From an uncultured Candidatus Saccharibacteria bacterium (GTDB lineage: Bacteria; Patescibacteriota; Doudnabacteria; UBA920): 64,000 nucleotides of DNA. Position numbers and translations under genes: made by a program. Positions 1 through 64,000 of this stretch are shown here, in pieces. The notes beneath the pieces were generated by a model. The model did no database searches, was not told where the DNA came from, and worked only from the letters and a program-made list of their open reading frames with translations. The stretch spans positions 26,181-90,180 of the forward strand of contig CAYSUI010000003.1 of assembly GCA_964434195.1 (NCBI GenBank). The letters run 5' to 3'. Each line of letters begins with the position of its first letter. The stretch's first letter is position 1.

Positions 1-864
1 TCTGTTGTATCTTACTTTTTACTGAAAGAGCCTACGGGTGAAAACTTGATCCGCGATCCTGATACTTTAGACACTTGGTTTAGTTCAGGCCTTTGGACTT
101 TTTCAACACTGGGTTGGCCTAATCAAACCATTGATCTTGAAACTTTCCATCCTACAGATGTATTAGAAACTGGCTACGATATTTTGTTTTTCTGGGTGGC
201 ACGTATGATACTTATGTCTACGTATCATTTGGGAGAAATACCTTTTAAGACTGTTTACCTTCATGGTTTAGTGCGTGACAAAGACAGGCAGAAAATGAGT
301 AAGAGTAAGGGTAATATTATTGACCCTCTTGGAGTAATAGACACTTATGGGACTGATGCTCTTCGCTTTGCTTTGATATTTTCTACTTCCGCTGGAACAG
401 ATATACCACTGGCAGAAGACAAGATAAAAGGGATGAAGCATTTTGGAAACAAGATATGGAATATATCTCGCTTTATTATGGGTAGCGTAAATAAAACTGA
501 CTGGACTTGGGAAGCAAAGACAGATGCAGATAAAGAGATACTCTCTAAGCTTGACCAGACAATAGAAGCTGTAACCTCACACTTAGACGGATTCAGGCTT
601 CATGAAGCTGCTCAAGAGATATATCAGTTTGCTTGGCATGAATTTGCGGACGTATATATAGAAGCGAGTAAGCAACAAATGCAGAATGCTGACTTGAGTG
701 AAAATACACAAAAAGTATTAGTGCATGTACTAATTAACATTCTTAAATTACTGCATCCATTCATGCCGTTTGTTACTGAGTATATTTGGGGACTATTAAA
801 AGAACGGGGGTTGGTAAAAAATGATCTTTTAATAATTCAAGAGTGGCCTAAAAATGAAAAATAA
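1..864 (+). CDS. valS: Valyl-tRNA synthetase, C-terminal part. The 5-prime end lies outside the window, because the frame is open from base 1.
   Basis: Class I aaRS KMSKS motif (KMSKSKGNIIDP) and the ValRS-typical DTWFSSGLW...TLGWP block. There is no stop codon between base 1 and the first in-frame ATG. Confidence 0.8.
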   Translation, partial: SVVSYFLLKEPTGENLIRDPDTLDTWFSSGLWTFSTLGWPNQTIDLETFHPTDVLETGYDILFFWVARMILMSTYHLGEIPFKTVYLHGLVRDKDRQKMSKSKGNIIDPLGVIDTYGTDALRFALIFSTSAGTDIPLAEDKIKGMKHFGNKIWNISRFIMGSVNKTDWTWEAKTDADKEILSKLDQTIEAVTSHLDGFRLHEAAQEIYQFAWHEFADVYIEASKQQMQNADLSENTQKVLVHVLINILKLLHPFMPFVTEYIWGLLKERGLVKNDLLIIQEWPKNEK

Positions 865-1273
865 AAGTGTAATTGTAATACTTACAGACACTGAGGGGAA
901 CTTTATTCTTCAGGATAGGGACGATAAGCCGGGAATTATTAACCCTGGAGAGATAGCTCTATTTGGCGGGACAATAGAAAAAGGTGAAACTCCCCTACTG
1001 GCAACTGCCCGCGAACTGAGAGAAGAACTTGGAATTGAAATTGATAATTCGAGGGTTGAAGAATTTGATAAATTCTCTACTACGCACGATAATGGCGGAG
1101 AAAGAGATGTAACTGTTCTTGTATATAGAGACGTTGACGTAAATGAAACATGGCTTAAGGAAGGCAAAGGAATCGTAATAATACAGCCTGAGGAAATAGG
1201 AAAACTACCCCGACTAGGAAATAAAGCTCTTGAGATACTTCAAGACTATAATAAAAAAGTCCCTAGGACTTAG
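854..1273 (+). CDS. NUDIX hydrolase
   Basis: Nudix box GGTIEKGETPLLATARELREELGIE (GX5EX7REUXEEXGU). It overlaps the valS stop by 11 bp. Confidence 0.75.
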   Translation: MKNKSVIVILTDTEGNFILQDRDDKPGIINPGEIALFGGTIEKGETPLLATARELREELGIEIDNSRVEEFDKFSTTHDNGGERDVTVLVYRDVDVNETWLKEGKGIVIIQPEEIGKLPRLGNKALEILQDYNKKVPRT

Positions 1274-1308
1274 GGATATAAATTAATACAAATCTTCACT
1301 GAACAATT

Positions 1309-1338
1309 GACGGCCTTTGTAGCCGTCTTTGTTTTGTT
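1309..1338 (+). terminator. Intrinsic terminator after the NUDIX gene
   Basis: GACGGC-ctttgta-GCCGTC hairpin followed by TTTGTTTTGTT. Confidence 0.5.
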
Positions 1339-1359
1339 GATACAATATATGAGTAAATT

Positions 1360-4005
1360 ATGCATGACGAGAAACAAAATTTCGCTTTAATTTCTACTGA
1401 AGAGAGCTTAAAAATACTAGAGACTAGCAAAAATGGTCTTGATAAAACTGAAGTAGAGAAAAGAAGAAAACACTACGGAATAAATGAACTGGCCCAAGAA
1501 AAAGATGAGACTTTGTTTTTAGTTTTTTTGCGTCAATTCAAGGATCCTTTTATATATATGCTATTAGCAGCAGGTATTATAGTCGGGCTTCTTGGAGAGG
1601 TGACGGATACTTTAACCATTTTGGCGGTTTTGTTAGTGAATGCCGTAATCGGAAGTATCCAAGAAGGTAAAGCACAAAATACCTTAAAGGCTTTAAAGAA
1701 ATTAGTGACTACTAATGCTACTGTAATTCGCGAAGGAATAGAAGAATCGGTGCAGGATATAGAACTAGTACCAGGAGACATACTTATACTTCGCGAGGGA
1801 GATAAAGTGAGCGCAGACGCTAGGCTACTAGACGGTAACCTTGGTGTTTCTGAGGCTGCTCTGACTGGTGAATCTATTTCGGTATTTAAGAATACACGAG
1901 TCTTGAAGGATGAAACTGAGATATTTGGACAGAGCAATATGGTTTTTAGAGGGACAGACATTACTTCTGGCTACGCGACTGCTGTAGTAACAGCAACTGG
2001 ACTCAGGACTGAAATAGGAAAGATCACAAAGACCATACCATTAAATCAGACCGGAATTCCTTTGCAGAAACAGATAGAAGTTTTGTCCAGGAGGCTCCTC
2101 TGGTTCATTGGTATTTTTTCTGTTCTTTTATTTGTTATTGGTGAAATTCGTGGATTGGGTGCGGTTCTCATGTTCAAGGTGGCGGTATCGCTTGCGGTAT
2201 CCATGATACCTGAGGGACTACCAGTTGCTATAACGCTTGTTCTGGCTGATGGCGTCTATAGAATGAGCAAACAAAATGCGCTTATTAGAAAACCTCGCGC
2301 TATTGAGTCTCTCGGAGAGACAACCGTGCTGGCGTGCGATAAAACAGGGACACTCACAAGAAATGAACTCCAAGTAGAGAAAGTTTTCTGTGGTGGTAGA
2401 GTTTTTACAGTGATTGGCGAAGGGTACTCTCCAGATGCTGAGATTACTTTTGAGGGTGACAAAATAAAAAATACCTTAGAACCTGAGCTTCAAAATAGTG
2501 CCGTGATAGCTGCACTATGTAATAAAGCTTCGGTAATATACGAGGAAAAAGAAAAGCGCTTTAGAGTATTAGGTGACCCTACAGAGGGAGCTTTGGTTGT
2601 ATTTGGAAATAGACTTGGACTAACCAAACAAACGCTACTACCCCATACAAAAATACTAAGTGAAATTCCTTTCGACTATAAAAAAAGATTTCGAGCCGTT
2701 GCTGTTAAGATAGGAAACAGCAAATCACTTTTAGCGGTCGGCGCTAGCGAAGCAATTCTACCGCTTTGTGGTCTTGAGGCTTCTGAAAAGGAGATTATCC
2801 AAAGGACTATAAAAGAATTTTCTTCTTTGGGACTACGTGTACTAGCAGGAGCCTACAAGTCAGATGTAGAAGTTTTACCCAGTGGAGAACTACCTGAAAT
2901 GGAATTCGCTTGCGTTTTTGGACTTTCTGATTCACTACACTCAGAGGTTCCTGAAATGGTTAGTAAACTAGAAAATGCTGGTATCGCGGTGGTACTGATT
3001 ACAGGTGACAATAAAATAACAGCTGAAGCCATTGGGAGGAAAGCAGGTATTTTGAAAGGTGACGGTTTAGTTATGACGGGTGACGAGATATCGGAGTTGC
3101 CAACAAGCAAAATACATTCTCTACTCTCTAAAATAAAAGTTTTTGCGAGAATAACACCGGAACATAAACTCAAAATAATAGAACTTTATAGAAAGCGAGG
3201 AGATACAGTCGCAATGACTGGTGACGGTGTCAATGATGTCCCTGCTTTGGTGGATGCAGATCTGGGGGTTTCGATGGGGATTACCGGCACTTCTGTAGCA
3301 AAAGAAGCTTCGGATATGATACTCTTGGACGATAAATTAAGCTCTATAGTAGCAGCTGTAGAAGAAGGACGTAATATATTTAAAACTATTCAAAAGGTTT
3401 TGATGTATCTCTTTTCTACAAATGCTGGGGAGGCATTAACTATAACGCTTACGCTTATTCTGGGTCTTCCTATACCTCTCCTACCTGTTCAAATAATTTG
3501 GCTAAACTTTATAACCGACGGCTTTATGACAGTCGCATTAGGATTAGAGAAGAAAGAAGATAATCTACTGCTTAACAAGCCAAGAAACAAAGAAAAATTA
3601 ATAGGCAGAAGTGAATTGAAACAAATCGCATTACATGCGATCGTAATAGCAATTGGCTCTGTACTGGTATTCAACTATTTTTATAAATCAGATTTAGTTC
3701 ATGCATACAGTGTAACCCTCACTCTACTTTCAGTATTTCAATGGTTCAGAGCTTGGAGCAGCAGAGATAGAAACAAATCTATTTTTAGAACAAACCCTTT
3801 CGGCAATCCATGGTTGATTGGTGCTACTTTAATAGTGATTGGGCTTCAGGTTGCGGCGCTTTACACTCCTTTCTTCAACCGAATTTTAAAAACTACACCT
3901 ATTAGTTTTAATGAGTGGGTTGCTATAATTCTTATTGCTTCTTCAATTATTTGGGTTGAAGAGATTAGAAAAGCTATTAACACCAACCGGAGACGATTGA
4001 CTTAG
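1360..4005 (+). CDS. Cation-transporting P-type ATPase (Ca2+/Mg2+-type, P2-like)
   Basis: Phosphorylation motif CDKTGTLT, hinge motif MTGDGVNDVPAL, and multiple predicted TM helices. 881 aa. Confidence 0.85.
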   Translation: MHDEKQNFALISTEESLKILETSKNGLDKTEVEKRRKHYGINELAQEKDETLFLVFLRQFKDPFIYMLLAAGIIVGLLGEVTDTLTILAVLLVNAVIGSIQEGKAQNTLKALKKLVTTNATVIREGIEESVQDIELVPGDILILREGDKVSADARLLDGNLGVSEAALTGESISVFKNTRVLKDETEIFGQSNMVFRGTDITSGYATAVVTATGLRTEIGKITKTIPLNQTGIPLQKQIEVLSRRLLWFIGIFSVLLFVIGEIRGLGAVLMFKVAVSLAVSMIPEGLPVAITLVLADGVYRMSKQNALIRKPRAIESLGETTVLACDKTGTLTRNELQVEKVFCGGRVFTVIGEGYSPDAEITFEGDKIKNTLEPELQNSAVIAALCNKASVIYEEKEKRFRVLGDPTEGALVVFGNRLGLTKQTLLPHTKILSEIPFDYKKRFRAVAVKIGNSKSLLAVGASEAILPLCGLEASEKEIIQRTIKEFSSLGLRVLAGAYKSDVEVLPSGELPEMEFACVFGLSDSLHSEVPEMVSKLENAGIAVVLITGDNKITAEAIGRKAGILKGDGLVMTGDEISELPTSKIHSLLSKIKVFARITPEHKLKIIELYRKRGDTVAMTGDGVNDVPALVDADLGVSMGITGTSVAKEASDMILLDDKLSSIVAAVEEGRNIFKTIQKVLMYLFSTNAGEALTITLTLILGLPIPLLPVQIIWLNFITDGFMTVALGLEKKEDNLLLNKPRNKEKLIGRSELKQIALHAIVIAIGSVLVFNYFYKSDLVHAYSVTLTLLSVFQWFRAWSSRDRNKSIFRTNPFGNPWLIGATLIVIGLQVAALYTPFFNRILKTTPISFNEWVAIILIASSIIWVEEIRKAINTNRRRLT

Positions 4006-4061
4006 CGGCATTTTTGGAATATACTGTTAGCTAAATTTCTAAAACTTTTTGGAGGGATCAC

Positions 4062-4820
4062 ATGAAGAAATACAGCTTGATTCTTTTTCTTCTTTTGTGT
4101 TTGCTTAATCCTGCTTGTAAACAAACCGCGCAAAGTACTGTTCAACAACAAACCCAAAATAATTTTAGCGATAAGAGCTGTGAATTGGAATATGAGGGCT
4201 CTGTCCGAAAGGAAGTGAAATTACGCCCTCCCGGACTCTCTTATGAAAAAGCGAATGACGGAAAGACACTGACCGTACCAGAATGGTTTAGTATGTTATG
4301 CGGAAGGAGATATGAATCGCTTCTAAGGGATAAATTTCCCCAAGATGCCGCACATGAGTCTGAGCATCTCTGGGTAAGAATCAGGGCTTATGTCCTTCTG
4401 GTAAAATCTGAGGAAGATAATGATTATCATATCCAGGTAGCCGCGAGACCCGAATGGTCTGTTAATAATCCTCAAATTATTATTGAGATACCCCCAGGAG
4501 CAAATTACTGTTTAGCTCGACAGAATTTTGAAGCCCTACTCATCGCCGATGGAGGAAAAGTTAGCAATAATAAGACAGGAGACAGAAAAACTCAAGTCTC
4601 TAAGCGTTACTTTTTCAAGAATCCCCCACTTGTTGAAATTAGTGGGTATCTTTTCTTGGATGCACACCACAGACGCCGAGATTCGGTAGATCTATGCAGA
4701 TCTGATGGTGGCCGTGGCGTAAAGGGAAAAGAAGATGGACAGAAACTTCAAGATAGCCCGGTCCAGGGCCTTTGGGAAATACACCCAGTACTTGAGCTTA
4801 CACCCGTTCAAAAAAAATAA
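4062..4820 (+). CDS. Hypothetical lipoprotein
   Basis: Signal peptide with a lipobox-like LLNPAC. GGAGGG RBS upstream. No recognisable catalytic motif. Confidence 0.55.
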   Translation: MKKYSLILFLLLCLLNPACKQTAQSTVQQQTQNNFSDKSCELEYEGSVRKEVKLRPPGLSYEKANDGKTLTVPEWFSMLCGRRYESLLRDKFPQDAAHESEHLWVRIRAYVLLVKSEEDNDYHIQVAARPEWSVNNPQIIIEIPPGANYCLARQNFEALLIADGGKVSNNKTGDRKTQVSKRYFFKNPPLVEISGYLFLDAHHRRRDSVDLCRSDGGRGVKGKEDGQKLQDSPVQGLWEIHPVLELTPVQKK

Positions 4821-4850
4821 CCGAAGGTATTCACCTCTTCGGTTTTTTTA
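4821..4850 (+). terminator. Intrinsic terminator
   Basis: CCGAAG-(11 nt)-CTTCGG hairpin followed by T7. Confidence 0.8.
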
Positions 4851-4872
4851 TTTTGCTTAAAGCACCTCGTTC

Positions 4873-6033
4873 TCACACCCCCTCTATAAGTACAGCGGAA
4901 TTCGCCAGAATAACTGATCTTGTTTCGTCTGACACAAAATTCGGTAATTTGATATGCAGTTCGTCCCTCTTTACCAATCTCAATTTATTGGTGACCTGTG
5001 GTTGATTAATCGAAACTAAGGTGATTGGTAAATTGCATAAATAAACCTTGAATGATCTTACTAACAGCGTATCCCCCCCTATCAACTCTACTTGAATAGG
5101 AAGCATGGTTCCATCTTCGTCGAATTTGATATGGATATTTATCGCCCAGTCGAATGCAGATTCGAAAGTATGCCAGACTAGACTAATTCTGAGACTGTTA
5201 TCCCAATTGTTAGGTTGTATTAGGATGCCCCCTGCATCTCCAGCCAGACCATAGAACCCATGCTCAATAGGCATCTGGTTATACAGCCCTTGGTCCAATA
5301 GCCTGACTACTTCGGAATAGGCCCGAGCATGATCGAAAACTGGTCCTGTTGGGTAAGCAAGACTTTCGTCATACTTTCCACCGGTCTCAAAAGTACGGGC
5401 TTTACACGCCAGACGAAACGAATGGAAGCCTATCCAGAAGAATATACGGTCAAGATGCTCTAGAGTAGCATGATTACTGCAATATTCTAGAGGTAACTTG
5501 TATTCTGGCTGGTCTGAAATGAATCCATCACTATGAGATGTTATCCTTGAGACCTTTGAAACTTTGGTATTATAGCTTCTGTGCATTTTACCAATATCAC
5601 TTAGCAGTTTGGAGTCACCACCTGACACTTCCCAGTCTTTTTTCGTCATGCCACCATCTTTTAGCGGAGCTTCTGTTGTCTCCAAGTAAACTCTGGTGCT
5701 CCAATCACATTCTGGAAGAATGGTTGTGCAGTCAATTATGAATTCCAGACAACCACCTCCTACCATAAAACTACATGCAATTTTTTCTCTATTTCCGCTT
5801 TCGCAGAGATACTGCTTGCAAGTAAATCTACCCGTAAAAAGAGCAAGAGTAATCTGTCTGTATAGCTCACCGAGAGGTAGGTGAGGGATAGGGTGTTTAC
5901 GGGAAAGCTTAAAGTTTCTACCCAGAGATTTTTTCCTCGCTTTCTCAAACAACCTTTCGGCTGAATAATGTAATACAAACAGTACTTTTTGTATTTCCCA
6001 TAGAGAAATGCCGTTATATTCTTTTTGAAACAT
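4873..6033 (-). CDS. Hypothetical protein, 386 aa. The start is reassigned to the internal Met that has a consensus RBS.
   Basis: A long ORF with AGGAGG 8 nt upstream of the ATG at 6033-6031. The track ORF extends to 6102, but that extension has no RBS. No family recognised. Confidence 0.55.
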   Translation of the reverse strand: MFQKEYNGISLWEIQKVLFVLHYSAERLFEKARKKSLGRNFKLSRKHPIPHLPLGELYRQITLALFTGRFTCKQYLCESGNREKIACSFMVGGGCLEFIIDCTTILPECDWSTRVYLETTEAPLKDGGMTKKDWEVSGGDSKLLSDIGKMHRSYNTKVSKVSRITSHSDGFISDQPEYKLPLEYCSNHATLEHLDRIFFWIGFHSFRLACKARTFETGGKYDESLAYPTGPVFDHARAYSEVVRLLDQGLYNQMPIEHGFYGLAGDAGGILIQPNNWDNSLRISLVWHTFESAFDWAINIHIKFDEDGTMLPIQVELIGGDTLLVRSFKVYLCNLPITLVSINQPQVTNKLRLVKRDELHIKLPNFVSDETRSVILANSAVLIEGV

Positions 6034-6100
6034 AAAACTAACCTCCTTCTTGAACTTGGTGAAAAAAAGCATGTTAAGCTTTTTTGAATTACCTGTCAAC

Positions 6101-6131
6101 AAAAAAACTCTCCCCGTGGGAGAGTTTTTTT
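6101..6131 (-). terminator. Bidirectional intrinsic terminator downstream of rpoC
   Basis: A7-CTCTCCC-gtg-GGGAGAG-T7. It sits immediately after the rpoC stop on the minus strand. Confidence 0.8.
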
Positions 6132-6138
6132 ACAACTT

Positions 6139-9100
6139 CTATTCGTTATCGCTAGATTCTTCTGAATCACTTACAGGGGCGCTTACTGGGACTGGGTCGC
6201 CACCTTCTTCACCTACTATGCTGACAATGTTTTCTAGATCTTCATTTATAGAGTGAATTTGGCGGTGCTTGAAACCAGTACCTGCTGGGATAAGCTTACC
6301 AATGATAACGTTTTCCTTTAGACCCTTTAGGAAGTCTGTCTTGCCTGTGACTGCGGCTTCGATAAGAACACGGGTGGTTTCTTGGAAGGAAGCAGCGGCT
6401 AGGAAGGAGTCAGTATTTAGCGAGATCTTAGTAATACCCATGAGGAGCTGTTCAGCATCTGCTGGTCTTAGCCCTTTAGCTACAAGCTTGTCGTTTACGT
6501 CTCTTAAGCGAGATTTGTCTACCATGTCCCCGACAATTAAGTTACTGTCTCCGGACTCGGTAACACGCATCTTGCTAAACATTTGTCTTACGATAACCTC
6601 TATGTGTTTATCGTGGATGTTTTGACCTTGGGAAGCGTAAATATCCTGTACTTCTTCAACTATGTACTTCTGACCGGCTTCGGTTCCTTGAAGAGCCATA
6701 ATTTGAACTGGGTTTAAGTTACCTTCTGTGAGTCTTTGACCTTTGGTAACAAGATCACCTTCTTTTACCTGAAGAGTAAAGGCGGCTGGTACTACGTATT
6801 CACAGACAGAGTCTCCTTCGTGAATAACAGAAATTTTATCTTTCTCTACTTTCGCGATACCTGCGTTTTCTGCTTTAACTTGCTTACCTTCACCACTAAT
6901 GAAGAGGGTTTCACCGACTGCAATGTGTTCACCATCTTTAATGGCTGAGTGAACACCACCGGTTATATGGTAAACATCTTTTTCGGCAGTTGCACCTTCG
7001 ATGCGGATTATATATTCCTTATTGTTAGGTTTAGTAATGTAAGCAACACCGTCTATTTCTGCTAAAGTAGCTTGTCCCTTTGGTTCTCTAACTTCGAAGA
7101 GCTCTTCGACACGAGGAAGACCTTGGGTAATATCTTTTACAGATGCGGATCCACCAGTGTGGAAGGTACGCATTGTAAGCTGAGTACCAGGTTCACCGAT
7201 TGCTTGTGCAGCTACGATACCAACAGCGGAACCAAGTTCTACCATTTTATTGAAACCAAGGTCGTAACCATAACAGAGCATACAGATACCACGGGTAAGG
7301 CGACACTTTAGAACGCTTCGGCACTTCATGGCCTCTATACCGCTATCGGCAATCATTTTTGCTTGCTCGTCATCTATACCTTGATTTCGTTCTACTATGA
7401 CATTCCCCTCTTTGTCCTTAACGGTTTCAGCGGCGACACGACCGAATAAGCGTCTGTCGAATGCTTTGTTCATTTTTTCTGAATCTGCCAAAGTCACTAC
7501 ATCGTAATCGTCGGTTCCACAATCTTCTGCGTTGATAACTATATCTTGCGCAACGTCTACCAAACGTCTTGTAAGGTAACCTGCGTCAGCTGTCTTAAGA
7601 GCGGTGTCAGACATACCTTTACGTGAACCGTGAGTAGAGATGAAGTATTCGAGAATGCCTAATCCTTCTTTAAAGGAACCACGACAAGGAAGCTCAATAA
7701 CAGCACCTGACGGGTTAACAACCAAGCCTTTCATACCGGACATCTGTGTGATTTGAGAAAGTGAACCACGAGCACCAGACATAAAGATATAGTTTACAGA
7801 ACTATGTTCTTCTACTGTACCTTCGACATCCTTAGCGATTTTTTCACTGGTATTTGCCCAAATTTTGATAATTCTTCCTACACGTTCCTCTTCTGTGAGA
7901 AGACCTTCTCTGAACTGGTCGTAAGTTTGCTCTACTTCTATGTCTGCCTTCTCAAGCAAATCATATTTAGCATCTGGCACTCGAAGGTCGTCCATACCCC
8001 AAGAGATACCGGATTTCTTTATGTAGGTAAATCCTGTTCGCTTAATCTCGTCGATAAGATTAGCTGTAACGGTAGAACCATAAAGACGATATGCTTCACG
8101 GACCAAAGCCTGAAGTTTCTTCTTATCGAATCTCTCGTTTCTGAAACCCATTTCTGCTGGGATGATCTTGTTGAATATAAGACGCCCAACACAAGTTTCG
8201 ATAAGTTCACCGGCTTCATTTCTAACTTTTATCTTGGCTTGAATATTGATAAAACCGTTATTGTAAGCAAGCACTGCTTCCTGTGTGTCGGAGAATACCT
8301 TACCTTCGCCCTTAAGACCTTCTCTCATGGTTGTGATGTAGTTACAACCCACGACTACGTCTTTATCTGGTGTCATAACTGGATCACCGCTAGCTGGCTT
8401 GAGCAAGTTATGTGCAGAAACCATGATTTCTTTTGCTTCTTTTTGTGCTAGGTCGGTTAGTGGAACGTGAACGGCCATTTGGTCACCATCGAAGTCAGCA
8501 TTGAAAGCCGCACAAACCATTGGATGAAGCTGAATAGCTTTACCTTCTATGAGAACTGGTTGGAATGCTTGGAAACCAAGTCTGTGAAGGGTAGGAGCAC
8601 GGTTAAGTAATACATAGTGATCTTTCGTTACCTCTTCTAGAATATCGTAAACCTCATTTCTCCCCTGCTCTATTAGACGGTTAGCACTACGAACATTGTG
8701 AGCGTACTCACGGGCAATAAGTTTGGAAATTACGAATGGCTTAAAGAGTTCGAGAGCCATTTTCTTTGGAAGACCGCACTGGTGAAGTTTGAGTTCAGGA
8801 CCCACCACAATAACCGAACGACCTGAATAGTCGACACGTTTACCTAGTAAGTTCTGACGGAAACGACCCTGCTTACCCTTAAGCATATCTGCCAAAGATC
8901 TAAGTTTTCTCTTCTGACCAGTAGAAGCCGTAACTTCTTTTCCATGACGGATAGAGTTATCGATAAGTGCATCGACAGCTTCTTGAAGCATACGCTTCTC
9001 GTTTCTGGTAATAACCTCAGGAGAGTTGATCTCGAGAAGCTTCTTTAAACGATTGTTTCTATTTATTACTCTTCGGTACAAATCGTTAAGGTCGGAAGCT

Positions 9101-10095
9101 GCGAAACGTCCACCGTCCAACTGAACCATTGGCCTGAGGTCTGGTGGAATAACTGGAAGATTATACATAAGCATCCACTCTGGTCTAATACCTGAGTGAA
9201 TGAAAGACTTAACGAGCTTTAGACGGCGAAGGGCCTTTTTAGCTGCCTGACCTTCGAGGTTTTTAAATTGGGCTTCGAGTTCTACTGCGAGTTCTTCAAG
9301 ATTTATTTCTTCTAACAAACCCTTTAGGGCTTCTGCACCGATACCGGCTTTAAATACAGGACCATACTTAAGAGATAAATCTCTATAGGAAAGCTCGGAG
9401 ATAACCTGGTATTTCTTGATAGATTTAAGTTCGCTTCTTGCTTGATCGCGAATACTTTCTAACGCGTCGACTTCCTTCTGCCAGAGATCTTTGAGTCTGG
9501 TTATTTCAGTGTCGATTTCTGCTGCGACTAGATCCTTATCTTTTTTACCAGTGGGGTCCTGCATGGAACTTCTGGTTTTGCCAATAAGGGACTCATAACG
9601 AACTTCGATTTCCTTTTTCTTTGACTTAAACTCTTGTTCGATTTGATCGAGAGTAGTTATTCTGGATTCTTCGTTTACAGCAGTAATAATATAGGAAGCG
9701 AAGTAGACTACTTTTTCCAGTTCCTGAACACCGAGGTCTAAAATAAGACCTAAGCGGGAAGGAACACCACGCAGGAACCAGATGTGCGCTACAGGTACCG
9801 CAAGCTTAATATGACCCATGCGTTCGCGACGAACGGATGACTTGGTAACTTCTACACCACATTTATCACACACTACACCTTTATAGCGAATACGCTTGTA
9901 CTTACCACAGTAACATTCCCAGTCTTTAATAGGACCAAAAATCTTTTCGTCGAAAAGGCCATCTTTTTCTGGACGTTGGGTACGGTAGTTAATTGTTTCT
10001 GGTTTGGTGACTTCTCCGTGAGACCAAGCAAGTACCTGACTTGGACCGGCGAGTTTGATTTTTACACCTTTGAACTCTTCAGTTTGAGTTAACAT
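6139..10095 (-). CDS. rpoC: DNA-directed RNA polymerase subunit beta-prime
   Basis: The N-terminal zinc-binding region (CYCGKYKRIRYKGVVCDKCGVEVT) and NADFDGDQMAVHVP catalytic motif are both present. 1318 aa. Confidence 0.97.
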   Translation of the reverse strand: MLTQTEEFKGVKIKLAGPSQVLAWSHGEVTKPETINYRTQRPEKDGLFDEKIFGPIKDWECYCGKYKRIRYKGVVCDKCGVEVTKSSVRRERMGHIKLAVPVAHIWFLRGVPSRLGLILDLGVQELEKVVYFASYIITAVNEESRITTLDQIEQEFKSKKKEIEVRYESLIGKTRSSMQDPTGKKDKDLVAAEIDTEITRLKDLWQKEVDALESIRDQARSELKSIKKYQVISELSYRDLSLKYGPVFKAGIGAEALKGLLEEINLEELAVELEAQFKNLEGQAAKKALRRLKLVKSFIHSGIRPEWMLMYNLPVIPPDLRPMVQLDGGRFAASDLNDLYRRVINRNNRLKKLLEINSPEVITRNEKRMLQEAVDALIDNSIRHGKEVTASTGQKRKLRSLADMLKGKQGRFRQNLLGKRVDYSGRSVIVVGPELKLHQCGLPKKMALELFKPFVISKLIAREYAHNVRSANRLIEQGRNEVYDILEEVTKDHYVLLNRAPTLHRLGFQAFQPVLIEGKAIQLHPMVCAAFNADFDGDQMAVHVPLTDLAQKEAKEIMVSAHNLLKPASGDPVMTPDKDVVVGCNYITTMREGLKGEGKVFSDTQEAVLAYNNGFINIQAKIKVRNEAGELIETCVGRLIFNKIIPAEMGFRNERFDKKKLQALVREAYRLYGSTVTANLIDEIKRTGFTYIKKSGISWGMDDLRVPDAKYDLLEKADIEVEQTYDQFREGLLTEEERVGRIIKIWANTSEKIAKDVEGTVEEHSSVNYIFMSGARGSLSQITQMSGMKGLVVNPSGAVIELPCRGSFKEGLGILEYFISTHGSRKGMSDTALKTADAGYLTRRLVDVAQDIVINAEDCGTDDYDVVTLADSEKMNKAFDRRLFGRVAAETVKDKEGNVIVERNQGIDDEQAKMIADSGIEAMKCRSVLKCRLTRGICMLCYGYDLGFNKMVELGSAVGIVAAQAIGEPGTQLTMRTFHTGGSASVKDITQGLPRVEELFEVREPKGQATLAEIDGVAYITKPNNKEYIIRIEGATAEKDVYHITGGVHSAIKDGEHIAVGETLFISGEGKQVKAENAGIAKVEKDKISVIHEGDSVCEYVVPAAFTLQVKEGDLVTKGQRLTEGNLNPVQIMALQGTEAGQKYIVEEVQDIYASQGQNIHDKHIEVIVRQMFSKMRVTESGDSNLIVGDMVDKSRLRDVNDKLVAKGLRPADAEQLLMGITKISLNTDSFLAAASFQETTRVLIEAAVTGKTDFLKGLKENVIIGKLIPAGTGFKHRQIHSINEDLENIVSIVGEEGGDPVPVSAPVSDSEESSDNE

Positions 10096-10185
10096 ACTAT
10101 GTTGTGGACCCTAGACCACTTCTCAGTGAGTCTAGAGTCCTCTCCTTATGAATTAAATATTATTAGATTATTCGACCTTTATTAG

Positions 10186-13100
10186 TTATTTAGATTTCTT
10201 ATCTTTTTTGCGTTTTTTATCCGCAGGGGTTGGTTCGTCCTCAAAGAGTATTGGGGGTGGTGGGACTGGAGTCTGAGCTGCTGCTTCTTCTTCGGTCATT
10301 GCGATGATCTTACCGTCTTCACCGATGAGCTCTACATCGAGCATAAGACTTTGAAGTTCTTTAATGAGCACGCGGAAGGATTCTGGGATATTCGGCTTCA
10401 TTATAGTTTCACCTTTAACGATAGCTTCGTAAGTCTTGCTTCTACCTATAACGTCGTCGGATTTGATTGTAAGCATTTCTTGTAGTGTGTGCGCTGCACC
10501 ATAACCTTCAAGCGCCCAAACTTCCATTTCTCCAAATCTTTGACCACCGAACTGAGCTTTACCTCCGAGAGGTTGCTGAGTAATAAGTGAGTATGGTCCG
10601 GTAGAACGTGCGTGCATCTTATCGTCTACTAAGTGGTGAAGCTTCATAATATAAGCAACACCAACTGTTACGGGTTCGTCGAACATTTCACCTGTCTTAC
10701 CATCGTAGAGCCTAGATTTACCGGAGGAATGAATTTCGGCATCACCTAACAACTCTTTAATTTTAGACTCTGGAATACCATCTAGAACTGGAGTAGCGAC
10801 TTTGATACCAAGTTTTCTTGCTGCCATACCAATATGGGTTTCCAAGATCTGACCGAGGTTCATACGACTCACAACACCGAGAGGGTTCAAAATAATATCA
10901 ACTGGAGTACCGTCGGCTAGGAAAGGCATATCTTCTACAGCAACGATTCTGGAAATAACGCCTTTGTTTCCGTGTCGTCCTGCCATTTTGTCACCAACTT
11001 GGACTTTCCTTAGAACTGCTACTGATACTTGGATAGAGCGGATAACACCACTTGGAAGCTTGTCACCTGCTTCTCTTCTGAACTCACGAATGTTTACAAC
11101 TTTACCGTATTCACCATGTGGAAGAGTAAGTGAGGTGTCTTTAACGTCGCGGGATTTCTCACCGAAGATTACACGGAGTAGCTTTTCTTCTGGAGTTAAG
11201 TCGGTTTCACCTTTCGGAGTAATTTTACCAACAAGTATATCCCCTGCTTTTACAGATGCTCCGATTCTAATAACACCGGATTCGTCTAAGTCTTTGAGTT
11301 TTTCTTCACCAACGTTTGGAATATCTCTGGTCACAACTTCAGGACCCAATTTGGTATCACGAACATCTATTTTAAAGTCTTCAATATGGATAGAGGAATA
11401 ACGGTCGTCCTCAATGAGACGTTTTGAAATAAGAATAGCGTCTTCATAGTTACCACCTTCCCAAGACATGAAAGCTACAAGTACGTTCTGACCAAGCGCT
11501 AGCTCACCCTGCTCCATACTAGCTCCATCTGCAAGCATATCTCCGGCTCTGACCTTCTGGCCTTTGGTTACGCGTACAATTTGGTTTATACATGTACCAC
11601 TGTTGGTACGAATGAATTTATTGAGTTTATACTCTTTCTTTTTACCTGCTTCATTAGTGACTACGATAAGATCACCAGATACAGCAGAAACTTCTCCATC
11701 CTCAACTGCGATTATCATCTGACCTGAGTCTCGAGCTGCCTTAGCTTCCATACCTGTTCCAACAATTGGAGCTTCTGGTCTTATACAAGAAACAGCCTGA
11801 CGTTGCATGTTAGAACCCATGAGAGCACGGTTAGCATCGTCATGTTCTAAGAATGGAATTAAAGAAGTAGTAACGGAAATAATCTGTTTTGGGGATACAT
11901 CGACAGCATCGATTTCATCTGTATCAGCAAGTGTAGGAGTACCATGAACACGAACACTAGCGCGTTTTTCTATGAAGTGTCCGTTATCGTCTATTTCGAT
12001 GTTTGCTTGAGCAATAGTAAGTCTTTCTTCTTCGAATGCGTCGAGGTATTCGACTTTGTCTAAAACTTCCGGTCGAATTCTAATCTGGGTAATACCTTCT
12101 ACACCGGCAAGACGCTTTGCTGCACCCTCAGAGATTTCGTCACCTGCTTCAACAATAATTTCGTCGTTATTGTCTTTTAGGGTAAAGACTGAAACCTCTC
12201 CGATTGCTGCCTTACCGTCGTTTTTAACGAATTTTTTAGTAAGCCTGTAAGGGGTCTCAATAAAACCGTAATCGTTAACACGAGCATAGGTTGCCAAGTG
12301 AGCTACAAGACCGATGTTTGGACCTTCAGGAGTAGTAATAGGACAAAGACGACCATAGTGAGAACGGTGAACGTCACGTACTTCAAAACCTGCGCGTTCA
12401 CGTGAGAGACCACCAGGACCCATAGCGGATAGTCTTCTCTTGTGCTCAAGCTCAGCCAAAGGATTGGTTTGGTCCATGAACTGTGAAAGCTGTGAAGAAG
12501 AGAAAAATTCTTGCATAGCAGCTACTATAGGTCGAACGTGGATAAGCTGAGCTGGTGTTACGGTTTCGAGGTCGGCAAGAGACATACGGTCTTTTGCAAT
12601 ACGAACCATACGAGCAAGTCCAACGCGGTAACGAGATTGAATAAGCTCCCCTACTGCGCGCACGCGTCGGTTTGCTAAGTGGTCAATATCGTCTGCTCCG
12701 GACTGAGTATTATTTAAACGGATAACTTCTTTAATAACTGCTACTAAATCCTCTTTGGAAAGAAGGCGGGACTCATTTTCTTGGTCTATGTCTAAGCGCT
12801 GGTTGAATTTATAACGACCCACTTCGCTAAGGTCATACCTCTCGAAGTTAAAGAACATCGCTGTGATAAGTGAGCGAGCGTTATCTACTGTCGCAAGGTC
12901 ACCAGGGCGAATTCTTTTGTACACTTCTTTAAAACCTTCGTCGGCGTTATGAGAAGCGTCTTTGTCTAATGTAGCTAAAATATATTTTGTGTCGGGGTCT
13001 GTGTCGACATCTTTGAATGCCTCAATTATTTCGGCATTCTCTGATAAACCAAAAACACGTAAGAGCGCTGTAACCGGAATACGTCTCTTGCGGTCGATCT

Positions 13101-13689
13101 TCACTCCAATTACTCCGGCGTTGTCGGTGTCGATTTCTAACCAAGCTCCGCGGTTTGGAATAATTTTTGCACCATACCAGTTTTTACCTCTCGCTGGTTC
13201 GGAAGAGAAAAATACACCTGGAGATTTTATAAGCTGATTAACGACAACACGCTCTACTCCATTGATTACGAATGTACCTCTTGGAGTCATGAGAGGGAAA
13301 TCACCGAAATATACGTCTTGTGTTTTAGTTTTACCAGTTACCTTGTTAACTAATTTCGCTGATACATATAGAGGGGCTTCGTAGGTTGTATTGCGATCTC
13401 TCGCTGTAACCTCATCGTACTTTGGTTTATCGAAGAAATAATCACCAAAAAAAAGCTCAAGACTTTTTCCAGTAAAGTCCTTGATTGGATTTATTTCTTC
13501 TAGTAACTCTTTTAGACCTTTTTCGAAAAACCACTTATAGGAGTTGAGTTGAACTTCTATAAGGTTGGGCATTTCTGCCACTTCATGGAGTCTGGTGTAG
13601 AACTTGCGTGGATTACGCGAAGACCCTTGGACCAGCTCGAGACCCTTGATAGCCTTAGACATTTGCCTTTTCCCTGTCCTATGCAGCAT
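10186..13689 (-). CDS. rpoB: DNA-directed RNA polymerase subunit beta
   Basis: 1167 aa with conserved beta-subunit blocks, and a C-terminal stretch typical of rpoB. It lies immediately upstream of rpoC. Confidence 0.97.
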
Positions 13690-14010
13690 TTAGCTTTAGA
13701 GGACTAAATTAATGGTTGGTTTAACTTGGTTTAAACCTAGCATTGTGGGATTGGGGGACAAAAGTCGTGTGCGTCGGGTAGCTAGTAGTTGATAAATAGG
13801 GCTTCTATAGACGGAAATGGGCCTTTTCCTTGAGTTTTGCACAAAAGAAAAAGGCCAATAAAATCTATTCGGAGAAACTATTTATTTTGCTAATTGAGAG
13901 TATATCCTGTCAAGTCCTGTTTGTCAAGTCATTTTGACTAGGTTTTGCTTATTTTTTAGGTATAAGATATAAAGGACTCAAGTGCCCAATTACAAATAGG
14001 AGGATTGCGG

Positions 14011-14511
14011 ATGAAAAACTTAATTTTTTCGTTGGGGATGCTTTTGTTTAGCTTTCCTGCCCTAGCACAGACTGAGGCAACCATACCCAATAGAGTGGCG
14101 CAGGAGAATAATAACCTAACTGAAAAGCACGACCTTAAGACATTTACTTTACCCAAAACTACCGGAAACCCGTTTTTTCAACTGAACATTTTTCAGGGAA
14201 AAACCGTACCGTTCAATTACTACCCGGAAGAGCATCATGATTTTGGCCGGTTCTTCTCGGTTTCAGTTGCTCACCCTTATGTTATTTCAAATGACCCAAT
14301 GGAATTGACTCGAGCCTATGACCGGCCAAAGACAAAACTGAATTTCAACATGAAAAACCTGCTTGGTCACCCCGAATGGATGAGGGGATTTAATATGTAT
14401 CTGAGTCCTACCTTCAGACTTAGAGAAAGATCAAATAACCCATTCCGAAGAGACGAGGGTGCGAGATTTGGTTTTAGAATGACAATTATTAAACCCTACA
14501 GATCAAACTGA
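14011..14511 (+). CDS. Hypothetical secreted protein
   Basis: AGGAGGA RBS 6 nt before the ATG. Signal peptide MKNLIFSLGMLLFSFPALAQTEA. Confidence 0.6.
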   Translation: MKNLIFSLGMLLFSFPALAQTEATIPNRVAQENNNLTEKHDLKTFTLPKTTGNPFFQLNIFQGKTVPFNYYPEEHHDFGRFFSVSVAHPYVISNDPMELTRAYDRPKTKLNFNMKNLLGHPEWMRGFNMYLSPTFRLRERSNNPFRRDEGARFGFRMTIIKPYRSN

Positions 14512-14527
14512 CTGTAAGGGTTTTTTT
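14494..14527 (+). terminator. Intrinsic terminator
   Basis: CCCTACAG...CTGTAAGGG hairpin followed by T7. It overlaps the stop codon. Confidence 0.7.
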
Positions 14528-14583
14528 ATGTAAATACTTACCTTATACATGGGATTTCATATTTCACCTCATCTTCCGCGATT

Positions 14584-14642
14584 TTTTGTATTTTTTTCTT
14601 ACACCGTCCCCCCTACGGACGCTTACAGAAAAAAATACAAAA
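14584..14642. repeat. Perfect 16-bp inverted repeat with an internal GC hairpin
   Basis: TTTTGTATTTTTTTCT (14584-14599) and AGAAAAAAATACAAAA (14627-14642). The spacer contains CCGTcccccctACGG. It lies about 125 bp upstream of ruvA. Confidence 0.6.
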
Positions 14643-14765
14643 GGATCACGAAATCTGACTTGAGCTGGGAACTGGCAAAGCCAGATTCCCATCAAGAGCT
14701 AGGCAAAATCTGAAATCGAACTGAACTAGTTGGAAATAGATGGATAATTACTTTAGACTAATTTT

Positions 14766-15320
14766 ATGATTGCATACTTAAAAGGTAGAGTGCTTGAGAA
14801 AACTTTGGGGTATTTGATAGTGGAGAATTTTGGAATTGGGTACAAAGTTTTTACTATTCCGGAAATGATGGAGAAGAGAATTGGAGATGAGATTGAATTT
14901 TATACTTATATGAAAGTCAGCGATGACGGTCAGAGCCTATACGGACTCCCCTCTTTTGCGAGCTTGCAGTTTTTCGAACTCTTACTTACCGTTAGCGGTG
15001 TTGGTCCTAAATCTGCTCTTTCTATAATGAGCGCAGCAAATGTGCCTACTCTAGAATCTGCGATAGCGGGGCAGGACTCGGCGATGTTTACTAGGATGTC
15101 GGGAGTTGGTAAAAAAACGGCGGAGAGAATAATTCTGGAACTAAAAAGTAAAGTCGGAACTCTTAATGCCTCTGGTACTAATACCACTAGCGAAGTTTAT
15201 GATGCACTTATTGCTTTGGGATATACAGCTAGAGAGGCTGCTTCCGCTTCTTCCAATATACCTACTGGGTTATCTACTAAAGAACAGATAAAGCACGCGC
15301 TTCAATATTTAAGAAAATAA
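14766..15320 (+). CDS. ruvA: Holliday junction branch-migration protein RuvA
   Basis: MIAYLKGRV N-terminus, the two helix-hairpin-helix blocks (VSGVGPKSALSIMS and MSGVGKKTAERIILEL), and a C-terminal domain III. Confidence 0.9.
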   Translation: MIAYLKGRVLEKTLGYLIVENFGIGYKVFTIPEMMEKRIGDEIEFYTYMKVSDDGQSLYGLPSFASLQFFELLLTVSGVGPKSALSIMSAANVPTLESAIAGQDSAMFTRMSGVGKKTAERIILELKSKVGTLNASGTNTTSEVYDALIALGYTAREAASASSNIPTGLSTKEQIKHALQYLRK

Positions 15321-15338
15321 AAAACCTGAACTGATTGG

Positions 15339-15782
15339 TTACTTACCAGCCTGCAGAGTTTCTAGCTCTTGCTGGTATTCTGATAACCGTTCTTTCAGGT
15401 GTGTGATTTGTCGCGTGATACGAAATATCTCTAACTGTCTAGCAAGACTAGTGTGAAAAATCTCCCCGGTAATGCTTTTACCTGTTTCGTAAAAAGCAAT
15501 AATGTTTTCATGCCAGGCAATATGGTCTCTTAGAGTTTCCAGCCTCATATCAACACCGTAAGGCTTTGGTGTTTTTGAGTTTAGTTCATCAAACTCTGTT
15601 TGGTACTTTGCTAAGCCTTCCCTTTTTAAAACCAGTAGCCTTTGGTTTTTTATCAGAACATCTTCTGACAACTCGGTCTCTTGACTCTGTGCGTATTCTA
15701 ACGACTTCTCGTAAGCTGCTAGGAGCTTATTCACCTTTTCAATATTATCTTGTAGATGATCAATTCGTAATTCTTCGTACAT
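15339..15782 (-). CDS. Hypothetical coiled-coil protein
   Basis: 147 aa, rich in E/K/L/Q heptad-like sequence. No motif. Confidence 0.5.
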   Translation of the reverse strand: MYEELRIDHLQDNIEKVNKLLAAYEKSLEYAQSQETELSEDVLIKNQRLLVLKREGLAKYQTEFDELNSKTPKPYGVDMRLETLRDHIAWHENIIAFYETGKSITGEIFHTSLARQLEIFRITRQITHLKERLSEYQQELETLQAGK

Positions 15783-15868
15783 CCCTATCCTCCTTTTTTT
15801 CTATGTCTATACTATATTGATCTAAATTATCAAGTAGGGACTTATAAATCAATCTTGCGGGGGTCAAA

Positions 15869-16630
15869 ATGAAACCGATTGAAATTGAGTACGCAAAAGA
15901 TGAGTGGCTTTCGGCGATGACTCGGGGTTTGAATTACTTTCCCCAGAACAATCACATTGGACCACTTTTTACTTTTAAATGTCTACTAGAAGGTGACTAT
16001 AATGACTGGTTGGTTTTTGAAAGATCTGTTCTAACACAGGATCAAGAAAGAAGATGGAGCATTCAAGCGACCCACCAGCACTTACATAACCGCTCGGCTA
16101 GAATTACCCCTGCGGGTTACGAGGCTTATAAGAACAGCCCAATATACGGTGAGATTATGGAGTCTGGGGGCTTTAAGGATTCAAAGCTTATACCAGATTC
16201 CAGGTTTTCCCAACTTTGGATTGGCCTTAGAGATGACACCGTGCTTACAGCCAACAGACTTGGGGCCTGGATTAAGAAGGGCAAAATTGGAGAGATCACC
16301 GGTTTCTCGACGGGCAAAAAACTTAAGCTAACTATGGGGATTGCCGTTGATAGGTTTGTTGGCCAAGGTAATAACGAACGTGTTGCTTTGGTAAAAGAAG
16401 CTGTGAATCTTTCACTGCAGGTGTTCAGCACTCCTGAAGGCTTGAAACTTAGCGATGACCACAAGCTCAGTAGGAGTAAGGATCCTGGAATAGATGACGA
16501 GGCTTTTGAAAAACTTAAAGAGAGGAATTTTGTAATTGAATTACATACTCTTGTGGAAAGTAGCTTATTTGAAGAATTCCCTAAACTTTCAAAAGTAGAC
16601 ATTTTGTCTCTATCCCAAGCACTTTTTTAA
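15869..16630 (+). CDS. Hypothetical protein
   Basis: 253 aa ORF divergent from the coiled-coil gene. No recognised motif. Confidence 0.5.
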   Translation: MKPIEIEYAKDEWLSAMTRGLNYFPQNNHIGPLFTFKCLLEGDYNDWLVFERSVLTQDQERRWSIQATHQHLHNRSARITPAGYEAYKNSPIYGEIMESGGFKDSKLIPDSRFSQLWIGLRDDTVLTANRLGAWIKKGKIGEITGFSTGKKLKLTMGIAVDRFVGQGNNERVALVKEAVNLSLQVFSTPEGLKLSDDHKLSRSKDPGIDDEAFEKLKERNFVIELHTLVESSLFEEFPKLSKVDILSLSQALF

Positions 16631-16655
16631 CCCAAGTTTAGCTTGGGGTTTTTTA
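16631..16655 (+). terminator. Intrinsic terminator
   Basis: CCCAAG-ttta-GCTTGGGG followed by T6. Confidence 0.8.
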
Positions 16656-16687
16656 TTATCTACTAGTCTCCCTCGCGGCCGCGATTT

Positions 16688-17599
16688 ATGATAGTAGGTT
16701 TGTTTTTTAATTTAGGTTATTCTACTTGTATGTTGAAAAGCTTTTTACAATCTAAGGAGTGGGGGGAATTCCAAAAGAGTTTAGGTAGAGAAGTAATTTT
16801 CGAACCTTTTGTCGCAATAAAACATTCACTTAAAAGAGATTTTTATTACTGGTATGTGCCGAGAATCGCAGGAGTTGAAAGTAACAAGTTGCAAGTAACA
16901 ATCGCAGACAACGAGAAGTGCGTCTTTATTCGAGTTGAACCACTGGATGTAGACGGTATTCCTAAAGGGGCGAGGAAGGTACGAAACGTGCAACCAGGGA
17001 AGACGCTCGTTTTAGATTTAGGGAAAAGCGAAGCGCAGCTCCTAGTTGAGATGCATAATAAAACTAGGTACAACATCCGCGTAGCGCAGAAACATGGTGT
17101 GAGAGTGGAGAGCATGAAAGACATAGACGCCGGATGTGAGCTTATTGCTGCAACAGCCGGACGGCAAGGTTACAAAGATTACGGTGAGGATTATTACAAA
17201 AAATTAATTAATTTTTTTTCTACTCTTCCAGATAGTGCACTGAAGACCTCTTTACTGGGTGCATACTACGAAGACCGACTTATTTCTTGCGGTTTATTTA
17301 TAGATTACGAGGGTACGAGAACATACCTTTTTGGCGGATCAAGCGAATTGCATAAAAATATAATGGCGCCGTACTTAATGCACTGGACAGCAATACAGGA
17401 AGCTAAAAATGAGGGTGCCGGAGAATATGACTTTTGGGGAATAGAGACAGCGAGTGGCGAGACACCGGGTTTTGTGAGATTTAAGTTGGGTTTCGGGGGT
17501 AGACAAATTGAGTACCCGGGAGCATACGATATAGTCCTGAGACCAGTTTGGTATAATGTATATAAGATTTTGCGGATAATTAATAAATTGTTGAACTAA
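16688..17599 (+). CDS. FemAB-family peptidoglycan interpeptide-bridge aminoacyltransferase
   Basis: TRYNIRVAQKHGVRVE block and overall FemX-like GNAT-pair layout. An alternative start at ATG 16730 is possible. Confidence 0.7.
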   Translation: MIVGLFFNLGYSTCMLKSFLQSKEWGEFQKSLGREVIFEPFVAIKHSLKRDFYYWYVPRIAGVESNKLQVTIADNEKCVFIRVEPLDVDGIPKGARKVRNVQPGKTLVLDLGKSEAQLLVEMHNKTRYNIRVAQKHGVRVESMKDIDAGCELIAATAGRQGYKDYGEDYYKKLINFFSTLPDSALKTSLLGAYYEDRLISCGLFIDYEGTRTYLFGGSSELHKNIMAPYLMHWTAIQEAKNEGAGEYDFWGIETASGETPGFVRFKLGFGGRQIEYPGAYDIVLRPVWYNVYKILRIINKLLN

Positions 17600-17602
17600 A
17601 AT

Positions 17603-18193
17603 ATGAAAGAAAAGTTTAAAATTTGTGTATCGGGCTCGGCTGTAGATAATTGCCCAACTGGGGCTTTTAAGAAGGCCTATGAGGTTGGTTACCAGATAGC
17701 CAAACAAGGAGCGATTCTACTTACCGGAGCCACAATTGGAATTCCAGAATGGGCAACGAGGGGTGCTAAGAAGGGAAAAGGAATGAGTATTGGGCTCTCC
17801 CCTGCTTCTACGAAGAGAGAGCACGTAAATACATATCGTCTACCTACTACTAATATGGATTTAATTATCTACACTGGGTTTGATTACTCTGGTAGAAACT
17901 TACTTCTTACCAGAAGCGCAGATGCTGTGATAGAAATTTGCGGAAGAGTAGGAACCTTGAATGAATTTACGATTGCTTTTGAAGATAAGAAACCTATAGG
18001 GGTACTTGAGGATACCGGTGGAACTTCTAGTGAAATACGCCATATCTTAGAGGTAAGTAAAAGAGGTCAAAAAGATGTATTCTTTGATACCGACCCTAAA
18101 AAATTAGTAGCCAAACTGCTAAAGGTGCTAAGAGAAAGAGATAGGGAAATAAATAGACACTCAAAACCTGAACTTAAAATATCGCTTGAATAA
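17603..18193 (+). CDS. LOG/TIGR00725-family Rossmann-fold nucleotide-binding protein
   Basis: LLTGATIGIPEWATRGAKKGKGMSIGL and EICGRVGTLNEF blocks, resembling the GGxxGxM / PGGxGTxxE motifs. Confidence 0.55.
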   Translation: MKEKFKICVSGSAVDNCPTGAFKKAYEVGYQIAKQGAILLTGATIGIPEWATRGAKKGKGMSIGLSPASTKREHVNTYRLPTTNMDLIIYTGFDYSGRNLLLTRSADAVIEICGRVGTLNEFTIAFEDKKPIGVLEDTGGTSSEIRHILEVSKRGQKDVFFDTDPKKLVAKLLKVLRERDREINRHSKPELKISLE

Positions 18194-18200
18194 ATGAAAA

Positions 18201-18228
18201 AGCTCTTCTGAGAAAGAAGAGCTTTTTT
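18201..18228 (+). terminator. Intrinsic terminator
   Basis: AGCTCTTCT-gagaa-AGAAGAGCT followed by T6. Confidence 0.85.
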
Positions 18229-18274
18229 AATAAGAGAAACCAAGAACTTTACGTTCTTGGGAAGAGAAAAAAGA

Positions 18275-18343
18275 CCACCGGTATCCGCCGAATTTTAGTC
18301 ACCCACTAGGATTCACGATCTGAATCACTATGGATACCGGTGG
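18275..18343. repeat. Structured element closed by a perfect 12-bp inverted repeat
   Basis: CCACCGGTATCC (18275-18286) and GGATACCGGTGG (18332-18343). Two internal hairpins: GATTCA-cgatc-TGAATC and TAGT-caccc-ACTA. Intergenic, upstream of the Mur-ligase gene. Confidence 0.55.
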
Positions 18344-18438
18344 GTTTATAATTCCCTTCTCCTCCCAGGACTTCCTGAGAGGGACTTATTATAGTCTTAT
18401 ATAAATATTATGCAAGTCTCTTGAAATTCATATAAACT

Positions 18439-19776
18439 ATGAGTATGAAAAAACTTCTTAAAAAAGTACTCCCTGAGGGCTTAATTAAAAAAATGAGGCC
18501 TTTTTATCATGCGACTCAATCTTTAATAGCGAGCAGAAAATATGGGTTCCCTAGCAGCAAACTTATAGTAATAGGGGTTACGGGGACAGCTGGGAAATCT
18601 AGCACTGTGAATATATTGGCACATATTCTTAATTCCACCGGGAATAAGACAGGTTTTGTTACTACAACCAACTACTCATACGGCGAAGCTCCTGAACTAA
18701 ATAAACACGGGCTTTCAATGCCAAATGAGTTCTTATTACAAAAACAACTGGCTTTAATGGTTGGGGAGGATTGCAAATATGCAATTATTGAAGCCACCTC
18801 TGAAGGCCTTGCTCAGAATAGACACCTAGGAATTAATTTTGATATAGCTTTGCTGACTAATTTATCACCTGCGCATATAGAGGCTCATGGGAGTTTTGAA
18901 AATTATAGAAATGCCAAGGGTAGACTTTTTCAGTCACTGGCAAAATACAAGCACAAAAAATTTATGAAGGAAAAATTAATTGGGGTAAATTTGGATGACC
19001 CAAATGCGGATTTCTTTTTAGATTTTAAAGCGGACAAATATTTCGGAGTTAGTACTAAAGAAGCTAGTAAATACCTCGGAAAAGTAAATATTTTTACAGT
19101 GGGTGAAGTGTCTAGTGATGTGAATAGAAGATTTAAACTACAAGATACTTATTTCTCTCTTAGCACGCCGGGTGAGTTTAGTGTTTATAACGCCATGCTT
19201 GCTATAGCTACCGCTAATATGCTTGGTGTTGAGCTTGAGGAAGCCGCTAGCGCTATGGAAAGCTTTAATGGTGTGCCAGGTAGGATGGAAGAAATTAGGA
19301 ATGACCGCGGAATTCGGATAATAGTAGACTATGCTTGCGAGCCGAAACATTTTGAGGAGGTATTACCAAGTGTTAGGGAGAGTACTAGGGGCAAACTAAT
19401 TCATGTTTTTGGATCTACCGGTGGCCATAGGGATGTTTCCAAGCGGTTTATTTTTGGTGAAATATCTGCTAAATTTGCGGACAATATTGTAATAACTAAT
19501 GATGATGTATATAATAGCGACCCTATGGAAATCGCTACTAATATAGAGGCGGGGGTTGCTGAAGGCAAAGGTCAAAATTCAAAAGTTAAAAGTGTGGAGA
19601 TAATACTCGACAGAAGAGAAGCAATAAAACATGCGTTAGAAATAGCGAAAGAGGGAGATACGGTTTTATTTACGGGTAAGGGTAGTGAACAGTTTTTGGT
19701 ACTTCCAGGAGATAAAAGGATTGAGTGGGATGAGAGGGAGATAATACTAGAGATACTCAGGTTATCAAGTTCATAA
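18439..19776 (+). CDS. Mur-ligase-family protein (MurD/MurE/MurF-like ATP-dependent amide ligase)
   Basis: P-loop VIGVTGTAGKSST in the Mur-ligase central-domain position. Two-domain layout. Confidence 0.65.
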   Translation: MSMKKLLKKVLPEGLIKKMRPFYHATQSLIASRKYGFPSSKLIVIGVTGTAGKSSTVNILAHILNSTGNKTGFVTTTNYSYGEAPELNKHGLSMPNEFLLQKQLALMVGEDCKYAIIEATSEGLAQNRHLGINFDIALLTNLSPAHIEAHGSFENYRNAKGRLFQSLAKYKHKKFMKEKLIGVNLDDPNADFFLDFKADKYFGVSTKEASKYLGKVNIFTVGEVSSDVNRRFKLQDTYFSLSTPGEFSVYNAMLAIATANMLGVELEEAASAMESFNGVPGRMEEIRNDRGIRIIVDYACEPKHFEEVLPSVRESTRGKLIHVFGSTGGHRDVSKRFIFGEISAKFADNIVITNDDVYNSDPMEIATNIEAGVAEGKGQNSKVKSVEIILDRREAIKHALEIAKEGDTVLFTGKGSEQFLVLPGDKRIEWDEREIILEILRLSSS

Positions 19777-19804
19777 AGTTTTTAAAGTTCATAAAGTAAT
19801 CTCA

Positions 19805-20170
19805 ATGATTTTATTTTTGGATACAACTATTTGGGGGAAGGTGGAATTTTCTTTAATTTCTGTTGAAGGGAAAATTATTAGAGAGCAAAATATCGCACTC
19901 CCCCACTCTGAAAGCAACACGATACTTAAGTTTTTATCGGAATTTTTGGGTGCAGAGAAAAATAACTTAACTAAAATTGTTTGTGCTTCGGGACCAGGAT
20001 CTTTTACAGGCACTCGAGTTGGGGCGAGTTTAATACTAGGAATTTCCAAGGGTCTAAATATACCTTTTGTTTTTATTGACTCTAAAAAAGTACCAAATAA
20101 TCGTGGTGAATTAATTAGAGTTCGACCGACAGGGAAAATTAGCGTAAAGTATAACAAACCAGCATTATAG
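19805..20170 (+). CDS. TsaB/YeaZ-like protein, truncated to about the N-terminal half (121 aa)
   Basis: ASGPGSFTGTRVGASLILGISKGLNIPFVF matches the TsaB N-terminal core. The ORF ends far short of the typical roughly 220 aa. Confidence 0.55.
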   Translation: MILFLDTTIWGKVEFSLISVEGKIIREQNIALPHSESNTILKFLSEFLGAEKNNLTKIVCASGPGSFTGTRVGASLILGISKGLNIPFVFIDSKKVPNNRGELIRVRPTGKISVKYNKPAL

Positions 20171-20182
20171 TATTAGCTGAAC

Positions 20183-20569
20183 TTGGAGGTATTTATGAAG
20201 GATAGGATTCACAAGGTCGGATATGTCCTATTAATAGCACTTCTTGCGAACTTAATATTCCTTGCAGTGTTTGGCAAAATATTTTTTTTATTCAATTGCG
20301 TCATAACGCTGATAGCCTTGCTGTTGATAGTAATTTTGGGATTTATTCAAAGCCTACCTTTGGGTAATAGAGCGCCCGAGAAACTTTCTAACCGACAATG
20401 GTTAGATGCAAATATACGTCAGCTCCATAACACATATGGGAGCACATGGATTGCAATTGCCGATGAACAAGTATTAGCAGCTGATAAAAGCAGAAGTAGA
20501 CTAAAAGAGCACATAAGCAAAAGTCCCTATAAAGGAAAAGACGTACTCATTTATTTTTTGGAAAAGTGA
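20183..20569 (+). CDS. Hypothetical small membrane protein
   Basis: Two hydrophobic helices. A bidirectional terminator hairpin (AGACGTACTCA...TGAGTACGTCT) overlaps its 3-prime end. Confidence 0.5.
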   Translation: MEVFMKDRIHKVGYVLLIALLANLIFLAVFGKIFFLFNCVITLIALLLIVILGFIQSLPLGNRAPEKLSNRQWLDANIRQLHNTYGSTWIAIADEQVLAADKSRSRLKEHISKSPYKGKDVLIYFLEK

Positions 20570-20580
20570 GTACGTCTCTT

Positions 20581-21324
20581 TTATTTTGATTCAGATTTGA
20601 ATCGCCACGAAACCAAAACTAGAAGGAATATAAGCCAAGCAAATAGTACCAAAAAATCTTTCCATATATCATTTAATGAAAAAGGATTGAGGAAGAGCGT
20701 TCTAAGTGAATGGGAAAAATATGTTATCGGTAAGATCTGAGCGATTATATTCAACGCCTTTGGCATCGATTCCACTGGGTAGAATGCACCTCCCAGAAAA
20801 GTCATTGGCAACCCAAAGAGAGCAGTGATTGGGGCGGCTACATCGTAGCTCTTAGCTAAAGTAGAAATAAATAAACCAACTAGCAAGAAGACAAGGCTAC
20901 CTAAAATTACAAAAAACAGAATTGGGATAATATTTAGGTTTACATGCACATCGAAGAATATTACTCCAGCTAGGGTTAGTAATAAGACTTGCGCAAAAGC
21001 AATTATAGTACGAGCGGTTACCACGCTTAATACCAATGTAATTGGATTAATAGGGGTTACTAAAAACCTTTTCACAACCCCTTGTGCTCTTAAATCTACT
21101 AACCAATATGCCAGACCGTATATACCGTTCTGCATTATAGTAAGCGCAATTAAACCCGGGAGTAGAAACTCTGAATATGTAGTCGGAAGAGAAATAAACT
21201 TTTCTATTTTGAATAGAGAAAGAATTATATAGAAACCTAAGGGCATTACGAGTATCCAGAAGAGCGCTTGAGGATATCTATAGATCATTCTTAAATTTGT
21301 TTTGAAAAGTTGGATAAATGACAT
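20581..21324 (-). CDS. ABC-2-type transporter permease
   Basis: Six predicted TM helices. It is immediately downstream of the ABC ATPase, with a 1-bp gap. Confidence 0.7.
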   Translation of the reverse strand: MSFIQLFKTNLRMIYRYPQALFWILVMPLGFYIILSLFKIEKFISLPTTYSEFLLPGLIALTIMQNGIYGLAYWLVDLRAQGVVKRFLVTPINPITLVLSVVTARTIIAFAQVLLLTLAGVIFFDVHVNLNIIPILFFVILGSLVFLLVGLFISTLAKSYDVAAPITALFGLPMTFLGGAFYPVESMPKALNIIAQILPITYFSHSLRTLFLNPFSLNDIWKDFLVLFAWLIFLLVLVSWRFKSESK

Positions 21325-21325
21325 T

Positions 21326-22270
21326 TTAGATTTCGAATTCTTTACCGGTTAAATGTAGATAAACGTCTTCAAGAGTAGCTGTTTTTACTGTAAACGAGCT
21401 AAAAGGAACGTTTTCTCTTTTGAGCAGATCGACTATAGAACCTAAGCAGTCTAAGCTGCTTATTTCTAAAATAATTTTTGGATTGTTTGTGTGAACTTTT
21501 AACACCTGTGGAATAGATTTCCAAAAATCATCATTTAAGATACTTTGAGTTAGGAACGATACCTGGGTCGTACTAGCAAGATTGTTTATAAGATTCTTTG
21601 GTTCACTTACTGTAACTAATTTTCCTTTGTCCATAATAGCTACACGATCGCAAAGAAATTCTGCTTCTTCCATATAATGTGTTGTGAGGATTATGGTTAC
21701 TCCCCTTTTTTGGATACCTTTTATGAGTTCCCAAAGATCTCTTCTTGCTCTTGGATCGAGACCGGTGGTGGGTTCGTCTAAAAACAATATTTCTGGGTCG
21801 TTTACTAATGAGGTGGCAATTGTGAATCTCTGCTTCTGTCCACCGGAAAGGTTTTTTACCACTTCTTCTGCTTTGTCTTCAAGCCCGACAAAATGAAGCA
21901 TCTGCATTGGGTCAATTTTTTTATTGTAAATTGAAGCAAATAAGACCAAGAGCTCACTAAGTGTAATGCTGTGTAAATAACCGCTTTCCTGAAGTTGTAC
22001 ACCTATACGCTTTTTTATATCACCTGCCGATTTATTGATATCTAAACCTAATAAACTTACACTTCCCGCGCTTGCTTCCCTAAGGGTTTCCAGTATTTCT
22101 AAAGTAGTGGTCTTTCCTGCCCCATTAGGACCAAGAATACCAAATACTTCCCCTTTCATAACAGAGAAGGTGATTTTATTTAATGCTTTAAAGACTTTTT
22201 TGACACCAAAAATACTGTTTTTTTGGATGTACTCTTTTTCTAGGTCTAAAACTTCGATAACTTTTTCCAT
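21326..22270 (-). CDS. ABC transporter ATP-binding protein
   Basis: Walker A GPNGAGKTT, signature LSGGQKQR, Walker B ILFLDEPTTGLD. The start is taken at MEKVIEV, preceded by a TTGTCA...TATAAT promoter-like sequence. Confidence 0.85.
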   Translation of the reverse strand: MEKVIEVLDLEKEYIQKNSIFGVKKVFKALNKITFSVMKGEVFGILGPNGAGKTTTLEILETLREASAGSVSLLGLDINKSAGDIKKRIGVQLQESGYLHSITLSELLVLFASIYNKKIDPMQMLHFVGLEDKAEEVVKNLSGGQKQRFTIATSLVNDPEILFLDEPTTGLDPRARRDLWELIKGIQKRGVTIILTTHYMEEAEFLCDRVAIMDKGKLVTVSEPKNLINNLASTTQVSFLTQSILNDDFWKSIPQVLKVHTNNPKIILEISSLDCLGSIVDLLKRENVPFSSFTVKTATLEDVYLHLTGKEFEI

Positions 22271-22381
22271 AGGGTTATTATAACCCGAAAATATTATTGA
22301 CAAGCAAATAGACATTGGATAGTATGCATGGTCAATTGAATGCCCCAAAATTGGCTAAAAATTTCGAAGGAAGGAATACAT

Positions 22382-22777
22382 ATGAGAGAGCGACGTACAG
22401 ATACTAAAGGACGTCGGAAAAATGCTAGACAATGGGGCGAAGACTCAAGTCAGCAAACCCCGAACCATCCACAATCTTTTTTGCTTTTGCAAACATTCAT
22501 TTTTACCATGAAAACCCTCGAAGAGAATGCTGAGCTACATAAAAAACTCGAGGGTTTTGAAAAGTTGCGAGAGGAGAATGCTTCGTTAAGAGCTCAACTT
22601 TTTGAAAAATTAGACCATACTTTTACAAAAAGATTTGCCCTTTTTATTTTCTTTATCGCATTCGTTTTACCTGTACTGATAGGCGTAGGTTATGAGATCT
22701 TTCAGTATTCAATACATAACCTAAGTCCTACTCTGATACAGGCAACGACAAGATTGTTTAGTAAAATTACTCCATGA
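22382..22777 (+). CDS. Hypothetical membrane-anchored coiled-coil protein
   Basis: AAGGAAGG RBS before the ATG at 22382. Basic N-terminus, coiled-coil, then a C-terminal TM helix. Confidence 0.45.
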   Translation: MRERRTDTKGRRKNARQWGEDSSQQTPNHPQSFLLLQTFIFTMKTLEENAELHKKLEGFEKLREENASLRAQLFEKLDHTFTKRFALFIFFIAFVLPVLIGVGYEIFQYSIHNLSPTLIQATTRLFSKITP

Positions 22778-22828
22778 AAATGGAGCTTTTTTATTTCTTA
22801 ATTTCCAGAATAGCCTTATACTCTAGTT

Positions 22829-24109
22829 ATGAATGAAGAAGTTATTCAACAACAAAGTGAGAACCAAATAAATAAACAAAAAGAGAAGTTTATTTTTGGG
22901 GTATCTACCGCTGCCCATCAAGTAGAGGGCGGGAATACTAATGACTGGAGTGCGTGGGAACTTAAGAACGCTAATAGGTTAGCTAAAGAGTCTGCTCATA
23001 AGTTTGAAAAAGTGGTACCAGATTGGGAAGCGATAGAACCTGAAGCAACAGATCCTAAAAACTATATTTCTGGAAATGCGGCTGATCATTACAATAAATT
23101 TATAGAAGACATTGAGATTATGAAATCTCTTGGTGTTGATGCTTACCGTTTCTCTATTGAATGGTCCCGCATAGAACCCACAGAAGGTAAATGGGATGAA
23201 AGAGAAATACAGCATTACTTTGAAGTACTAGACAAGCTGAAAGAAGTGGGAATAACCCCCTGGGTAACTCTATGGCATAGAACGAACCCTTTATGGATTA
23301 GAGATATAGGTGACTGGTCAAATAGTAAAACAGTAGATTATTACTTAAGATTTGTAGAGAAGATGGTACAGACTTACCGGGGGAGAGTTAAGCACTGGAT
23401 GACTCTAAATGAACCGATTATGAGCCTTGGCGGGGGTTACCTTACAGGTGAATATCCCCCAAATAAAAAGAACCCTATTACTGCGTATAAGGTACTGAAA
23501 AATTTTGCGATAGCGCATAATAAAGCGTACAAGCTTATACATACTTATCAGGAAGACGCCTTTGTGGGCATACCGCACGCTGGTTTTTATTTGGAAGCTT
23601 TCGAAGATAAATTAGTGAACAGACTTACGGTGAAGCTGGGCCACTATTTAGCTAATTGGTTGTTTCTAGACAAGCTCGTGGGTAATTTAGATTTCATAGG
23701 AGTACAGTATTATACCCGAGGGATAGTAGATTGGTTCAAACAAGTACCTGGTCCAGGCGAAAAAACAGATATGGGTTGGGAAGTCTATCCAATAGGCCTT
23801 AGAAAATTTATGGAGATAGCATGGAGAAGATACCATATACCAATGATAGTAACTGAGAATGGTGTGACTGATAGTAAAGATAGAATAAGAGCCAAAGCAA
23901 TCGAGGATCACGTTAGTCAGATTATGAAGGCTAGAGAGGAAGGAATAGATGTGAGGGGATATTTTTATTGGTCCTTACTTGATAATCTTGAATGGGATAA
24001 AGGATTCTGGCCAAAGTTTGGACTAGTTGAGGTGGACAGAATTAATATGCATAGAACCGTTAGACCAAGCGCGCAAAAGTATAAGGAAATAATAAAAAAA
24101 ATCCCTTAA
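22829..24109 (+). CDS. Glycoside hydrolase family 1 (beta-glucosidase or beta-galactosidase)
   Basis: TLNEP (acid/base Glu) and IVTENG (nucleophile Glu) motifs at the canonical spacing. 426 aa. Confidence 0.85.
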   Translation: MNEEVIQQQSENQINKQKEKFIFGVSTAAHQVEGGNTNDWSAWELKNANRLAKESAHKFEKVVPDWEAIEPEATDPKNYISGNAADHYNKFIEDIEIMKSLGVDAYRFSIEWSRIEPTEGKWDEREIQHYFEVLDKLKEVGITPWVTLWHRTNPLWIRDIGDWSNSKTVDYYLRFVEKMVQTYRGRVKHWMTLNEPIMSLGGGYLTGEYPPNKKNPITAYKVLKNFAIAHNKAYKLIHTYQEDAFVGIPHAGFYLEAFEDKLVNRLTVKLGHYLANWLFLDKLVGNLDFIGVQYYTRGIVDWFKQVPGPGEKTDMGWEVYPIGLRKFMEIAWRRYHIPMIVTENGVTDSKDRIRAKAIEDHVSQIMKAREEGIDVRGYFYWSLLDNLEWDKGFWPKFGLVEVDRINMHRTVRPSAQKYKEIIKKIP

Positions 24110-24125
24110 AAGGAATTTGCGAAGC

Positions 24126-24698
24126 TTATTTTTGAAAGCTCTCTACATACTGACGAACTTTGAATAAAACGAAAACCGTGTATCCGGTTAGAGCAACAAG
24201 AGTGGCCCAGGGTATCCAGACTCTAGACCAGTATGTATTCACTCTGTACATAAGAAACCCAAGAGTAAACAGATAACATAGAGCCATTAAGCTATTGGTT
24301 AGTGGTGTAGAAAGTTTTCTTAAAGGATTAGTAAATTTTCTCTGCTCATAAGTGTTTACTAACTTTGCTCGCTTTTCTATACTTCTGATCTCTGCGGCGT
24401 TCTTGTGAATTGTGGTTTCAAGATGCATCCAGAATCCAACACCAGAGAAAAACGTTAGAATTGCGAGCAGTGAAAGCATTTGAGTGAAACGAACCAGATC
24501 AGCCGAATAAGGACTTAACACCCCTCCTGAAACAGAGACTAAGCAAGCCACTTGCCATACAATCTCTCCTAGAATTACGAATCCCATCATAACCATCCCA
24601 GTGAGGACGATAATGGGCATGTATGAGGCATTGGCAGTATCTGTTTCAAAGTTTAAATGATGATATGTTTCGAGTTCATATGGATCTAACATAAACAA
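24126..24698 (-). CDS. Hypothetical membrane protein
   Basis: Four to five hydrophobic helices. No motif. Confidence 0.5.
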   Translation of the reverse strand: MFMLDPYELETYHHLNFETDTANASYMPIIVLTGMVMMGFVILGEIVWQVACLVSVSGGVLSPYSADLVRFTQMLSLLAILTFFSGVGFWMHLETTIHKNAAEIRSIEKRAKLVNTYEQRKFTNPLRKLSTPLTNSLMALCYLFTLGFLMYRVNTYWSRVWIPWATLVALTGYTVFVLFKVRQYVESFQK

Positions 24699-24843
24699 CC
24701 TCCTTTGGTGTTTGGAAGATAAGATTACTTTACGGTCTCTAACTTTGCAAACTTTGCAAATTCAGAAAATATCGGAGCTAGAGAATTTAAGAACCAAAAG
24801 AGCATTCTAAATTCTAGAATGCTCTTTTTATTTATTGGTATTT

Positions 24844-26298
24844 TTAGATTTGCTCAATTCTGTAAACAACTATAGAAATATTATCTCCTAGATCGCGTCC
24901 TCTTTGCTGAGAGTAGGCCTCCATTTCGTCTTTTGCTAGTCTACCGATACTTGTAAGAATTTTGGATGGGTCTTTTAAAGCACTTACTGAATCCCCTATC
25001 ACTTTAAGTGAATCACCGGGATATGCTTCTCCTAGAAACTTATACAACCCATCAGAAGCTACTACAATGGTGTCCCCTATTTGTAGGCGTATACTTTTTC
25101 GGGTTAGCTCTGGGTTTTCCCCTGCAATAATAGCATTTGTAACCGCACCTACTTCATCTACCTCGTCGACACTTTCGTATAAAACACCACCTTCTCTGTT
25201 ATAAACCACTAACTTTACGTCACCAGCTTGAATGTAATTTAAAGTTCCGTTTTCTATTTTCACACCGATCATACAGGCTGCCGGAGGTTCGGATCCATAG
25301 TATTCCATACTTAACGCCGCATCGGTAAGAGCGGTCACTGAATCCTTGTTCCCTTCTAGCCACTCATTAATTCCCCTTCCGGCTATCTCCGCCATTTTTT
25401 CGCCGTCTTCTCTACCACCCACACCATCTATTACACCGAAGCCGTTTTGCCTCAAATTAAGGACAGTTCGGTCCTGGTTTTCTTTGTATTTGCTCATACC
25501 TCCTATGTCTGAACAGGCTGCTATTGGGCCGTTTAACCCTGTGGATTTGTATGGAGACTCTACTGGATTTTTAATAAATGCCCCGCCTGGTAGATCCTCT
25601 TTTTCTGGTGACACTGGTAATTGCCCTTCTTTGGGACCATAGGATTTTAAAATTTGTTTGGCTATTTTTGTATATGTGTATTGCGAACCATATATGTCAT
25701 TTAGAAATTCTTCCAGACTTGTTTCGTACTGTTTTAATTTTACCTCCTCTACTCTTCCACTGAGTTTCTCTAAAAATACATCTGCCACTTCCCTGGCTTG
25801 ATTAGCAGTCGGGTATTTATTGAAGAACTCTTTGCACGCCTCTTGATCTATTTTATCCCTATCCTCCAAGAGTTCATTTATTAACCTTACTTGATCATCT
25901 TCCTCTTTACTGAATTTTTTGTCGTAATGGTTTTTATAAGCACCAAAGGTCAGAAAAGTTTTGTACTGTTTTCTTAAACCTTCGGTTTTAGACTCAAAAT
26001 TTTTCCATAAAGCTATATAATTACCACTTTCTTGGGCCTTATCTAGCTCTTCGCTAACTTTAATGTTATTCACTAATTCCATGATGTGTTCTTCGGTGAT
26101 ACGCCCTGTACGAATTAAGTCCAATACATACTCAATATTATTACTATCTAGGCTCCAGTCAGGGTTATCTCTCGCTGATATCGCAAAAAACTGAGGATTA
26201 TTCATTCGAAGGGCGGCGAGCAACTTCTGCTCCCTAAAACCCATGTGCTTTTGCTGAGGCTCCTTGGAAAAAACAGATTCGTATTCGTAAGGTTTCAT
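24844..26298 (-). CDS. PP2C-family Ser/Thr phosphatase fused to an unknown N-terminal domain of about 270 aa
   Basis: C-terminal GVIDGVGG...VVASDGLYKFLG blocks, as in PP2C metal-binding motifs. The start is chosen at MKPYEY (26298). The track extension to 26370 overlaps a GC-rich structured element and looks non-protein-like, so the start is uncertain. Confidence 0.6.
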   Translation of the reverse strand: MKPYEYESVFSKEPQQKHMGFREQKLLAALRMNNPQFFAISARDNPDWSLDSNNIEYVLDLIRTGRITEEHIMELVNNIKVSEELDKAQESGNYIALWKNFESKTEGLRKQYKTFLTFGAYKNHYDKKFSKEEDDQVRLINELLEDRDKIDQEACKEFFNKYPTANQAREVADVFLEKLSGRVEEVKLKQYETSLEEFLNDIYGSQYTYTKIAKQILKSYGPKEGQLPVSPEKEDLPGGAFIKNPVESPYKSTGLNGPIAACSDIGGMSKYKENQDRTVLNLRQNGFGVIDGVGGREDGEKMAEIAGRGINEWLEGNKDSVTALTDAALSMEYYGSEPPAACMIGVKIENGTLNYIQAGDVKLVVYNREGGVLYESVDEVDEVGAVTNAIIAGENPELTRKSIRLQIGDTIVVASDGLYKFLGEAYPGDSLKVIGDSVSALKDPSKILTSIGRLAKDEMEAYSQQRGRDLGDNISIVVYRIEQI

Positions 26299-26330
26299 AC
26301 AATTTATATTATCAAGGAAAGACACAAAAT

Positions 26331-26475
26331 GAAAAACCTCGGGGCAAGCCCACGAGGTATCGAATCTCATGTGTCATTCCCGAGAAGTCGGGAATCCATG
26401 CGCTTGAATCTCATGGATCCCCGCATGCGCGAGGATGACAACACAGCGGGGCAAGCCCCGGGGTATTAACCCTAA
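26331..26475 (-). promoter_or_regulatory. GC-rich structured leader or ncRNA candidate, ending in an intrinsic terminator just 5-prime of the PP2C gene
   Basis: About 60% GC over 145 nt, against roughly 40% for the flanks. Internal direct repeats (GGGGCAAGCCC twice, GAATCTCATG twice). Hairpins ATTCCCGA-gaag-TCGGGAAT and CATGCGC...GCATGCGC. On the minus strand the last hairpin is CCUCGUGGGCuuGCCCCGAGG followed by UUUUUCAUUUU. Confidence 0.5.
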
Positions 26476-26484
26476 CAGAGATAA

Positions 26485-26510
26485 TAAAAAAAAGTAGCAG
26501 TTTGCTACTT
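26485..26510 (-). terminator. Intrinsic terminator of the 414-aa gene
   Basis: Minus strand reads AGTAGCA-aac-TGCTACT followed by T9. Confidence 0.8.
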
Positions 26511-26512
26511 TG

Positions 26513-27757
26513 TTAACTTAGAATCCTATTTAACCAGTCGATGTGGGCAGAAAAAAGATCTGCATGTACTTTAGGGACACTTGCGTCATGGGTACTAATA
26601 CTCAGTACTTTCCAACAAGATTGAATCGTTGAATAAATGAGATGATGCTCATTATCCTGTGCTCGAAAAACCTGCGAACTTCCGAGGTCCATCTTTGGGA
26701 AGTATTTGGTGCCCACAAAGTTAACTCCAGAATCTGGAATAGGGAGACTGCCATTGGAATACCTTAGTATCGCATGTAGACTCTCGCCTAACATTTTGGC
26801 AATTATCTCCTCAGGAAGATCCGATCTTGATGGGAAACAACCAGGACTTACCAGTATTTGTGTAAACTCTGATAAAAATTGAGTTGCATTTTGAAATGCA
26901 GATTTTCTTACAGGTCCATAGTAATTTTCTTTTCCTATTTTTGTTAGGAACTCAAGGGTGTGATTGAGGCTCTGGGGTATGCGCAGTATAACCCTTGATT
27001 CTACTCCTTCTGAAACCTTCTGAAGCCTTGCGACCCAAAGTCCAGTCTCAAGTCTTATGGAGCTGTTAATTTCCATGCCTGGAAAAATACTTGGATTATT
27101 ACAAACCGCATGGAGGGCCTGTAAGTAAAAAGGTGCCAGAGGTGTCAGTTGACCAGACAAGGAAATACCACCTTGAATTTGTGCTTCTTCAGAAATGGCA
27201 TTAACTAAACCAGAGAAGGTATCGAAACTCTTTGTGCTTTCCCTACCCTGAGAAAAGAAAAAGTTGTTTTGTACGGAATTAAACCCTGTGACAAGATAAC
27301 TCTTGCCAACTTTCAAAATACAACTAACCGAAGACTCGTCCTTATGAGCTACCAGGATGGCTGGTCCGCCATTATTACAAGTAGCGTTTAGAGACGCCTG
27401 AATTAGTTCACAGGCAGATAGGAAATCCCTTTCAGCATATGAGTATACTGTCTCTGCGCAATGATCTCCTCTTAACCAACAGTTTATTACTTCAGCAATA
27501 AACTTTGGAGATGCGTGTGAACTACTCCCAGCTATAGCTTTCATATCTTTAGAAAGCAATACTAGCGCTACACCACTCCCCGCCTGCTTGAGAACTAGAT
27601 AATATTCAATTATTCCTTGCTTCTTCAGCGAACAAACTATTGAGTCTTTTATTTTACCAAATGGTGACTCTGTTATTTCGAAACCAGAAAGTGCTGGTGT
27701 AAACTTTTTGACTTTTTCCACCTGCATAATAAGCGCTAACACTAAGTTCTTTAGCAT
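26513..27757 (-). CDS. Hypothetical protein, 414 aa
   Basis: A long ORF with no recognised motif. It is not kinase-like. Confidence 0.5.
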   Translation of the reverse strand: MLKNLVLALIMQVEKVKKFTPALSGFEITESPFGKIKDSIVCSLKKQGIIEYYLVLKQAGSGVALVLLSKDMKAIAGSSSHASPKFIAEVINCWLRGDHCAETVYSYAERDFLSACELIQASLNATCNNGGPAILVAHKDESSVSCILKVGKSYLVTGFNSVQNNFFFSQGRESTKSFDTFSGLVNAISEEAQIQGGISLSGQLTPLAPFYLQALHAVCNNPSIFPGMEINSSIRLETGLWVARLQKVSEGVESRVILRIPQSLNHTLEFLTKIGKENYYGPVRKSAFQNATQFLSEFTQILVSPGCFPSRSDLPEEIIAKMLGESLHAILRYSNGSLPIPDSGVNFVGTKYFPKMDLGSSQVFRAQDNEHHLIYSTIQSCWKVLSISTHDASVPKVHADLFSAHIDWLNRILS

Positions 27758-27858
27758 TTTTTCCTCCGTAATTCATGGTTTTTTCAAAAGAACATATTAA
27801 AGAAATATAACCATATTGTCTACTACTCCGAGCTTATTTCGTCTATAATGGTAGATAT

Positions 27859-29934
27859 ATGAAGGACTCAAAGTTTGTGCTTAAAAGCCCCTGGCCACCT
27901 GCCGGGGATCAACCTAAGGCAATAGAGGGATTAGTAAAGTCTATTAAGTCTGACAATAAACACCAGACTCTTCTTGGTGTTACTGGGAGTGGAAAGACTT
28001 TCACAATGTCTGCTGTAGTTAACGAGATACAAAGACCAACTTTGGTTATTTGCCACAATAAAACCTTAGCGGCGCAACTTGCTAGTGAATTTCAGGAATT
28101 TTTCCCTGATAATGCTGTTCATTATTTTGTTTCGTATTATGACTACTACCAGCCTGAGGCTTATATCCCCCGCTCAGATACCTTTATAGAAAAAGAAACT
28201 CAAATTAACGAAGAGATAGACCGCCTTAGAAATGCGGCGACACAGAGTTTGCTTTCTAGAAGAGATGTCCTAATAGTCGCGTCTGTATCGTGTATTTATG
28301 GCTTGGGTAACCCGGGCGATTACGAAAACCTTTCTTTCGACTTAGAAGTTGGAAAGAGTTTTAGACGAGATAAATTGCTTAGAAGACTGACCGACTTACA
28401 GTTCGGTAGGAATGACTATGAATTAAAGCGCGGTACTTTTAGAATTCAAGGAGATACATTAGAAATAAATTTAGCTTCAGAAGATACGGTTGTTAGGGTA
28501 AGTTTTTTTGGTGATGAAATAGAGAAAATTGAAAGACGAGACATGCTCACGGGAGATATATTGGATGAGATGAATAAAATAACTGTTTTCCCTGCCAAAC
28601 ATTTTGTGGCTTCGGAAGAGAAAGTACATGAAGCGATTGAAAAAATAAGAGCAGAATTAAGAGATAGACTTAAAGAGCTAAAAAAGCAGGGAAAAATTTT
28701 AGAAGCTGCTAGGTTGGAACAAAGAACAAATTTCGATATAGAAATGCTATCTAACACTGGTTTTGTAGCGGGTATTGAAAACTACTCTAGACATATTGAT
28801 GGCAGAAATGCAGGCGATCCCCCATCGACCCTTATTGATTATTTTCCGGATGACTTTATTTTGTTTGTTGATGAATCCCACCAAACAATCCCGCAAATAA
28901 ACGGCATGTATAATGGCGACAGAGCTAGAAAAACAACATTGGTAGATTATGGTTTTAGACTCCCTTCGGCATTAGATAATAGACCACTTACTTTTACTGA
29001 GTTTGAGGGAAAAATTACTCAAGTGGTATATGTATCGGCAACTCCGGCAGCTTATGAGATTAGAAAATCTCTTGAAGAAAATGAGATTGTGAAGAATAGA
29101 GAATTTAGAATAAAGAATAAAGAAAAGAAACAGAAAACAGTTCCTACTTCTACTGTTGTGGAGCAAATTATAAGACCGACTGGGTTAGTTGACCCAACAA
29201 TAGAAATAAAACCTATTGAACATCAGGTTGATGATCTGCTTGAACAGATTAAAGAGCGAGTCTCTAAGAATGAAAGGGTTCTAGTTACGACCCTGACTAA
29301 GAAAATGTCTGAAGAACTAACTGAGTATTTGAAAGAGTCCAATATAAAAGTCCAGTATTTGCATTCGGAAGTTGAAACCTTCGATAGACTGGAGATTCTA
29401 AGAGATTTAAGACTCGGCGTATTTGATGTAGTAGTGGGAATTAACTTGCTTAGAGAAGGGTTGGACTTACCAGAAGTTTCTTTAGTGGCAATTCTGGATG
29501 CAGACAAGGAGGGATTTCTTAGAAGCGAAACAGCATTTATGCAAATTATAGGAAGGGCTGCTAGGCATATAAACGGTCACGTAATAATGTACGCAGATAG
29601 AATGACGCGCAGTATGGAGGCGGCTATTAAGGAAACCGAAAGAAGAAGGAATATTCAGATAGCATACAACAAGAAGCATGGAATTACTCCGAAGACTATC
29701 ATAAAGAAAATTCAAGAAAACAGACTCGCTGGGTCTAAGGTGGAATACGACAAAGCAGTGGACCCAGATAAGCCGATAGACGTTTCTAGGATGGATGAGA
29801 AAGAGTTTAAATTTTATACAGAAGAACTTAAGGACCAAATGGAAATGGCGGCGAAGAATTTGGAATTTGAACTTGCGGCAAGATTAAGAGATAAACTGGG
29901 TGAAATAAAAAAACTGAGAAAGATTGGGAAATAG
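27859..29934 (+). CDS. uvrB: Excinuclease ABC subunit B
   Basis: N-terminal PAGDQP, Walker [11 protein letters not shown], helicase motifs, and the C-terminal UVR domain ([17 protein letters not shown]). Confidence 0.95.
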
Positions 29935-29967
29935 ATCTCACACTGTATTTAGTGAGGGATAAAAAAT

Positions 29968-29992
29968 AGCAGAGCTTGGCTCTGCTTTTTTA
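29968..29992 (+). terminator. Bidirectional intrinsic terminator
   Basis: GCAGAGC-ttg-GCTCTGC followed by T6. A-rich upstream for the convergent gene. Confidence 0.8.
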
Positions 29993-29999
29993 TATGTTG

Positions 30000-30398
30000 C
30001 TAAATAACTCTTGGGACGGCGACAAGTATCGCTGGAGACAGCGAATACTCCATTGACTTGCGGAGTAGCGTGGCCCAAAGAGAGTCGTAGTCATCGTGGG
30101 TAGTAACGTCTACCGGCATATTGCTCTTTGAGCGAGTAAATACGATGGATGTTCCATCTGCCAAATTCAGATGACAGTATGGGAGACCTTCTGTTATTTC
30201 GAACTTTGCGTCTTCGGTCTCAAGCCCTAGCCAAAAAATGTCCCAGGCGGAGTCTTCACCAAAGCCGCGGAGGCAGATTTTTTTTCCCCCAGGATTTAGT
30301 CCTCTATCTACATCTACGACCAGATTCTTGCAGTTCACTAAAACTTTCCTACCACCGTGCGTTAAGAGAACTTTGTGTAAGTTTGAAATGAGTTGCAT
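30000..30398 (-). CDS. Hypothetical protein, 132 aa
   Basis: ORF with mildly elevated GC. Divergent from the 225-aa gene across an AT-rich promoter region. Confidence 0.45.
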   Translation of the reverse strand: MQLISNLHKVLLTHGGRKVLVNCKNLVVDVDRGLNPGGKKICLRGFGEDSAWDIFWLGLETEDAKFEITEGLPYCHLNLADGTSIVFTRSKSNMPVDVTTHDDYDSLWATLLRKSMEYSLSPAILVAVPRVI

Positions 30399-30571
30399 TG
30401 CATTCTCCTTCTTCGATTTTTTTGAAAAAAGTAAATTTAATAATACAATATTTTTTACTTTTAGTCAATATAGCAACGAGTATAAATATTTTAAATATTG
30501 ACAGAATAAATAATTTATGCTTAAATATATACTTACGCTAATAATCCATTTTGAATTTACGGAGGTAGATT

Positions 30572-31249
30572 ATGAGATTGTTTTTGAAGGAAAATATTTT
30601 GGCTGATTTGGAAGAGGCCAGCAGTAAGCTAGCAACTCTCCCTTTTAACGAAGCGACCAAAGCTGATCGAGATAACCTGGAGAGTTGGATACGTAGACTC
30701 GAAAGGGTTTTGGCCTTTGCCGAACTACCTGATGAGGGCAGAGTGTCTGATACACTCCGCGGGGCTGGTTTTTCCGCTGACCCCAAAGTTTATGGACTCG
30801 ACGGAGATATTGATAAGTACCTGAACCATTCTCGGATGTACGAGGTGTCTTTCATTATCCAGCCCATGCCCTACGAGGGGGAGCACGCAATTTTGTGCTT
30901 TTACCGAAGCGATCATGGCACCCTGGTGGTCAGGGTTGGAATGCGCTATCCGGCGCGTCAAGTGTGGGCGGCTGTGAATGACGAAGATGCGCTAGCGGAG
31001 CACAGGATTGAGCCGTTTGTGATTCACCGTAGGGTGGTGGGATTAAATAACTTCGCCATTCGAAGTTTACCGGTATTTATGCCCAGAGACGGCGAGGGAA
31101 GTAAACTACCACCTGGTGAAATCGCTCAGCGAGTGAGCGCATTCCTCTATCGAAAAAACGTGAAGATTGAGGACGGATTCGTCCGCACCGAAGATCCTTC
31201 GTTCTTGCAGGTGTGTGGAATGATCCTCGATGACTGGTGGAAACAATAG
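30572..31249 (+). CDS. Hypothetical protein, 225 aa
   Basis: GGAGG RBS. About 50% GC. No motif. Confidence 0.5.
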   Translation: MRLFLKENILADLEEASSKLATLPFNEATKADRDNLESWIRRLERVLAFAELPDEGRVSDTLRGAGFSADPKVYGLDGDIDKYLNHSRMYEVSFIIQPMPYEGEHAILCFYRSDHGTLVVRVGMRYPARQVWAAVNDEDALAEHRIEPFVIHRRVVGLNNFAIRSLPVFMPRDGEGSKLPPGEIAQRVSAFLYRKNVKIEDGFVRTEDPSFLQVCGMILDDWWKQ

Positions 31250-31262
31250 TACACACTTTTAA

Positions 31263-31289
31263 CCCAAATTTTATTTGGGGATTTTTTTT
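31263..31289 (+). terminator. Intrinsic terminator
   Basis: CCCAAAT-ttt-ATTTGGG followed by A T8. Confidence 0.8.
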
Positions 31290-31328
31290 AAATAGGAATA
31301 AATCTACTAAAATGAATATTTATTGTTA

Positions 31329-31357
31329 TTGACTAGCGTACTAAAAATAAGTATAAT
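31329..31357 (+). promoter_or_regulatory. Sigma-70-type promoter
   Basis: TTGACT, then a 17-nt spacer, then TATAAT. It is followed by an AGGAGGA RBS and the ATG at 31417. Confidence 0.65.
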
Positions 31358-31416
31358 GACTAGTTTTAATCTGATTTTTCTGCCATTTGGCAAACATATT
31401 AGGAGGACGAGAAGAT

Positions 31417-31839
31417 ATGCGAAGAATATTTTGCACTGCGGTAGTGTTTGCGCTTTTCTGTTCCGTCCGCTTCCTCCCGGAAGCGAACGCAATCGAGCAC
31501 ACATATAACTGGACAGCTGGCGTAGGTGGAAACTATGCCTTCGTAAAGAAAGGTTTTGAAAAAGAGGTTTCTGCTAGTGGCTGGAAGCCCACAACAACCG
31601 TGACCATTCCAAAGATCCACACCCTAAGGTTTCGCGAGTGTGGTCAAAATGGCAACAGTCTTGGGTTTGCTTGTAAGGCTGTTATAAAGGTTAAAAGTAG
31701 GTGTGATGAGGCTGAGGAGTTTAAGGCCTGGTATAGCTCCAGTAAGGAGTTCGGAGAAGCTCAGTATATGGAGCTTGGCAAAGGCTTGGCTAAAAAATTC
31801 CTGGAGAGGTTTCATAATCAAAAGAGTCAATGCAGATAG
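31417..31839 (+). CDS. Hypothetical secreted protein
   Basis: Signal peptide MRRIFCTAVVFALFCSVRFLPEANA. AGGAGGA RBS. Confidence 0.55.
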   Translation: MRRIFCTAVVFALFCSVRFLPEANAIEHTYNWTAGVGGNYAFVKKGFEKEVSASGWKPTTTVTIPKIHTLRFRECGQNGNSLGFACKAVIKVKSRCDEAEEFKAWYSSSKEFGEAQYMELGKGLAKKFLERFHNQKSQCR

Positions 31840-31915
31840 CGTTGGCTCTGTTTTTTTTATTGGAAATGGTGTAGGATATGGCTGGTTTTGTTTTTTCAAG
31901 AATGCAAGGAGGAAT

Positions 31916-32335
31916 ATGGGATATAAATTGTTCATGAAGCTTGTAGATTACGATGACAAGACTTTTTTAACATCACCCGTTGCTTATGGTGATGCTTCCG
32001 TGACATTTGTTTCCGGAGAGTGGTCGAGTGGGGCTCCTTTCCTAGAACGGTATGGTTACGGAATTACTTACTTTGATACCGTTGAAGAGGCTGTGAAATA
32101 TGCTGAGTTAGTAATACCCAGAACCTCAGCAAATGATTTCGAGGTGTGGAGAGTTGAGTTACAGGAAGCAGTTAAAAACTTACCAAAACCTCTTTCTTTG
32201 ACCGATGCGTCTCTGGGGATGATTCAGGAGAGTAGATCAAACTGGTTCCCGGGAACGAGAATGAGCAAAAGAGTTAAACCTGTTAAAAGGATAAGACTCT
32301 TTAAAGGAAATAACCTAGTGAGGGATTTGATATGA
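31916..32335 (+). CDS. Hypothetical protein, 139 aa
   Basis: AAGGAGGA RBS 5 nt before the ATG at 31916. The longer track ORF from 31703 overlaps the previous gene and lacks an RBS. Confidence 0.5.
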   Translation: MGYKLFMKLVDYDDKTFLTSPVAYGDASVTFVSGEWSSGAPFLERYGYGITYFDTVEEAVKYAELVIPRTSANDFEVWRVELQEAVKNLPKPLSLTDASLGMIQESRSNWFPGTRMSKRVKPVKRIRLFKGNNLVRDLI

Positions 32336-32685
32336 AGGAAATTATCTGCACAATTCTTTTGGCGGTTTGGTGTTTATTGGGTTCATATGCCAATAGCCAA
32401 AGCGCTGAGATGCTTGTAAATATGTCCAAAAAATTTGACCGTACCGAAGTGGTGGTAAGCGATGTTCAAAGCTCAAAGGGCATTATAAAAGTAATAGTTG
32501 GAGATGCGCAGAAAGCAATATTTTTCTCTCCTCAGCATCCGCAAGCTGAAATGTTTAAGGAAATAGAAAAAGATATCTCCCAACAAAAACCCGTAAAAGT
32601 GAGGCTGGATTACTACTACGGTTATGACTCTAGTAGCTATGCGGTTGGGTCGAACTTGAAATTTACAAGGATCACGACTGAATAG
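32332..32685 (+). CDS. Hypothetical small secreted protein
   Basis: Signal peptide MKEIICTILLAVWCLLGSYANSQSA. Overlaps the previous gene by 4 bp. Confidence 0.5.
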   Translation: MKEIICTILLAVWCLLGSYANSQSAEMLVNMSKKFDRTEVVVSDVQSSKGIIKVIVGDAQKAIFFSPQHPQAEMFKEIEKDISQQKPVKVRLDYYYGYDSSSYAVGSNLKFTRITTE

Positions 32686-34156
32686 TTTCAGGCATACCGA
32701 GCAGTTCGCAAACCATTGGTGCGACATTTGAAAGTCCGCCTTTTTTTATTGGATAATTTTTTAAAGTTATGAAAATAGGAATTGGGTTACTTGTGTGAGC
32801 GGTGTGTTTCCCGCCTTCGTGGATTACTTTTTCTGCGTTGCCGTGATCGGCTGTTATTACCAATACTCCCCCACCCTCCCCCACAACGTCATAGAGCCTT
32901 TTGAGTTCTTTGTCTAGAACCTCGATGGCTTTAACTGTAGCTTCGAAATTTCCTGTGTGACCAACCATGTCTGCATTGGCGTAGTTAATAAATAAAAAGT
33001 TAGTACCTTTTTTTATGTATTCAATTGCCTTATCTGTAATTTCTTTAGCTTTCATTTCTGGAGCTTGGTCGTGAGTGGCAATATCTTTTCTGCTTTCTAC
33101 TAAAACCCATTCTTCGCCGGGTGATTTGGTTTCGTTGCCTCCATTTAAAAAATATGTGGCGTGGGCGTATTTTTCGGTTTCGGCGATGTGAACTTGGGTT
33201 AGGCCTGCATGAGAAATTTTTGTAGAAAGTGTATCATTTAATTTTTCTGGAGGAAATGCAATTAGAACCTCTTTAAACTTTTCATCGTATTCTGTAAGAT
33301 TTGCAATTTCTAAGTTGTATTCCTGTTTTCGATTTAGAACGCGACTGACAATTTGCCTCATTCTATCGGGTCGGAAATTAAAAAAGAATATAGCGTCGTT
33401 TTGTTCTATACCGATTGTCTTTCCTTCTGCATCTTTAATAATATGTGGTTCAAAGTGCTCGTCGCTGAGTCCCTGTGCGTAAAGCTCCCTTGATAACTGA
33501 GAGGGTTTCTTAAATTCGCAGACGTTGCCCTTACAGTGGAAAATTGCGTCCTCGACTTTTTGTATTCGTTCCCAGTTGTTATCGCGATCCATGGCATAAT
33601 ATCGGCCTTGTACACTAGCTATTGCCCCTACGCCTTCTTTTTCTAAAAAGTTTTCTAACTCTTCTAAATACTCGTGTCCACTTTGAGGAGGCAAGTCTCG
33701 TCCATCGGTGAAGGCGTGAATAGCAATTTTAGTAATACCTAGTTTCTTAAATGCGATAACTAAAGCGTGTAGGTGTTCCTGATGGGAATGCACTCCCCCA
33801 GGACTAACCATACCCGCAAGATGCAAAATGGAGTTATTATTTAAAACATGCTCAGCTATTTTCTTTACCGCCTTATTTTCTTCGAGTTCATTATTTTCTA
33901 TTGCTTTAGTTATCCTGACTAGATCTTGATACAAAACCTTACCTGCACCAATAGTCATATGACCAACTTCACTGGAACCTATTTGCCCCTCGGGAAGACC
34001 CACGGCTTCCCCACTAGCCTCTAGGGGGCCCCATGAATAATTATTTTTTATGTAATCAAAAAATGGGGTTTTTGCTTGGGCAATAGCATTACCCTGGATT
34101 TCTTCGCTATATCCGAAACCATCTAATATAACTAGAACAACATTTTTATATTTCAT
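32672..34156 (-). CDS. gpmI: 2,3-bisphosphoglycerate-independent phosphoglycerate mutase
   Basis: N-terminal VVLVILDGFGY, metal-binding residues and the overall roughly 500-aa iPGM layout. Confidence 0.9.
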   Translation of the reverse strand: MKYKNVVLVILDGFGYSEEIQGNAIAQAKTPFFDYIKNNYSWGPLEASGEAVGLPEGQIGSSEVGHMTIGAGKVLYQDLVRITKAIENNELEENKAVKKIAEHVLNNNSILHLAGMVSPGGVHSHQEHLHALVIAFKKLGITKIAIHAFTDGRDLPPQSGHEYLEELENFLEKEGVGAIASVQGRYYAMDRDNNWERIQKVEDAIFHCKGNVCEFKKPSQLSRELYAQGLSDEHFEPHIIKDAEGKTIGIEQNDAIFFFNFRPDRMRQIVSRVLNRKQEYNLEIANLTEYDEKFKEVLIAFPPEKLNDTLSTKISHAGLTQVHIAETEKYAHATYFLNGGNETKSPGEEWVLVESRKDIATHDQAPEMKAKEITDKAIEYIKKGTNFLFINYANADMVGHTGNFEATVKAIEVLDKELKRLYDVVGEGGGVLVITADHGNAEKVIHEGGKHTAHTSNPIPIFITLKNYPIKKGGLSNVAPMVCELLGMPETIQS

Positions 34157-34247
34157 GACTCTTGATATTTTTTAGGTTTTAATTTATAGTTTATGCGTCG
34201 CAGTCAAAAGTTCTTTATTACTAAATTTTATAAGCTTAAGCACATAA

Positions 34248-34511
34248 ATGCCAAATACTAAAACAGCCAAGAAGGCCATGCGCCAGTCTGAGAGACGCCG
34301 AGTAACAAACCTTAAGACCAAAAATAAACTAAAAGTCGCGGTTAAGACAGTACGCAAAAATATAGATGCCAAGAATTCTGCAACTATAGCAGAAGATCTT
34401 AAAAAGGCTTTCTCTGCTCTAGACAAAGCTGCAAAGAAAGGTGTCATTCATAAGAATACCGCTGATCGTAAAAAAAGCAGACTAGCAAAGGCTATAGCCA
34501 GGATTAAATAG
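34248..34511 (+). CDS. rpsT: 30S ribosomal protein S20
   Basis: MPNTKTAKKAMRQSERRR... basic helical protein, 87 aa. Confidence 0.85.
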   Translation: MPNTKTAKKAMRQSERRRVTNLKTKNKLKVAVKTVRKNIDAKNSATIAEDLKKAFSALDKAAKKGVIHKNTADRKKSRLAKAIARIK

Positions 34512-34522
34512 TCACATAAAAA

Positions 34523-34555
34523 ACACCGAGCAAATTTGCTCGGTGTTTTCTTTTC
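34523..34555 (+). terminator. Intrinsic terminator
   Basis: 12-bp stem ACACCGAGCAAA/TTTGCTCGGTGT followed by a T-rich tract. Confidence 0.85.
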
Positions 34556-34581
34556 AAAAAAAATAACCCTAATATGAGTTA

Positions 34582-34815
34582 CTATACTTTTTGAGATATT
34601 AGAACTAAATACTCTTCTGGTTTGGTCCACTCTGAAAATACTAAGATTCCTTCTTTTACCTGGTTAATAATAGTCGTAAGGAGTTCTTTTTCTTCTTTAA
34701 TTTGGCAATTAAGTAAATACAACTCTGCATCTTTTACGAATGAAATAGATGCCGCGGTTTTACCTAATTCCCACTCAAAACCAGATGGCGGTACAACTCC
34801 TGTCTTTTTCTTCAT
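34582..34815 (-). CDS. Hypothetical small protein, 77 aa
   Basis: ORF only. No motif. Confidence 0.4.
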   Translation of the reverse strand: MKKKTGVVPPSGFEWELGKTAASISFVKDAELYLLNCQIKEEKELLTTIINQVKEGILVFSEWTKPEEYLVLISQKV

Positions 34816-34899
34816 AATCCTCCTAGATAGCTGAATTTTAAACTAATATATACTATAAAACATTCCGGCCAAATAAAAAATCACCGTTGCTGGTGAATT

Positions 34900-35829
34900 C
34901 TACTTTACGATCGGCGTATTACTAGCAAGCCTTGCCCAGAAACCTTCTTCCCCGGCGAATAGGAGCTCACCCTTTTCGAAACGCTTACCTGACTTTCCTT
35001 TTCCTATTGATACAGCATTGTCTGTGAACACCGAGTTAAGCCTAAGCTTGTAGGCTTTTCTGTCTTTCTGACTTTCTGCACTTTCAATACTGTAACCCAG
35101 AAAAGAATAACCGGTAAGCTCTGACGGGTCATAGAAGTAAACCTGAATATAGAGTGGTTCCAGTTTGTTTACTGGTTCAGGTTTTTCTTGGGGTTCCATC
35201 TTGAAGTTTCGAACAATAGACGGCTCTCCTGGAGAAAGGGTATTTTTTACATCTTCCTCTAGCAGTTCGTATACCGCTTTATCTATCTCGGTAACTTTCC
35301 CTTCTTTATTTACCCAGGAGTAGATAATTTCCGGTTTCAATTTTTCTTTTACCCAGATCCCGCACCAAGCTGGTTTGTAGTAAGGAAAGCTAGGTGTCGA
35401 CTGCGTGGTTAGACCCCAGTCAACTGAGTCTTCCTCGGCGAGCGAAGTATACTGCTGCTTTGTGACTCGAAATTTTCCAACTTCCGGCGCAAGTTTAATT
35501 TCTTTTTCTTGCTCGATTCCCATTTTTTCTTTGATGACGCGAATGGGGTTTATGGTTTTACTCACACCCTCTTTTACATCTTCAATATTTCTTTCGAAAA
35601 AATCCTTAAGGACTGTAGTAATTGGAATCGTATCGGCCGCTAAAACGATTTCGTATTTTTCTTCCTTACGTATCTCGACAACTTGCTCGAGGTCGGGTTT
35701 TGTTACCCCTGCACTCGCTTTTTCGATATAAGTAAGAATTTCTTTTTGATGACCTAGGCACCACAAAGCACCCAAGACTATAGCTATGAACGCCAAGCAT
35801 CTGAGAATAAAGTTCATACTTCCCTCCAC
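34900..35829 (-). CDS. Hypothetical membrane-anchored protein
   Basis: N-terminal TM helix followed by a charged extracytoplasmic region. Confidence 0.5.
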   Translation of the reverse strand: MEGSMNFILRCLAFIAIVLGALWCLGHQKEILTYIEKASAGVTKPDLEQVVEIRKEEKYEIVLAADTIPITTVLKDFFERNIEDVKEGVSKTINPIRVIKEKMGIEQEKEIKLAPEVGKFRVTKQQYTSLAEEDSVDWGLTTQSTPSFPYYKPAWCGIWVKEKLKPEIIYSWVNKEGKVTEIDKAVYELLEEDVKNTLSPGEPSIVRNFKMEPQEKPEPVNKLEPLYIQVYFYDPSELTGYSFLGYSIESAESQKDRKAYKLRLNSVFTDNAVSIGKGKSGKRFEKGELLFAGEEGFWARLASNTPIVK

Positions 35830-35917
35830 ATATATATTTTCTGTTTGAATTAATAGGCAATTGTATATAGAAGTCTGAGTGGTGTCAAAAATAAAAAAAG
35901 CGCAAAATTTTGCGCAA

Positions 35918-36574
35918 TTATTCTTTCTTCACCCTAAGAAGCCTTGCCATAAGAACACCTCGGTCTGCAATCTTTGTTGGTAACTCAATATATTCGATAT
36001 CGCCTGAATTATGTCTTAGACCAAGAAAAACCTTATGACCTACCACATAATTTATGTCACTTGATCTGTATTCGTAATTGAATTGTTTGTCTAATTCGAT
36101 TACTCTCGAGGGCATTTCTACTACCACTGGCTTATTTTGGTAAATCCATAACTGAACCGGTTGAGAATATTCGGGCCAGGTACTTGTAAGCGTAATGGAA
36201 AAAAAATTACCGGACTCGTCTAACTTCACAGTATAATCGAAGCTCTTCTGGTAAATTTGCTTGGGCTCGACTTGGTCTTCTACTCCCTTAAAATTTACTT
36301 GTGGGGGTTTAGTTTCTGGGCTACTTATAAAGCTTGCCTCAGAGACTTGTTTGCTTTCTGAATCAGTCGACGAATTAGCTATTAAATTGAAGAAACTTCC
36401 GACGATTACGAGAATGAAAACAATAACTAAAATCGCCCTATTTCTACCATGTATGTAGGCTTCTTCTTTTTCTGCTTCTGCTTTTTCCTGTGCTTTAGAA
36501 GCAAGATATCTACTATATTGCTCATGTTTTAGGGCTTTTTGCCGCAATTCAGCTGCTGTTTCTTGTCTCCTCAT
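35918..36574 (-). CDS. Hypothetical single-pass membrane protein
   Basis: Charged N-terminus, one TM helix, and a C-terminal domain. Confidence 0.5.
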   Translation of the reverse strand: MRRQETAAELRQKALKHEQYSRYLASKAQEKAEAEKEEAYIHGRNRAILVIVFILVIVGSFFNLIANSSTDSESKQVSEASFISSPETKPPQVNFKGVEDQVEPKQIYQKSFDYTVKLDESGNFFSITLTSTWPEYSQPVQLWIYQNKPVVVEMPSRVIELDKQFNYEYRSSDINYVVGHKVFLGLRHNSGDIEYIELPTKIADRGVLMARLLRVKKE

Positions 36575-36670
36575 TTAGGCCTCCGGGAAAAAATATAAAA
36601 TCTATAAGAACTGACAATACCATAAAATCTAGATAAAAGCAAGGGAAATAAAAAGAGTAGGTTTTTATAC

Positions 36671-38767
36671 CTACTCGCGGGGCCTCAGGGGCACCTTATT
36701 TTCTGCTTCTTGAGGTTTGGCCTCAACCTGAAAAGATACAGACCCACAGTCACCTACCTTATCCTCTGTTCCTTCCAGGAAGAACAGGTCTTCTCCGCAG
36801 ACGTTTCTTTCCACAAGACCCCTATCACTCCCCCAGGAGTTTCCTCCCAAGTGGGGTCGGAGCTTCACGCTTCCGGCTAGTATCCTTAAAGCAATTGGAG
36901 ATGCTGCACCTCCACCTGTAATTTGTTTTGGCATTGGTGAGTTGTCTGTCTTACCGAGCCAAACTACAACCACAAGGTTGGGAGAGAATACAATAAACCA
37001 AGCGTCTTTGTTATCCTGCGTTGTACCTGACTTACCGGCTTTCAAACCTGTATAGAATGCGGCAGACACTGCGCCAGTGCCGCCGGGCTTGAGTGGCCCT
37101 TCTAGGAGATGGCACATAAGCTCGGCTTCATCGGGGTTAATGGTCTGAACTCCGGCATAGGGAAACTCCTTCCTTTCGCCGTTGGTGAGATGCACTGCGG
37201 TTCGAATTAGTTGCGCGTTGGGCAACTTACCTCCGCTCGGGAACATAGAGTAGGCGCGCGCAACTTGGACGACACTAAACAAGTTTGTACCGAGTGCGTT
37301 ACTTAGTACAATAGTCGGCTTGCCGTTTTGCATAGGCCACTTAAATACATCTTTGGTGATGTTGTAAGTACCTTTTGCAACACCGGGCTGATTAAAGAGT
37401 TCTACCGTTACCGGGTTTTTACTCTTTGAGATTGCGGTTTGTATCGAGACAAGCTGACCAGAATAAGTGTCGCCGTAGTTTCCTGGACTGTACACCTGAC
37501 CATTTTCCAACTCGAAGGTTTTTGGTTCGTCCATAAACCTACTCGCTGGGTTCCAGTCGGGAATACCATCGCCGTTGTTGTCTTCTCGAAGTGCAGCAGT
37601 GTAGACGAATGGCTTAAAAGCCGAGCCTAGTTGTCGCTGCATAGTGAAGGGTAGATTGTACGGAACTTTTTGGAAGCCCGTACCTGCAGCTGCCAGAACT
37701 TCGCCAGTTTGCGGTCTCATAACAACAACCGCAACATCTGTTCCCGCTGGGCGATTCTTAATTTCCTGCACAACCAACCTTTGAATATCTGGGTCGATTG
37801 TGGTTTCGAACCTGAATTCTCGAGCGTCGAGTTTTGCTTCTTTTGCTCTGGCCGCGACTGCGCCGGCTACGTATGGAGCGGCGTCGGCGTCGAAACTTCC
37901 AGAGGTTTCTCTGTCAGTTTTTTCGCCCATTGCCTTCACATATTCGCCTTCGCTCACCCAACCGAGTTCTTTAAGTCTTTCTAAGACCCGATTGCGACGT
38001 TTGGTGCCTTCGGTTACAAAATTAGCTTTTTTTTCTGATTCGGTAAGTGCTCGCGGAGCGAACCTTCCGGGACTGCTAATGGCTCCTGCCAAGTGCGCGG
38101 CCTCCGCCCAGCTTAACTGCTTGAGGTCTTTGCGGAAATAAACGAATGCAGCTTGGCGTAAACCTTCGATGCACTGGCCTCCCCAGTTGCCCATGTAGAT
38201 GTTATTCCCATAGGCTTCGAAGATTTGTTGTTTGGAGTAATAGCCTTCCCAAGCCAGGGCGATTTCTGCCTCGGTGATTTTTCGGCCATACGTTTTATCA
38301 GCCTTGCTAAGCCCTCCAACTTTCAGAACAGTTACGAGTTGCTGGGTAAGAGTGCTAGCGCCGGACTGCCTTCCACCGCCAGCATTCCTTAACAGGGCAG
38401 CGATTATTCTAGTCGGAGAGACACCGAAATGCTTTTCAAAATCAGCATCCTCTATTGCCAACACTGCCAAATAGACTAGATTGCTATAATCCGCAAATGC
38501 AGCAGGGTGTACCAAGCAACCTTCCTCGGTAGGAACAGCTTGGTTAATATACCTGTACTCCTCGGGATTATAACCCCCGTTTTCTTTGTTTGGGGCAGCG
38601 AAAATACCAGCCCCAAAACTTCGATCTATGAGTGGAACTTTGGCGACAATTTCTTTGTTCTTCTGGTAATCATTTCCAAAAATTACTCCGAGAACTATTA
38701 GCATTAGCACCACGAGCCCCAGGATGACTAATAGGATTGTTTTCCATTTTTCTTTCAGAAAATCCAT
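36671..38767 (-). CDS. Class A penicillin-binding protein (GT51 transglycosylase plus transpeptidase)
   Basis: GT51 motifs EDADFEKHFGVS and GASTLTQQLV. Transpeptidase SxxK (SAFKP) and KSGT. N-terminal TM anchor. Confidence 0.85.
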   Translation of the reverse strand: MDFLKEKWKTILLVILGLVVLMLIVLGVIFGNDYQKNKEIVAKVPLIDRSFGAGIFAAPNKENGGYNPEEYRYINQAVPTEEGCLVHPAAFADYSNLVYLAVLAIEDADFEKHFGVSPTRIIAALLRNAGGGRQSGASTLTQQLVTVLKVGGLSKADKTYGRKITEAEIALAWEGYYSKQQIFEAYGNNIYMGNWGGQCIEGLRQAAFVYFRKDLKQLSWAEAAHLAGAISSPGRFAPRALTESEKKANFVTEGTKRRNRVLERLKELGWVSEGEYVKAMGEKTDRETSGSFDADAAPYVAGAVAARAKEAKLDAREFRFETTIDPDIQRLVVQEIKNRPAGTDVAVVVMRPQTGEVLAAAGTGFQKVPYNLPFTMQRQLGSAFKPFVYTAALREDNNGDGIPDWNPASRFMDEPKTFELENGQVYSPGNYGDTYSGQLVSIQTAISKSKNPVTVELFNQPGVAKGTYNITKDVFKWPMQNGKPTIVLSNALGTNLFSVVQVARAYSMFPSGGKLPNAQLIRTAVHLTNGERKEFPYAGVQTINPDEAELMCHLLEGPLKPGGTGAVSAAFYTGLKAGKSGTTQDNKDAWFIVFSPNLVVVVWLGKTDNSPMPKQITGGGAASPIALRILAGSVKLRPHLGGNSWGSDRGLVERNVCGEDLFFLEGTEDKVGDCGSVSFQVEAKPQEAENKVPLRPRE

Positions 38768-38878
38768 TATGCTCCTCCCTTATGAACTAAAAAAGATTGC
38801 AAGTAGAATATGCAATTAAATAAAAAAAACAGACTTTTGTCAAGCCTGATAGTGAATCTTTTATGAGACTCCTTCAAA

Positions 38879-39820
38879 TTATCTTGGGTTAAACATGGGA
38901 GCGACTTCATTGGTTATCTTTAAAACCCTCTGAACATGCAAAATGCTATCGTTATCCGTTCCTCTTTGAAATGAAGGACCGTTCACGTAATTTTTGAATG
39001 CTGACCATTTGGGGTCATTTTCAGGTGGGTAGATAAAGTCCCTAATTGTTGTGGCTCGTGGTGCTTTCGACATTGCGTTCACGAGAGCACTGGGCCCTGC
39101 TTTCCAACCTAACAGCGCAAGATCTTGGGCTTGGGCCCAAGTTAGGGTTGGATACCTGCGTTTTACTCCACTGGCTATTTCACTCAAGTAGCACGAGGCA
39201 AAGAAAGCAGCTTGGTAGAAGTTTCTACGATCGAAGTAAGGTTTGTTGTTTGCATTATAGAATGCATAACCTTTCAACTCAGCTAGTCCACCGTATTTCG
39301 ACACCATACCTTCCCAGGTACCACCGAGGAATTGGAAACAGCCTTGTGCGCTAGTCCCCATCCTGTTACCTATCATACAATTACCGGTGGATTCCTGAAC
39401 CATGGTTGCGGTTAGATGCGCTGGGGAAACTTTTAATCTACCAGTAGCTAGACTTGCGTCTTTACTCGCCTGAGCAAGAGCATCTTCGGGTTTATATGGA
39501 CCCAAAAGAAAATCTACTCGTTTTAATGCGACCGCTGCCTTAGTTCCTTTCGGAACAGCTCTGCTTCCGACGAGTGCTTCTTGGTTACTTGGAGCTGGTG
39601 AGGTTTGGGATTGCCGCGTGGACACTTGGCTTGATTCAGAACCACTGGATCGTGATGTTTCTTTATTGCCCCATCCGCCAAATTTTGAATTTGACCTTGT
39701 ACTGGTTGGAGTTGGAGTGGGTTTAGCAGGTGTATTTTTTCTGATAATAACCTGCTGAGAAAACCCACTAACCGGATAAAAAAAGATTATGAAAAATAAA
39801 AAGACTTTTTTGCCGTTCAT
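38879..39820 (-). CDS. Secreted SLT-like (GH23) lytic transglycosylase with a Pro/Thr-rich linker
   Basis: Signal peptide, PAKPTPTPTST linker, and a catalytic-like ES...GA.G..QF block (VQESTGNCMIGNRMGTSAQGCFQFL). Confidence 0.5.
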   Translation of the reverse strand: MNGKKVFLFFIIFFYPVSGFSQQVIIRKNTPAKPTPTPTSTRSNSKFGGWGNKETSRSSGSESSQVSTRQSQTSPAPSNQEALVGSRAVPKGTKAAVALKRVDFLLGPYKPEDALAQASKDASLATGRLKVSPAHLTATMVQESTGNCMIGNRMGTSAQGCFQFLGGTWEGMVSKYGGLAELKGYAFYNANNKPYFDRRNFYQAAFFASCYLSEIASGVKRRYPTLTWAQAQDLALLGWKAGPSALVNAMSKAPRATTIRDFIYPPENDPKWSAFKNYVNGPSFQRGTDNDSILHVQRVLKITNEVAPMFNPR

Positions 39821-39962
39821 CTAACCTCCTTGAACTGCTTTGGTTTTTATAAAATGAAAGTAAAAAGTAACATGTGACTGTTTAGGTGTCAATTGACACT
39901 TAGCTTAATATTGGTTATTAATAAACATTCTTTCTCATACAAAAAAACGGAGGTAAAAAAAT

Positions 39963-40928
39963 ATGAAGAACACTTGGTTGATAATTTTTCTGGCCCTGAC
40001 TCTAACAGTTTTCGCGGTAGCACAAACCCAGAATAATAAGTTTGGTAGTGTGACCAGGACTAAGGAGTCGGAGCAAGGAAAAGCAACACCGACACCAAAA
40101 GCGATTCTGACACCGCAGAAGCCCAAAGTAAAAGCGAATACTGGAAGTGAGTCGAATGCTAGGAATGGGAACAATCCCTCATCGATGACGAATCCAAACC
40201 CAAATGGAGGTGGTGTAAAACTTTTGCCCAGGTCTACCCCTACTCCCACTCCTACTCCTTCAAGAGAGAATGTTGGAGCCGTGCCGACACCCACTCCGAC
40301 ACCAAACCCTACGCCGGCAATTAAAAAAGTAGCAACCCCCACACCAACACCTACACCCGCACCAGTGACGGACTACACACCAGTATGGCAAAAGTTTGCG
40401 ACAGAAGCAGAAGTCAGAAGCCACAATGTTCTAACAATTGGTAACGGTATTATTACCTCTTACCAAAAAAATAACGAACATGTTGCCGAAGATACGCTGA
40501 GGTCGAGTGGATGTCCTGATACGGATCTTAGGTGCACTTATTTGGCCAGTTACCTGATTAAGAAGTCACTGAATTCGACAACCAGGAAATTTGCTGATAA
40601 ACAGGTAAATAAATTCTTGGACCGATTCACTAAACGAGAAGCACCTAAAAGTATGGGACTATCTTGTGTGAACTGTGAAACGGAATTTAGAAACCTTCAG
40701 GTGGCAGCTTCTATTTCCCTGACCCTTGACCCTAACAGTAAAAGAAGTAAAAAAATCATGAACCAATTGGGGTACTTTTATACCATGAGGTTTGTTGATT
40801 CTAACGGTAAGACCACTCGGGAACCGAATTTACTGAGTGCCAGCGAATGCCTGCTTTCAGGGGATGATGAGAAAACTTTTCAGATCGTCAGGCTCGAGAA
40901 AAATTTCAAAATTGCGGAAATAAAATAG
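39963..40928 (+). CDS. Secreted Pro/Thr-linker protein, cassette copy A1
   Basis: Signal peptide and a PTPTPTPTPS linker. Its C-terminal domain of about 180 aa is paralogous to 41858..42697. Confidence 0.6.
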   Translation: MKNTWLIIFLALTLTVFAVAQTQNNKFGSVTRTKESEQGKATPTPKAILTPQKPKVKANTGSESNARNGNNPSSMTNPNPNGGGVKLLPRSTPTPTPTPSRENVGAVPTPTPTPNPTPAIKKVATPTPTPTPAPVTDYTPVWQKFATEAEVRSHNVLTIGNGIITSYQKNNEHVAEDTLRSSGCPDTDLRCTYLASYLIKKSLNSTTRKFADKQVNKFLDRFTKREAPKSMGLSCVNCETEFRNLQVAASISLTLDPNSKRSKKIMNQLGYFYTMRFVDSNGKTTREPNLLSASECLLSGDDEKTFQIVRLEKNFKIAEIK

Positions 40929-40950
40929 CACACTTACGTGTGCGTTTTTT
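40927..40950. terminator. Bidirectional terminator between the convergent A1 and B1 genes
   Basis: GCACAC-ttac-GTGTGC followed by T7. Confidence 0.75.
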
Positions 40951-41711
40951 TATGGACAATCGCTCTTGAACAGACTCCCTAAAAATCCACACCGTTTTTT
41001 TGCCTGTTCTCGAATTTTTCGATTGGGTTCTGTGATGACTACTCGCTGACAGTAGGCATCGCTCCTGACCCACTGTCCTTGATACCGAATGTACCAATGA
41101 CGGTCAGTACTAATGACACAGCCAGTATCTGGCTCTGATGCAACATCGCTCTGGTTAATTGGCGCTGGTTCGGGTGAAGGAGAAGTGGGGGCTGGGCTTC
41201 TGTTTATGAAACCTTTTTTTGCACTCTCCTCATGTTTTCTAGGTTCGTTCTTTGGTAACGACTGGGGTTGTAATGGGGGCTCTGCATATACCCAACGTGG
41301 TCGTTTCGCGGGTTTTAGATTGGGAGTAGGCGCGGTTATGGGTCTAGTAAATATTACCGTTTCCACAACTTTACTTGAACTCACTTTGTTATACCTAGAA
41401 ACGTTATTCCTCGAAACAACCATAAGCTTTTGTTGCTTTTTTGACTTAGGAGAAACTTCCTTTTTTTCGATTGGAGGCTTCCCCAGGTCTGGGGTGTCTT
41501 CACTCCCCAAAACCACACTGGCTTCTGTGCTATCCATTTCTGGAGTAGCTGAAACCATGGGTGATGGCTCTGGTGAAGGTGTAATGCTTTCTGTATTCAC
41601 GATTTTTGCTTGGTCGCTGGATATGGGAGGCAAATGTGGCTCATTTTGACTCGCGCAACCTGCGAACACTAAAACCGTGGCCACTAAAATGAGTGTGGTT
41701 AATTGTTTCAT
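40950..41711 (-). CDS. Lipoprotein with a conserved Cys-containing C-terminal domain, cassette copy B1
   Basis: Lipobox LVFAGC, S/P/T-rich linker, and a C-terminal DRHWYIRYQGQWVRSD...KKRCGFLGSLFKSDC that is paralogous to 42753..43310. Confidence 0.6.
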   Translation of the reverse strand: MKQLTTLILVATVLVFAGCASQNEPHLPPISSDQAKIVNTESITPSPEPSPMVSATPEMDSTEASVVLGSEDTPDLGKPPIEKKEVSPKSKKQQKLMVVSRNNVSRYNKVSSSKVVETVIFTRPITAPTPNLKPAKRPRWVYAEPPLQPQSLPKNEPRKHEESAKKGFINRSPAPTSPSPEPAPINQSDVASEPDTGCVISTDRHWYIRYQGQWVRSDAYCQRVVITEPNRKIREQAKKRCGFLGSLFKSDCP

Positions 41712-41857
41712 TATTCTCCTTCTTTTTGTGTGTGGAGTTCAGGGATAAAAAATGTACATGTTTTTTAGTGAGCAGTCAATATTTTATTGACACTAATACA
41801 TTTTTACGTTATTAATATACATTCGTTCTAATAGTAAATCTTTATTTGGAGGAACAG

Positions 41858-42697
41858 ATGAATTTCATTAATTACAGGAAAAGTTTCTTTTCGTTGACTG
41901 TTGTTTGTGTTGTAACTTTTGGAATTTTGGCCCAGGAAAAACCTAAATCCAGTGGGGGGGTAAATAAATTTGGAACCATTAAATACGAGAAGGCGACGCA
42001 AAGCCCTAAGCCAAAACCGACGCCGGTGAAAATAATAAAAGCTAATCCTTTAGGTTCGGAAAGCAATCCCAGGGGGCCGATAAACAAACCAACACCGTCG
42101 CCTACCCCTACACCAACACCCAAACCGTCGCCTACCCCTACACCAACACCCAAACCCACACCGTCACCAACGCCAATTCTCAACGATGAAAATGGTTCGA
42201 CTAATAGAGTCAGGGTCGCGGGTACGAATCCATGGACTAAAAATGCTACAAACCAAGAATTTTCTCTAGTAACAAAGTGCGAAGATGTAAATTACAAGTG
42301 TCTCTTTTTGGCAAGCTTTTTGATATCGAATATCCAAAATGAGTTCACTAAAAAATTTGCAGAAGAACAGCTCAAAAAATTCTATGACGAGCGTACGCCA
42401 ATTCAGGAACCTAAAAGAGCTGGCGAAAATTACACTTTGTCGGAAGAAAAAATTCGTGAGATTGAAGTAGCATTAAGTACCTCCTACTTGCTAGATTCGG
42501 AGAGTGTTAGAACTAAAAACTTAATGGAACAACTTGGATTTCTGTTAAGTATGAAAGTAGTGGATAATGAAGGGAATGTTACCCGCGAACCAGACTTAGT
42601 GGGTGCGAGTAAGGCACTTAAGCTTTCCGGAAACACCACTTTCTACAACCTGGTGATGCTTGAAATTGCCAAAAGCGTAGTCGAAAAGGATAAATAA
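41858..42697 (+). CDS. Secreted Pro/Thr-linker protein, cassette copy A2
   Basis: GGAGG RBS before the ATG at 41858. Signal peptide. PSPTPTPTPK repeats. C-terminal domain paralogous to A1. Confidence 0.6.
   Translation: MNFINYRKSFFSLTVVCVVTFGILAQEKPKSSGGVNKFGTIKYEKATQSPKPKPTPVKIIKANPLGSESNPRGPINKPTPSPTPTPTPKPSPTPTPTPKPTPSPTPILNDENGSTNRVRVAGTNPWTKNATNQEFSLVTKCEDVNYKCLFLASFLISNIQNEFTKKFAEEQLKKFYDERTPIQEPKRAGENYTLSEEKIREIEVALSTSYLLDSESVRTKNLMEQLGFLLSMKVVDNEGNVTREPDLVGASKALKLSGNTTFYNLVMLEIAKSVVEKDK
42114..42187 (+). repeat. Perfect 30-bp tandem repeat, two full copies plus a partial third, inside the A2 gene
   Basis: CCGTCGCCTACCCCTACACCAACACCCAAA occurs twice. It encodes PSPTPTPTPK. Confidence 0.8.
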
Positions 42698-42730
42698 AAT
42701 CCCACACTAAAACTTTAGTATGGGATTGCG

Positions 42731-42755
42731 CACACTCACGGAGTGTGTTTTTTTA
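42731..42755. terminator. Bidirectional terminator between the convergent A2 and B2 genes
   Basis: CACACTC-acg-GAGTGTG followed by T7. An additional upstream hairpin is present. Confidence 0.75.
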
Positions 42756-43310
42756 TAAGTCGTTTTGGCGACAACTTTTTTTGAATAAGCCGCCTTTCCA
42801 GAATCCGCATTTCTTTTTCTTGCGAATTTTTTCTTCATTGATAACCGCAGCATTGTCGGTCACACCGGCGGCTTTGGCACATAGATTGTCGTTACGAATT
42901 TGTTGACCGTCTCTTATGATGTACCAATGATTGTCGACACCGAGACGACAAGTCTCCGCGATATTTTTTAATCGTTCCTCATGATAGTCGCGGTCTACCG
43001 TAGCAGAAACAACTTCGTTTGGGTTCAAAGCCGGTTGAGCAACCACAACCAAAGGCGTTGGGGTTACCGATGCACGCCCACTTAGCTGTGGCTCTGCTGG
43101 AACTGAGGGGTCTATGCCAGCGTTGCCGCTTACTGAGCCAAGTGTGTCCGGGATGTCTCCGGACTTTGGGGTGTTCTTTGTCACTGGGGTCCCTGTAGCC
43201 GCAGCCAAACTTGGTATATGCGGCTCGTTCTCGGTTGACTTGCCTCGACATGAAGCCAAAGCAAGGGCCATAAAAATCAAAAAGAAAAGTTTAGCAAACT
43301 TTGTCTTCAT
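42753..43310 (-). CDS. Lipoprotein with a conserved Cys-containing C-terminal domain, cassette copy B2
   Basis: Lipobox LALASC. C-terminal DNHWYIIRDGQQIRND...KKKCGFWKGGLFKKSC is paralogous to B1. Confidence 0.6.
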   Translation of the reverse strand: MKTKFAKLFFLIFMALALASCRGKSTENEPHIPSLAAATGTPVTKNTPKSGDIPDTLGSVSGNAGIDPSVPAEPQLSGRASVTPTPLVVVAQPALNPNEVVSATVDRDYHEERLKNIAETCRLGVDNHWYIIRDGQQIRNDNLCAKAAGVTDNAAVINEEKIRKKKKCGFWKGGLFKKSCRQNDL

Positions 43311-43522
43311 ATCTTCCCTCCATTTTGGTCTAAAGTTTCTGAATTAGTAAGAAGTTGGAATGTACAATAATTTAACCTAATGGTCAATAGCTTTATTGAC
43401 ATAGAAGTGTGTTTTTCATTAGAATCACAAGTTCGGAAGTTTGTGCTTCTGAATACATAGAGTTGTGAGAAGCACGACTCCTCACCGAATTCAAAACTAA
43501 ATTCAAGATGGAGGAATTTTTT

Positions 43523-46090
43523 ATGAATTTGAAATTTCCGAAAATGGATTTTTTCAAAAATATTTCCTGGTTTAGGAAAAAGGACAGGGTAACAGATTCT
43601 GAGCCAAGACCACCTTCGAAACCAATGAAAGAAAAACTGAAAGATTTTCCGTGGAAAAAAGCATTAATAATAACCGCGGTCACGATGGTTGTTATTTTTG
43701 TACCTCCTTGGATTTATTATCTTTCTAGGGCTTCTGAGTTGGAACCTGAGGTGCAGAGCGCCCAGAACACCATTAATGACTTGCGTGGGGTTAGAATTGA
43801 AACTCAAGTGGAAGGCGAAGATGGAAAGCCCGTAGTTGAATACGTGGCTACCTCCACTTCTAAAGCCATGAGGGATGAGAAGAATAACCCGCGGTCGAAT
43901 GTCCGTATGGAGTATAGATACTTCGCGGATATTGATCCTGAATTTCTCACTAGCGTAATTGCTGTTGAAGATGCTAACAGGTCGCGGTTCTACCATATTG
44001 GGGTTGACCCAAGGGGTGTGGGACGGTCTTTACAGCAACTTTTCAATAAGCATATCCGCGGAAAGCAGAATGAAAGAGTGGGTGGCGGTTCGACGCTCGA
44101 GATGCAGATCATGAAGTCTCTCTATCTAAAGAAGGAGAAGACCTTTGATCGGAAAACCGACCAAATGATTATGGCCTACCTTACTTTCAAAAACTATGAT
44201 GAAATGGTTATCCAAGAGATGTATTTCAACATTGTTTATTTGGGAAATTCGGAGGGTCATAGACTTTGGGGGTTTGAGAGCGCGTCTCGTTCGGTGTTTG
44301 GCACCAGCATTAGCGATAAGCACAAAGACCAATGGGCTTATCTTATAGCGACCCTTCCCGCACCGGAGTGCTTGGGCTACTTCCAGTCTAAGTCTTGTCC
44401 TGGTGGGACCGACTGGAAAGCCGAGACACTCAAGCGCTACAACATGGTACTTGGGAAGATGCTTGGAGCTGGGGTAATTAGTCCCGAAGAGCATGAAGCA
44501 TTCAAAGATAACCTGCCTATGATTGGTTCTGTAACTAAAGATAGCGACGCACAGTCGGTACCATTCTTTACGGAACAGACTAAGAAGCAGGTAATGAATA
44601 AATATCCGACCGAACAACTTGGTCGGATTGCTGCTGAGTCTAAGATTGACCCTAAACTCACCCAACTGGCCAGGAATGCTCTTCAAGAGACCCTTGAGCC
44701 ACTGCAGAAACAAGTTGATAATTCACTAATTTTGGTAGTAACTACTCCGGGTGGCAAGAAAACAATTGCCGCTAGGGGTAGGGTGGATATTGAAAAGTTG
44801 CTGAAGAAAGCTACGGTGGCGGAAGGGGCAACCGTGACTCTGGTAATGACCACTAGCCAAAAAGTATTAGCAACAGGCAAGGAGAATATTCAAACACTTT
44901 TGCCCAAGCTACTACTCGATGGGGCGGTGGTGATTCTCGATTCAGCAAGCGGAGTGCCAATTGTCTATGTTGGCGGCTCCAACTACGGCATTGGACCTGG
45001 TCAGTCTCAACTGGACAGAGTGACCGATGGAGCAGATGCGATTGGTTCTATAAAAAAGATCCCAATGGCAATTGCGGCTATCGGAACCAAGGAAGTGACC
45101 GCAGCTAGCTACTTCCCTAACCAACCGGTAATCCCGTGTCGAAGTGGACAAGCTCAGTGTGAACCGTGGCCTAAGAACTTTCATAATTCACCATATGGAG
45201 GCGACATGCCTCTGTGGGATGTAATTAGAAAGTCCATGAATGCCCCGGCTGCGCATCTAGCAATGAAACGAGTGGACGGGAGCACTATCTTGTTCCAGTC
45301 GTTTGAGTTCACTGAAGTACTAGGGATTCCTTTTCCCGACGTAAAGACACTTTCCCCTACTTACGCGCTGGGTATTGAGGCCCTTAGACCTATTCAGGTC
45401 GCAGAGCTCGGTGCACTTATTGCGAACGATGGAATTGAATGGACACCCAGGAGATTCTGGGTTTCGCTTAAGAAAGATGGTGTGAAGGTAGATGAAGTTG
45501 TTAAGAAGTTTAAGCCAAATGAAGAATACCAACAGGCTGTAGTAGCTGTCCGCGAAATTATGCGCTTGGTCGCAAGACCGGGTGGCACTGCGGGTAGACT
45601 CGCTACCACATTTAAAGCTGATCCTTTTCTTTCGACTCAGCTTGCTTGCAAGACTGGTTCGAGCAGACGGACTGGCTGGTTAATGTGCTCTTGGCCGAAA
45701 CACTCCATGGCAATTCGAATTGGCTTCGACGAAGACTTTGGGAAAACGGAACTTACTGGTGGAGGCTCTGCACTGCTAGTGGCCGAAAAACTCCTGCCTG
45801 CTATGAAAAAAGCGAGGCCGGATTTGTTCGACACACAGTGGAAGAGTCCTTCTGAGTATGGTCTTGTTCCTTGCTCTTCTGGAGGTACGGTTGTTTGGCT
45901 CTTACCAGGCACAGAGGGGAAGGCTCCTGGTTGCGGTGAAATATCTGCACCTAGTGAACCCCAAATAGCCGAAAAACTAACAAAAGAGAAGAATAACAAG
46001 CCTTCAGATGCAGAAACCCGTGCTCCTAATGGAGCGGAGAGCATAGCCGGAAAGAAACCCGAAGGGGTTAAACTACAAGCAAGGAAATAA
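43523..46090 (+). CDS. Divergent bifunctional PBP-like protein (GT51-like plus transpeptidase-like)
   Basis: GGAGGA RBS. TM anchor. GT51-like blocks VIAVEDANRSRFYHIGVD and GGSTLEMQIM. Transpeptidase-like SIKK and KTGSS. Confidence 0.65.
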   Translation: MNLKFPKMDFFKNISWFRKKDRVTDSEPRPPSKPMKEKLKDFPWKKALIITAVTMVVIFVPPWIYYLSRASELEPEVQSAQNTINDLRGVRIETQVEGEDGKPVVEYVATSTSKAMRDEKNNPRSNVRMEYRYFADIDPEFLTSVIAVEDANRSRFYHIGVDPRGVGRSLQQLFNKHIRGKQNERVGGGSTLEMQIMKSLYLKKEKTFDRKTDQMIMAYLTFKNYDEMVIQEMYFNIVYLGNSEGHRLWGFESASRSVFGTSISDKHKDQWAYLIATLPAPECLGYFQSKSCPGGTDWKAETLKRYNMVLGKMLGAGVISPEEHEAFKDNLPMIGSVTKDSDAQSVPFFTEQTKKQVMNKYPTEQLGRIAAESKIDPKLTQLARNALQETLEPLQKQVDNSLILVVTTPGGKKTIAARGRVDIEKLLKKATVAEGATVTLVMTTSQKVLATGKENIQTLLPKLLLDGAVVILDSASGVPIVYVGGSNYGIGPGQSQLDRVTDGADAIGSIKKIPMAIAAIGTKEVTAASYFPNQPVIPCRSGQAQCEPWPKNFHNSPYGGDMPLWDVIRKSMNAPAAHLAMKRVDGSTILFQSFEFTEVLGIPFPDVKTLSPTYALGIEALRPIQVAELGALIANDGIEWTPRRFWVSLKKDGVKVDEVVKKFKPNEEYQQAVVAVREIMRLVARPGGTAGRLATTFKADPFLSTQLACKTGSSRRTGWLMCSWPKHSMAIRIGFDEDFGKTELTGGGSALLVAEKLLPAMKKARPDLFDTQWKSPSEYGLVPCSSGGTVVWLLPGTEGKAPGCGEISAPSEPQIAEKLTKEKNNKPSDAETRAPNGAESIAGKKPEGVKLQARK

Positions 46091-46100
46091 CCCAATATAA

Positions 46101-46124
46101 CCTGATTAAGTTCAGGTTTTTTTA
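46101..46124 (+). terminator. Intrinsic terminator
   Basis: CCTGA-ttaagt-TCAGG followed by T7. Confidence 0.75.
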
Positions 46125-46219
46125 TTTGCCCCCAGGTAGTTGACAGAATGGGCGATAATCGGTATTCTCGAGTGTCCTCCCAGTGGGAGAGACTATCAAA
46201 ACAGATGGAGGTATTTAAG

Positions 46220-47659
46220 ATGACTGATGAGACTTTGGATCCGATCAATCCCACTGGAGCTGAGCTGAAAACTGTTGTGGTTCAGGGGAACGGTCGGTCG
46301 GCGGCAAGTGAATCTGGAACCCATGTGCATCGTATGCCGATTAACAGCACTACGATGGGAGCGGAGGCTACACAGCCTTCCTCAATGGTGCAGGTAGCGA
46401 GGTTCGGCTTGGTGACGGCGACACTAGTGTTGGCTTTTTTTGCTTACAAGAGTGGGACCGTTGTTATGTACGTTGCTGCGGGTTTGCTTCTGGTGGCGAC
46501 TGCGGTCACGTTTTTTCTGACCCGCAGCAAAACGGAAGCGAGCATTGTGGGTAAAACTCAACCGGGAGTTGGTACAGTGAAACCGAAAGGCGGATCGAAG
46601 TGGAGCCGTACTTACTGGGTTGAAACCTACGAGAAGAACCCCTCAAAAATTGGGGACATGCTTAAAGGGCTAGTGAAAACTTGTTCTTTCTGGATATGTC
46701 TAATTTGGGGACTTCTGTGGTTTGCACCACTGATGATTTACACCAACGGTCGTACTCGTACCATTCTGGTACTTTTCGATGGCGGACAAGGGTTCTTAAT
46801 TCCCTTGATCATACTGGGGTGCTTTGCGGGAATCTCTATGGTTCTCCACAAAAAAGGAATCCTTGTCCCGGATAAGGTACGTGATCCGCAGACTGGACAA
46901 ATAGTTTCGGACTACAAACCTACGGTTTTCCGAACTGGAATGTTGATTACTGCGGTACTTCTGATCTGTGCATGGTTTCCATCTACGATTAAAAAAATCT
47001 ACGATGATAAACAGGTTGTACAGATTAGAAAACTAACAGGGATATCGGGACTATGGAATAAAAATTCCCACTCGTTCTATACCCCTCCGGAGACATACGG
47101 ACCGAGACCAACGTTTGGTGAATACATTTACTTCCTAAAGCTTGAGCCTTATGACGTAAATATGAAGAGCGTGGGTCTTTCGCGGTATGAAACCGCTTGC
47201 AAGATGTACGGGCACCCTGAGGTACCGAGAACTTGTTTTATACGAGTTCCTCGTTTGCAGATTACAATTGATCTGCAAGGACTCGTGGAACTTAACAACA
47301 AGAACCATCGGGTGAAGGACCTTCGCGAGGAGGAACTTTTCAGAATTGGAGTGATCCTCCAACATCTTGCGAACGTTAAGAAGCAACTCCATTTAAAGAG
47401 TACAGGGGAGGAGCAGGATGAACTGCTTGACAACTGGTTCGCGAAGGCGATTCAAGCGGCTAGAAACACCCCGTTTGGCAACGTTTCGGGACTTTCTAAA
47501 CCGTTCGATTTGCCAGTACATGTTATAAGTGTTCATCCGGATTCGGAGATAAACATCATCAACAACGGTAACGGCAATGAGCAACCCGCTCAGACCGAAC
47601 AACCGCCACCGAATGATGGTGATCCACCGGTACAAGAAAAACCGAAAGACGTTCCTTAA
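46220..47659 (+). CDS. Hypothetical polytopic membrane protein
   Basis: GGAGG RBS before the ATG at 46220. Several TM helices. Elevated GC. Confidence 0.5.
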   Translation: MTDETLDPINPTGAELKTVVVQGNGRSAASESGTHVHRMPINSTTMGAEATQPSSMVQVARFGLVTATLVLAFFAYKSGTVVMYVAAGLLLVATAVTFFLTRSKTEASIVGKTQPGVGTVKPKGGSKWSRTYWVETYEKNPSKIGDMLKGLVKTCSFWICLIWGLLWFAPLMIYTNGRTRTILVLFDGGQGFLIPLIILGCFAGISMVLHKKGILVPDKVRDPQTGQIVSDYKPTVFRTGMLITAVLLICAWFPSTIKKIYDDKQVVQIRKLTGISGLWNKNSHSFYTPPETYGPRPTFGEYIYFLKLEPYDVNMKSVGLSRYETACKMYGHPEVPRTCFIRVPRLQITIDLQGLVELNNKNHRVKDLREEELFRIGVILQHLANVKKQLHLKSTGEEQDELLDNWFAKAIQAARNTPFGNVSGLSKPFDLPVHVISVHPDSEINIINNGNGNEQPAQTEQPPPNDGDPPVQEKPKDVP

Positions 47660-47667
47660 TGGAATAC

Positions 47668-47691
47668 ACAGGACCTAGTCCTGTTTTTTTA
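47668..47691 (+). terminator. Intrinsic terminator
   Basis: ACAGGAC-cta-GTCCTGT followed by T7. Confidence 0.8.
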
Positions 47692-47722
47692 TTAAAAATC
47701 TCCTATATAAAAAATCCCGATT

Positions 47723-48556
47723 TTAGTCGGGTTTTAAAATGGTGTCGAAGTCGGGCTTGGGTGGGTGCGGATCTGGTTCAAGATACATTGTGAACTCTAC
47801 TTGTTCATCTATTACCCAAACCTCGCCTTCCTCTCTGGCATTGTTAAAATTTCCTGAGAGAGATAGAGCCTCTCTTGGAATAACCAGCCAACCGTTTTGC
47901 TGGTCGGGTTTTAGGGTAAGAACATTACCCCTAATTCTATCCGACTTGTTCACATCACCTTCTGCTATTTCAAACTTTTCTTCATCGTTTATAAAGACTC
48001 GGTTCCGAGAAAGCAAATAGCCTAGGTCCAAATGAACATTCCCCAGTAGCTTACAGAGCTCTCTTGTCTCTGGGTGCCTATAACCGCAGACAGCACTCCA
48101 TGGGTCATATAAGCAGTCACCAAGTCCGAGCAATTGAGTTGGCTCATAGTCAGAATTTGCGTCGAACGCATATTCGAATTCTATACCTTCGATCTTTTTG
48201 AACTCTGTGTAGACTAAATGCTGACACACTTGCTTCTCTACCAAAGACTTCCAATTGGCACAGAAGTAAACTTTTTCTTTACCGTCTGCTAACCAGATTT
48301 GGGTAGGGACTCCAGAACCGTTTGAATTCCTGAGATGCATTATCCCTGCGGGCTCACCTCTTTCTCGCTTTAGGACGTAACGGTGAAAACCACCCCAAGG
48401 GATATCACCGTCGAATAGGAATTCCACTGCCCAATATGTGACCTTCAAGCGTGAATCAAAATTAGGGGCGGCTTGAGGAACTTTTAGGAGCGGGGTGTTA
48501 AGTAAAATTCCTCTTGCCTCCCTTAAAACTAAAGAACTGTTTGGCATTTCTACCAT
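47723..48556 (-). CDS. Hypothetical protein, 277 aa
   Basis: AAGGAG RBS 9 nt before the ATG at 48556. The track extension to 48661 runs into the upstream terminator. Confidence 0.5.
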   Translation of the reverse strand: MVEMPNSSLVLREARGILLNTPLLKVPQAAPNFDSRLKVTYWAVEFLFDGDIPWGGFHRYVLKRERGEPAGIMHLRNSNGSGVPTQIWLADGKEKVYFCANWKSLVEKQVCQHLVYTEFKKIEGIEFEYAFDANSDYEPTQLLGLGDCLYDPWSAVCGYRHPETRELCKLLGNVHLDLGYLLSRNRVFINDEEKFEIAEGDVNKSDRIRGNVLTLKPDQQNGWLVIPREALSLSGNFNNAREEGEVWVIDEQVEFTMYLEPDPHPPKPDFDTILKPD

Positions 48557-48650
48557 ATTTCTCACTCCTTGTGTATTTTGCTTTGGACTAGTGCTTGCGT
48601 TGGCAAAAACTAGACCTGAAAACATAGCATAAGCGCTATTTTTAGGCAAT

Positions 48651-48680
48651 AAAAAACCCACACTTGATTCTTAGTGTGGG
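48651..48680 (-). terminator. Intrinsic terminator of the M23 peptidase gene
   Basis: Minus strand reads CCCACACT-aagaatca-AGTGTGGG followed by T6. Confidence 0.8.
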
Positions 48681-48686
48681 ATATAA

Positions 48687-49415
48687 TTATGGCGCATCTA
48701 CAGGATCGTCCATGGGTAAGCTTGAAAATCTAACTGATTTTAGTGGACAAGTGGCACAGGTGCGTTTTTTTACTTCAATGTGGAGATGCGGTCCTGTGAC
48801 CCTACTCCCAGTAGCTCCAACGGTGGCGATATAATCCCCTTCTTTTATTACATCACCAACTTGTAAGGGAACCCATAACTTAGTAACAGGATTCCACTTT
48901 GCGGCGGGTTTGTTGAAATGACAATAAGTGAATTGCCAGCGAGAGTTTTCAAAAATTAATCCATTGCCACAGCGACTGATTCTTCCCCTACCATCTCTCA
49001 GGGGAACTATTCTTTTTACCTCGCCGCTGTCTACTGCTTTTATAGGGGTACCTATTTTGGCTCCGAGGTCGATGGCGCTGGTTCTCCCACCATATTTTCT
49101 TTCATGAGCAGCTTCCCCATGGGTAACCGGCGCACCAGGGAGTGGGTTTGTAAAAGTCCCATCTCCAGTCCTTGAAGTATTTCTACTCGTAGGAGCTGAT
49201 GAAACGGCGAGACGACGAATTTCAGCGATTATTCCGTTTTCGACTTCGGCGTCGGACTTAACTACCCATTTACCGAATCTATTTGAAGAACCAGGTTCCT
49301 GTGGCTTAGAATTACCTCCGCCATTTTTGGTGGGACCGACGACTCTAACCGATTGCGAGAATGCCTGGCTAAATATTAGGGCTAAACCTAAGCAGGTTGC
49401 AGTTAGTTTTCTCAC
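48687..49415 (-). CDS. Secreted M23-family metallopeptidase (LytM-like)
   Basis: Signal peptide. GPHLHIEV HxH motif and upstream His/Asp ligand candidates. Confidence 0.75.
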   Translation of the reverse strand: MRKLTATCLGLALIFSQAFSQSVRVVGPTKNGGGNSKPQEPGSSNRFGKWVVKSDAEVENGIIAEIRRLAVSSAPTSRNTSRTGDGTFTNPLPGAPVTHGEAAHERKYGGRTSAIDLGAKIGTPIKAVDSGEVKRIVPLRDGRGRISRCGNGLIFENSRWQFTYCHFNKPAAKWNPVTKLWVPLQVGDVIKEGDYIATVGATGSRVTGPHLHIEVKKRTCATCPLKSVRFSSLPMDDPVDAP

Positions 49416-49588
49416 CTATTCACCCTCCTTTTTAGAATATATTGCGTAAAATAATTAATAAACTTAGCAGAGGCGGGGGGGAGTGTCAAACCCCACTGCT
49501 AAATATTTTTGACAACAAAGCAATTTTTCTTTATACATAAAGGCTTAATCTATTGAAGATTTTGCAAAACCATAGTGGAGGAAAGCTA

Positions 49589-50560
49589 ATGTATTTAACA
49601 AAAATGGACAGAGCCAACCTGGGCGCAGCTAGCAGCGCGGCCGCGAAGGCTATCTTTGCAGATTCAGATGAGTTATCTTTGGGTCTTGCTGAGGCGTTCC
49701 CTCAGTTAAGACAATATGACCCTGAATATGACTTTGACGTGTTTGGTAACCACCAGCGTTTTGTGGTGAATGCTAGACTCTCAAACGAAGAATTGGCGCT
49801 TATGGCTCCTAAACAAGCCGAGAGACAAGAAGCCGATATTGATCGCTTCCTGTACGTTAAACGAAGACTGCGTGGGGTGGCTGAGTCCGGACTTCAGTCG
49901 GTACTTCTTCCTAATATAGAACTACCAAGATTGTTTATGGCGACACCGGTTATGTATACCAGCATGCCAACATTCAAGCGAAACGGTGAACCGGTTGCGC
50001 CCGATATTATGGGACTAGCTTCGCTGTTACCTACTGAGCAATGGCAATTGGGCGTGCAGGTTTTCAATGGTCCGAACTCCCGTAATATTTCCGAGTATCA
50101 GGGAGACACCATAGGAACAGAAACCACTCGTACACTTGCTCATGCAACACGCACATTCGATATGGTAACTCTTGCTACGAATTATTTTCACGAGCTGGAT
50201 ATGCGAAGAGTACCGGACTATGACCCTTTTATCTTGGGAACAATTTTTGGATTCCCATTTACGTTCTTGCTCGGCCGGTTTTCGGACGAACCGCTGGAGC
50301 ACGTTGATTCCATGACTCACCGGACCATTGAGTTCCTGAGGCAATCAGGATCCCGCTTGGCGCAGAGGGGTTCGAGGCGTGACTTGCTATACATGACCGG
50401 GCAGTTTGTAACAAACCGAGGACAGGTACTGTGGGATACCATTCGTGCCATGGTCCAATCCCACGAACATGGTTCGCTGTTTGAATGGTTCAATACGGCG
50501 AGTTTACGACTACCTGAAGTATCTCGCTCGCAGCGAATGTTTTTACCCCAAACTAACTAA
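49589..50560 (+). CDS. Hypothetical protein, 324 aa
   Basis: GGAGGA RBS before the ATG at 49589. About 49% GC. No motif. Confidence 0.5.
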   Translation: MYLTKMDRANLGAASSAAAKAIFADSDELSLGLAEAFPQLRQYDPEYDFDVFGNHQRFVVNARLSNEELALMAPKQAERQEADIDRFLYVKRRLRGVAESGLQSVLLPNIELPRLFMATPVMYTSMPTFKRNGEPVAPDIMGLASLLPTEQWQLGVQVFNGPNSRNISEYQGDTIGTETTRTLAHATRTFDMVTLATNYFHELDMRRVPDYDPFILGTIFGFPFTFLLGRFSDEPLEHVDSMTHRTIEFLRQSGSRLAQRGSRRDLLYMTGQFVTNRGQVLWDTIRAMVQSHEHGSLFEWFNTASLRLPEVSRSQRMFLPQTN

Positions 50561-50578
50561 ATAGTTTGGGATTTTTTT
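50547..50578 (+). terminator. Intrinsic terminator
   Basis: CCCAAACTA-loop-TAGTTTGGG followed by A T7. The stop codon is in the loop. Confidence 0.8.
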
Positions 50579-50653
50579 ATTGACAATAGATGAGGAATAT
50601 GTTAAACAAATATTTCATTTCTAAATGTTTTTAGCAGAAGAAGGAGGAAAGGA

Positions 50654-51274
50654 TTGATAAAGTTTTCTTTATTATTGGGTATTAGCCTGTTTTTTTGTTG
50701 CCCTGAGGTAATGGCGCAAAAAAGAGCGAGTTGTGGAAGTAATTCCAAAGAATTCAATTCGCGTCCTTTTAAGACAATGCTTGTTCCAAAGGATAAAGTG
50801 GAGTCGACCATACGGCGATTGCCTTATGAGGAACAGGAAGATGCCCGAGCGAGAATAAGAGATGGTTGGCAACTGGGAGTAATCCGAGCTACGGTACATG
50901 CCACAGCATACCACCAGACTGGCAACCGAACCTCTACTCTCGTAAAGCCTGAGCAGAAACTAGGAGTAGCCGCGAACTTCCATTATTTCCCGCTCGCAAC
51001 TTTTATTTACATCCCTGAAGTGGGCTGGCGTCATGTCAACGACAAGGGGGGTCCTGCTGTACAGGGTTGGGAAATTGATATTTTCTTTACCTGTACGAAG
51101 GAGAGTTGTAAGTGTAGAAAATTTGGGAACAAGCACTACAAGGATCTGGTAGTTTTATTTCCAAGTAGACAGTATTGCCCTAGTGATACTGCTGTCTTTG
51201 AAAAACAATTACCACAGAAAACAAAGAACATGCAAAATTCAGGTAAAACTGTAGCGGTTAGTAGCATAAACTAA
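50654..51274 (+). CDS. Hypothetical secreted Cys-rich protein
   Basis: GGAGG RBS and a TTG start. Signal peptide. Multiple Cys residues in the C-terminal part. Confidence 0.5.
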   Translation: MIKFSLLLGISLFFCCPEVMAQKRASCGSNSKEFNSRPFKTMLVPKDKVESTIRRLPYEEQEDARARIRDGWQLGVIRATVHATAYHQTGNRTSTLVKPEQKLGVAANFHYFPLATFIYIPEVGWRHVNDKGGPAVQGWEIDIFFTCTKESCKCRKFGNKHYKDLVVLFPSRQYCPSDTAVFEKQLPQKTKNMQNSGKTVAVSSIN

Positions 51275-51285
51275 TTAACCAATAC

Positions 51286-51316
51286 AAAAACCGACCACGG
51301 GGTCGGTCTTTTTTTC
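51286..51316. terminator. Bidirectional intrinsic terminator
   Basis: A5-CCGACC-acgg-GGTCGG-T7. Confidence 0.8.
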
Positions 51317-52329
51317 TATCTTTTATTTATTAAATTTACAATGAGCTTTACCATGGTGTCTTTCTGAGCTGGACTACTCTCTGCTACTAATAAAGCGAGC
51401 GCTGCGAGGGCTGTGTCGTTTATTTTTCTTTCGCCCCTCTTGTTGTAGAGATAATTATTTTCTACTAGGTAGAGCAGGAACAGCAACGAACCGATTCTTT
51501 TGTTACCGTCGGCGAAGGGATGGTCTTTTATAGTGAAATACAGAATGTGGGCTGCGCGTTCTTCTATGCTTTCGTAAAGGGGTTTGCTTTGGAAAGTTTG
51601 TTCGACGTTTCCGAGAAGTGCTTTAAGTTTGAATTCGACTTCCCTACCGAATAGCTGACTCGCTTCCCTATTTTTAATGAGCCGGGATTTGAATTGCTCG
51701 ATGGATTTTTTTACTTTTTCGTAATTTAATTTATACGAAATTTTTTTAGTGACGTTTTCTATAGCGAGACTATCTTCGTCGTACTTATTTAGCAGGACCC
51801 AAGTATTGGCGTAGTCGGTAATTATTTTAAGTAAGTCTTTTTCATAACCGTCTATGCGGTTAGTCTCGAGTGCGTTTTGGAAAAGTTTTATGGTGCTTTC
51901 CAGTTCTTTAAGTTTTACTTCTTGGCGTTCTTTAAGACGGTCGGCATTAACTATGTAGCCTTTTAGAATGTAGTCGCGGAGTTTCTGGGTTGCCCAAATA
52001 CGGAACTGGGTGCCACGCTTGGACTTTACCCTGTAGCCAACGGAGATAATGACGTCGAGATTATAAAATGTAGTAGGTCTATTTATACTTATACCGGAAT
52101 TTCCGGTATTGGCTTGTTTAAGCGAAGTTTTTTCACGCGAAAGCTCCCCTTCTTTAAAAATATTACTTATGTGCTCGTTTATAGTATTAACGTCTTTCTG
52201 GAATAATTCAGCCATTTGTGCGGGCGACAACCAGACAGATTCGTTTGCAAGATTTACTTTAATAGTGGGACCGTTCGAATCTTTATAAATTACTATTTCA
52301 CCTTTTGGCTGTTCTTTTATTTCTCGCAT
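51316..52329 (-). CDS. RhuM/Fic-family protein
   Basis: N-terminal RhuM-type block (VIYKDSNGPTIKVNLANESVWLSPAQMAELF) and a C-terminal Fic motif HPFADGNKRIG. Confidence 0.75.
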   Translation of the reverse strand: MREIKEQPKGEIVIYKDSNGPTIKVNLANESVWLSPAQMAELFQKDVNTINEHISNIFKEGELSREKTSLKQANTGNSGISINRPTTFYNLDVIISVGYRVKSKRGTQFRIWATQKLRDYILKGYIVNADRLKERQEVKLKELESTIKLFQNALETNRIDGYEKDLLKIITDYANTWVLLNKYDEDSLAIENVTKKISYKLNYEKVKKSIEQFKSRLIKNREASQLFGREVEFKLKALLGNVEQTFQSKPLYESIEERAAHILYFTIKDHPFADGNKRIGSLLFLLYLVENNYLYNKRGERKINDTALAALALLVAESSPAQKDTMVKLIVNLINKR

Positions 52330-52429
52330 GTTTTTATTTGCTAGATAATCTTTAAATATATACTATACGTTCGTTCACCTTATTGCAAGGGCTAGTTATC
52401 CACAAAAAAGATAGAAAGTAGATTCTCGG

Positions 52430-53349
52430 CTATTGTGTGTTTTTTTCGATCGTTGCTAAAAGATCTCGCAGATCATTTGCGGTTGCTTGTTCAGCAGAGA
52501 TGATTTGTTCCTGGGTTGCTCCTAGCGAAGGAATGTCACTCGGGGACCAAAGGACGAAAATATTTTTAGTATATGACGCTCCGGGTCTAAATGTATCTCT
52601 TCGACCGGCGAACTTGTTCACTACTTCGGAAGACATGACTTTTCTTATCTTTGCACTTTGCATAATCAAACTTTCTGCCAATGGCACTTTAGTTAAACCG
52701 ATTTCTCCTGGGTACTTTGCATGCGGAAGTACGAGTAAATTCACATCTCTTGGGTTATAACCAGATTCTTTAATTATGTGTTCGGCAGGTAGCTGGTCTA
52801 GTCCCCCATCTGTATGGAACTCATTGCCCACTTCTTTTGTGTTTTTTGTTAAACCTGGAATGGTCATGGAGGCTTCTAGCACTTGCCAGAATTTTTCTTC
52901 GGACATTTCTTTTACCGAATGACTTACTAACTCCCCTGTCTTGGAATTGGTTGTCATTATATATGTACCGTGAGGCGTACTCCTTAGCTCTTCAAATTTT
53001 ATTGGATAAGGTCCATATTTTAATGTCTCCATTAAACCATGTATATCTACTGTTTCATTTGGTGAAGAAATTAATTTTCGCTCTTCAAAGAATCTCCTCC
53101 CTGAACCATGCAAAGTGCGTGCTCATGAGACAAATTCTTCATATTTTTTTTACCAATTTCTAAACTATCTTTTGATGTGGCATAGGATCCTATAGCTGCA
53201 CCTGTAGATTGCCCGTAGATTATATCTACTGCAACATCTAGCCCATGCTCAAACAAAACTTCCATTTGTGCAGCACCAATGGCCCCAGATGCCCCACCAC
53301 CACTTATTAAAATTATTGTTCGGACCTGAGAAAGCCACTTGGGACACCT
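52430..53349 (-). pseudogene. Patatin-like phospholipase, disrupted by a frameshift and lacking a canonical start
   Basis: A GGGASG oxyanion loop is encoded at about 53290-53310 in a frame with no ATG/GTG/TTG after the upstream stop. GxSxG (GQSTGA) lies in ORF 53071..53265. The catalytic DGG lies in ORF 52430..53113 in a different frame, with a 43-bp overlap. Confidence 0.55.
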
Positions 53350-53614
53350 TTAATGTGACAAGTTATGCTTGGCAAAATTTTTACTTAAAGACCCCTCGCA
53401 TAGTTTATAGCTAAATGAAATTTAGACCTACATTAATCATCGTATAATTTAAAGTTGTGGTATCTATGCACTTTATATGATCTTCTATAGAAAAATTAAT
53501 GCCTGCACTTATATACAAAAGAGATGAATCTATTTTTTAGTAAGGGTTTAAGAAATGCTCCGATAAATAAAAATAGAGAGGAATATATCCTACCGATATT
53601 CAACTCTCTAAAAT

Positions 53615-54757
53615 TTAGACTATTTCTTGAAACTCAGATACGGTAAGGCGGAGGTATTTTGGGTCGTCTATGTAGATACCTACCTCGGCCCACTGGGCTT
53701 CGGTGACGGCGGTGTATTCTTTTGTGGGCATGATACCGGGATGATCTCCGCGCGGGTCTATCCACCGTGTGGCGGCTTGGCCGTCGGTTTTTCTGCGCCA
53801 GCGGAGATATCTGACCGCTTCGACTCGGTACTTTCGCTGTGGGTCGCCGGGAGCAGCGAAACGAACCACTTCGTAGGTTCCGTCTCCCTGATCCACAATA
53901 ATAGTGGTTTCATAGCGTTTTTTCCGCGCGGTCTCGACGCGAGTCTCAAGATCGGCCGGTGGCTCGGTGAGGATAAGTTCAATTACCGAACCCCCTCCCC
54001 AACCGCGTCTGTCCGGACCTTCGCAGACTTTGACGTGTACACACCGGGAGCCGAAGATTTTTTGGAATTCAACCTTGAGGCTTGATTTGGCTTTCGCCGA
54101 ATCCACTAACCCCCAGCCACCACTGGCTTTTATGAATGTACTAGCTTTATTCGAACGTCCCTGTTGGAACGTGCCGTGGTTGTGCAGGCGGAGAAGGACC
54201 ACTTCCTCTTTTGTCATCCTCTCCGGTATTGGTGCCGGTGGCAGATCCACCTGGTTCCAGCCGCCAGGAATTTTTTCTATTGCACCTCCGGTCCAGCGAC
54301 GAAGGACTGGCGTCTCACCCCAACCGCACTGTGGGCAGTTGTTCGGGAATACCTTTTCGTGCCAGAGCTTAGTCATACGGAACGCGAGTTTGTAGTCACA
54401 GAATTCAGCGGGGCGAATTTGTTCGCCTGGATTGTAGCGGTAGCCGCAACCCGAGCAAAGGATTACGAGATAAGGTTCTTCTCCAGCGTTTTCGTCAGGA
54501 CGGACCACCGGAAGCCAACCTTTTTTTGTTTTTTCCCAAAGGTCGCGTTTGACCGTGCGGGTGAGTGTATCGCGCTCGAAACACACGAATTTCGAGTCTG
54601 GGTACTTACCTCCGTACTTCGAAAAAAAATCGAGTTCGTCTTGGACTTCCACGTAGTACTCATTTGCGAACCCGAAACCCGAGCGATACCCGTCCTCACC
54701 CGGAACCTTACTGCTGAAACTCTTGAAAAATACTGCACTTAACTTTGCCATATTCAT
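53615..54757 (-). CDS. Hypothetical zinc-ribbon protein, 380 aa, in the GC-rich island
   Basis: AAGGAG RBS. CSGCG...(36 aa)...CPQCG C4 zinc ribbon. About 55% GC. Confidence 0.6.
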   Translation of the reverse strand: MNMAKLSAVFFKSFSSKVPGEDGYRSGFGFANEYYVEVQDELDFFSKYGGKYPDSKFVCFERDTLTRTVKRDLWEKTKKGWLPVVRPDENAGEEPYLVILCSGCGYRYNPGEQIRPAEFCDYKLAFRMTKLWHEKVFPNNCPQCGWGETPVLRRWTGGAIEKIPGGWNQVDLPPAPIPERMTKEEVVLLRLHNHGTFQQGRSNKASTFIKASGGWGLVDSAKAKSSLKVEFQKIFGSRCVHVKVCEGPDRRGWGGGSVIELILTEPPADLETRVETARKKRYETTIIVDQGDGTYEVVRFAAPGDPQRKYRVEAVRYLRWRRKTDGQAATRWIDPRGDHPGIMPTKEYTAVTEAQWAEVGIYIDDPKYLRLTVSEFQEIV

Positions 54758-54874
54758 ACTGTCTCCTTATTGTTGATGTTGTTGATTTTGAATTCTTTAT
54801 TTAAATAGATGATTACCTTCCCCTACTTAAATAAAGGGGGGTGACAAAGATTGACTTCGTCACCTCCGAAAGAC

Positions 54875-56962
54875 TTACAGTTTTGAAGCAATGTTAATGC
54901 CATAGGTTTTTTCGACCTCGGCAATTTTTTCGCACTGCGCAAGCGTTAGGCCTGCTTTCGGGATGAAAGATTCTACTTCGGGATGTTCGTCTCGTTTCGA
55001 TTCTTTCTTCCAAGAGAAATACATCTCACCTGCCTCGCCGTCCACGAAATCCCACTCGTACCTACCTTCTGCCTTGCGGGGTCGGCAGTAGTTGCGATCA
55101 GCCTCGCGCTCGGTACCGTCGGCACGTAGAACATAACCACCGCTCCAGCCGCCCTCACAGTAGACCTCGAGTTGCAAGTAGATCTCGCCAGCCCTGTGAC
55201 GCTCGATGAGTGGGTCGAGGGAGTCCATGAGCGCGTCGTACTCCGCGACTTTCGCTAGAAATGCGTCGCGGAGTCCCCACTGATCTTCGACCGGCAGCTC
55301 GGCGAACTTCTTGCCTTGCTGTTCCTCCACAAAATTTTGCAGACTGCTACGCTGTCCCCAATTGAGGAAGTCGTAGCGGCCGTCGTTTTCGTAGAGGTCG
55401 AACAGGTCGTCCCAGGCTTCGGCGAGCAACGTGGCGATGGGCGCGTCGATTGGGTTTTCCGGCTCATGGTCCCACCAGGTGAACCACTCGCCTTCGAGTT
55501 GTTCGAATTCGCCACCGATGAGTTCGGCGTCTTCACGCGACATGACGAAGTGAAACTTGTCGTCGTACATGATTCGGCCGTGCGGTACGTGTTTTAGGCC
55601 TGGGTGGTTCTCGATGACTACCCAGGGTCCCGCGAACGAGCGGAGCGGCATGAGTGCTAGGATTTCATCCGTCAAACTTTCGGCAAACTTACTTACTTCG
55701 TCTGAGTCTGGAAACTCGAACGAAGCAATTTCCTTCTTCACCCAGCCGAGGATTTGCCGGCGAACCCCTTCGCGGGAAAAGTCTTCGTGTACGTCGAAGA
55801 TTCGACTATGTACGTTGGTTTTCCCGAGACCTTTTTCGTGATCCTCGCGGCCAAGCAACAGCTCGCAATCGTATTTGACGACCACGGCCGGATGGCGCTC
55901 GCTCCACGTTCTTGTGCTTGTGGTAAAGCCGCACAGCTCGTCACTGTCGCGGCCGTTCCACTCCGATACTTCCTCGCTATAGTAGAACGTCCACACCTCG
56001 GCCCTCACTTCGAACTTGCGCTCGCCTGCGAGTTGCGTGAGCTGCGGCAGCGCGCTCCAGGTTTTCACTTGGGTGATAAGCGCGTCCGCCTCGGCTTCGA
56101 AGCCGCCCTGAGCGGAAGCTTCAACTTTGGGGTATAGCCCGAAAGTTTTACCCCAAATTTCTTTTCCACCTTGAAGAACTTTCCAGCGCTGACTCACCCG
56201 CTCTGGTTGCTTGACCCAGCCGCGAGTTTGCAATTTCGGAGGATCAAAGGTAATTGGCGCTTCGAGTTCGAAACTGAGTTGCTCGTCGCATGACCTAACC
56301 TTGAATTCCCATCGCAGACGGATTTTAGCTTCGGCCAATTTCTCCTCCATAACTGTTGGCCAGACATTTTTCATGCTGTCCCAGCCTTTTCGTTCGCTCA
56401 CCACTTCATGCACGCCCAGATCAATTTTAGGAACCCAGCCGCGGCCGTTGATTTCGATTCTGACTTTTTGAATGACCCGATAGACGGGGCCATTCTCTAA
56501 GTCTGCGGAAACAAATTCGGCTCTGGGATTCTCTCCGCTGACGCTGACCGCGTACAGCAGCTCAAATCCGCCGCCGATATTGCCGCTACCGCCACTGATT
56601 GGAAGTGTGGCGCCGATGAGCGCCAGGACTTCCGTCGGGTTTTGCTCGAAGCGAAGTTTTTCGGATTCTTGCTTCGCGAGAATTTCCTGGCGGTTTTTTT
56701 CTTCCGCCTCAACCCTCTGCTTTTCGGCTTCGAGCTGTTTGTTGTGTTCCTCGAAGGTCTGAGCGCTCGTTGCGCTCCAACCTTTGTCGGTTTGCTCGGT
56801 GGAAATGACCCAAATCATTTTTCTCGCCAGATCTGATCCGGCGGGAACTTGGGGTGAGAAGGATTTACGGTGAATGAAAAACTTTTTTCCGCCGTACTGA
56901 AAAAAACCGAACCCTTTATCCGAGAACCACGTTGAAATCGTTGCCTCAAACTGTTGGTACAT
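54875..56962 (-). CDS. Hypothetical protein, 696 aa, with an N-terminal cold-shock domain, in the GC-rich island
   Basis: AGGGGG RBS 7 nt before the ATG at 56962. ISTWFSDKGFGFFQYGGKKFFIHRKSF is a cold-shock-domain RNP1 block. The next part is coiled-coil. The remaining roughly 550 aa are unrecognised. About 58% GC. Confidence 0.6.
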   Translation of the reverse strand: MYQQFEATISTWFSDKGFGFFQYGGKKFFIHRKSFSPQVPAGSDLARKMIWVISTEQTDKGWSATSAQTFEEHNKQLEAEKQRVEAEEKNRQEILAKQESEKLRFEQNPTEVLALIGATLPISGGSGNIGGGFELLYAVSVSGENPRAEFVSADLENGPVYRVIQKVRIEINGRGWVPKIDLGVHEVVSERKGWDSMKNVWPTVMEEKLAEAKIRLRWEFKVRSCDEQLSFELEAPITFDPPKLQTRGWVKQPERVSQRWKVLQGGKEIWGKTFGLYPKVEASAQGGFEAEADALITQVKTWSALPQLTQLAGERKFEVRAEVWTFYYSEEVSEWNGRDSDELCGFTTSTRTWSERHPAVVVKYDCELLLGREDHEKGLGKTNVHSRIFDVHEDFSREGVRRQILGWVKKEIASFEFPDSDEVSKFAESLTDEILALMPLRSFAGPWVVIENHPGLKHVPHGRIMYDDKFHFVMSREDAELIGGEFEQLEGEWFTWWDHEPENPIDAPIATLLAEAWDDLFDLYENDGRYDFLNWGQRSSLQNFVEEQQGKKFAELPVEDQWGLRDAFLAKVAEYDALMDSLDPLIERHRAGEIYLQLEVYCEGGWSGGYVLRADGTEREADRNYCRPRKAEGRYEWDFVDGEAGEMYFSWKKESKRDEHPEVESFIPKAGLTLAQCEKIAEVEKTYGINIASKL

Positions 56963-57253
56963 TAGTTGCCCCCTAAATATTTTCAAAGTTATTACCAATT
57001 TTAGAAATTCGATAGTTCTGCTCTGTTGCAGGTATTAAATTTCCAAAAAAGGCGGGGAGTACTTTATTCTCTCCTCTTACTGTTCTGTATAAGGAATTGA
57101 ATGTGAGCATTTTATTTTGAGTTTAAGCGTTAGTATACTATAAATTTATATAAATGTCAATAATATTGATACAAAATTATATATTTTGTAATATATATAA
57201 ATAAAAATAAGCTTTCTATGCTTGTTTTTATAAGTTATTTTGTAACAAATGTG

Positions 57254-57282
57254 TTTACAAAAATTATAGAGTGTGATATAAT
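57254..57282 (+). promoter_or_regulatory. Sigma-70-type promoter of the first TrmB-like gene
   Basis: TTTACA, then a 17-nt spacer, then TATAAT. Confidence 0.55.
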
Positions 57283-57311
57283 TACATTAGAATATCGATT
57301 AAATCTCATAG

Positions 57312-57333
57312 ATTCCCGAATGATTTCGGGAAT
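57312..57333 (+). promoter_or_regulatory. Palindrome ATTCCCGA-atgat-TCGGGAAT in the 5-prime UTR
   Basis: 8-bp perfect inverted repeat. It is the second of only two copies in the window. The other is at 26376-26395. Confidence 0.5.
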
Positions 57334-57355
57334 AACACAGGAGCAAATTAATACT

Positions 57356-58141
57356 ATGAATATTCCACACAACCATACTTATTTTGAACATCTTACCCTT
57401 GCTGGACTTACTTCTCAGCAGGCTTTGGTGTATGAGTCTTTACTTAGGGGTGGAGCTCGGGCGGCGAGTAAAGTTGCAAATGATACACATTTAGAAAGGG
57501 TTATTGCGTACCGTGTGCTCGACCAGCTTTTAGAAATGGGATTGGTAAATAAAAAGGACGACCCGGGTAAAGTGGCGCGTTTTGAAGCGGCGCATCCCAG
57601 CCGTATTCAGGAGCTTATTGAACAAAGAGAAAAAGATGCACGGACTGCAAAAGAGTCTTTTGCTTCGGTGCTTTCTTCTCTTTCTTCTGAGTACAGCTTG
57701 TCGGTTGGGAAACCTTCGGTGCAATTTTTTGAAGGACTGGAAGGAATTCGTACGGTGGCATTCGATAACTTAACTGCAAGAGGCGAGATACTCGCCTACC
57801 TCGACATGTCGGTTATTCAGGCGCATCTAAAAGACCTTAACGATGAGTATGTTAAGGTCAGAAGACGACTTAAAATAAAGAAACGAAATTTAGTTAATGA
57901 TACTCCGGAAAACCGCGTGTATTTAGCAGACTACCACCGTGATATTACAGATATTCGCTTAGTAGACCGTGCTCACTCCCCCATGCAGTTTAAGAGCATG
58001 CTTCAGATTTACGACAACAAAATTAGCTATATGACTTTTGAAAAAAACAAATACATTGGAGTTATTATTGAAGACGCGCATATCGCAGAACTACATAGAC
58101 AGCTGTATGAATTTACTTGGGAGAAAGCACGGGCATTATAA
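57356..58141 (+). CDS. TrmB-like HTH transcriptional regulator, paralog 1
   Basis: N-terminal wHTH (LTLAGLTSQQALVYESLL...) and a C-terminal effector-like domain. Paralogous to 60412..61173. Confidence 0.6.
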   Translation: MNIPHNHTYFEHLTLAGLTSQQALVYESLLRGGARAASKVANDTHLERVIAYRVLDQLLEMGLVNKKDDPGKVARFEAAHPSRIQELIEQREKDARTAKESFASVLSSLSSEYSLSVGKPSVQFFEGLEGIRTVAFDNLTARGEILAYLDMSVIQAHLKDLNDEYVKVRRRLKIKKRNLVNDTPENRVYLADYHRDITDIRLVDRAHSPMQFKSMLQIYDNKISYMTFEKNKYIGVIIEDAHIAELHRQLYEFTWEKARAL

Positions 58142-58150
58142 AACCCCGCG

Positions 58151-59317
58151 CTAGGCGGGGCGTGGTGCATCGGGTGGAATTTCTAGCTCTACTCTTGGTT
58201 CGCCGGTTTCTAAAGTAAAATGTCGTCCTTCTCTGAAACCCATTTTTATATATTTAGGAAGCATAGGTTGATTGGGACTGGTTATGCTTCTTATTTTTAT
58301 ATTTCTTTTTCGTTCATCGGTAAGTGTTTGGCTCAAAAATAACTCACCCACTTTTTCTTTCTGATAGCTTTTGCGTACATTAAACCCACCGGCATATATA
58401 CTCTTTACCTCTCCGTCTTCGCCGCGCTCGTCTATATAATAGACTCCGGCGACTATTATTTCTTTGTCCTTTAATACCGCGAGCTTTGCTTTGGGGTTAT
58501 TTTTGAGCTCATTAAATTTACGGTTTAGTTCTTCGATATACTCACTTGAAGTTTTTTCTTCCCCTTCTTTTGTTATCCAATTTTCTGTGTTTATTTCTAT
58601 GAGAGCCTGGATATTTTCTGGTGGTATATTGTTTCCGTAGTCAGATTCAATAGTTAGAGTCTTTATTTTATGAAGTGAAAAATCTGGATCGCTTTCTAGA
58701 GCGGCACGAATGGTTTGTGTGGTTAGCAGTGCGTCTGCGTTAATATGTGCAAGCTCTTTGGGTGATTGCTCGCTAGTTACATATGAAAGACTTATGCCTG
58801 TACCCTGATTACCGAGGACACGAGCTGCACGGTGTATAAGGTTTTGCTTTGCTAATGTACTTACTGCTCCTTTTTTGACATCTTCTGCCTGAAACGATTC
58901 CTCCACAAAGGTGTCGACTTTTTCGGCGTTGTCTAGAATTGCGTTAAACGTAGACATTAATTCGGATACTGCGCGAATGTCTCTTACGTTGCGGGTGAGT
59001 GAAACAAGCGTTAGGGCGTAGTCTTCACTTACTTCGGCTACAGAAAACCCACTTAATAACTCTACCTGAGTTTGTTCGGGCAGCCTTTGTATTCCGGAAC
59101 GGAGCTGTGCTGTTGCACCTGTTGGGTATTCTGCGTATTTCTGCAAAAATTTTGCTAAAGGAACTTTTGCGCGGTCTGGTATTTTGTAGGCTGTACTAAT
59201 ATTTAGTACAGCGTCTATATATTCTGTTTCTTTCCCTTCTTGGTATTCTAAAGATTCTGTTTCTGAAGGGACATAAGAGTCGTGTGGGTTATGTCCGGGA
59301 GTATGGAATTCAAGCAT
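58151..59317 (-). CDS. Hypothetical protein with a C-terminal GNAT-like acetyltransferase fold
   Basis: C-terminal block VRKSYQKEKVGELFL resembles the GNAT motif A (R/Q-x-x-G-x-G/A). The N-terminal roughly 280 aa are unknown. The start is chosen at ATG 59317. The track gives 59386. Confidence 0.45.
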   Translation of the reverse strand: MLEFHTPGHNPHDSYVPSETESLEYQEGKETEYIDAVLNISTAYKIPDRAKVPLAKFLQKYAEYPTGATAQLRSGIQRLPEQTQVELLSGFSVAEVSEDYALTLVSLTRNVRDIRAVSELMSTFNAILDNAEKVDTFVEESFQAEDVKKGAVSTLAKQNLIHRAARVLGNQGTGISLSYVTSEQSPKELAHINADALLTTQTIRAALESDPDFSLHKIKTLTIESDYGNNIPPENIQALIEINTENWITKEGEEKTSSEYIEELNRKFNELKNNPKAKLAVLKDKEIIVAGVYYIDERGEDGEVKSIYAGGFNVRKSYQKEKVGELFLSQTLTDERKRNIKIRSITSPNQPMLPKYIKMGFREGRHFTLETGEPRVELEIPPDAPRPA

Positions 59318-59363
59318 AAGTTTTATATTATAGAAATAGTATAGCGAAGAGTAGGAAGATATT

Positions 59364-59745
59364 AAAAAAGCGCAGCGGGTTAACACTGCGCTTGTTTAAT
59401 TTTCGCTACTTCCGGATTCTGGGCTCAATTATGTTAAGCGCACAAGAGGAAGCTTAACGTTGGTACGTAGCTTGATCAACCGGGAAAGCCCGACTCTGAT
59501 TCGCAAGCTCTTAAAAACTTGGGAAGCTTCCTTCAGGAGCAAAACCATTTCTATTTTCTGGTACTATAAATTCTCCTAACATTTATAGATTTTGATTTCC
59601 ATGACTTTACGGGTTGCACCTGTCATGGGCGGTTTAGAGCATTGTACTCCCTTTTCTAGATTCTGTTTAGAATCCAGGAAAGGGAGCGCGAAAGAAAATT
59701 CTTTCGCGGCCAATGTTTATAGCACATTGGCAAAGCGTAAAAATC
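59364..59745 (-). ncRNA. Candidate structured noncoding RNA or long regulatory leader, ending in an intrinsic terminator
   Basis: Minus-strand series of stable hairpins: CGCGAAAGAA/TTCTTTCGCG, CTCCCTTT...AAAGGGAG, CATGAC/GTCATG and CTATAAAT/ATTTATAG. The 3-prime end is AGCGCAG-loop-CTGCGCT followed by T6 at 59392-59364. No convincing ORF. Confidence 0.4.
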
Positions 59746-60082
59746 ATTCGGCAACGTCATATTTCCACATCGGGATTATGACGTAGTTGCCGCCCCAACG
59801 CTTGTTAGCAAAGTCAAATGCGTGACGGGCTTTGTGCCCGTCTTTGAAGGTCGATCTTACGACCAACCTTGTCATTAATTCTTCTATTGATTCCCAATCC
59901 CCTCTGGGGACCAGAAAGAATTCTCCGCAGCGAGTGGAAATGCTACTGAGAGCGTAGGCGCAGTTGAGTTGCGCCTCGAGGCACTCTTTGTGCCCTAGTG
60001 CTTCACAACCCAAACCACACTTGGTGGCCAAGGTTGTCATTTTTTTAAGCCACTCCATAGTTTCCTCGAATCTGTATGCCAT
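59744..60082 (-). CDS. Hypothetical small four-Cys protein, 112 aa
   Basis: AGGAGGA RBS. Cys cluster CGLGCEALGHKECLEAQLNC. Confidence 0.5.
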   Translation of the reverse strand: MAYRFEETMEWLKKMTTLATKCGLGCEALGHKECLEAQLNCAYALSSISTRCGEFFLVPRGDWESIEELMTRLVVRSTFKDGHKARHAFDFANKRWGGNYVIIPMWKYDVAE

Positions 60083-60376
60083 AAATCCTCCTGTGCCGTT
60101 TTAAGCCCGGCAGGCTTTTATATAACTGTCCTGGCGTTCGCCAGAAAGCGGAGTTTCCTCCTCTTGAAAGAAAACTATTTTTCTGCCCAGAGGAGGAAGC
60201 TACCTTTCGGACCAATTTATATGAGCTTAAAAACTAATCCTTATTTGTTTTTATTTGAAAGATCAGTATACCTGAAATTAACATATTTGTCAATATATTA
60301 CTGATATTATTACTTATTATTATATATTCTCTCTAATTTATTTGGCTTATACGTATAGGTAACTGTCAGTTTTAAC

Positions 60377-60405
60377 TTGACAATTTTTTATTTTTGGCAT
60401 ATAAT
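60377..60405 (+). promoter_or_regulatory. Consensus sigma-70 promoter driving a near-leaderless TrmB-like gene
   Basis: TTGACA, then a 17-nt spacer, then TATAAT. The ATG is 7 nt downstream of the -10 box. Confidence 0.65.
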
Positions 60406-60411
60406 TTAGAT

Positions 60412-61173
60412 ATGTTTGAATCACTTTTAGGAAAAATCGGGCTCAGTGAAAAAGAAGCGCAGATTTATGAATTATTGGTTTCTGTTGGACCGAGCAATAT
60501 TAAAAGTATTCTTTTTCATACCAAGCTTAAACGTGGGAATGCGTATTACTTGCTGGATAATTTGAAAGCTTTGGAACTTGTTGAACAAACACTTGTGCGC
60601 GGTCGTACTGTTTTTTCTGCGCGGAACCCGGAGCAATTGGAACTATTGTTGGCAAAACAAAAAACCGAAGTTGCTAAGGCGGAAGAGGAACTTCGTGGAT
60701 CACTCCCCCACTTGCGCACTCTCTTTCAGACCGCTGCGCATAAACCTGGTGTTCGATTTTATGAAGGCATTGAAGGTATTAAAGCAATTCACCGGGAAAT
60801 GCTTTCGGAGCGAAAAGAAATTTTAGCGTATGTATTTTTAAAAAAAGAATGGGACAATGTTTTGGGTAACGATTTTTGGAAATGGTATTACCAGGAACGA
60901 ATTAAAAACAATATAAGTGTACGGGCAATTGCCGTAGACTCACCAGAAGGGAGAGACTACAAAGCGAAAGATGCAAAAGAGCAAAGAGAAACCCGTTTGG
61001 TAAATGCGAAGGAATACCCTATTTCTATTGAAAAAAATGTTGTAGGGAACAAAGTGGCGTTTTTGAGCTTAAAACCAGATGAACAAGTGGGTGTGTTAGT
61101 GGAGAACACTGCGATAGCAGAGACAGAGCGAGCAATTTTTGAACTTTGCTGGAAACAAATACGACCACAGTAA
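60412..61173 (+). CDS. TrmB-like HTH transcriptional regulator, paralog 2
   Basis: wHTH (SEKEAQIYELLVSVGPSN...) and a C-terminal domain aligning with paralog 1 (VRFYEGIEGIKAI vs VQFFEGLEGIRTV). Confidence 0.6.
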   Translation: MFESLLGKIGLSEKEAQIYELLVSVGPSNIKSILFHTKLKRGNAYYLLDNLKALELVEQTLVRGRTVFSARNPEQLELLLAKQKTEVAKAEEELRGSLPHLRTLFQTAAHKPGVRFYEGIEGIKAIHREMLSERKEILAYVFLKKEWDNVLGNDFWKWYYQERIKNNISVRAIAVDSPEGRDYKAKDAKEQRETRLVNAKEYPISIEKNVVGNKVAFLSLKPDEQVGVLVENTAIAETERAIFELCWKQIRPQ

Positions 61174-61187
61174 TGTGGTCGTATTTT

Positions 61188-63038
61188 TTATTGCTCCTTA
61201 CCTACTCTGCCGTAACGGTAACGCACCTCTTCTGGAGTTAAATGTTTGGGCACTTGCCCTTTGGTTCCCGGCTTTCTTGCACTCACCACCAGTTCTTTTA
61301 CTTCTAACTGTTCCATGCCGTCTACTCCTGGTGTTGTTACCAGATATGTGTCTATTTGCACATCTACAAAACCGGTTGCTCGAAGAAGATTAGCTATTTC
61401 GCGGCGACCGGGGAAAAATCTGGGAGTAGAGTCGGATGTTTCTACTGTATTTGCAACACCAGGCGCAGTGGATGTTTCGTCTCGAATAGTTCCGTATGGT
61501 TCTTGTGGGTGTTCGTTGTGGTATGCGGCGAGCGATTTTGCGTAGGTACCTACTGTACGGTCTGGAATTTCTATGGTTATGAGCCCACCCTCGCACAGAA
61601 GGAAGAATGCTTCGCGTAAAACTTTTCTTTGGTTATCTTGTGTACCGGCGTCGCAAAAAGTGTGCCAATCGAAGGAAACCATTTCGAAGGGATTATTAAA
61701 GAAGAATTCTTTACCAAACTTTGCATTACTCAAATCTTCTTTTGCACCGCTTCCAAATAGGTTATTTGCATTTACTAAACCATCGGATTGTTTTTGTCTT
61801 AAACCCTCAAAGGTGTCTTCCCTAAGGTCTAGCATGTTACCTTTTATAGGAATTAAATTTGCTTTTAGGATGGTGAGATCGGTGATGATTTGTTCTTTCT
61901 GTATTATTCTTTGATTTACTAGCTCAACTAAAGGTGAGGATGGGTCACCTTTTTCGTATTTGGCAATTTCTTCTTCTAAGCGACTGTAAACTTTTTTTAA
62001 TTGTTCCTCGGATAGATCTATACCAACAATTTTTTTTCCGAGAATTACCATAATAGAATCTATCCTGGCCTCACCGATGCCGACATCGAGGACTAGACGC
62101 GGGTGCCTGTCGCCTATTGTAAGTTCATCTGGTACCCATGCCCCTGAAAGTGCTTTTAATTTATGGCGAATTGCTTCGGTAGTGCTTGCAGTTTTACCTT
62201 CCCAAACTCTTAGGTCCGAATTATTGTAGAGGTTTGCCTGTTTGTCGCTTAGCGCTTTCCCTTCCATGAAATCGGGCTTGTTCTCCTCTGTATACTTAAG
62301 TTCTTTTGCTATGAGTAGGCAACTTGCTATTTCTTGGCTGGTGCTTGCGTGTAGGAAATAATCAAAATAATCTCGTTCATATGACGGTAGCCCACCTTCG
62401 ACATGCAGAATAATTATTGGCAGTGGTTTATTCTGTAGTTTGGCGGAAACTAACAGTTTATGTATTTCATCTGCAGCTTGTCGGTGGTTGCTAAAATCTT
62501 CCTGACTTGTATAGGAGAGAGTATAGGTTTTGTTTGGGTCAAGTTCGAAAGTACTAACGTCTAACTCTTTATTTGGTATGGACTCTATGCTTAAAGTTAC
62601 ATTCGCAACTTGACTCGCTTCGGGAGTGGAATATTTGTCTAGAAGTTTAATACCTTGCTCTTTGAACGACTCAGCACTATTTGAGAGTGAGAGAAAATTT
62701 ATGAGTGTTGATTCTAACTCTTTTAACTGCATTAAAAGTTGTTCTGGTGAAGTTAACTTAATATATGTGTCCCCTATTACAATTGTTACCGACTCTTTTC
62801 TTTCAACACTGGCGAGTGTTTGTGTTAAAGTCTCTGAATATTTTTTTAGTGCTTTAACAATTTGCTCGGTCCACAATTCTAGACCTTGTATGCGTGTTGC
62901 ATACATTTCTAATTTAGTAGTTACTTCACTGATAGCGACGTCGCAGTTTACAATAGACTCCTCTATATTACTGCGAAAAGTTGATTCGAGTTGTTCCCCT
63001 TCCGGGGACTGGTGCGTTTCTTGTTCGATTCTTTTCAT
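61188..63038 (-). CDS. Large protein with a C-terminal class I SAM-dependent methyltransferase domain
   Basis: Motif I VLDVGIGEARID (hhDhGxGxG-like) followed by the post-I acidic residue and motif IV-like FDWHTFCD. The N-terminal roughly 300 aa are an unknown coiled-coil-rich region. Confidence 0.55.
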   Translation of the reverse strand: MKRIEQETHQSPEGEQLESTFRSNIEESIVNCDVAISEVTTKLEMYATRIQGLELWTEQIVKALKKYSETLTQTLASVERKESVTIVIGDTYIKLTSPEQLLMQLKELESTLINFLSLSNSAESFKEQGIKLLDKYSTPEASQVANVTLSIESIPNKELDVSTFELDPNKTYTLSYTSQEDFSNHRQAADEIHKLLVSAKLQNKPLPIIILHVEGGLPSYERDYFDYFLHASTSQEIASCLLIAKELKYTEENKPDFMEGKALSDKQANLYNNSDLRVWEGKTASTTEAIRHKLKALSGAWVPDELTIGDRHPRLVLDVGIGEARIDSIMVILGKKIVGIDLSEEQLKKVYSRLEEEIAKYEKGDPSSPLVELVNQRIIQKEQIITDLTILKANLIPIKGNMLDLREDTFEGLRQKQSDGLVNANNLFGSGAKEDLSNAKFGKEFFFNNPFEMVSFDWHTFCDAGTQDNQRKVLREAFFLLCEGGLITIEIPDRTVGTYAKSLAAYHNEHPQEPYGTIRDETSTAPGVANTVETSDSTPRFFPGRREIANLLRATGFVDVQIDTYLVTTPGVDGMEQLEVKELVVSARKPGTKGQVPKHLTPEEVRYRYGRVGKEQ

Positions 63039-63120
63039 AGAGGAAGTATATGGGAGAGTGAAATTTTGGACAAAAAATAAAAAAAGAAGGGGATGTTTTG
63101 TGATCCCCTTTGAGTGTTTT

Positions 63121-63792
63121 TCAAGTGAGGTCTATTTCGACCTCCTCGAAGTCCTCTTGGTCATCGTAGAAAACGTGACCGTAAATTGTTAAGCCTTCGA
63201 TTTTGGTAATGTTGGCGTAAAGTCTATCGGGATGGTTTATCCAATCCCATGCACCGGATTCAACAGACCTTACTACTAGTAAATATTTTATAACAGATTC
63301 TCTGTCTTTTTCCGTAATACTAGTGGGGACGTCTATCCCCTCTCTTTGTTCGGTTTCACCCACGGCTTTTTTTATTGCTTTGAGAGGAATTTTCTTTAAC
63401 TTCTTTTCGAAGTTTTCCACCTCTCCTTCCTTAGCGGTTTTTTGGGCGAGGAGTTTTTTGTATTTTTTTGGATTCATTAGACTCAACCGACAGAAGTCGG
63501 AGCAAAACCTAATCTCCTCAGGACCGCCTATTAGCACATATCCTCCAGGGTCGTTTGTGCAATTTGGGTAGGCGGCGCAATAAACTTTGAGCCCGCATTC
63601 CAATTCTTTAAGATATTTAAGAATTTTTTGGTTGTGCTCCTGATGCTCTGGAGCACCCATGTCCCGATATCCGCAGGCGAGACAGAGGTTTGGATCTGTA
63701 CCCATGCGCTTAATAAAATCTGTTCTATACTTTGAATTTTCTGGCTGAGCAGCTACTGCTACCCAAAAAAGTTGCTGATGAGTTAATTCCAT
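63121..63792 (-). CDS. Uracil-DNA-glycosylase-superfamily-like protein (tentative)
   Basis: Cys cluster near the N-terminus (CLACGY...C...C), GYVLIGGPEE resembling the family 4 GEGPG block, and a C-terminal HPDRLYAN resembling the HPS/HPA motif B. Confidence 0.35.
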   Translation of the reverse strand: MELTHQQLFWVAVAAQPENSKYRTDFIKRMGTDPNLCLACGYRDMGAPEHQEHNQKILKYLKELECGLKVYCAAYPNCTNDPGGYVLIGGPEEIRFCSDFCRLSLMNPKKYKKLLAQKTAKEGEVENFEKKLKKIPLKAIKKAVGETEQREGIDVPTSITEKDRESVIKYLLVVRSVESGAWDWINHPDRLYANITKIEGLTIYGHVFYDDQEDFEEVEIDLT

Positions 63793-64000
63793 TTTTTTCT
63801 CCTTAAAATTTTTGGCCGAGCTTTTTTACTGGCCGGGTTTTTGGTTTTCCCTAGGGCGCGTGCCCTTGGGAGTATTGATTTTGGTTTAGCGGGTGGAAGG
63901 AAGGGGTTCCCTACAGTCGTTAAAACAAAATGGCTTGCTTGGAATTTCTATACATAGAGAACCCCTGGGCAAACCATTTACTTACTGAGTTCTCTCTAAA

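Follow-up and report, generated by a model that had tools for sequence, protein, structure and literature searches.

The window analysed here (64,000 nucleotides of a contig from an uncultured Candidatus Saccharibacteria bacterium) contains a ~1.9-kb cassette twice in tandem, A1/B1 followed by A2/B2, the copies having diverged and each pairing a gene for a secreted protein (A) with a gene for a lipoprotein (B) in the midst of peptidoglycan-remodelling genes (Table 1). All four genes are real and constrained, and the cassette was copied as one unit, including the A promoter and the terminators. Signal peptides and lipoboxes predict the export of both A and B. Since neither protein matches a known family, function can be inferred solely from their location and build, and we tentatively favour, as a possibility rather than as the probable answer, that they may be cognate envelope proteins on stalks, at work in the wall together with the peptidoglycan enzymes encoded nearby.

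Table 1 Genes, head domains and intergenic elements of the cassettes and their surroundings (positions in the window).
Feature	Position	Strand	Size	Characteristics
Class A PBP (PBP1A)	36671..38767	-	698 aa	GT51/Transgly and Transpeptidase domains (Pfam)
SLT-like lytic transglycosylase	38879..39820	-	313 aa	Signal peptide, PT stretch, SKFG and GSES motifs
Divergent promoter region, SLT-like gene/A1	39821..39962			Back-to-back -35 boxes TGTCAATTGACA at 39887-39898
A1	39963..40928	+	321 aa	ORF; paralogy to A2
Hairpin between A1 and B1 stops	40928..40943			Palindromic, GCACACTTACGTGTGC; U-runs on both strands; folding z -3.6, -3.4
B1	40950..41711	-	253 aa	Lipoprotein; ORF; lipobox; paralogy to B2
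B1 four-Cys head	40953-41120			Residues 198-253
Divergent promoter region, B1/A2	41712..41857			Palindrome GTCAATATTTTATTGAC at 41775-41791
A2	41858..42697	+	279 aa	From ATG 41858; ORF; paralogy to A1
Two adjacent hairpins between A2 and B2 stops	42698..42748			Folding z -5.0, -5.5
B2	42753..43310	-	185 aa	Lipoprotein; ORF; lipobox; paralogy to B1
B2 four-Cys head	42756-42950			Residues 121-185
Divergent promoter region, B2/second class A PBP	43311..43507			Palindrome GTCAATAGCTTTATTGAC at 43383-43400
Second, divergent class A PBP	43508..46090	+	860 aa	GT51 (Transgly) Pfam match
Secreted M23 peptidase	48687..49415	-	242 aa	Pfam match; NRFG leader motif

Two paralogous copies of one cassette

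An earlier note on this DNA had proposed the four open reading frames as two paralogous pairs of the same layout. All four are present at the positions it gave, and pairwise alignment bears out the paralogy: the C-terminal domains of A1 and A2 are 40% identical (129 aa, gap-free, E 5e-30), as are the C-terminal Cys domains of B1 and B2 (40% over 60 aa, E 2e-12), the latter two proteins also matching at the lipobox and at a NEPH[LI]P motif. A search of the window for extra copies of A or B gave none. The start of A2 is most likely the ATG at 41858, 5 nt past a GGAGG, not the TTG at 41846 of the mechanical ORF. The duplication extends to the A promoters, where a stretch of 31 nt at 39914 recurs 1894 bp further on at 41808, and to the terminator hairpins. 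Three antisense ORFs (39935-40342, 41113-41649 and 41872-42183) were rejected as genes, being Gly/Val-rich mirrors of the genes that they oppose, whose coding sequence is P/T/S-rich.

Segmental duplication carries neighbours along whether or not they are functionally linked, and a single 1.9-kb duplication would explain the whole pattern even if A and B were functionally unrelated, lineage-specific exported proteins lying side by side by chance. We regard this explanation as rather doubtful. It agrees with the convergent, independently terminated genes, and with head charges of +8 in A1, -4 in A2 and +6 in both B proteins, values that led us to reject charge complementarity between the A and B heads; proteins without an assignable family are moreover frequent in the window, and orphans are common in CPR genomes. 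Against it, stalk lengths co-vary within the cassettes (A ~85 and B ~160 aa in the first, A ~40 and B ~80 aa in the second), and purifying selection on four genes after divergence to 40% identity is less likely if the genes are unlinked.

Promoters and terminators

The A and B genes are convergent, and thus not co-transcribed. The single hairpin between A1 and B1 looks like a putative bidirectional intrinsic terminator. The earlier note had assigned such a shared element to each pair; this holds for the first pair but not for the second, which has two hairpins, one per strand: that at 42730-42748, followed by T7, for A2, and that at 42727-42698, followed by a U-run, for B2. The A1 promoter reads TTGACA-17-TATTAA, and the A2 promoter is a copy of it. 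Back-to-back -35 boxes occur in all three divergent regions (SLT-like gene/A1, B1/A2 and B2/PBP). The intergenic palindromes were considered as a dedicated operator and rejected, since they correspond to back-to-back TTGAC(A) -35 boxes, found in a looser version at the M23 promoter; their occurrence there, with wider spacing, suggests that they may be an ordinary promoter layout and not a shared operator. Scans of the window for Rfam families and tRNAs gave nothing.

Build of the A and B proteins

A1 starts with a Sec signal of the signal-peptidase-I type (predicted cleavage between AVA and Q; between ILA and Q in A2), followed by a basic leader (NKFG at residues 25-28, then GSESN), a Pro/Thr stalk (residues ~61-145) and the C-terminal domain. 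A2 has the same layout with a shorter PT stalk, its conserved C-terminal domain covering residues 141-269. The part of A1 conserved with A2 (residues 184-312, DNA 40512-40898) opens with a C-x6-C loop; the C-terminal domain is therefore conserved, as previously claimed, but over demonstrably ~130-140 aa and not the ~180 aa then proposed. Both A proteins lack an LPXTG motif and a hydrophobic tail, ending in ...RLEKNFKIAEIK and ...IAKSVVEKDK, and no known anchoring motif was found in them.

The B proteins carry S/P/T-rich linkers, compared with the P/T/K-rich linkers of A. In B1, the lipobox (FAG-C19) is followed by NEPHLP, an S/P/T/K-rich stalk of ~160 aa and a basic 56-aa head with four Cys; in B2, the lipobox (LAS-C21) is followed by NEPHIP, a stalk of ~80 aa and a basic four-Cys head. 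Both lipoboxes (...LVFAG-C19 and ...LALAS-C21) fit the pattern [LVIF][ASTVI][GAS]C and are kept in the orthologues of relative L001; matches to lipoprotein models were weak and limited to the N-terminal signal part. Neither lgt nor lspA is in the window.

The peptidoglycan-remodelling neighbourhood

Profile matches and motifs identified the flanking genes as those named in the earlier note: two class A PBPs, an SLT-like transglycosylase and an M23 peptidase. In the sequence of the 860-aa PBP, SIKK, SMN and KTG can be recognised as transpeptidase motifs, and a C-terminal Cys loop is common to both PBPs. The SLT-like protein matched the PHROG transglycosylase phrog_4067 (E 1.2e-10, residues 126-259) and, weakly, phiKZ gp144, and has a catalytic Glu-Ser context (...MVQESTGN...AQGCFQF...); Pfam SLT gave no match, making it a divergent SLT member. 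Between 34900 and 49415, each gene with a recognisable feature encodes an envelope protein.

The A proteins and the two hydrolases also have a leader motif in common. [NS]-[KR]-F-G is found at about residues 26-46 of A1, A2, the SLT-like protein and the M23 peptidase, and at this position it is absent from all other window proteins (chance ~0.015 per protein). Like A1 and A2, both neighbours show predicted cleavage before Gln, and the SLT-like protein has in addition the GSES motif and a PT stretch; the A head, in contrast, is dissimilar to both the SLT (family 1) and the M23 catalytic domains. We rejected the idea that the leader was duplicated in inverted orientation between the SLT-like gene and A1, since the sole similarity is low-complexity PT-coding sequence. 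Together with the export signals, the lipoboxes and the neighbouring enzymes, the common leader upholds the cell-envelope setting first suggested for the cassette.

The two PBPs raise another explanation, that B1 and B2 are Lpo-like cofactors whose heads would bind the class A PBPs, or else the SLT-like and M23 hydrolases, and control their activity, with A as accessory factors. In proteins of the LpoB type, a lipobox is followed by a long disordered linker and a small globular head, which is the architecture of B; the locus has two B genes and two class A PBPs, B2 and the second PBP sharing a divergent promoter region; and Lpo-type activators are lineage-specific inventions. We nevertheless consider this role very unlikely: Pfam and NCBIfam revealed no similarity to the LpoA, LpoB or LpoP families, a monoderm would hold PBP and lipoprotein in the same membrane, where a long stalk is unneeded, and both A and the joint duplication of A and B would be left unexplained. 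The PBPs themselves are ancient paralogues (24-29% identity), and so were not duplicated with the cassette.

Homologue searches

Neither the A nor the B domain could be assigned to a family, as the earlier note had also concluded. The heads had no match in Pfam, NCBIfam, PHROGs, PADLOC or the PDB, where PADLOC matches were confined to the low-complexity PT stalk and PDB sequence profiles gave nothing significant; fold searches with the AlphaFold models of both heads, which are of low confidence (pLDDT 45.6 for A, 61 for B), gave no match. These models are also too poor to reveal a binding surface; in B2, the core of the head (~residues 21-50 of an 86-residue query) reached block-mean pLDDT values of 74-82 and was modelled by AF2 as a beta-hairpin plus a helix. 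Mapping to a well-characterised family such as a wall-binding domain (LysM, SPOR, PG_binding, SH3b and the like) had been set beforehand as a result that would count against the proposal, and neither head mapped to one in these searches.

A profile of the A domain searched against 1.84 billion representative proteins recovered A1, A2 and one 2984-aa repeat protein, which was rejected as a spurious homologue (hhalign probability 3.7%, the score summing nine weak repeats); a word-index search yielded a 95% orthologue and nothing else. A is an orphan family. When the B-domain profile was used in the word-index search, it returned zero matches; this search was not exhaustive, since it missed even B1 and B2, both of which are in the collection. 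Nothing was found by pattern scans for B in metagenome and viral contigs, by a pattern scan for A in viral contigs, by tblastn against plasmids and phages, or in the literature on the A and B proteins and on the source samples. Two neighbours were used to look for related loci: the SLT-like protein recovered only itself and one 89% orthologue, making it useless for reaching distant syntenic loci, and a metagenome scan with PBP1A recovered PBPs 27-35% identical, for the most part on contigs of higher GC, and these lacked A domains, B domains and analogous cassettes in their vicinity.

Selection and conservation

The four-gene arrangement is kept in three relatives (L001, L002 and L003). The co-conservation of the pairs supposed in the earlier note is thus seen in very close relatives, which keep all four genes, but no more distant relative with these families was found. 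Compared with a ~87%-identical relative, all four C-terminal heads are under purifying selection (omega 0.08 in A1, 0.12 in A2, 0.15 in B1 and 0.06 in B2), and the stalks are relaxed (omega 0.2-0.44; 0.32 in the A1 stalk and 0.44 in the B1 stalk). The retention of both copies of both genes in a presumably small genome argues that each pair is needed.

Beside an adhesin with its anchor, the earlier note had offered a secreted effector with a cognate immunity lipoprotein as a possible role of the pairs, and these data also bear on that reading, in which Sec-exported A would attack the envelope of a competitor or host, B, sitting on the outside of the producer's membrane, would neutralise A, and the two diverged cassettes would provide two specificities. 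The genes are adjacent and duplicated and diverged jointly; a common N-terminal leader precedes varied C-terminal 'cargo' (SLT-like, M23, A domain), as in polymorphic toxins; the narrow distribution of both families is common for such genes; and the locus has diverged more quickly (87% nucleotide identity) than housekeeping genes (97%). We judge the reading unlikely in view of the strong purifying selection on the A heads (omega 0.08-0.12), with no diversifying selection, and of the convergent genes with their own terminators, where immunity genes are normally downstream, co-directional and co-transcribed. Furthermore, no toxin or immunity family was matched in Pfam, NCBIfam, PHROGs or PADLOC; an immunity protein would not usually have a stalk of 80-160 aa and a 60-aa head; no partner lipoprotein accompanies the SLT-like and M23 genes; and the window has no dedicated secretion system.

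A possible role in the envelope

The source bacterium is presumably a monoderm and an epibiont, a context taken from the Saccharibacteria label of one MAG. Under the interpretation that we favour, of cognate stalked envelope proteins, A would be exported by Sec and cleaved before Gln, leaving a short basic leader (N-K-F-G, G-S-E-S-N) and a Pro/Thr stalk that ends in a head of ~140 aa, mostly helical and with a C-x6-C loop. B would be lipid-anchored in the cytoplasmic membrane, with NEPH[LI]P near the membrane and a disordered stalk of 80-160 aa that bears a basic four-Cys head of ~60 aa. The stalks would carry the heads of A and B into the cell wall or past it, where each A and the B of its cassette would be cognate partners, B being a membrane-tethered partner or receptor of A. 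Wall remodelling, possibly at the host contact zone, would be the joint work of the pairs and the two class A PBPs, the SLT-like transglycosylase and the M23 peptidase. We infer the surface display via stalks, the binding of A to B and the link to wall remodelling or host contact from this combination of build and location. A bolder version, which we think quite unlikely, is that the cassette represents an undescribed two-component envelope module of an epibiotic CPR bacterium, either an effector with a stalked immunity lipoprotein, for use at the host interface, or monoderm analogues of Lpo in control of both class A PBPs and the hydrolases; the leader would then be a new signal for targeting or retention, common to the exported proteins that act on the wall.

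Attachment to host bacteria is the way of life of Saccharibacteria and other CPR bacteria, and a large part of their exported proteins lacks an assigned function. If the favoured interpretation is true, the cassettes encode constrained surface proteins as a compact pair, present in duplicate and integrated into a cluster of peptidoglycan synthases and hydrolases; they are a concrete candidate for how these cells remodel their own wall or that of the host, and the common leader motif could flag a wider set of wall-targeted proteins. If A and B are mere lineage-specific orphans, they would add one more case to the many exported proteins of CPR bacteria that lack annotation, and be of limited general interest.

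Comparison with known systems

Polymorphic toxins and effector-immunity systems resemble the cassette in their adjacent, co-diverged pairs, in a leader common to other exported enzymes and in their narrow range; the cassette differs from them in its convergent genes, in the absence of known toxin, immunity and trafficking domains as well as of diversifying selection, and in encoding ordinary Sec substrates. LpoB and LpoP, the activators of class A PBPs in Gram-negative bacteria, are like B1 and B2 lineage-restricted proteins with a lipobox, a disordered linker and a small head, and B1 and B2 lie with two class A PBPs; there is, however, no sequence match, the B head has only ~60 aa and four Cys, and the Lpo anchor is in the outer membrane, unlike the B anchor, predicted to be in the cytoplasmic membrane of a presumed monoderm. 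Although A has no LPXTG or known anchor, and no described family includes the A or B heads, both proteins resemble the wall-spanning proteins and stalked lipoproteins of Gram-positive bacteria in their succession of a signal or lipobox, a Pro/Thr or Ser/Pro stalk and a head.

A duplicated cassette of two convergent genes

The four open reading frames described in the earlier note, two plus-strand secreted proteins with a Pro/Thr stalk (A1, A2) converging on two minus-strand stalked lipoproteins (B1, B2), are all present where it had placed them, and the paralogy it had read between the copies is borne out by BLASTP: the conserved C-terminal domains (heads) of A1 and A2 share 40% identity over 129 ungapped residues (E 5e-30), and those of B1 and B2 40% over 60 residues (E 2e-12), with a second conserved patch in the B proteins comprising the lipobox and a NEPH[LI]P motif. 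The A domain had been put at about 180 aa; its demonstrable extent is shorter, about 130-140 aa. The start of A2 is most likely the ATG at 41858, which has GGAGG 5 nt ahead of it.

Positions of the features discussed in the text (Gln +1, glutamine at the predicted first mature residue)
Feature	Position	Strand	Description
Exported protein	14005-14511		Gln +1
Membrane protein	35918-36574		218 aa
Class A PBP	36671-38767	-
SLT-like protein	38879-39820	-	putative lytic transglycosylase; Gln +1
TTGAC palindrome	39887-39898		SLT/A1 divergent region
A1	39963-40928	+	321 aa; Gln +1
B1	40950-41711	-	253 aa
TTGAC palindrome	41775-41791		B1/A2 divergent region
A2	41846/41858-42697	+	283 or 279 aa; Gln +1 (41858-42697)
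B2	42753-43310	-	185 aa
TTGAC palindrome	43383-43400		B2/PBP divergent region
Class A PBP	43508-46090	+	860 aa
M23 peptidase	48687-49415	-	secreted; Gln +1
Looser TTGAC site	49484-49514		upstream of M23 gene
Exported protein	50654-51274		Gln +1
RhuM/Fic-domain protein	51316-52329
Patatin-like protein	52430-53113		truncated
ORF	53615-54757		no family match
GC jump	54001-56000		GC 0.526
ORF	54875-56998		no family match
TrmB-family regulator	57218-58141
TrmB-family regulator	60394-61173

The duplicated unit is the entire 1.9-kb cassette. The promoters of A1 and A2 are copies of each other (TTGACAC-17-TATTAAT, then GTTATTAATA[A/T]ACATTC) at a spacing of 1894 bp, and both convergent gaps hold GCACAC...GTGTG hairpins, whose folds are much stronger than those of shuffled controls (z -3.4 to -5.5). 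A terminator shared within each pair had been proposed; hairpins do occur in both gaps, but in the second pair there are two adjacent ones, one for each strand. No further copy of A or B was found within the window. Back-to-back TTGAC -35 boxes form a palindrome in three consecutive divergent regions, and no fourth site of this type occurs in the 64 kb; since the M23 promoter has a looser, wider-spaced version, we read them as a compact divergent promoter layout and not as a proven shared operator.

Architecture and constraint of the A and B proteins

Both A proteins carry cleavable signals (predicted sites AVA|Q in A1 and ILA|Q in A2). The leader behind the signal is rich in Lys and contains the motifs N-K-F-G and G-S-E-S-N; after it come a Pro/Thr stalk (A1, about 85 aa; A2, about 40 aa) and a head opened by a C-x6-C loop. 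The AlphaFold2 model of the A head, built from a shallow alignment of three usable sequences, is mostly helical and unreliable (pLDDT 45.6). The B proteins have the lipobox Cys and the NEPH[LI]P motif, then a disordered stalk (B1, about 160 aa; B2, about 80 aa), and end in a basic head in which four Cys are invariant (C-x22-C...C-x10/11-C) and whose beta-hairpin and helix core was modelled with moderate confidence (block-mean pLDDT 74-82; overall 61, from a shallow alignment).

In a close relative, whose DNA is about 87% identical across the locus vs about 97% in the nearby iPGM/S20 region, the same four genes are kept in unchanged order. Codon-level comparison with this relative gave omega values of 0.08 (A1), 0.12 (A2), 0.15 (B1) and 0.06 (B2) for the heads vs 0.2-0.44 for the stalks, which marks the heads as protein domains under constraint and the stalks as relaxed spacers. 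Antisense ORFs facing the P/T/S-rich coding stretches were considered as genes and rejected as Gly/Val-rich mirror artefacts.

These data bear on the reading of A and B as unrelated neighbours that happened to be copied together, which we regard as somewhat unlikely, given that all four genes are retained and that stalk lengths co-vary by cassette, both being long in A1/B1 and both short in A2/B2. Charge complementarity of the A and B heads, also compared, gave no support for pairing.

Synonymous divergence from the same relative is very uneven across 32672-49415 (0.09 in iPGM, about 0.3 in the SLT-like gene, A1 and B1, 0.6-0.7 in B2 and M23, 1.25 in the A2 head), suggesting that the history of the locus is mosaic or recombinant. 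The 218-aa membrane protein, with a charged cytoplasmic N-terminus, one transmembrane segment and an external domain, shares just 50% identity with its orthologue, compared with about 89% for its neighbours; by this comparison it is a locally hypervariable gene.

A leader shared with the wall hydrolases

In A1, A2, the SLT-like protein and the M23 peptidase, cleavage is predicted just ahead of Gln. An [NS]-[KR]-F-G motif lies 5-25 residues beyond the cleavage site (residues 26-46) in each of the four and is kept in their orthologues. None of the window's other 41 proteins has it at that position; the probability of a chance occurrence is about 0.015 for each protein, and the occurrences count as three independent ones when A1 and A2 are taken once. 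G-S-E-S is additionally common to A1, A2 and the SLT-like protein. At the level of sequence, this common leader in front of differing C-terminal heads ties the A proteins to both wall hydrolases. The motif may serve as a signal for targeting or retention.

Of about eight signal-peptidase-I type exported proteins in the window, six have Gln as the predicted +1 residue (A|Q or S|Q). This habit is known from Bacteroidota and is unexpected given the sigma-70 promoters and Shine-Dalgarno sites of this genome.

Flanking genes and organism context

The flanking wall genes named in the earlier note also held up: one class A PBP has Transgly and Transpeptidase domains, the SLT-like protein matches a PHROG transglycosylase (E 1.2e-10; none in Pfam), the second class A PBP has a GT51 match and legible SIKK/SMN/KTG motifs, retained though Pfam gives this 860-aa protein no transpeptidase match, and the M23 peptidase was confirmed. 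The two PBPs are old paralogues (24-29% identity) with a C-terminal Cys loop in common ([FW]L.GTE.K...CG between two Cys), and PBPs of metagenome contigs, 33% identical, have a similar terminal loop (F.LGTEP...CG). Most unassigned genes in 34900-49415 encode transmembrane segments.

The window fits a monoderm CPR bacterium, on the basis of sigma-70-type promoters, GGAGG ribosome-binding sites, genes for FemAB and Mur ligase and the absence of outer-membrane families among its Pfam matches. The lipoproteins might assist the two class A PBPs as Lpo-like cofactors, and their architecture fits; Pfam and NCBIfam show no homology, it is not apparent what a stalk would do in a monoderm, and the idea does not account for the A proteins. 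Together these points make the reading quite improbable.

Further downstream, the RhuM/Fic-domain gene and the adjacent truncated patatin-like gene adjoin a GC jump spanning two large ORFs, and 51316-56998 may be an acquired island. Two TrmB-family regulator genes, about 2.3 kb apart, flank a GNAT-like gene.

Homologue searches and proposed function

Neither head could be assigned to a family by the first reading, and this stands: there were no significant matches in Pfam, NCBIfam, PHROGs or PADLOC, nothing among PDB sequence profiles, and no well-characterised family emerged from the profile databases. An exhaustive profile search with the A head over 1.84 billion representatives (for about 15 billion proteins) returned A1, A2 and one false positive, P0004, a 2984-aa apparently eukaryotic repeat protein (E 8e-9), rejected for its nine weak repeated stretches and an hhalign probability of 3.7%; the case illustrates how repeat proteins inflate whole-sequence scores. 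For the B head, a word-indexed search gave no matches and missed B1 and B2 themselves, so it was not exhaustive; scanning metagenome and viral contigs by pattern found nothing, nor did tblastn against plasmids and phages. Relatives of the heads were detected only inside this lineage.

An effector (A) with its immunity lipoprotein (B) is unlikely, since the genes are convergent, a toxin or immunity family match is absent and selection is purifying. The data show export, constraint, duplication as a unit, the common leader and the genomic setting. Our preferred reading, a tentative one, is that A and B are envelope proteins on stalks that would place the heads within or beyond the wall, displayed at the surface. 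They would bind and act as cognate pairs, and would work together with the peptidoglycan synthases and hydrolases encoded alongside, possibly where the cell meets a host.

Many window proteins lack an assignable family, as is common across CPR genomes, and A and B are the less remarkable as orphans for it; their link to a cluster of peptidoglycan enzymes and the shared leader make them somewhat more so. The apparent novelty lies in the head-domain families; in architecture both proteins are of familiar types, A being exported by Sec with a Pro/Thr stalk and B a lipoprotein on a stalk.

Follow-up and report, generated by a model that had tools for sequence, protein, structure and literature searches.

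One of the closest described counterparts of the locus analyzed here is the Type I CoCoNuT system, in which two genes encode CnuB/McrB and CnuC/McrC (Bell et al., eLife 2024; PMC11090510). In Type I CoCoNuTs, a cold-shock-like OB fold is followed by a coiled coil, the partner protein carries CPxC zinc ribbons, and action on RNA is predicted (PMC11090510). We examined a gene pair, A and B, in a 64-kb window (the whole 64,000-nucleotide stretch of DNA that was analyzed) from a deep-branching Patescibacteria (CPR) bacterium, whose best rpoB identity, 65 to 67%, is to Patescibacteria genomes. The pair resembles Type I CoCoNuTs in comprising two genes, in the cold-shock domain and subsequent helix (residues 70 to 107) of protein A, in the CPxC-type motif of protein B, in predicted action on RNA, and in its accessory neighborhood. 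However, A has no McrB-like GTPase (A and its relatives lack conserved Walker A and NxD motifs, and A has neither AAA_5 nor PADLOC matches), and B gives no DUF2357 or PD-(D/E)xK signal in Pfam, NCBIfam, or PADLOC; a conserved D...(D/E)xK pattern common to B and its ortholog was also sought and not found. The resemblance to CoCoNuT is architectural only and does not amount to membership.

Our preferred reading, to which we assign a probability of roughly one-half, is that A and B form an old, lineage-restricted accessory operon of deep-branching Patescibacteria, controlled by an adjoining, divergent TrmB regulator.

Organization and composition of the locus

The two genes are co-oriented minus-strand ORFs, at 54875..56998 (707 aa if read from a TTG) and 53615..54757 (380 aa), between AT-rich flanks of 25 to 34% GC (Table 1), as an earlier, sequence-only reading of the window had described. 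The true start of gene A is the ATG at 56962, which is preceded by AGGGGG at 56969-56974, yields a protein of 695 aa, and agrees with the protein as called (P0001) and with the ortholog at its N-terminus. The island span of 53615-56998 given in that reading therefore holds the gene pair but ends 36 nt too far. Gene B follows an AAGGAG ribosome-binding site at 54763-54768, and both of the host-like ribosome-binding sites previously named are thus present.

At 52.6% GC (gene A 53.4%, gene B 52.8%), the island is the GC peak of the window, which averages 41.8% over its whole 64 kb and reaches 48.1% in the next best nonoverlapping 3.4-kb stretch. The sequence-only reading was right that the genes are compositionally distinct, but the 55 to 58% GC that it gave for them holds for no more than individual bins (200 nt or 1 kb) of the island. 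Third codon positions account for most of the excess: GC3 reaches 0.62 in A and 0.55 in B, compared with 0.377 ± 0.054 in 40 other ORFs of the window (maximum 0.535). Codon usage of the island correlates with that of the blocks on two other contigs bearing A-family genes (r = 0.64 for L001 and 0.60 for L089) and runs opposite to that of the host (r = -0.25). In composition, the pair is distinct from its host.

The surrounding genes include a patatin fragment, a RhuM/Fic gene, and TrmB genes, all of which had been recognized from the sequence. The RhuM/Fic gene (51316-52329) matches the PADLOC defense candidate PDC-S23 over its full length (E = 8.5e-120).

Table 1. Features of the A-B locus, in coordinates of the window
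Feature	Position	Strand	Evidence
Gene B, 380 aa, orphan protein	53615..54757	-	ORF; identical protein on 9 contigs and one ortholog
Best-predicted domain of B, residues 183-300, alpha-beta-beta-alpha-beta-beta-alpha	53858..54211	-	Predicted topology
Putative zinc ribbon of B, C101-x2-C104 ... C141-P-Q-C144	54326..54457	-	Motif only
Hairpin 2, inverted repeat CTTTATTTAAGTAG-N14-CTATTTAAATAAAG	54795..54836	-	Inverted repeat I17, 14 nt at 93%
Hairpin 1, terminator-like, 10-bp stem GGTGACGAAG...CTTTGTCACC, then CCCCUUUAUU	54840..54864	-	Terminator scan
Gene A, 695 aa: cold-shock domain, charged helix, ~470 aa without recognized domain, C-terminal module	54875..56962	-	ORF; ATG and RBS; orthologs
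C-terminal module of A, about residues 585-690, ~105 aa	54893..55210	-	phmmer, alignment A5, profile matches
Charged helical linker of A, about residues 70-110, E/K/R/Q-rich	56633..56755	-	AF2 and family alignment
Divergent cold-shock domain of A, about residues 5-70	56753..56950	-	Family profile against solved cold-shock domains
A-B operon promoter-like site, TTGACA-17-TATACT, 11/12	57132..57160	-	Promoter scan
Proximal operator-like palindrome TACAAAAT-N5-ATTTTGTA	57170..57190	.	Locus comparison
TrmB-family regulator, divergent from A	57218..58141	+	Pfam TrmB
Distal operator-like palindrome TTTTGTAA-N9-TTACAAAA	57238..57262	.	64-kb scan
GNAT-like gene, tail-to-tail with TrmB, conserved synteny	58151..59386	-	Weak Pfam Acetyltransf_10, E = 3.6e-4

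A divergent cold-shock domain and a shared C-terminal module in protein A

Protein A is found as identical copies on eight contigs and has a 45% identical ortholog (P0002). Its distant relatives number 21 among 1.84 billion representative proteins, and there are zero in 185,579 species-representative genomes. A profile built from 19 N-termini of the family (A4) matches solved CspA, CspB, and Y-box cold-shock domains, among them 5xv9 and 3a0j, with E values from 1.4e-8 to 1e-4 across profile positions 5-71 of 78. The Pfam cold-shock family (PF00313) remains below threshold with A alone (E = 0.18, 12.1 bits where 27 are required, half of the domain covered) and returns zero matches with the whole protein. 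The KGFGFF block that the sequence-only reading took as the mark of a cold-shock domain is RNP1-like and lies at residues 16-21, an RNP2-like FFIH follows at residues 28-31, and G17, G19, F29, and H31 are invariant across the family. Cold-shock domains are five-stranded beta-barrels (OB fold) that bind single-stranded nucleic acid; for A, AF2 places strands at residues 19-23, 26-31, 51-58, and 61-69, at low pLDDT (41 to 52). Judged by the family profile, A opens with a genuine but divergent cold-shock domain. As in CspA-family and Y-box proteins, the N-terminal ~65 residues span the whole domain and hold both motifs; unlike Csp proteins, which are single-domain proteins of ~70 aa, A is 695 aa long, and only its family has the conserved loop RG-DL-G.

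The domain is followed by a single predicted helix (H70-107, pLDDT about 60 to 67) in a linker, either a coiled coil or a single alpha-helix, that is alignable but variable across the family. At the other end of the protein, phmmer matches the C-terminal module to P0010, P0013, and P0020, and a profile of the module finds it in eight more metagenome proteins (E = 1e-18 to 1e-46). DEAD, Helicase_C, and HA2 domains occur in P0013 and in four of these eight carriers (L098, L099, L101, and L102). At least five proteins of the DEAH/RHA type (HrpA-like, HA2-containing helicases), with all three domains, accordingly end in the same module as A, whereas A has no helicase core and holds a cold-shock domain and helix in the N-terminal place. 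A relative of the module with a solved structure was sought and not found.

Searches of A for a conserved P-loop or other catalytic motif found none, and in the eight-member family alignment, no polar catalytic residue is invariant outside the cold-shock domain. Both AF2 models are poor (pLDDT 43 and 52), which leaves a ~470-aa stretch of A and the greater part of B structurally unread. Given the cold-shock domain and a C-terminal module shared with DEAH/HA2 RNA helicases, RNA binding is the best-supported activity of A, which is probably an RNA-binding protein; the ligands of cold-shock domains include single-stranded DNA and not RNA alone.

Protein B and searches against known families

The sole ortholog of B is P0004, 51 to 53% identical; P0004 aside, B has zero relatives in the 1.84 billion representatives, IMG/VR, phage records, and JGI metagenomes. 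All four cysteines of the C4 motif already noticed in B (C101, C104, C141, and C144) are kept in the ortholog together with the knuckle NPGEQIRPA. The zinc ribbon is putative, a motif-level assignment in a region of low AF2 confidence. Elsewhere in the A family, a zinc ribbon is fused within P0012 and P0015 rather than separate as in B.

Residues 183-300 of B give LAGLIDADG-like fold matches with weak scores and a low-confidence model. At the position of the LAGLIDADG motif, the helix reads L-H-N-H-G (residues 191-195), with the catalytic acidic residue replaced; Pfam LAGLIDADG yields nothing for B even at an E value of ≤10, and hhalign of B against I-CreI is not significant. A comparison with the degenerate LAGLIDADG proteins WhiA and bI3 maturase likewise has weak scores and a low-confidence model, and sequence similarity is absent. 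As modeled, this domain is possibly LAGLIDADG-like and degenerate.

Searches of Pfam, NCBIfam, PHROG, and PADLOC gave no family match for A or B; in PADLOC-DB v2, each protein had 0 families at E ≤ 1. This agrees with the earlier statement that the pair fits no named defense system. CPR genomes are rich in genes that resist annotation, and because of this, the lack of a match is weak evidence. No nuclease, NADase, protease, pore, or NTPase is recognizable in A or B. No effector domain was found for the proposed nucleic-acid-targeting defense module, and a defense role for the pair is possible.

Genes suggestive of defense also occur near other members of the family: SAVED and radical-SAM genes lie near P0006, the P0007 block is headed by a Csx3-like gene, and HicA adjoins P0020.

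The pair could be a new two-gene antiphage defense or abortive-infection system, in which A would sense foreign RNA or single-stranded DNA by means of its cold-shock domain and the effector would be B or the undeciphered part of A; we consider this possible, though doubtful. The A family is sparse, patchy, and extremely divergent, as would suit such a system, but B is not a conserved partner in the wider family, and the old, syntenic locus is no variable hotspot. Domain shuffling (a cold-shock domain or a DEAH helicase on the same C-terminal module, a zinc ribbon fused or separate), blocks of odd composition, and an architecture that parallels CnuB/CnuC of Type I CoCoNuT (PMC11090510) point in the same direction, as do the PDC-S23 gene and patatin remnant here and the neighbors of P0006, P0007, and P0020. 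Weighing on the other side are the zero PADLOC matches, the absence of recognized nuclease, NADase, protease, pore, or NTPase domains, and the lack of conserved catalytic residues in A.

Regulatory features shared among loci

The regulator adjacent to A matches Pfam TrmB (PF01978, E = 3.5e-9, with 36.8 bits exceeding the cutoff of 25.6). Its real start is probably M47 at 57356, with a promoter-like site at 57254-57282. It is 59% identical to the copy in L001, 42% identical to that in L089, and 28% identical to the other TrmB paralog of the window; the copies adjacent to A form one ortholog group (42 to 59% identical, versus 28 to 30% to paralogs). Since these genomes abound in TrmB paralogs, adjacency alone is weak evidence. 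The helicase-type module carriers L101 and L102 also adjoin divergent TrmB paralogs. The locus shares with TrmB regulators a wHTH domain, a divergent arrangement, and two palindromes in a common promoter region, but the host here is bacterial (CPR), not archaeal.

The proximal palindrome lies 10 nt upstream of the -35 element of gene A, and both the -35 and -10 elements of the A-B promoter align in L001 and L089; at the position of this palindrome, L001 has GCACAAAT-N8-TTTTGTGC. The distal palindrome overlaps the -35 element of the TrmB promoter and has one match in 64 kb, compared with 0.07 expected. The L001 and L089 contigs also have one distal palindrome each, in both cases within the TrmB-A intergenic region. 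Palindromes of the form TTTTGTR...YACAAAA, a half-site derived from comparison of three loci only, are kept together with the promoter in those loci, whose A proteins are 23 to 45% identical. The adjoining TrmB of L095 belongs to another paralog, and the palindrome is missing there.

Both inverted repeats reported by the sequence-only reading exist in the A-B spacer. Hairpin 1 directly follows the stop codon of gene A, and L001 has at this position a 14-bp stem of other sequence, then the same CCCUUUAUU. Hairpin 2, upstream of the gene B ribosome-binding site, folds as a second stem, and its L001 equivalent is a 19-bp stem. The z score of the spacer fold is -5.6 for the window and -6.6 for L001; the two tandem hairpins are kept in both, with equal architecture and different stem sequences. 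A terminator hairpin also follows the A-like gene of L089. From this conservation in two or three loci, we infer operator roles for the palindromes and terminator roles for the terminator-like hairpins.

These features would also suit a stress-response RNA-chaperone operon, in which A, an enlarged cold-shock protein, would remodel RNA under a physiological condition detected by TrmB, and B would be an accessory RNA/DNA-binding factor. Such an operon would be in keeping with the real cold-shock domain of A, the C-terminal module common to RNA-helicase-type proteins, the dedicated local regulator with conserved operator-like sites, the conserved terminator-like hairpin of the type targeted by CspA-family antiterminators, and the stable synteny. 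Nevertheless, we think it unlikely: chaperones of this kind are usually widespread and well conserved, whereas the A family has ~20 relatives in 1.84 billion proteins and 0 in 185,579 genomes, its codon usage here anticorrelates with that of host genes, and none of the other GC3-rich genes in the window serves translation or stress.

Age and spread of the gene pair

A and B are adjacent in both genomes that carry B, as a check on their co-occurrence confirmed. The order GNAT-like/TrmB/A/B is the same in the window and in L001, the one relative with this locus available for comparison and the only other genome with B. The GNAT-like gene, called as 388 aa (58151-59317) in L002, has a 38% identical ortholog at the same L001 position and weakly matches the C-terminal end of the 790-aa neighbor in L089. 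Between the window and L001, identity is 38% and 59% for the host-like flanking proteins, 45% for A, and 52% for B; the pair is therefore as old as the split of these lineages. By these identities, the insertion is older than the split, and the slot in the relative is filled by the pair rather than empty. A two-component layout finds no support as a general rule: distant A-family genes exist without B, and B has one ortholog only.

Family genes are GC-richer than their own contigs in L001, L084, L088-L093, L095, L097, and L100-L104, and they reach 59 to 67% GC in L088, L090, L092, and L100. High GC and a preference for NNC codons are a trait of the whole gene family and not a sign of recent arrival. 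We found no att-like or flanking direct repeats around the pair, no integrase or transposase among its neighbors, zero matches in 50,697 phage records or IMG/VR, and, in a search for them, no plasmid-like relatives. The shared slot, the missing signs of mobility, and the family-wide high GC speak against the recent horizontal acquisition that the composition had suggested.

That the pair is a recently acquired island or mobile remnant (phage or plasmid cargo, or a free-standing gene for a LAGLIDADG homing endonuclease plus a passenger) is very improbable, for the sharp GC step (53% against 25 to 34% in the flanks and 42% in the genome), the unhostlike codon usage, the GC-richer relatives, and the weak LAGLIDADG-like fold matches of B are set against the occupied slot between flank proteins 38 to 59% identical, the lack of repeats, integrase, transposase, and phage matches, and the replaced acidic residue (HNHG) and absent Pfam LAGLIDADG signal of B. 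Only a recent arrival and present mobility are disfavored; an ancient foreign origin is possible.

Proposed function of the operon

In the lineage-restricted operon that we favor, TrmB is predicted to bind the palindromes and to control both its own promoter, which the distal site overlaps, and the A-B promoter, just downstream of the proximal site. A would bind single-stranded RNA through its cold-shock domain, and its charged helix would space or oligomerize the protein. Cold-shock-domain and RNA-helicase carriers would share the C-terminal module as an interchangeable part that serves output or partner binding. The level of B would be held below that of A by the terminator-like hairpin behind gene A. 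CspA-family proteins (CspA and CspE) antiterminate at terminator-like hairpins, and by analogy the cold-shock domain of A may modulate read-through at this one. B would be a partner specific to this lineage that binds nucleic acid and carries a zinc ribbon and possibly also a LAGLIDADG-like domain that is catalytically degenerate. The most likely biological role of the operon is RNA-directed conflict or stress handling.

In its fullest form, which we regard as speculative and rather improbable, A, B, and the TrmB switch would make up a new RNA-directed immunity or conflict module of Patescibacteria. If this were true, the cold-shock domain, or a DEAH/HA2 helicase in sister systems, would read foreign or aberrant RNA, the new C-terminal domain would relay the signal, and the zinc-ribbon protein, with a repurposed LAGLIDADG-like domain (His for Asp), would be the effector. 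The common GC-rich codon usage would then mark a gene pool circulating among CPR genomes.

Composition and conservation of the A-B pair

ORF calling in the window recovered gene A and, downstream of it, gene B as two co-oriented minus-strand ORFs (see table). The A ORF can be extended upstream to a TTG at 56998; we took the ATG as its start because AGGGGG precedes it and because both the protein in public assemblies and the N-terminus of the ortholog agree with this choice. Genes A (53.4% GC) and B (52.8%) stand out from the window as a whole (41.8%) and from the sequence immediately flanking them (25 to 34%). GC peaks at the island, all other non-overlapping 3.4-kb windows being at 48.1% or less, and the excess is located at third codon positions (GC3 of 0.62 for A and 0.55 for B versus 0.377 ± 0.054 for 40 other ORFs). 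Windowed GC, ORFs, and GC3 thus confirm the sequence-only reading of a two-gene GC-rich island between AT-rich flanks; the island is compositionally distinct as claimed, although the figure of 55 to 58% GC was slightly high. That reading was also correct about the two inverted repeats in the A-B spacer and about the neighbors, namely a decayed patatin gene, a RhuM/Fic gene, and TrmB-family regulators. Elsewhere in the window, the stretch from 36000 to 50600 has moderately raised GC (44 to 50%) and holds two transglycosylase/penicillin-binding-protein genes (36671-38767 and 43508-46090) together with several ORFs without a Pfam match, and a 225-aa ORF at 30572-31249 has a GC3 of 0.535.

Features of the A-B locus, its host, and related loci (window positions unless a contig is named)
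Feature	Position	Strand	Details
rpoB (1167 aa) and presumed rpoC (1318 aa)	6139-13689	-	rpoC assigned from size and adjacency only
RhuM/Fic gene	51316-52329	-	Full-length match to PADLOC phage-defence candidate PDC-S23, E = 8.5e-120
Decayed patatin-like phospholipase	52430-53330	-	227-aa ORF covers only Pfam positions 76-187
Gene B (380 aa)	53615-54757	-	AAGGAG precedes start
Gene A (695 aa)	ATG 56962 to 54875	-	AGGGGG at 56969-56974 precedes ATG
Leader of A mRNA	56963-57131	-	About 165 nt if the predicted promoter is used
A-B promoter, TTGACA-17-TATACT	57160-57132	-	Promoter scan; common to window, L001, and L089
Proximal palindrome	57170-57190		Ends 10 nt upstream of the -35 of A
Distal palindrome	57238-57262		Sole match in 64 kb, 0.07 expected
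DEAH/HA2 helicases (1338 and 1442 aa) ending in the C-terminal module of A	L101 2310-8720; L102 30-8559

Both rpoB and a presumed rpoC lie in the window. A comparison of rpoB with 185,579 species-representative genomes gave best matches of 60 to 67% identity, mostly from Patescibacteria (CPR) genomes; the highest identity to any of them is 65 to 67%, and the host therefore belongs to a poorly sampled, deep-branching CPR lineage. No tRNA or Rfam match was found in the whole 64 kb.

Orthologs of A and B lie in identical order, with a similar spacer, on one 9.3-kb contig (L001) from the only other genome with B. Upstream in L001, a divergently transcribed TrmB gene (59% identical) and then a GNAT-like gene (38%) are both conserved; beside the pair, these two genes have host-like GC. 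We conclude that A-B is a genuine operon, conserved and linked to TrmB. In L001, the GC-rich block continues after B with a third small gene (5714-6007; 97 aa, GC3 0.64), which has no window counterpart. A third locus, L089, comes from the same sample as L001. Its A-like protein is 936 aa long and has a C-terminal CxxC...CxxxC ribbon of its own; the locus further includes a 224-aa gene, a TrmB, and a GNAT-like C-terminus. The L089 TrmB belongs to the same ortholog group, being 42% identical to the window's copy versus 28% to the window's other paralog. Since distant A-family genes occur without B, some of them also without the A-B type of TrmB, B is best seen as a partner in one sub-lineage rather than a defining component of the family.

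Three TrmB-family paralogs, 28 to 34% identical to one another, occur within about 8 kb (window 57218-58141 and 60394-61173, and 1171-1935 of L002, the public contig covering this locus, just past the window end). TrmB paralogs also adjoin family genes on contigs L095, L101, and L102, and TrmB-like regulators seem unusually abundant in the CPR genomes of this set.

Candidate regulatory elements

The intergenic sequences between TrmB and A in the window, L001, and L089 can be aligned and have in common two palindromes built on TTTTGTR/YACAAAA. The distal palindrome is likewise the sole match in the L001 contig and in the L089 contig. It overlaps the -35 element of a promoter-like site whose position suits TrmB, given its probable start at 57356. 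Extension of this candidate operator to L095 was rejected, the TrmB there being a different paralog and the palindrome being absent. The looser palindrome ACAAAW-N-WTTTGT has another match (ACAAAACTTCCATTTGT) at 53253-53269, within the patatin remnant downstream of B; with two matches found versus 0.5 expected, this one is probably due to chance.

Folding of the A-B spacer gives two tandem hairpins, with z = -5.6 for the window and z = -6.6 for L001. Their stem sequences are not the same in the two loci, and a conserved CCCUUUAUU follows the first hairpin, which is terminator-like in a terminator scan. A canonical terminator hairpin follows the A-like gene in L089. The predicted leader of A is about as long as that of cspA in E. 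coli; in L001 the leader is far shorter.

Protein A and its C-terminal module

Scans of whole A against Pfam, NCBIfam, PHROGs, and PADLOC returned nothing significant, and its N-terminal 76 residues alone matched the Pfam cold-shock domain at only E = 0.18. An exhaustive phmmer search of 1.84 billion representative proteins, for which A and B were concatenated into one query, found one ortholog of A (45% identical) and 21 distant relatives; a word-indexed homolog search with an 8-member alignment returned A and its ortholog alone, its candidate selection being saturated. A profile of 19 family N-termini (alignment A4) matches solved cold-shock proteins over the entire domain (best E = 1.4e-8), and A contains RNP1-like KGFGFF and RNP2-like FFIH motifs. 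Because the family profile matches solved structures full-length, we regard the cold-shock domain of A as real but divergent. After this domain, the AF2 model places a charged helix at residues 70 to 107, which could be a coiled coil or a single alpha-helix. The approximately 470 residues beyond it match nothing, and the 8-member alignment of A-like proteins contains no invariant polar or catalytic residue outside the cold-shock domain. A has no conserved P-loop, DExH, or McrB motif; a candidate P-loop, GKEIWGKT at residue 266, was dropped because the ortholog does not conserve it.

The last ~105 residues of A form a distinct module (alignment A5), also detected by phmmer in the relatives P0010, P0013, and P0020, and present in a second gene of the P0006 locus and in eight further metagenome proteins. 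Five of the carriers (P0013 and proteins of L098, L099, L101, and L102) have DEAD/Helicase_C/HA2 cores. DEAH/HA2 helicases are RNA helicases. No solved-structure relative of the module was found. An RNA-related role for A is suggested mainly because the module sits on either a cold-shock domain or an RNA-helicase core, and A is a probable RNA-binding cold-shock-domain protein of a sparse, uncharacterised family. In L101, the gene order is a divergent TrmB, a 454-aa gene, and the helicase.

Protein B

B has a single ortholog, 51 to 53% identical. No further relative was found in 5.8 billion clustered proteins, in 1.84 billion representative proteins, in IMG/VR, phage records, or JGI metagenomes, or among solved structures, and whole-protein scans against Pfam, NCBIfam, PHROGs, and PADLOC gave nothing usable. 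A phage tail-fibre PHROG match (E = 0.002 over 49 residues of B) and Cys-rich peptide/L37e matches in the whole-protein scans of A and B (E about 0.2) were judged to be noise. The ortholog keeps C101-x2-C104 and C141-P-Q-C144, and B appears to be an orphan partner of A with a putative zinc ribbon. Neither the zinc-ribbon C-terminal extension of P0012/P0015 (a Rosetta-stone link) nor the 224-aa and 329-aa neighbors of distant A-like genes could be tied to B, since hhalign was not significant and only a CPxCG knuckle aligned.

The AF2 model of B is poor overall (pLDDT 52); residues 183 to 300 reach 60 to 81 and form an alpha-beta-beta-alpha-beta-beta-alpha unit. The top Foldseek matches include I-WcaI, I-SceI, bI3 maturase, and I-DmoI, but at E values of at least 0.02. 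Sequence support for LAGLIDADG in B was not found, and at the motif position B has L-H-N-H-G, which lacks the catalytic acidic residue. A degenerate LAGLIDADG-like domain is therefore a lead from the model, and a doubtful one. An HNH nuclease read from LHNHG or from the CxxC pairs was rejected: the stretch between the Cys pairs lacks conserved His/Asn, and no profile matched.

Age and origin of the composition bias

The island had been taken as a recent horizontal acquisition, which is not supported, because the pair is older than the split of the window's lineage from that of L001. No matches occur in phage records or IMG/VR, nor with B in JGI metagenomes, that would point to a phage or mobile origin, and the island has no flanking repeats. 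Its codon usage is anticorrelated with that of host genes (r = -0.25). With the corresponding L001 block (r = 0.64) and L089 block (r = 0.60) the correlation is positive, due mainly to NNC-over-NNT preferences plus CTC and CGC. In nearly all loci examined, the family gene is GC-richer than the remainder of its contig (e.g., 0.67 versus 0.35 to 0.43 in L100 and, for the block in L095, 0.58 to 0.62 versus 0.44 to 0.46). Possible sources of the bias are ancient foreign origin with slow amelioration, repeated exchange in a GC-richer gene pool, or codon-usage selection; high expression or translational selection as the cause of high GC3 is not supported, as GC3 is ordinary in rpoB/rpoC. The other GC3-rich genes of the window encode penicillin-binding proteins and unknowns.

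Relation to known systems and genomic context

The closest named architecture to the A-B pair is Type I CoCoNuT, in which CnuB combines a cold-shock domain, a coiled coil, and an McrB GTPase, and CnuC combines a nuclease with CPxC zinc ribbons (PMC11090510). However, the defining GTPase and McrC-type nuclease are absent from A-B, which resembles these systems without being a member. PADLOC has no model for A or B.

The RhuM/Fic gene also matches many PDC-S05 models. The patatin gene is frameshifted or truncated, since its GGGxxG and GxSxG (GQSTGA) motifs are found further upstream, in a different ORF or frame (53071-53265 and beyond). For a 616-aa protein at 61188-63038 (minus strand), the SAM-methyltransferase signature is weak and the PADLOC mad2 match marginal (E = 0.006). 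Other family loci lie near SAVED/radical-SAM, Csx3-like, and HicA genes, a context that hints at conflict functions and is not evidence of function. The stretch 1945-5286 of L084, upstream of the distant A-like gene P0006, contains a gene with a weak SAVED domain, a radical-SAM gene, and one of 307 aa (4363-5286) that carries a second copy of the C-terminal module. In L095, a 7-kb block (2255-9558; GC 0.53 to 0.62, flanks 0.44 to 0.46) is headed by a Csx3-like gene and contains the cold-shock-domain-family protein P0007 and a TerC gene, with a TrmB paralog divergent from it. The proposal of a novel nucleic-acid-targeting module is plausible but unproven.

Implications

The locus is a defined, testable unit: two proteins and one local TrmB regulator, together with a candidate operator, a promoter, and a terminator-like hairpin inside the operon. 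The C-terminal module is a new domain, interchangeable between proteins with a cold-shock domain and DEAH/HA2 helicases, which points to an uncharacterised RNA-handling function. The persistence of a GC3/NNC bias inside AT-rich genomes is a puzzle and cautions against taking a step in GC as a sign of recent transfer. A large part of bacterial diversity belongs to the Patescibacteria, and most of their accessory genes are unreadable. If defensive, the module would add a system type without an NTPase and without a known nuclease; if its role lies in stress or RNA chaperoning, the TrmB-like regulators that abound in CPR bacteria would gain a first operator and regulon.

Follow-up and report, generated by a model that had tools for sequence, protein, structure and literature searches.

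The window analysed here, a DNA stretch of 64,000 nucleotides in full, carries at positions 59364-59745 a hairpin-rich stretch of 382 nt on the minus strand, the same strand as both of its flanking genes. The upstream neighbour, p112, encodes a small Cys-containing protein, and the stretch starts directly 3′ of the TGA stop codon of this gene. A read-through of this TGA under genetic code 4 or 25 was considered and rejected, as the frame meets a TAA after 8 codons. At its other end, the stretch closes with an intrinsic terminator, the only convincing one on the minus strand within 58900-60500, and the ATG of a GNAT-fusion gene (59317) follows about 45 nt past this terminator, with a promoter-like site in between. 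The T run of the terminator is found on the minus strand only, and a U-G pair of its stem corresponds on the plus strand to a C-A mismatch. The GNAT-fusion protein matches the Pfam family Acetyltransf_10 with an E value of 3.2e-4, a match below the curated cut-off.

The features of the locus are collected in Table 1. The open reading frames within and overlapping 59364-59745 measure only 34-64 aa on both strands, and none is preceded by a convincing ribosome-binding site. The sequence-only reading of this DNA had proposed that the region lacks a credible ORF, that it folds on the minus strand into a succession of stable hairpins and that it ends in a clean terminator just ahead of the promoter and start codon of the GNAT-fusion gene; each of these proposals was borne out, with all of the described features present in the sequence and with the stem, loop and T run expected of an intrinsic terminator. 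Among the loops, UUCCUCUUG (59454-59438 region) is complementary to AAGAGGA in the leader of p112 itself. An integron attC site, an oriT and a single-strand origin were weighed by eye only and rejected, as no integrase, relaxase or Rep gene is found nearby by Pfam.

The gene p112 is preceded by a promoter that stands back to back with that of a TrmB-family regulator, and by a structured 5′ leader. A hairpin of this leader (60152-60201) has arms of 23 nt, in which CUUCCUCCUCU pairs with AGAGGAGGAA; the latter resembles a Shine-Dalgarno sequence and lies upstream of the genuine AGGAGG of p112, and the hairpin may serve in translational control. Inverted repeats of the form TTGTCA...TGACAA (60287-60304 and 60366-60383) flank the two promoters and are candidate operators; similar TTGTCA-N-TTGACA motifs occur upstream of TrmB homologs in two relatives, G094 and G085.

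Table 1. Coordinates of the features at the locus, in positions of the window (G000, the assembly that holds this DNA; G001, a genome of the same genus).
Feature	Position	Strand	Evidence or remark
GNAT-fusion gene, 388 aa from ATG	58151..59317	-	downstream neighbour, outside the element
Promoter-like TTAATA-16-TATACT of the GNAT-fusion gene	59338..59365	-	9/12 matches; conserved in G001
Intrinsic terminator	59364..59393	-	stem 59393-59368, 10 pairs (6 G-C), 6-nt loop, run of six T
Hairpin-rich untranslated stretch	59394..59743	-	sequence, folding and inverted-repeat search; without Rfam match
Hairpin GCCAATGT/ACATTGGC	59731-59709	-	
Perfect palindrome CGCGAAAGAA/TTCTTTCGCG	arms 59687-59696 and 59699-59708	-	as RNA 8-9 bp, 4-nt loop
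Nested hairpin CTCCCTTT...AAAGGGAG	arms 59647-59664 and 59669-59686	-	89% complementary
Hairpin CCATGAC/GTCATGG	59628-59599	-	
Hairpin CTATAAAT-GTTAGGAGA-ATTTATAG	59588-59564	-	
Further hairpin	59509-59469	-	
p112, gene of an orphan 112-aa Cys-containing protein	59744..60082	-	ORF, stop TGA
Structured 5′ leader of p112	60083..60262	-	z -4.91, 0/200 shuffles as good
Promoter-like TTGACA-17-TATACT of p112	60265..60293	-	11/12 matches
Promoter of the TrmB-family gene	60377-60405	+	12/12 matches; back to back with the p112 promoter
TrmB-family regulator	60394-61173	+	Pfam
616-aa methyltransferase-domain protein	61188-63038	-	Pfam
3.7-kb segment present in G000, absent at the syntenic site of G001	59349..63075	.	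synteny breakpoints, junctions

Folding strength and the genomic background

The minimum free energy (MFE) of the minus strand of the stretch is -129.9 kcal/mol, compared to -89.2 ± 5.5 kcal/mol in dinucleotide shuffles (z -7.47), and 0 of 100 shuffles folded as well. The plus strand displays a z of -6.61, also with 0 of 100 dinucleotide shuffles as good, and the energies of the two strands are equal. With G-U pairs accounting for 15 of 124 pairs in the MFE structure of the minus strand and 10 of 119 in that of the plus strand, neither the G-U counts nor the fold energy gives a strand preference for the stretch. Most of the structure resides in the 5′ half (59544-59745), and after correction for G+C the 200-nt segments at about 59551-59850 make up one of the three spots of the 64-kb window with the strongest structure. 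A 200-nt segment of the 3′ half (59387-59586) is ordinary, having GC-adjusted z values of -0.5 and -0.7 and rank 536 of 792 intergenic segments.

The two other most structured spots of the window lie at 18151-18450 and 14451-14750. Both (18194-18438 and 14451-14750) are hairpin-dense intergenic DNA without an Rfam match, and the former features a terminator directly behind the upstream gene, followed by further hairpins ahead of the next gene. As a genome-wide yardstick, ORFs of at least 90 aa were masked, leaving 220 intergenic stretches with a length of 200 nt or more. On this scale the stretch ranks 39th of 220 by its best 200-nt segment, which itself ranks 54th of 792, and 12 of the most structured intergenic stretches of the genome gave 0 Rfam matches. 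The stretch is therefore genuinely structured, yet hairpin-rich intergenic DNA is common in this genome, and its hairpins could on that account be neutral. One of these 12, an intergenic stretch of 381 nt outside the window (C3:16657-17037; L057), folds into a long, almost perfect hairpin of about 160 nt (z -11.2), has no Rfam match and looks like a MITE or long inverted repeat.

No second copy of the stretch was detected in its own genome by blastn-short, which apart from the self-match returned nothing but chance matches of 13-18 nt. Likewise, a covariance model of hairpins 1-3 (R1) recovered only the stretch and its own reverse strand from the G000 assembly.

Known RNA families and the RNase P RNA locus

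Rfam 15 at gathering threshold gave 0 matches in the whole window. At E values up to 10, the segment 59250-59850 gave seven matches, all far below the cut-offs and none to RNase P, tmRNA, SRP or 6S RNA, so that no family is assigned to the stretch. ARAGORN found nothing in 58000-61500, and the tmRNA of G000 is located on contig C14 (128 bits). The models of SRP RNA and 6S RNA have no match anywhere in G000, and those of RNase P RNA (RF00010 and RF00011) have none in the whole assembly, though rnpA is present.

Bacterial RNase P RNA shares several traits with the stretch, namely a length of about 370 nt, a high degree of structure and a GGGAAAGCCCGAC motif resembling one P4 strand. The stretch nevertheless fails the covariance models, lacks a second P4 strand or other conserved regions, and bears the P4-like motif on the strand opposite to the terminator; this motif (CGGGAAAGCCCGACTC, plus strand 59481-59496) forms the tip of one hairpin. 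An RNase P RNA match is present in 40 of 40 relatives, leaving G000 as the only one of 41 genomes without it. In G001 the RNA (86 bits, with canonical P4 strands) is encoded between a sugar transferase gene and the genes of the ribosomal proteins S9/L13, and neither strand of the stretch aligns with it. The orthologous transferase gene of G000 (99% identical) begins at the second base of contig C2 (C2:1-1456), and 143 nt separate the S9/L13 genes from the end of contig C16 (C16:28310-29442). The expected locus thus falls into an assembly gap between two contig ends, which accounts for an assembly without an RNase P RNA match. The resemblance to a P4 strand had already been noticed and set aside in the sequence-only reading, and this rejection is upheld by the failure of both models, by the lack of alignment with the RNA of G001 and by the position of the true locus elsewhere.

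The RNase P RNA of G001 (L023:2981-3377) contains, within an insertion, a 16-nt motif (positions 49-66) that occurs 22 times in G000 at no more than one mismatch, one of these copies being at window position 14671 on the minus strand, compared to 0 occurrences for shuffled motifs. Copies are often situated in the most structured intergenic stretches, including several of the 12 top ones. The motif looks like a small dispersed repeat family, which may be the reason that the RNase P locus did not assemble; it is not contained in the stretch.

A further observation concerns the signal recognition particle. The RNA models RF00169 and RF01854 each match 0 of 21 genomes, the M domain of Ffh (PF02978) matches 0 of 41 genomes, and the SRP54-type GTPase domain of Ffh and FtsY (PF00448) is not found in G000, while both protein families match in 14 of 14 genomes used as positive controls. 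On these profile searches, this Saccharibacteria order seems to do without a signal recognition particle pathway. A literature search yielded no published statement of such an absence in Saccharibacteria, and the SRP genes mentioned in PMC10768705 are those of the host.

Distribution of the stretch and its neighbours among relatives

The G000 assembly (1.41 Mb, 94% complete) was compared with that of its congener G001. Window positions 57115-59348 match G001 C1 197446-195182 at 81% identity and 63076-63813 match 195172-194448 at 85%, and the two matching blocks are only 10 nt apart in G001. The intervening 3.7 kb of DNA were consequently either inserted in G000 or deleted from G001, and this segment holds the stretch, p112, the TrmB-family regulator and the methyltransferase-domain protein. 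Both junctions of this segment are alike in presenting a terminator, a T run and then a TATACT-type promoter. At the far junction, the methyltransferase-domain gene starts (63038, minus strand) only 6 nt (TCCTCT) past its TATACT box and has no Shine-Dalgarno sequence, suggesting an mRNA that is probably leaderless. The surrounding DNA is also variable; window positions 53493-57115 differ from G001, and G001 carries about 5 kb absent from G000 at window position ~63800. The GNAT ortholog of G001 (81% identity) retains the same proximal promoter directly behind the terminator of another gene, with the stretch absent.

Searches with DNA found no relative of the stretch. A 421-nt query against 41 genomes matched only itself. 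A 961-nt query matched eight of 146 genomes of the order, with the structured part in 0 of the 7 foreign ones, whose matches covered only query positions 2-74 (an AT-rich promoter) or 250-277 (the ORF). No match was found in phage and plasmid collections. The R1 model, run against 101 genomes, recovered the stretch itself at 118 bits, its own reverse strand at 30 bits and one noise match (E 0.09), with little power for distant relatives as it was built from one sequence entered twice. By these searches, the stretch is species-specific and outside every known RNA family.

The protein encoded by p112 is nearly as isolated. A collection of 5.8 billion proteins contains two matches, namely p112 itself in a 98-aa version and a single relative, P0002, which is encoded on a 1007-bp contig and is 79% identical over all 112 residues; its identical start and end support a real gene ending at 59744. 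There is no relative beyond p112 itself among 1.84 billion representatives, and 1 of 101 genomes, its own, encodes it. A scan of JGI metagenomes with two p112 peptide patterns returned 574 stretches and 0 relatives. With no Pfam, PADLOC or Atlas match, p112 is an orphan as judged by sequence comparison; the AlphaFold model of the protein is poor (pLDDT 44.2).

The TrmB-family and methyltransferase-domain genes form a convergent pair, which recurs in three of 100 other genomes searched (G016, G094 and G085). All four loci, that of G000 included, display strong back-to-back promoters homologous to the p112/TrmB pair, and at all four a significantly structured noncoding RNA is predicted downstream of the divergent promoter. 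In G016 (L045:1352-3798), the TrmB regulator is 73% identical and the homologous divergent promoter faces an unrelated gene (182 aa) whose leader is structured (z -4.7) and whose 3′ region is strongly so (z -9.8). The locus of G094 (L043:3020-3628) has a structured noncoding region (z -6.2) with blocks conserved in G085 (L044:3640-4191), and the two have in common a long, conserved hairpin as well as a terminator-like one about 130 nt past the divergent promoter. With the exception of the promoter region, the noncoding sequences of these loci are unrelated to the stretch, and the tentative pattern across the four is one of analogy, not homology. Regions of G094 (L043:600-3100) and G085 (L044:1-1500) have 56-68% G+C in genomes of about 42% G+C, carry ORFs that overlap on both strands and are without an Rfam match; they could represent foreign DNA or a large RNA.

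Readings of the stretch

The sequence-only reading had left three possibilities, an independent sRNA, a long structured 3′ untranslated region (UTR) of the upstream gene and a riboswitch-like leader of the GNAT-fusion gene. Only the 3′ UTR conforms well to the anatomy of the locus; the leader does not, and the sRNA would depend on a weak internal promoter. Neither the 3.7-kb species-specific segment around the stretch nor the abundance of comparably hairpin-rich intergenic DNA in this genome featured in that reading. Our preferred interpretation, to which we assign a probability of roughly 0.55, is that the stretch is the long hairpin-rich 3′ UTR of the orphan p112 transcription unit. Transcription would start at the strong promoter 60293-60265, run through the structured 175-nt leader, the ORF (60082-59744) and the stretch of about 350 nt, and stop at the intrinsic terminator 59393-59364. 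The stacked stem-loops and the terminator would shield the 3′ end of the mRNA from exonucleases and insulate the adjoining GNAT promoter from read-through, and a stable 3′ fragment could also act as a 3′-UTR-derived sRNA. Both the co-transcription of the stretch with p112 and any stabilising or regulatory role are what we infer from this arrangement.

Several observations argue for a 3′ UTR. The stretch is on the same strand as p112 and begins past its stop codon, no convincing terminator intervenes between the p112 promoter (11/12) and 59393, and the unit ends at a terminator that is oriented by its minus-only T run and by the U-G pair that becomes a mismatch on the plus strand. The excess structure of the stretch (z -7.47) is accompanied by structure in the p112 leader (z -4.91), and the analogous locus of G016 combines a structured leader with a structured 3′ region. 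On the other side of the balance are the equal fold energy on both strands, the failure to find a homolog, the 39th rank of 220 and the ordinary 3′ half.

Public sequencing data bear on transcription to a small extent. Twelve runs from three studies, all of freshwater or wastewater, contain at least half of the sampled words of 58900-60500, and this DNA may have come from any of seven among them. The contigs of four runs were compared with the window. Two metatranscriptome contigs are identical to the window, one of 199 nt on the stretch (X15, 59424-59622) and one of 232 nt on the p112 ORF (X14, 59789-60020); they derive from different runs of one study and are low-depth contigs that carry neither strand nor ends and could stem from DNA carry-over, and they are thus faintly suggestive of, or at least compatible with, transcription of the p112 ORF and its tail. 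Such contigs are absent over 58900-59423, 59623-59788 and 60021-60500, which at a depth of 4-5 is no evidence either way. A DNA contig (X13, 59574-59841) differs by one substitution and a 2-nt insertion at 59721, and both changes affect only the loop of the first hairpin.

The 3′-UTR-derived sRNAs of enterobacteria, such as CpxQ, SroC and DapZ, offer one comparison. Like these RNAs and the 3′ UTRs that give rise to them, the stretch lies on the same strand past a stop codon, has its terminator in common with the mRNA and forms stable stem-loops, along with a possible seed-like CU-rich loop. Unlike them, it is species-specific and, at about 350 nt, unusually long, and it has no sequence or structure homology to the described examples. 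A second comparison is provided by the REP/BIME palindromic stem-loops, which stabilise upstream mRNA in E. coli. The stretch, too, is a cluster of perfect palindromes in 3′ intergenic DNA that could block 3′-5′ exonucleases, but REP sequences form multi-copy families and the stretch is unique in its genome.

An alternative that we regard as rather unlikely holds that the stretch is a neutral or DNA-level hairpin-rich spacer, with palindromes that arose by a template switching-type mutation or are relics of a decayed element, and with no RNA function beyond the terminator even if passively transcribed. Most of the stems are indeed perfect Watson-Crick palindromes that fold equally on both strands, many intergenic stretches are equally or more structured, including 12 top ones without an Rfam match, and the stretch is absent from G001 and has no homolog in the genomes searched. 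Against this, a z of -7.5 and five perfect stems of 7-10 bp in about 200 nt are much for drift alone, the stretch is not a copy of any repeat of the genome, and the single variant seen (X13) alters only a loop.

It appears improbable that the stretch encodes an independent sRNA, which would start from an internal promoter near 59669-59641, end at the terminator 59393-59364 and measure about 270 nt. A promoter-like TAAACA-17-TACAAT is present at 59669-59641 on the minus strand, the X15 contig would lie wholly within the predicted sRNA, and the CU-rich loops (UUCCUCUU) resemble anti-Shine-Dalgarno seeds. The internal site, however, has only 9/12 matches and lies inside a hairpin, nine such sites were found in the scan compared to a shuffle mean of 3.4, and the contigs cannot reveal transcript ends.

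Very doubtful is a structured mRNA for a small toxic or regulatory peptide akin to type I toxins, encoded by a 39-aa ORF (59548-59429) or a 45-aa ORF (59713-59576). Small minus-strand ORFs do exist, and in the MFE structure the 5′ end folds back on the region immediately ahead of the terminator, as in fold-back mRNAs; yet neither ORF has a start codon properly spaced from a Shine-Dalgarno sequence, the 39-aa peptide is cationic and has no hydrophobic membrane helix, and the product of the 45-aa ORF is not hydrophobic either. A riboswitch-like leader or attenuator controlling the GNAT-fusion gene would resemble the stretch in its structure and in its closing intrinsic terminator, here about 45 nt ahead of the start codon, but this reading is very unlikely, since the GNAT promoter elements are downstream of the terminator and conserved in G001, where the ortholog keeps them behind another gene's terminator without the stretch, and Rfam yields no cis-regulatory match. 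A divergent housekeeping RNA (RNase P RNA, SRP RNA, 6S RNA or tmRNA), brought to mind by an assembly with rnpA yet without a match to the RNase P, SRP or 6S models and by the one-sided P4-like motif, can practically be dismissed, given the lack of any such match to the stretch at E values up to 10 and of any alignment with the RNase P RNA of G001, the canonical RNA found in 40 of 40 relatives, the placement of its G000 locus in the C16-C2 gap, the tmRNA on C14, the concurrent lack of SRP proteins, and an absence from a genome of the same genus that is incompatible with an essential RNA.

To return to the 3′ UTR of p112, a broader and speculative extension, which we consider doubtful, is that the locus exemplifies a recurrent, sequence-variable architecture of Saccharibacteria, in which a TrmB regulator beside a methyltransferase-domain gene is coupled by a strong back-to-back TTGACA-17-TATNNT promoter to a long, hairpin-dense, mostly noncoding transcript with variable orphan cargo. 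If true, the tail would not be a passive UTR but would serve a TrmB-controlled unit as a functional RNA domain, either as a riboregulator or as an RNA that partners the orphan protein.

The analysis removes the readings as a divergent RNase P RNA and as a riboswitch, and explains the apparent absence of RNase P RNA from this assembly. The value of the element itself is modest, as it is confined to a single species, without homologs, in a genome where hairpin-rich spacers are common. A literature search on structured noncoding RNA in Patescibacteria found nothing relevant and, to our knowledge, the noncoding RNAs of Saccharibacteria and of other ultra-small episymbiotic bacteria are almost entirely uncharacterised. 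If validated, a structured 3′ UTR of this length, or an sRNA derived from a 3′ UTR, in a strain-variable island would provide a first handle on RNA-level control in these organisms.
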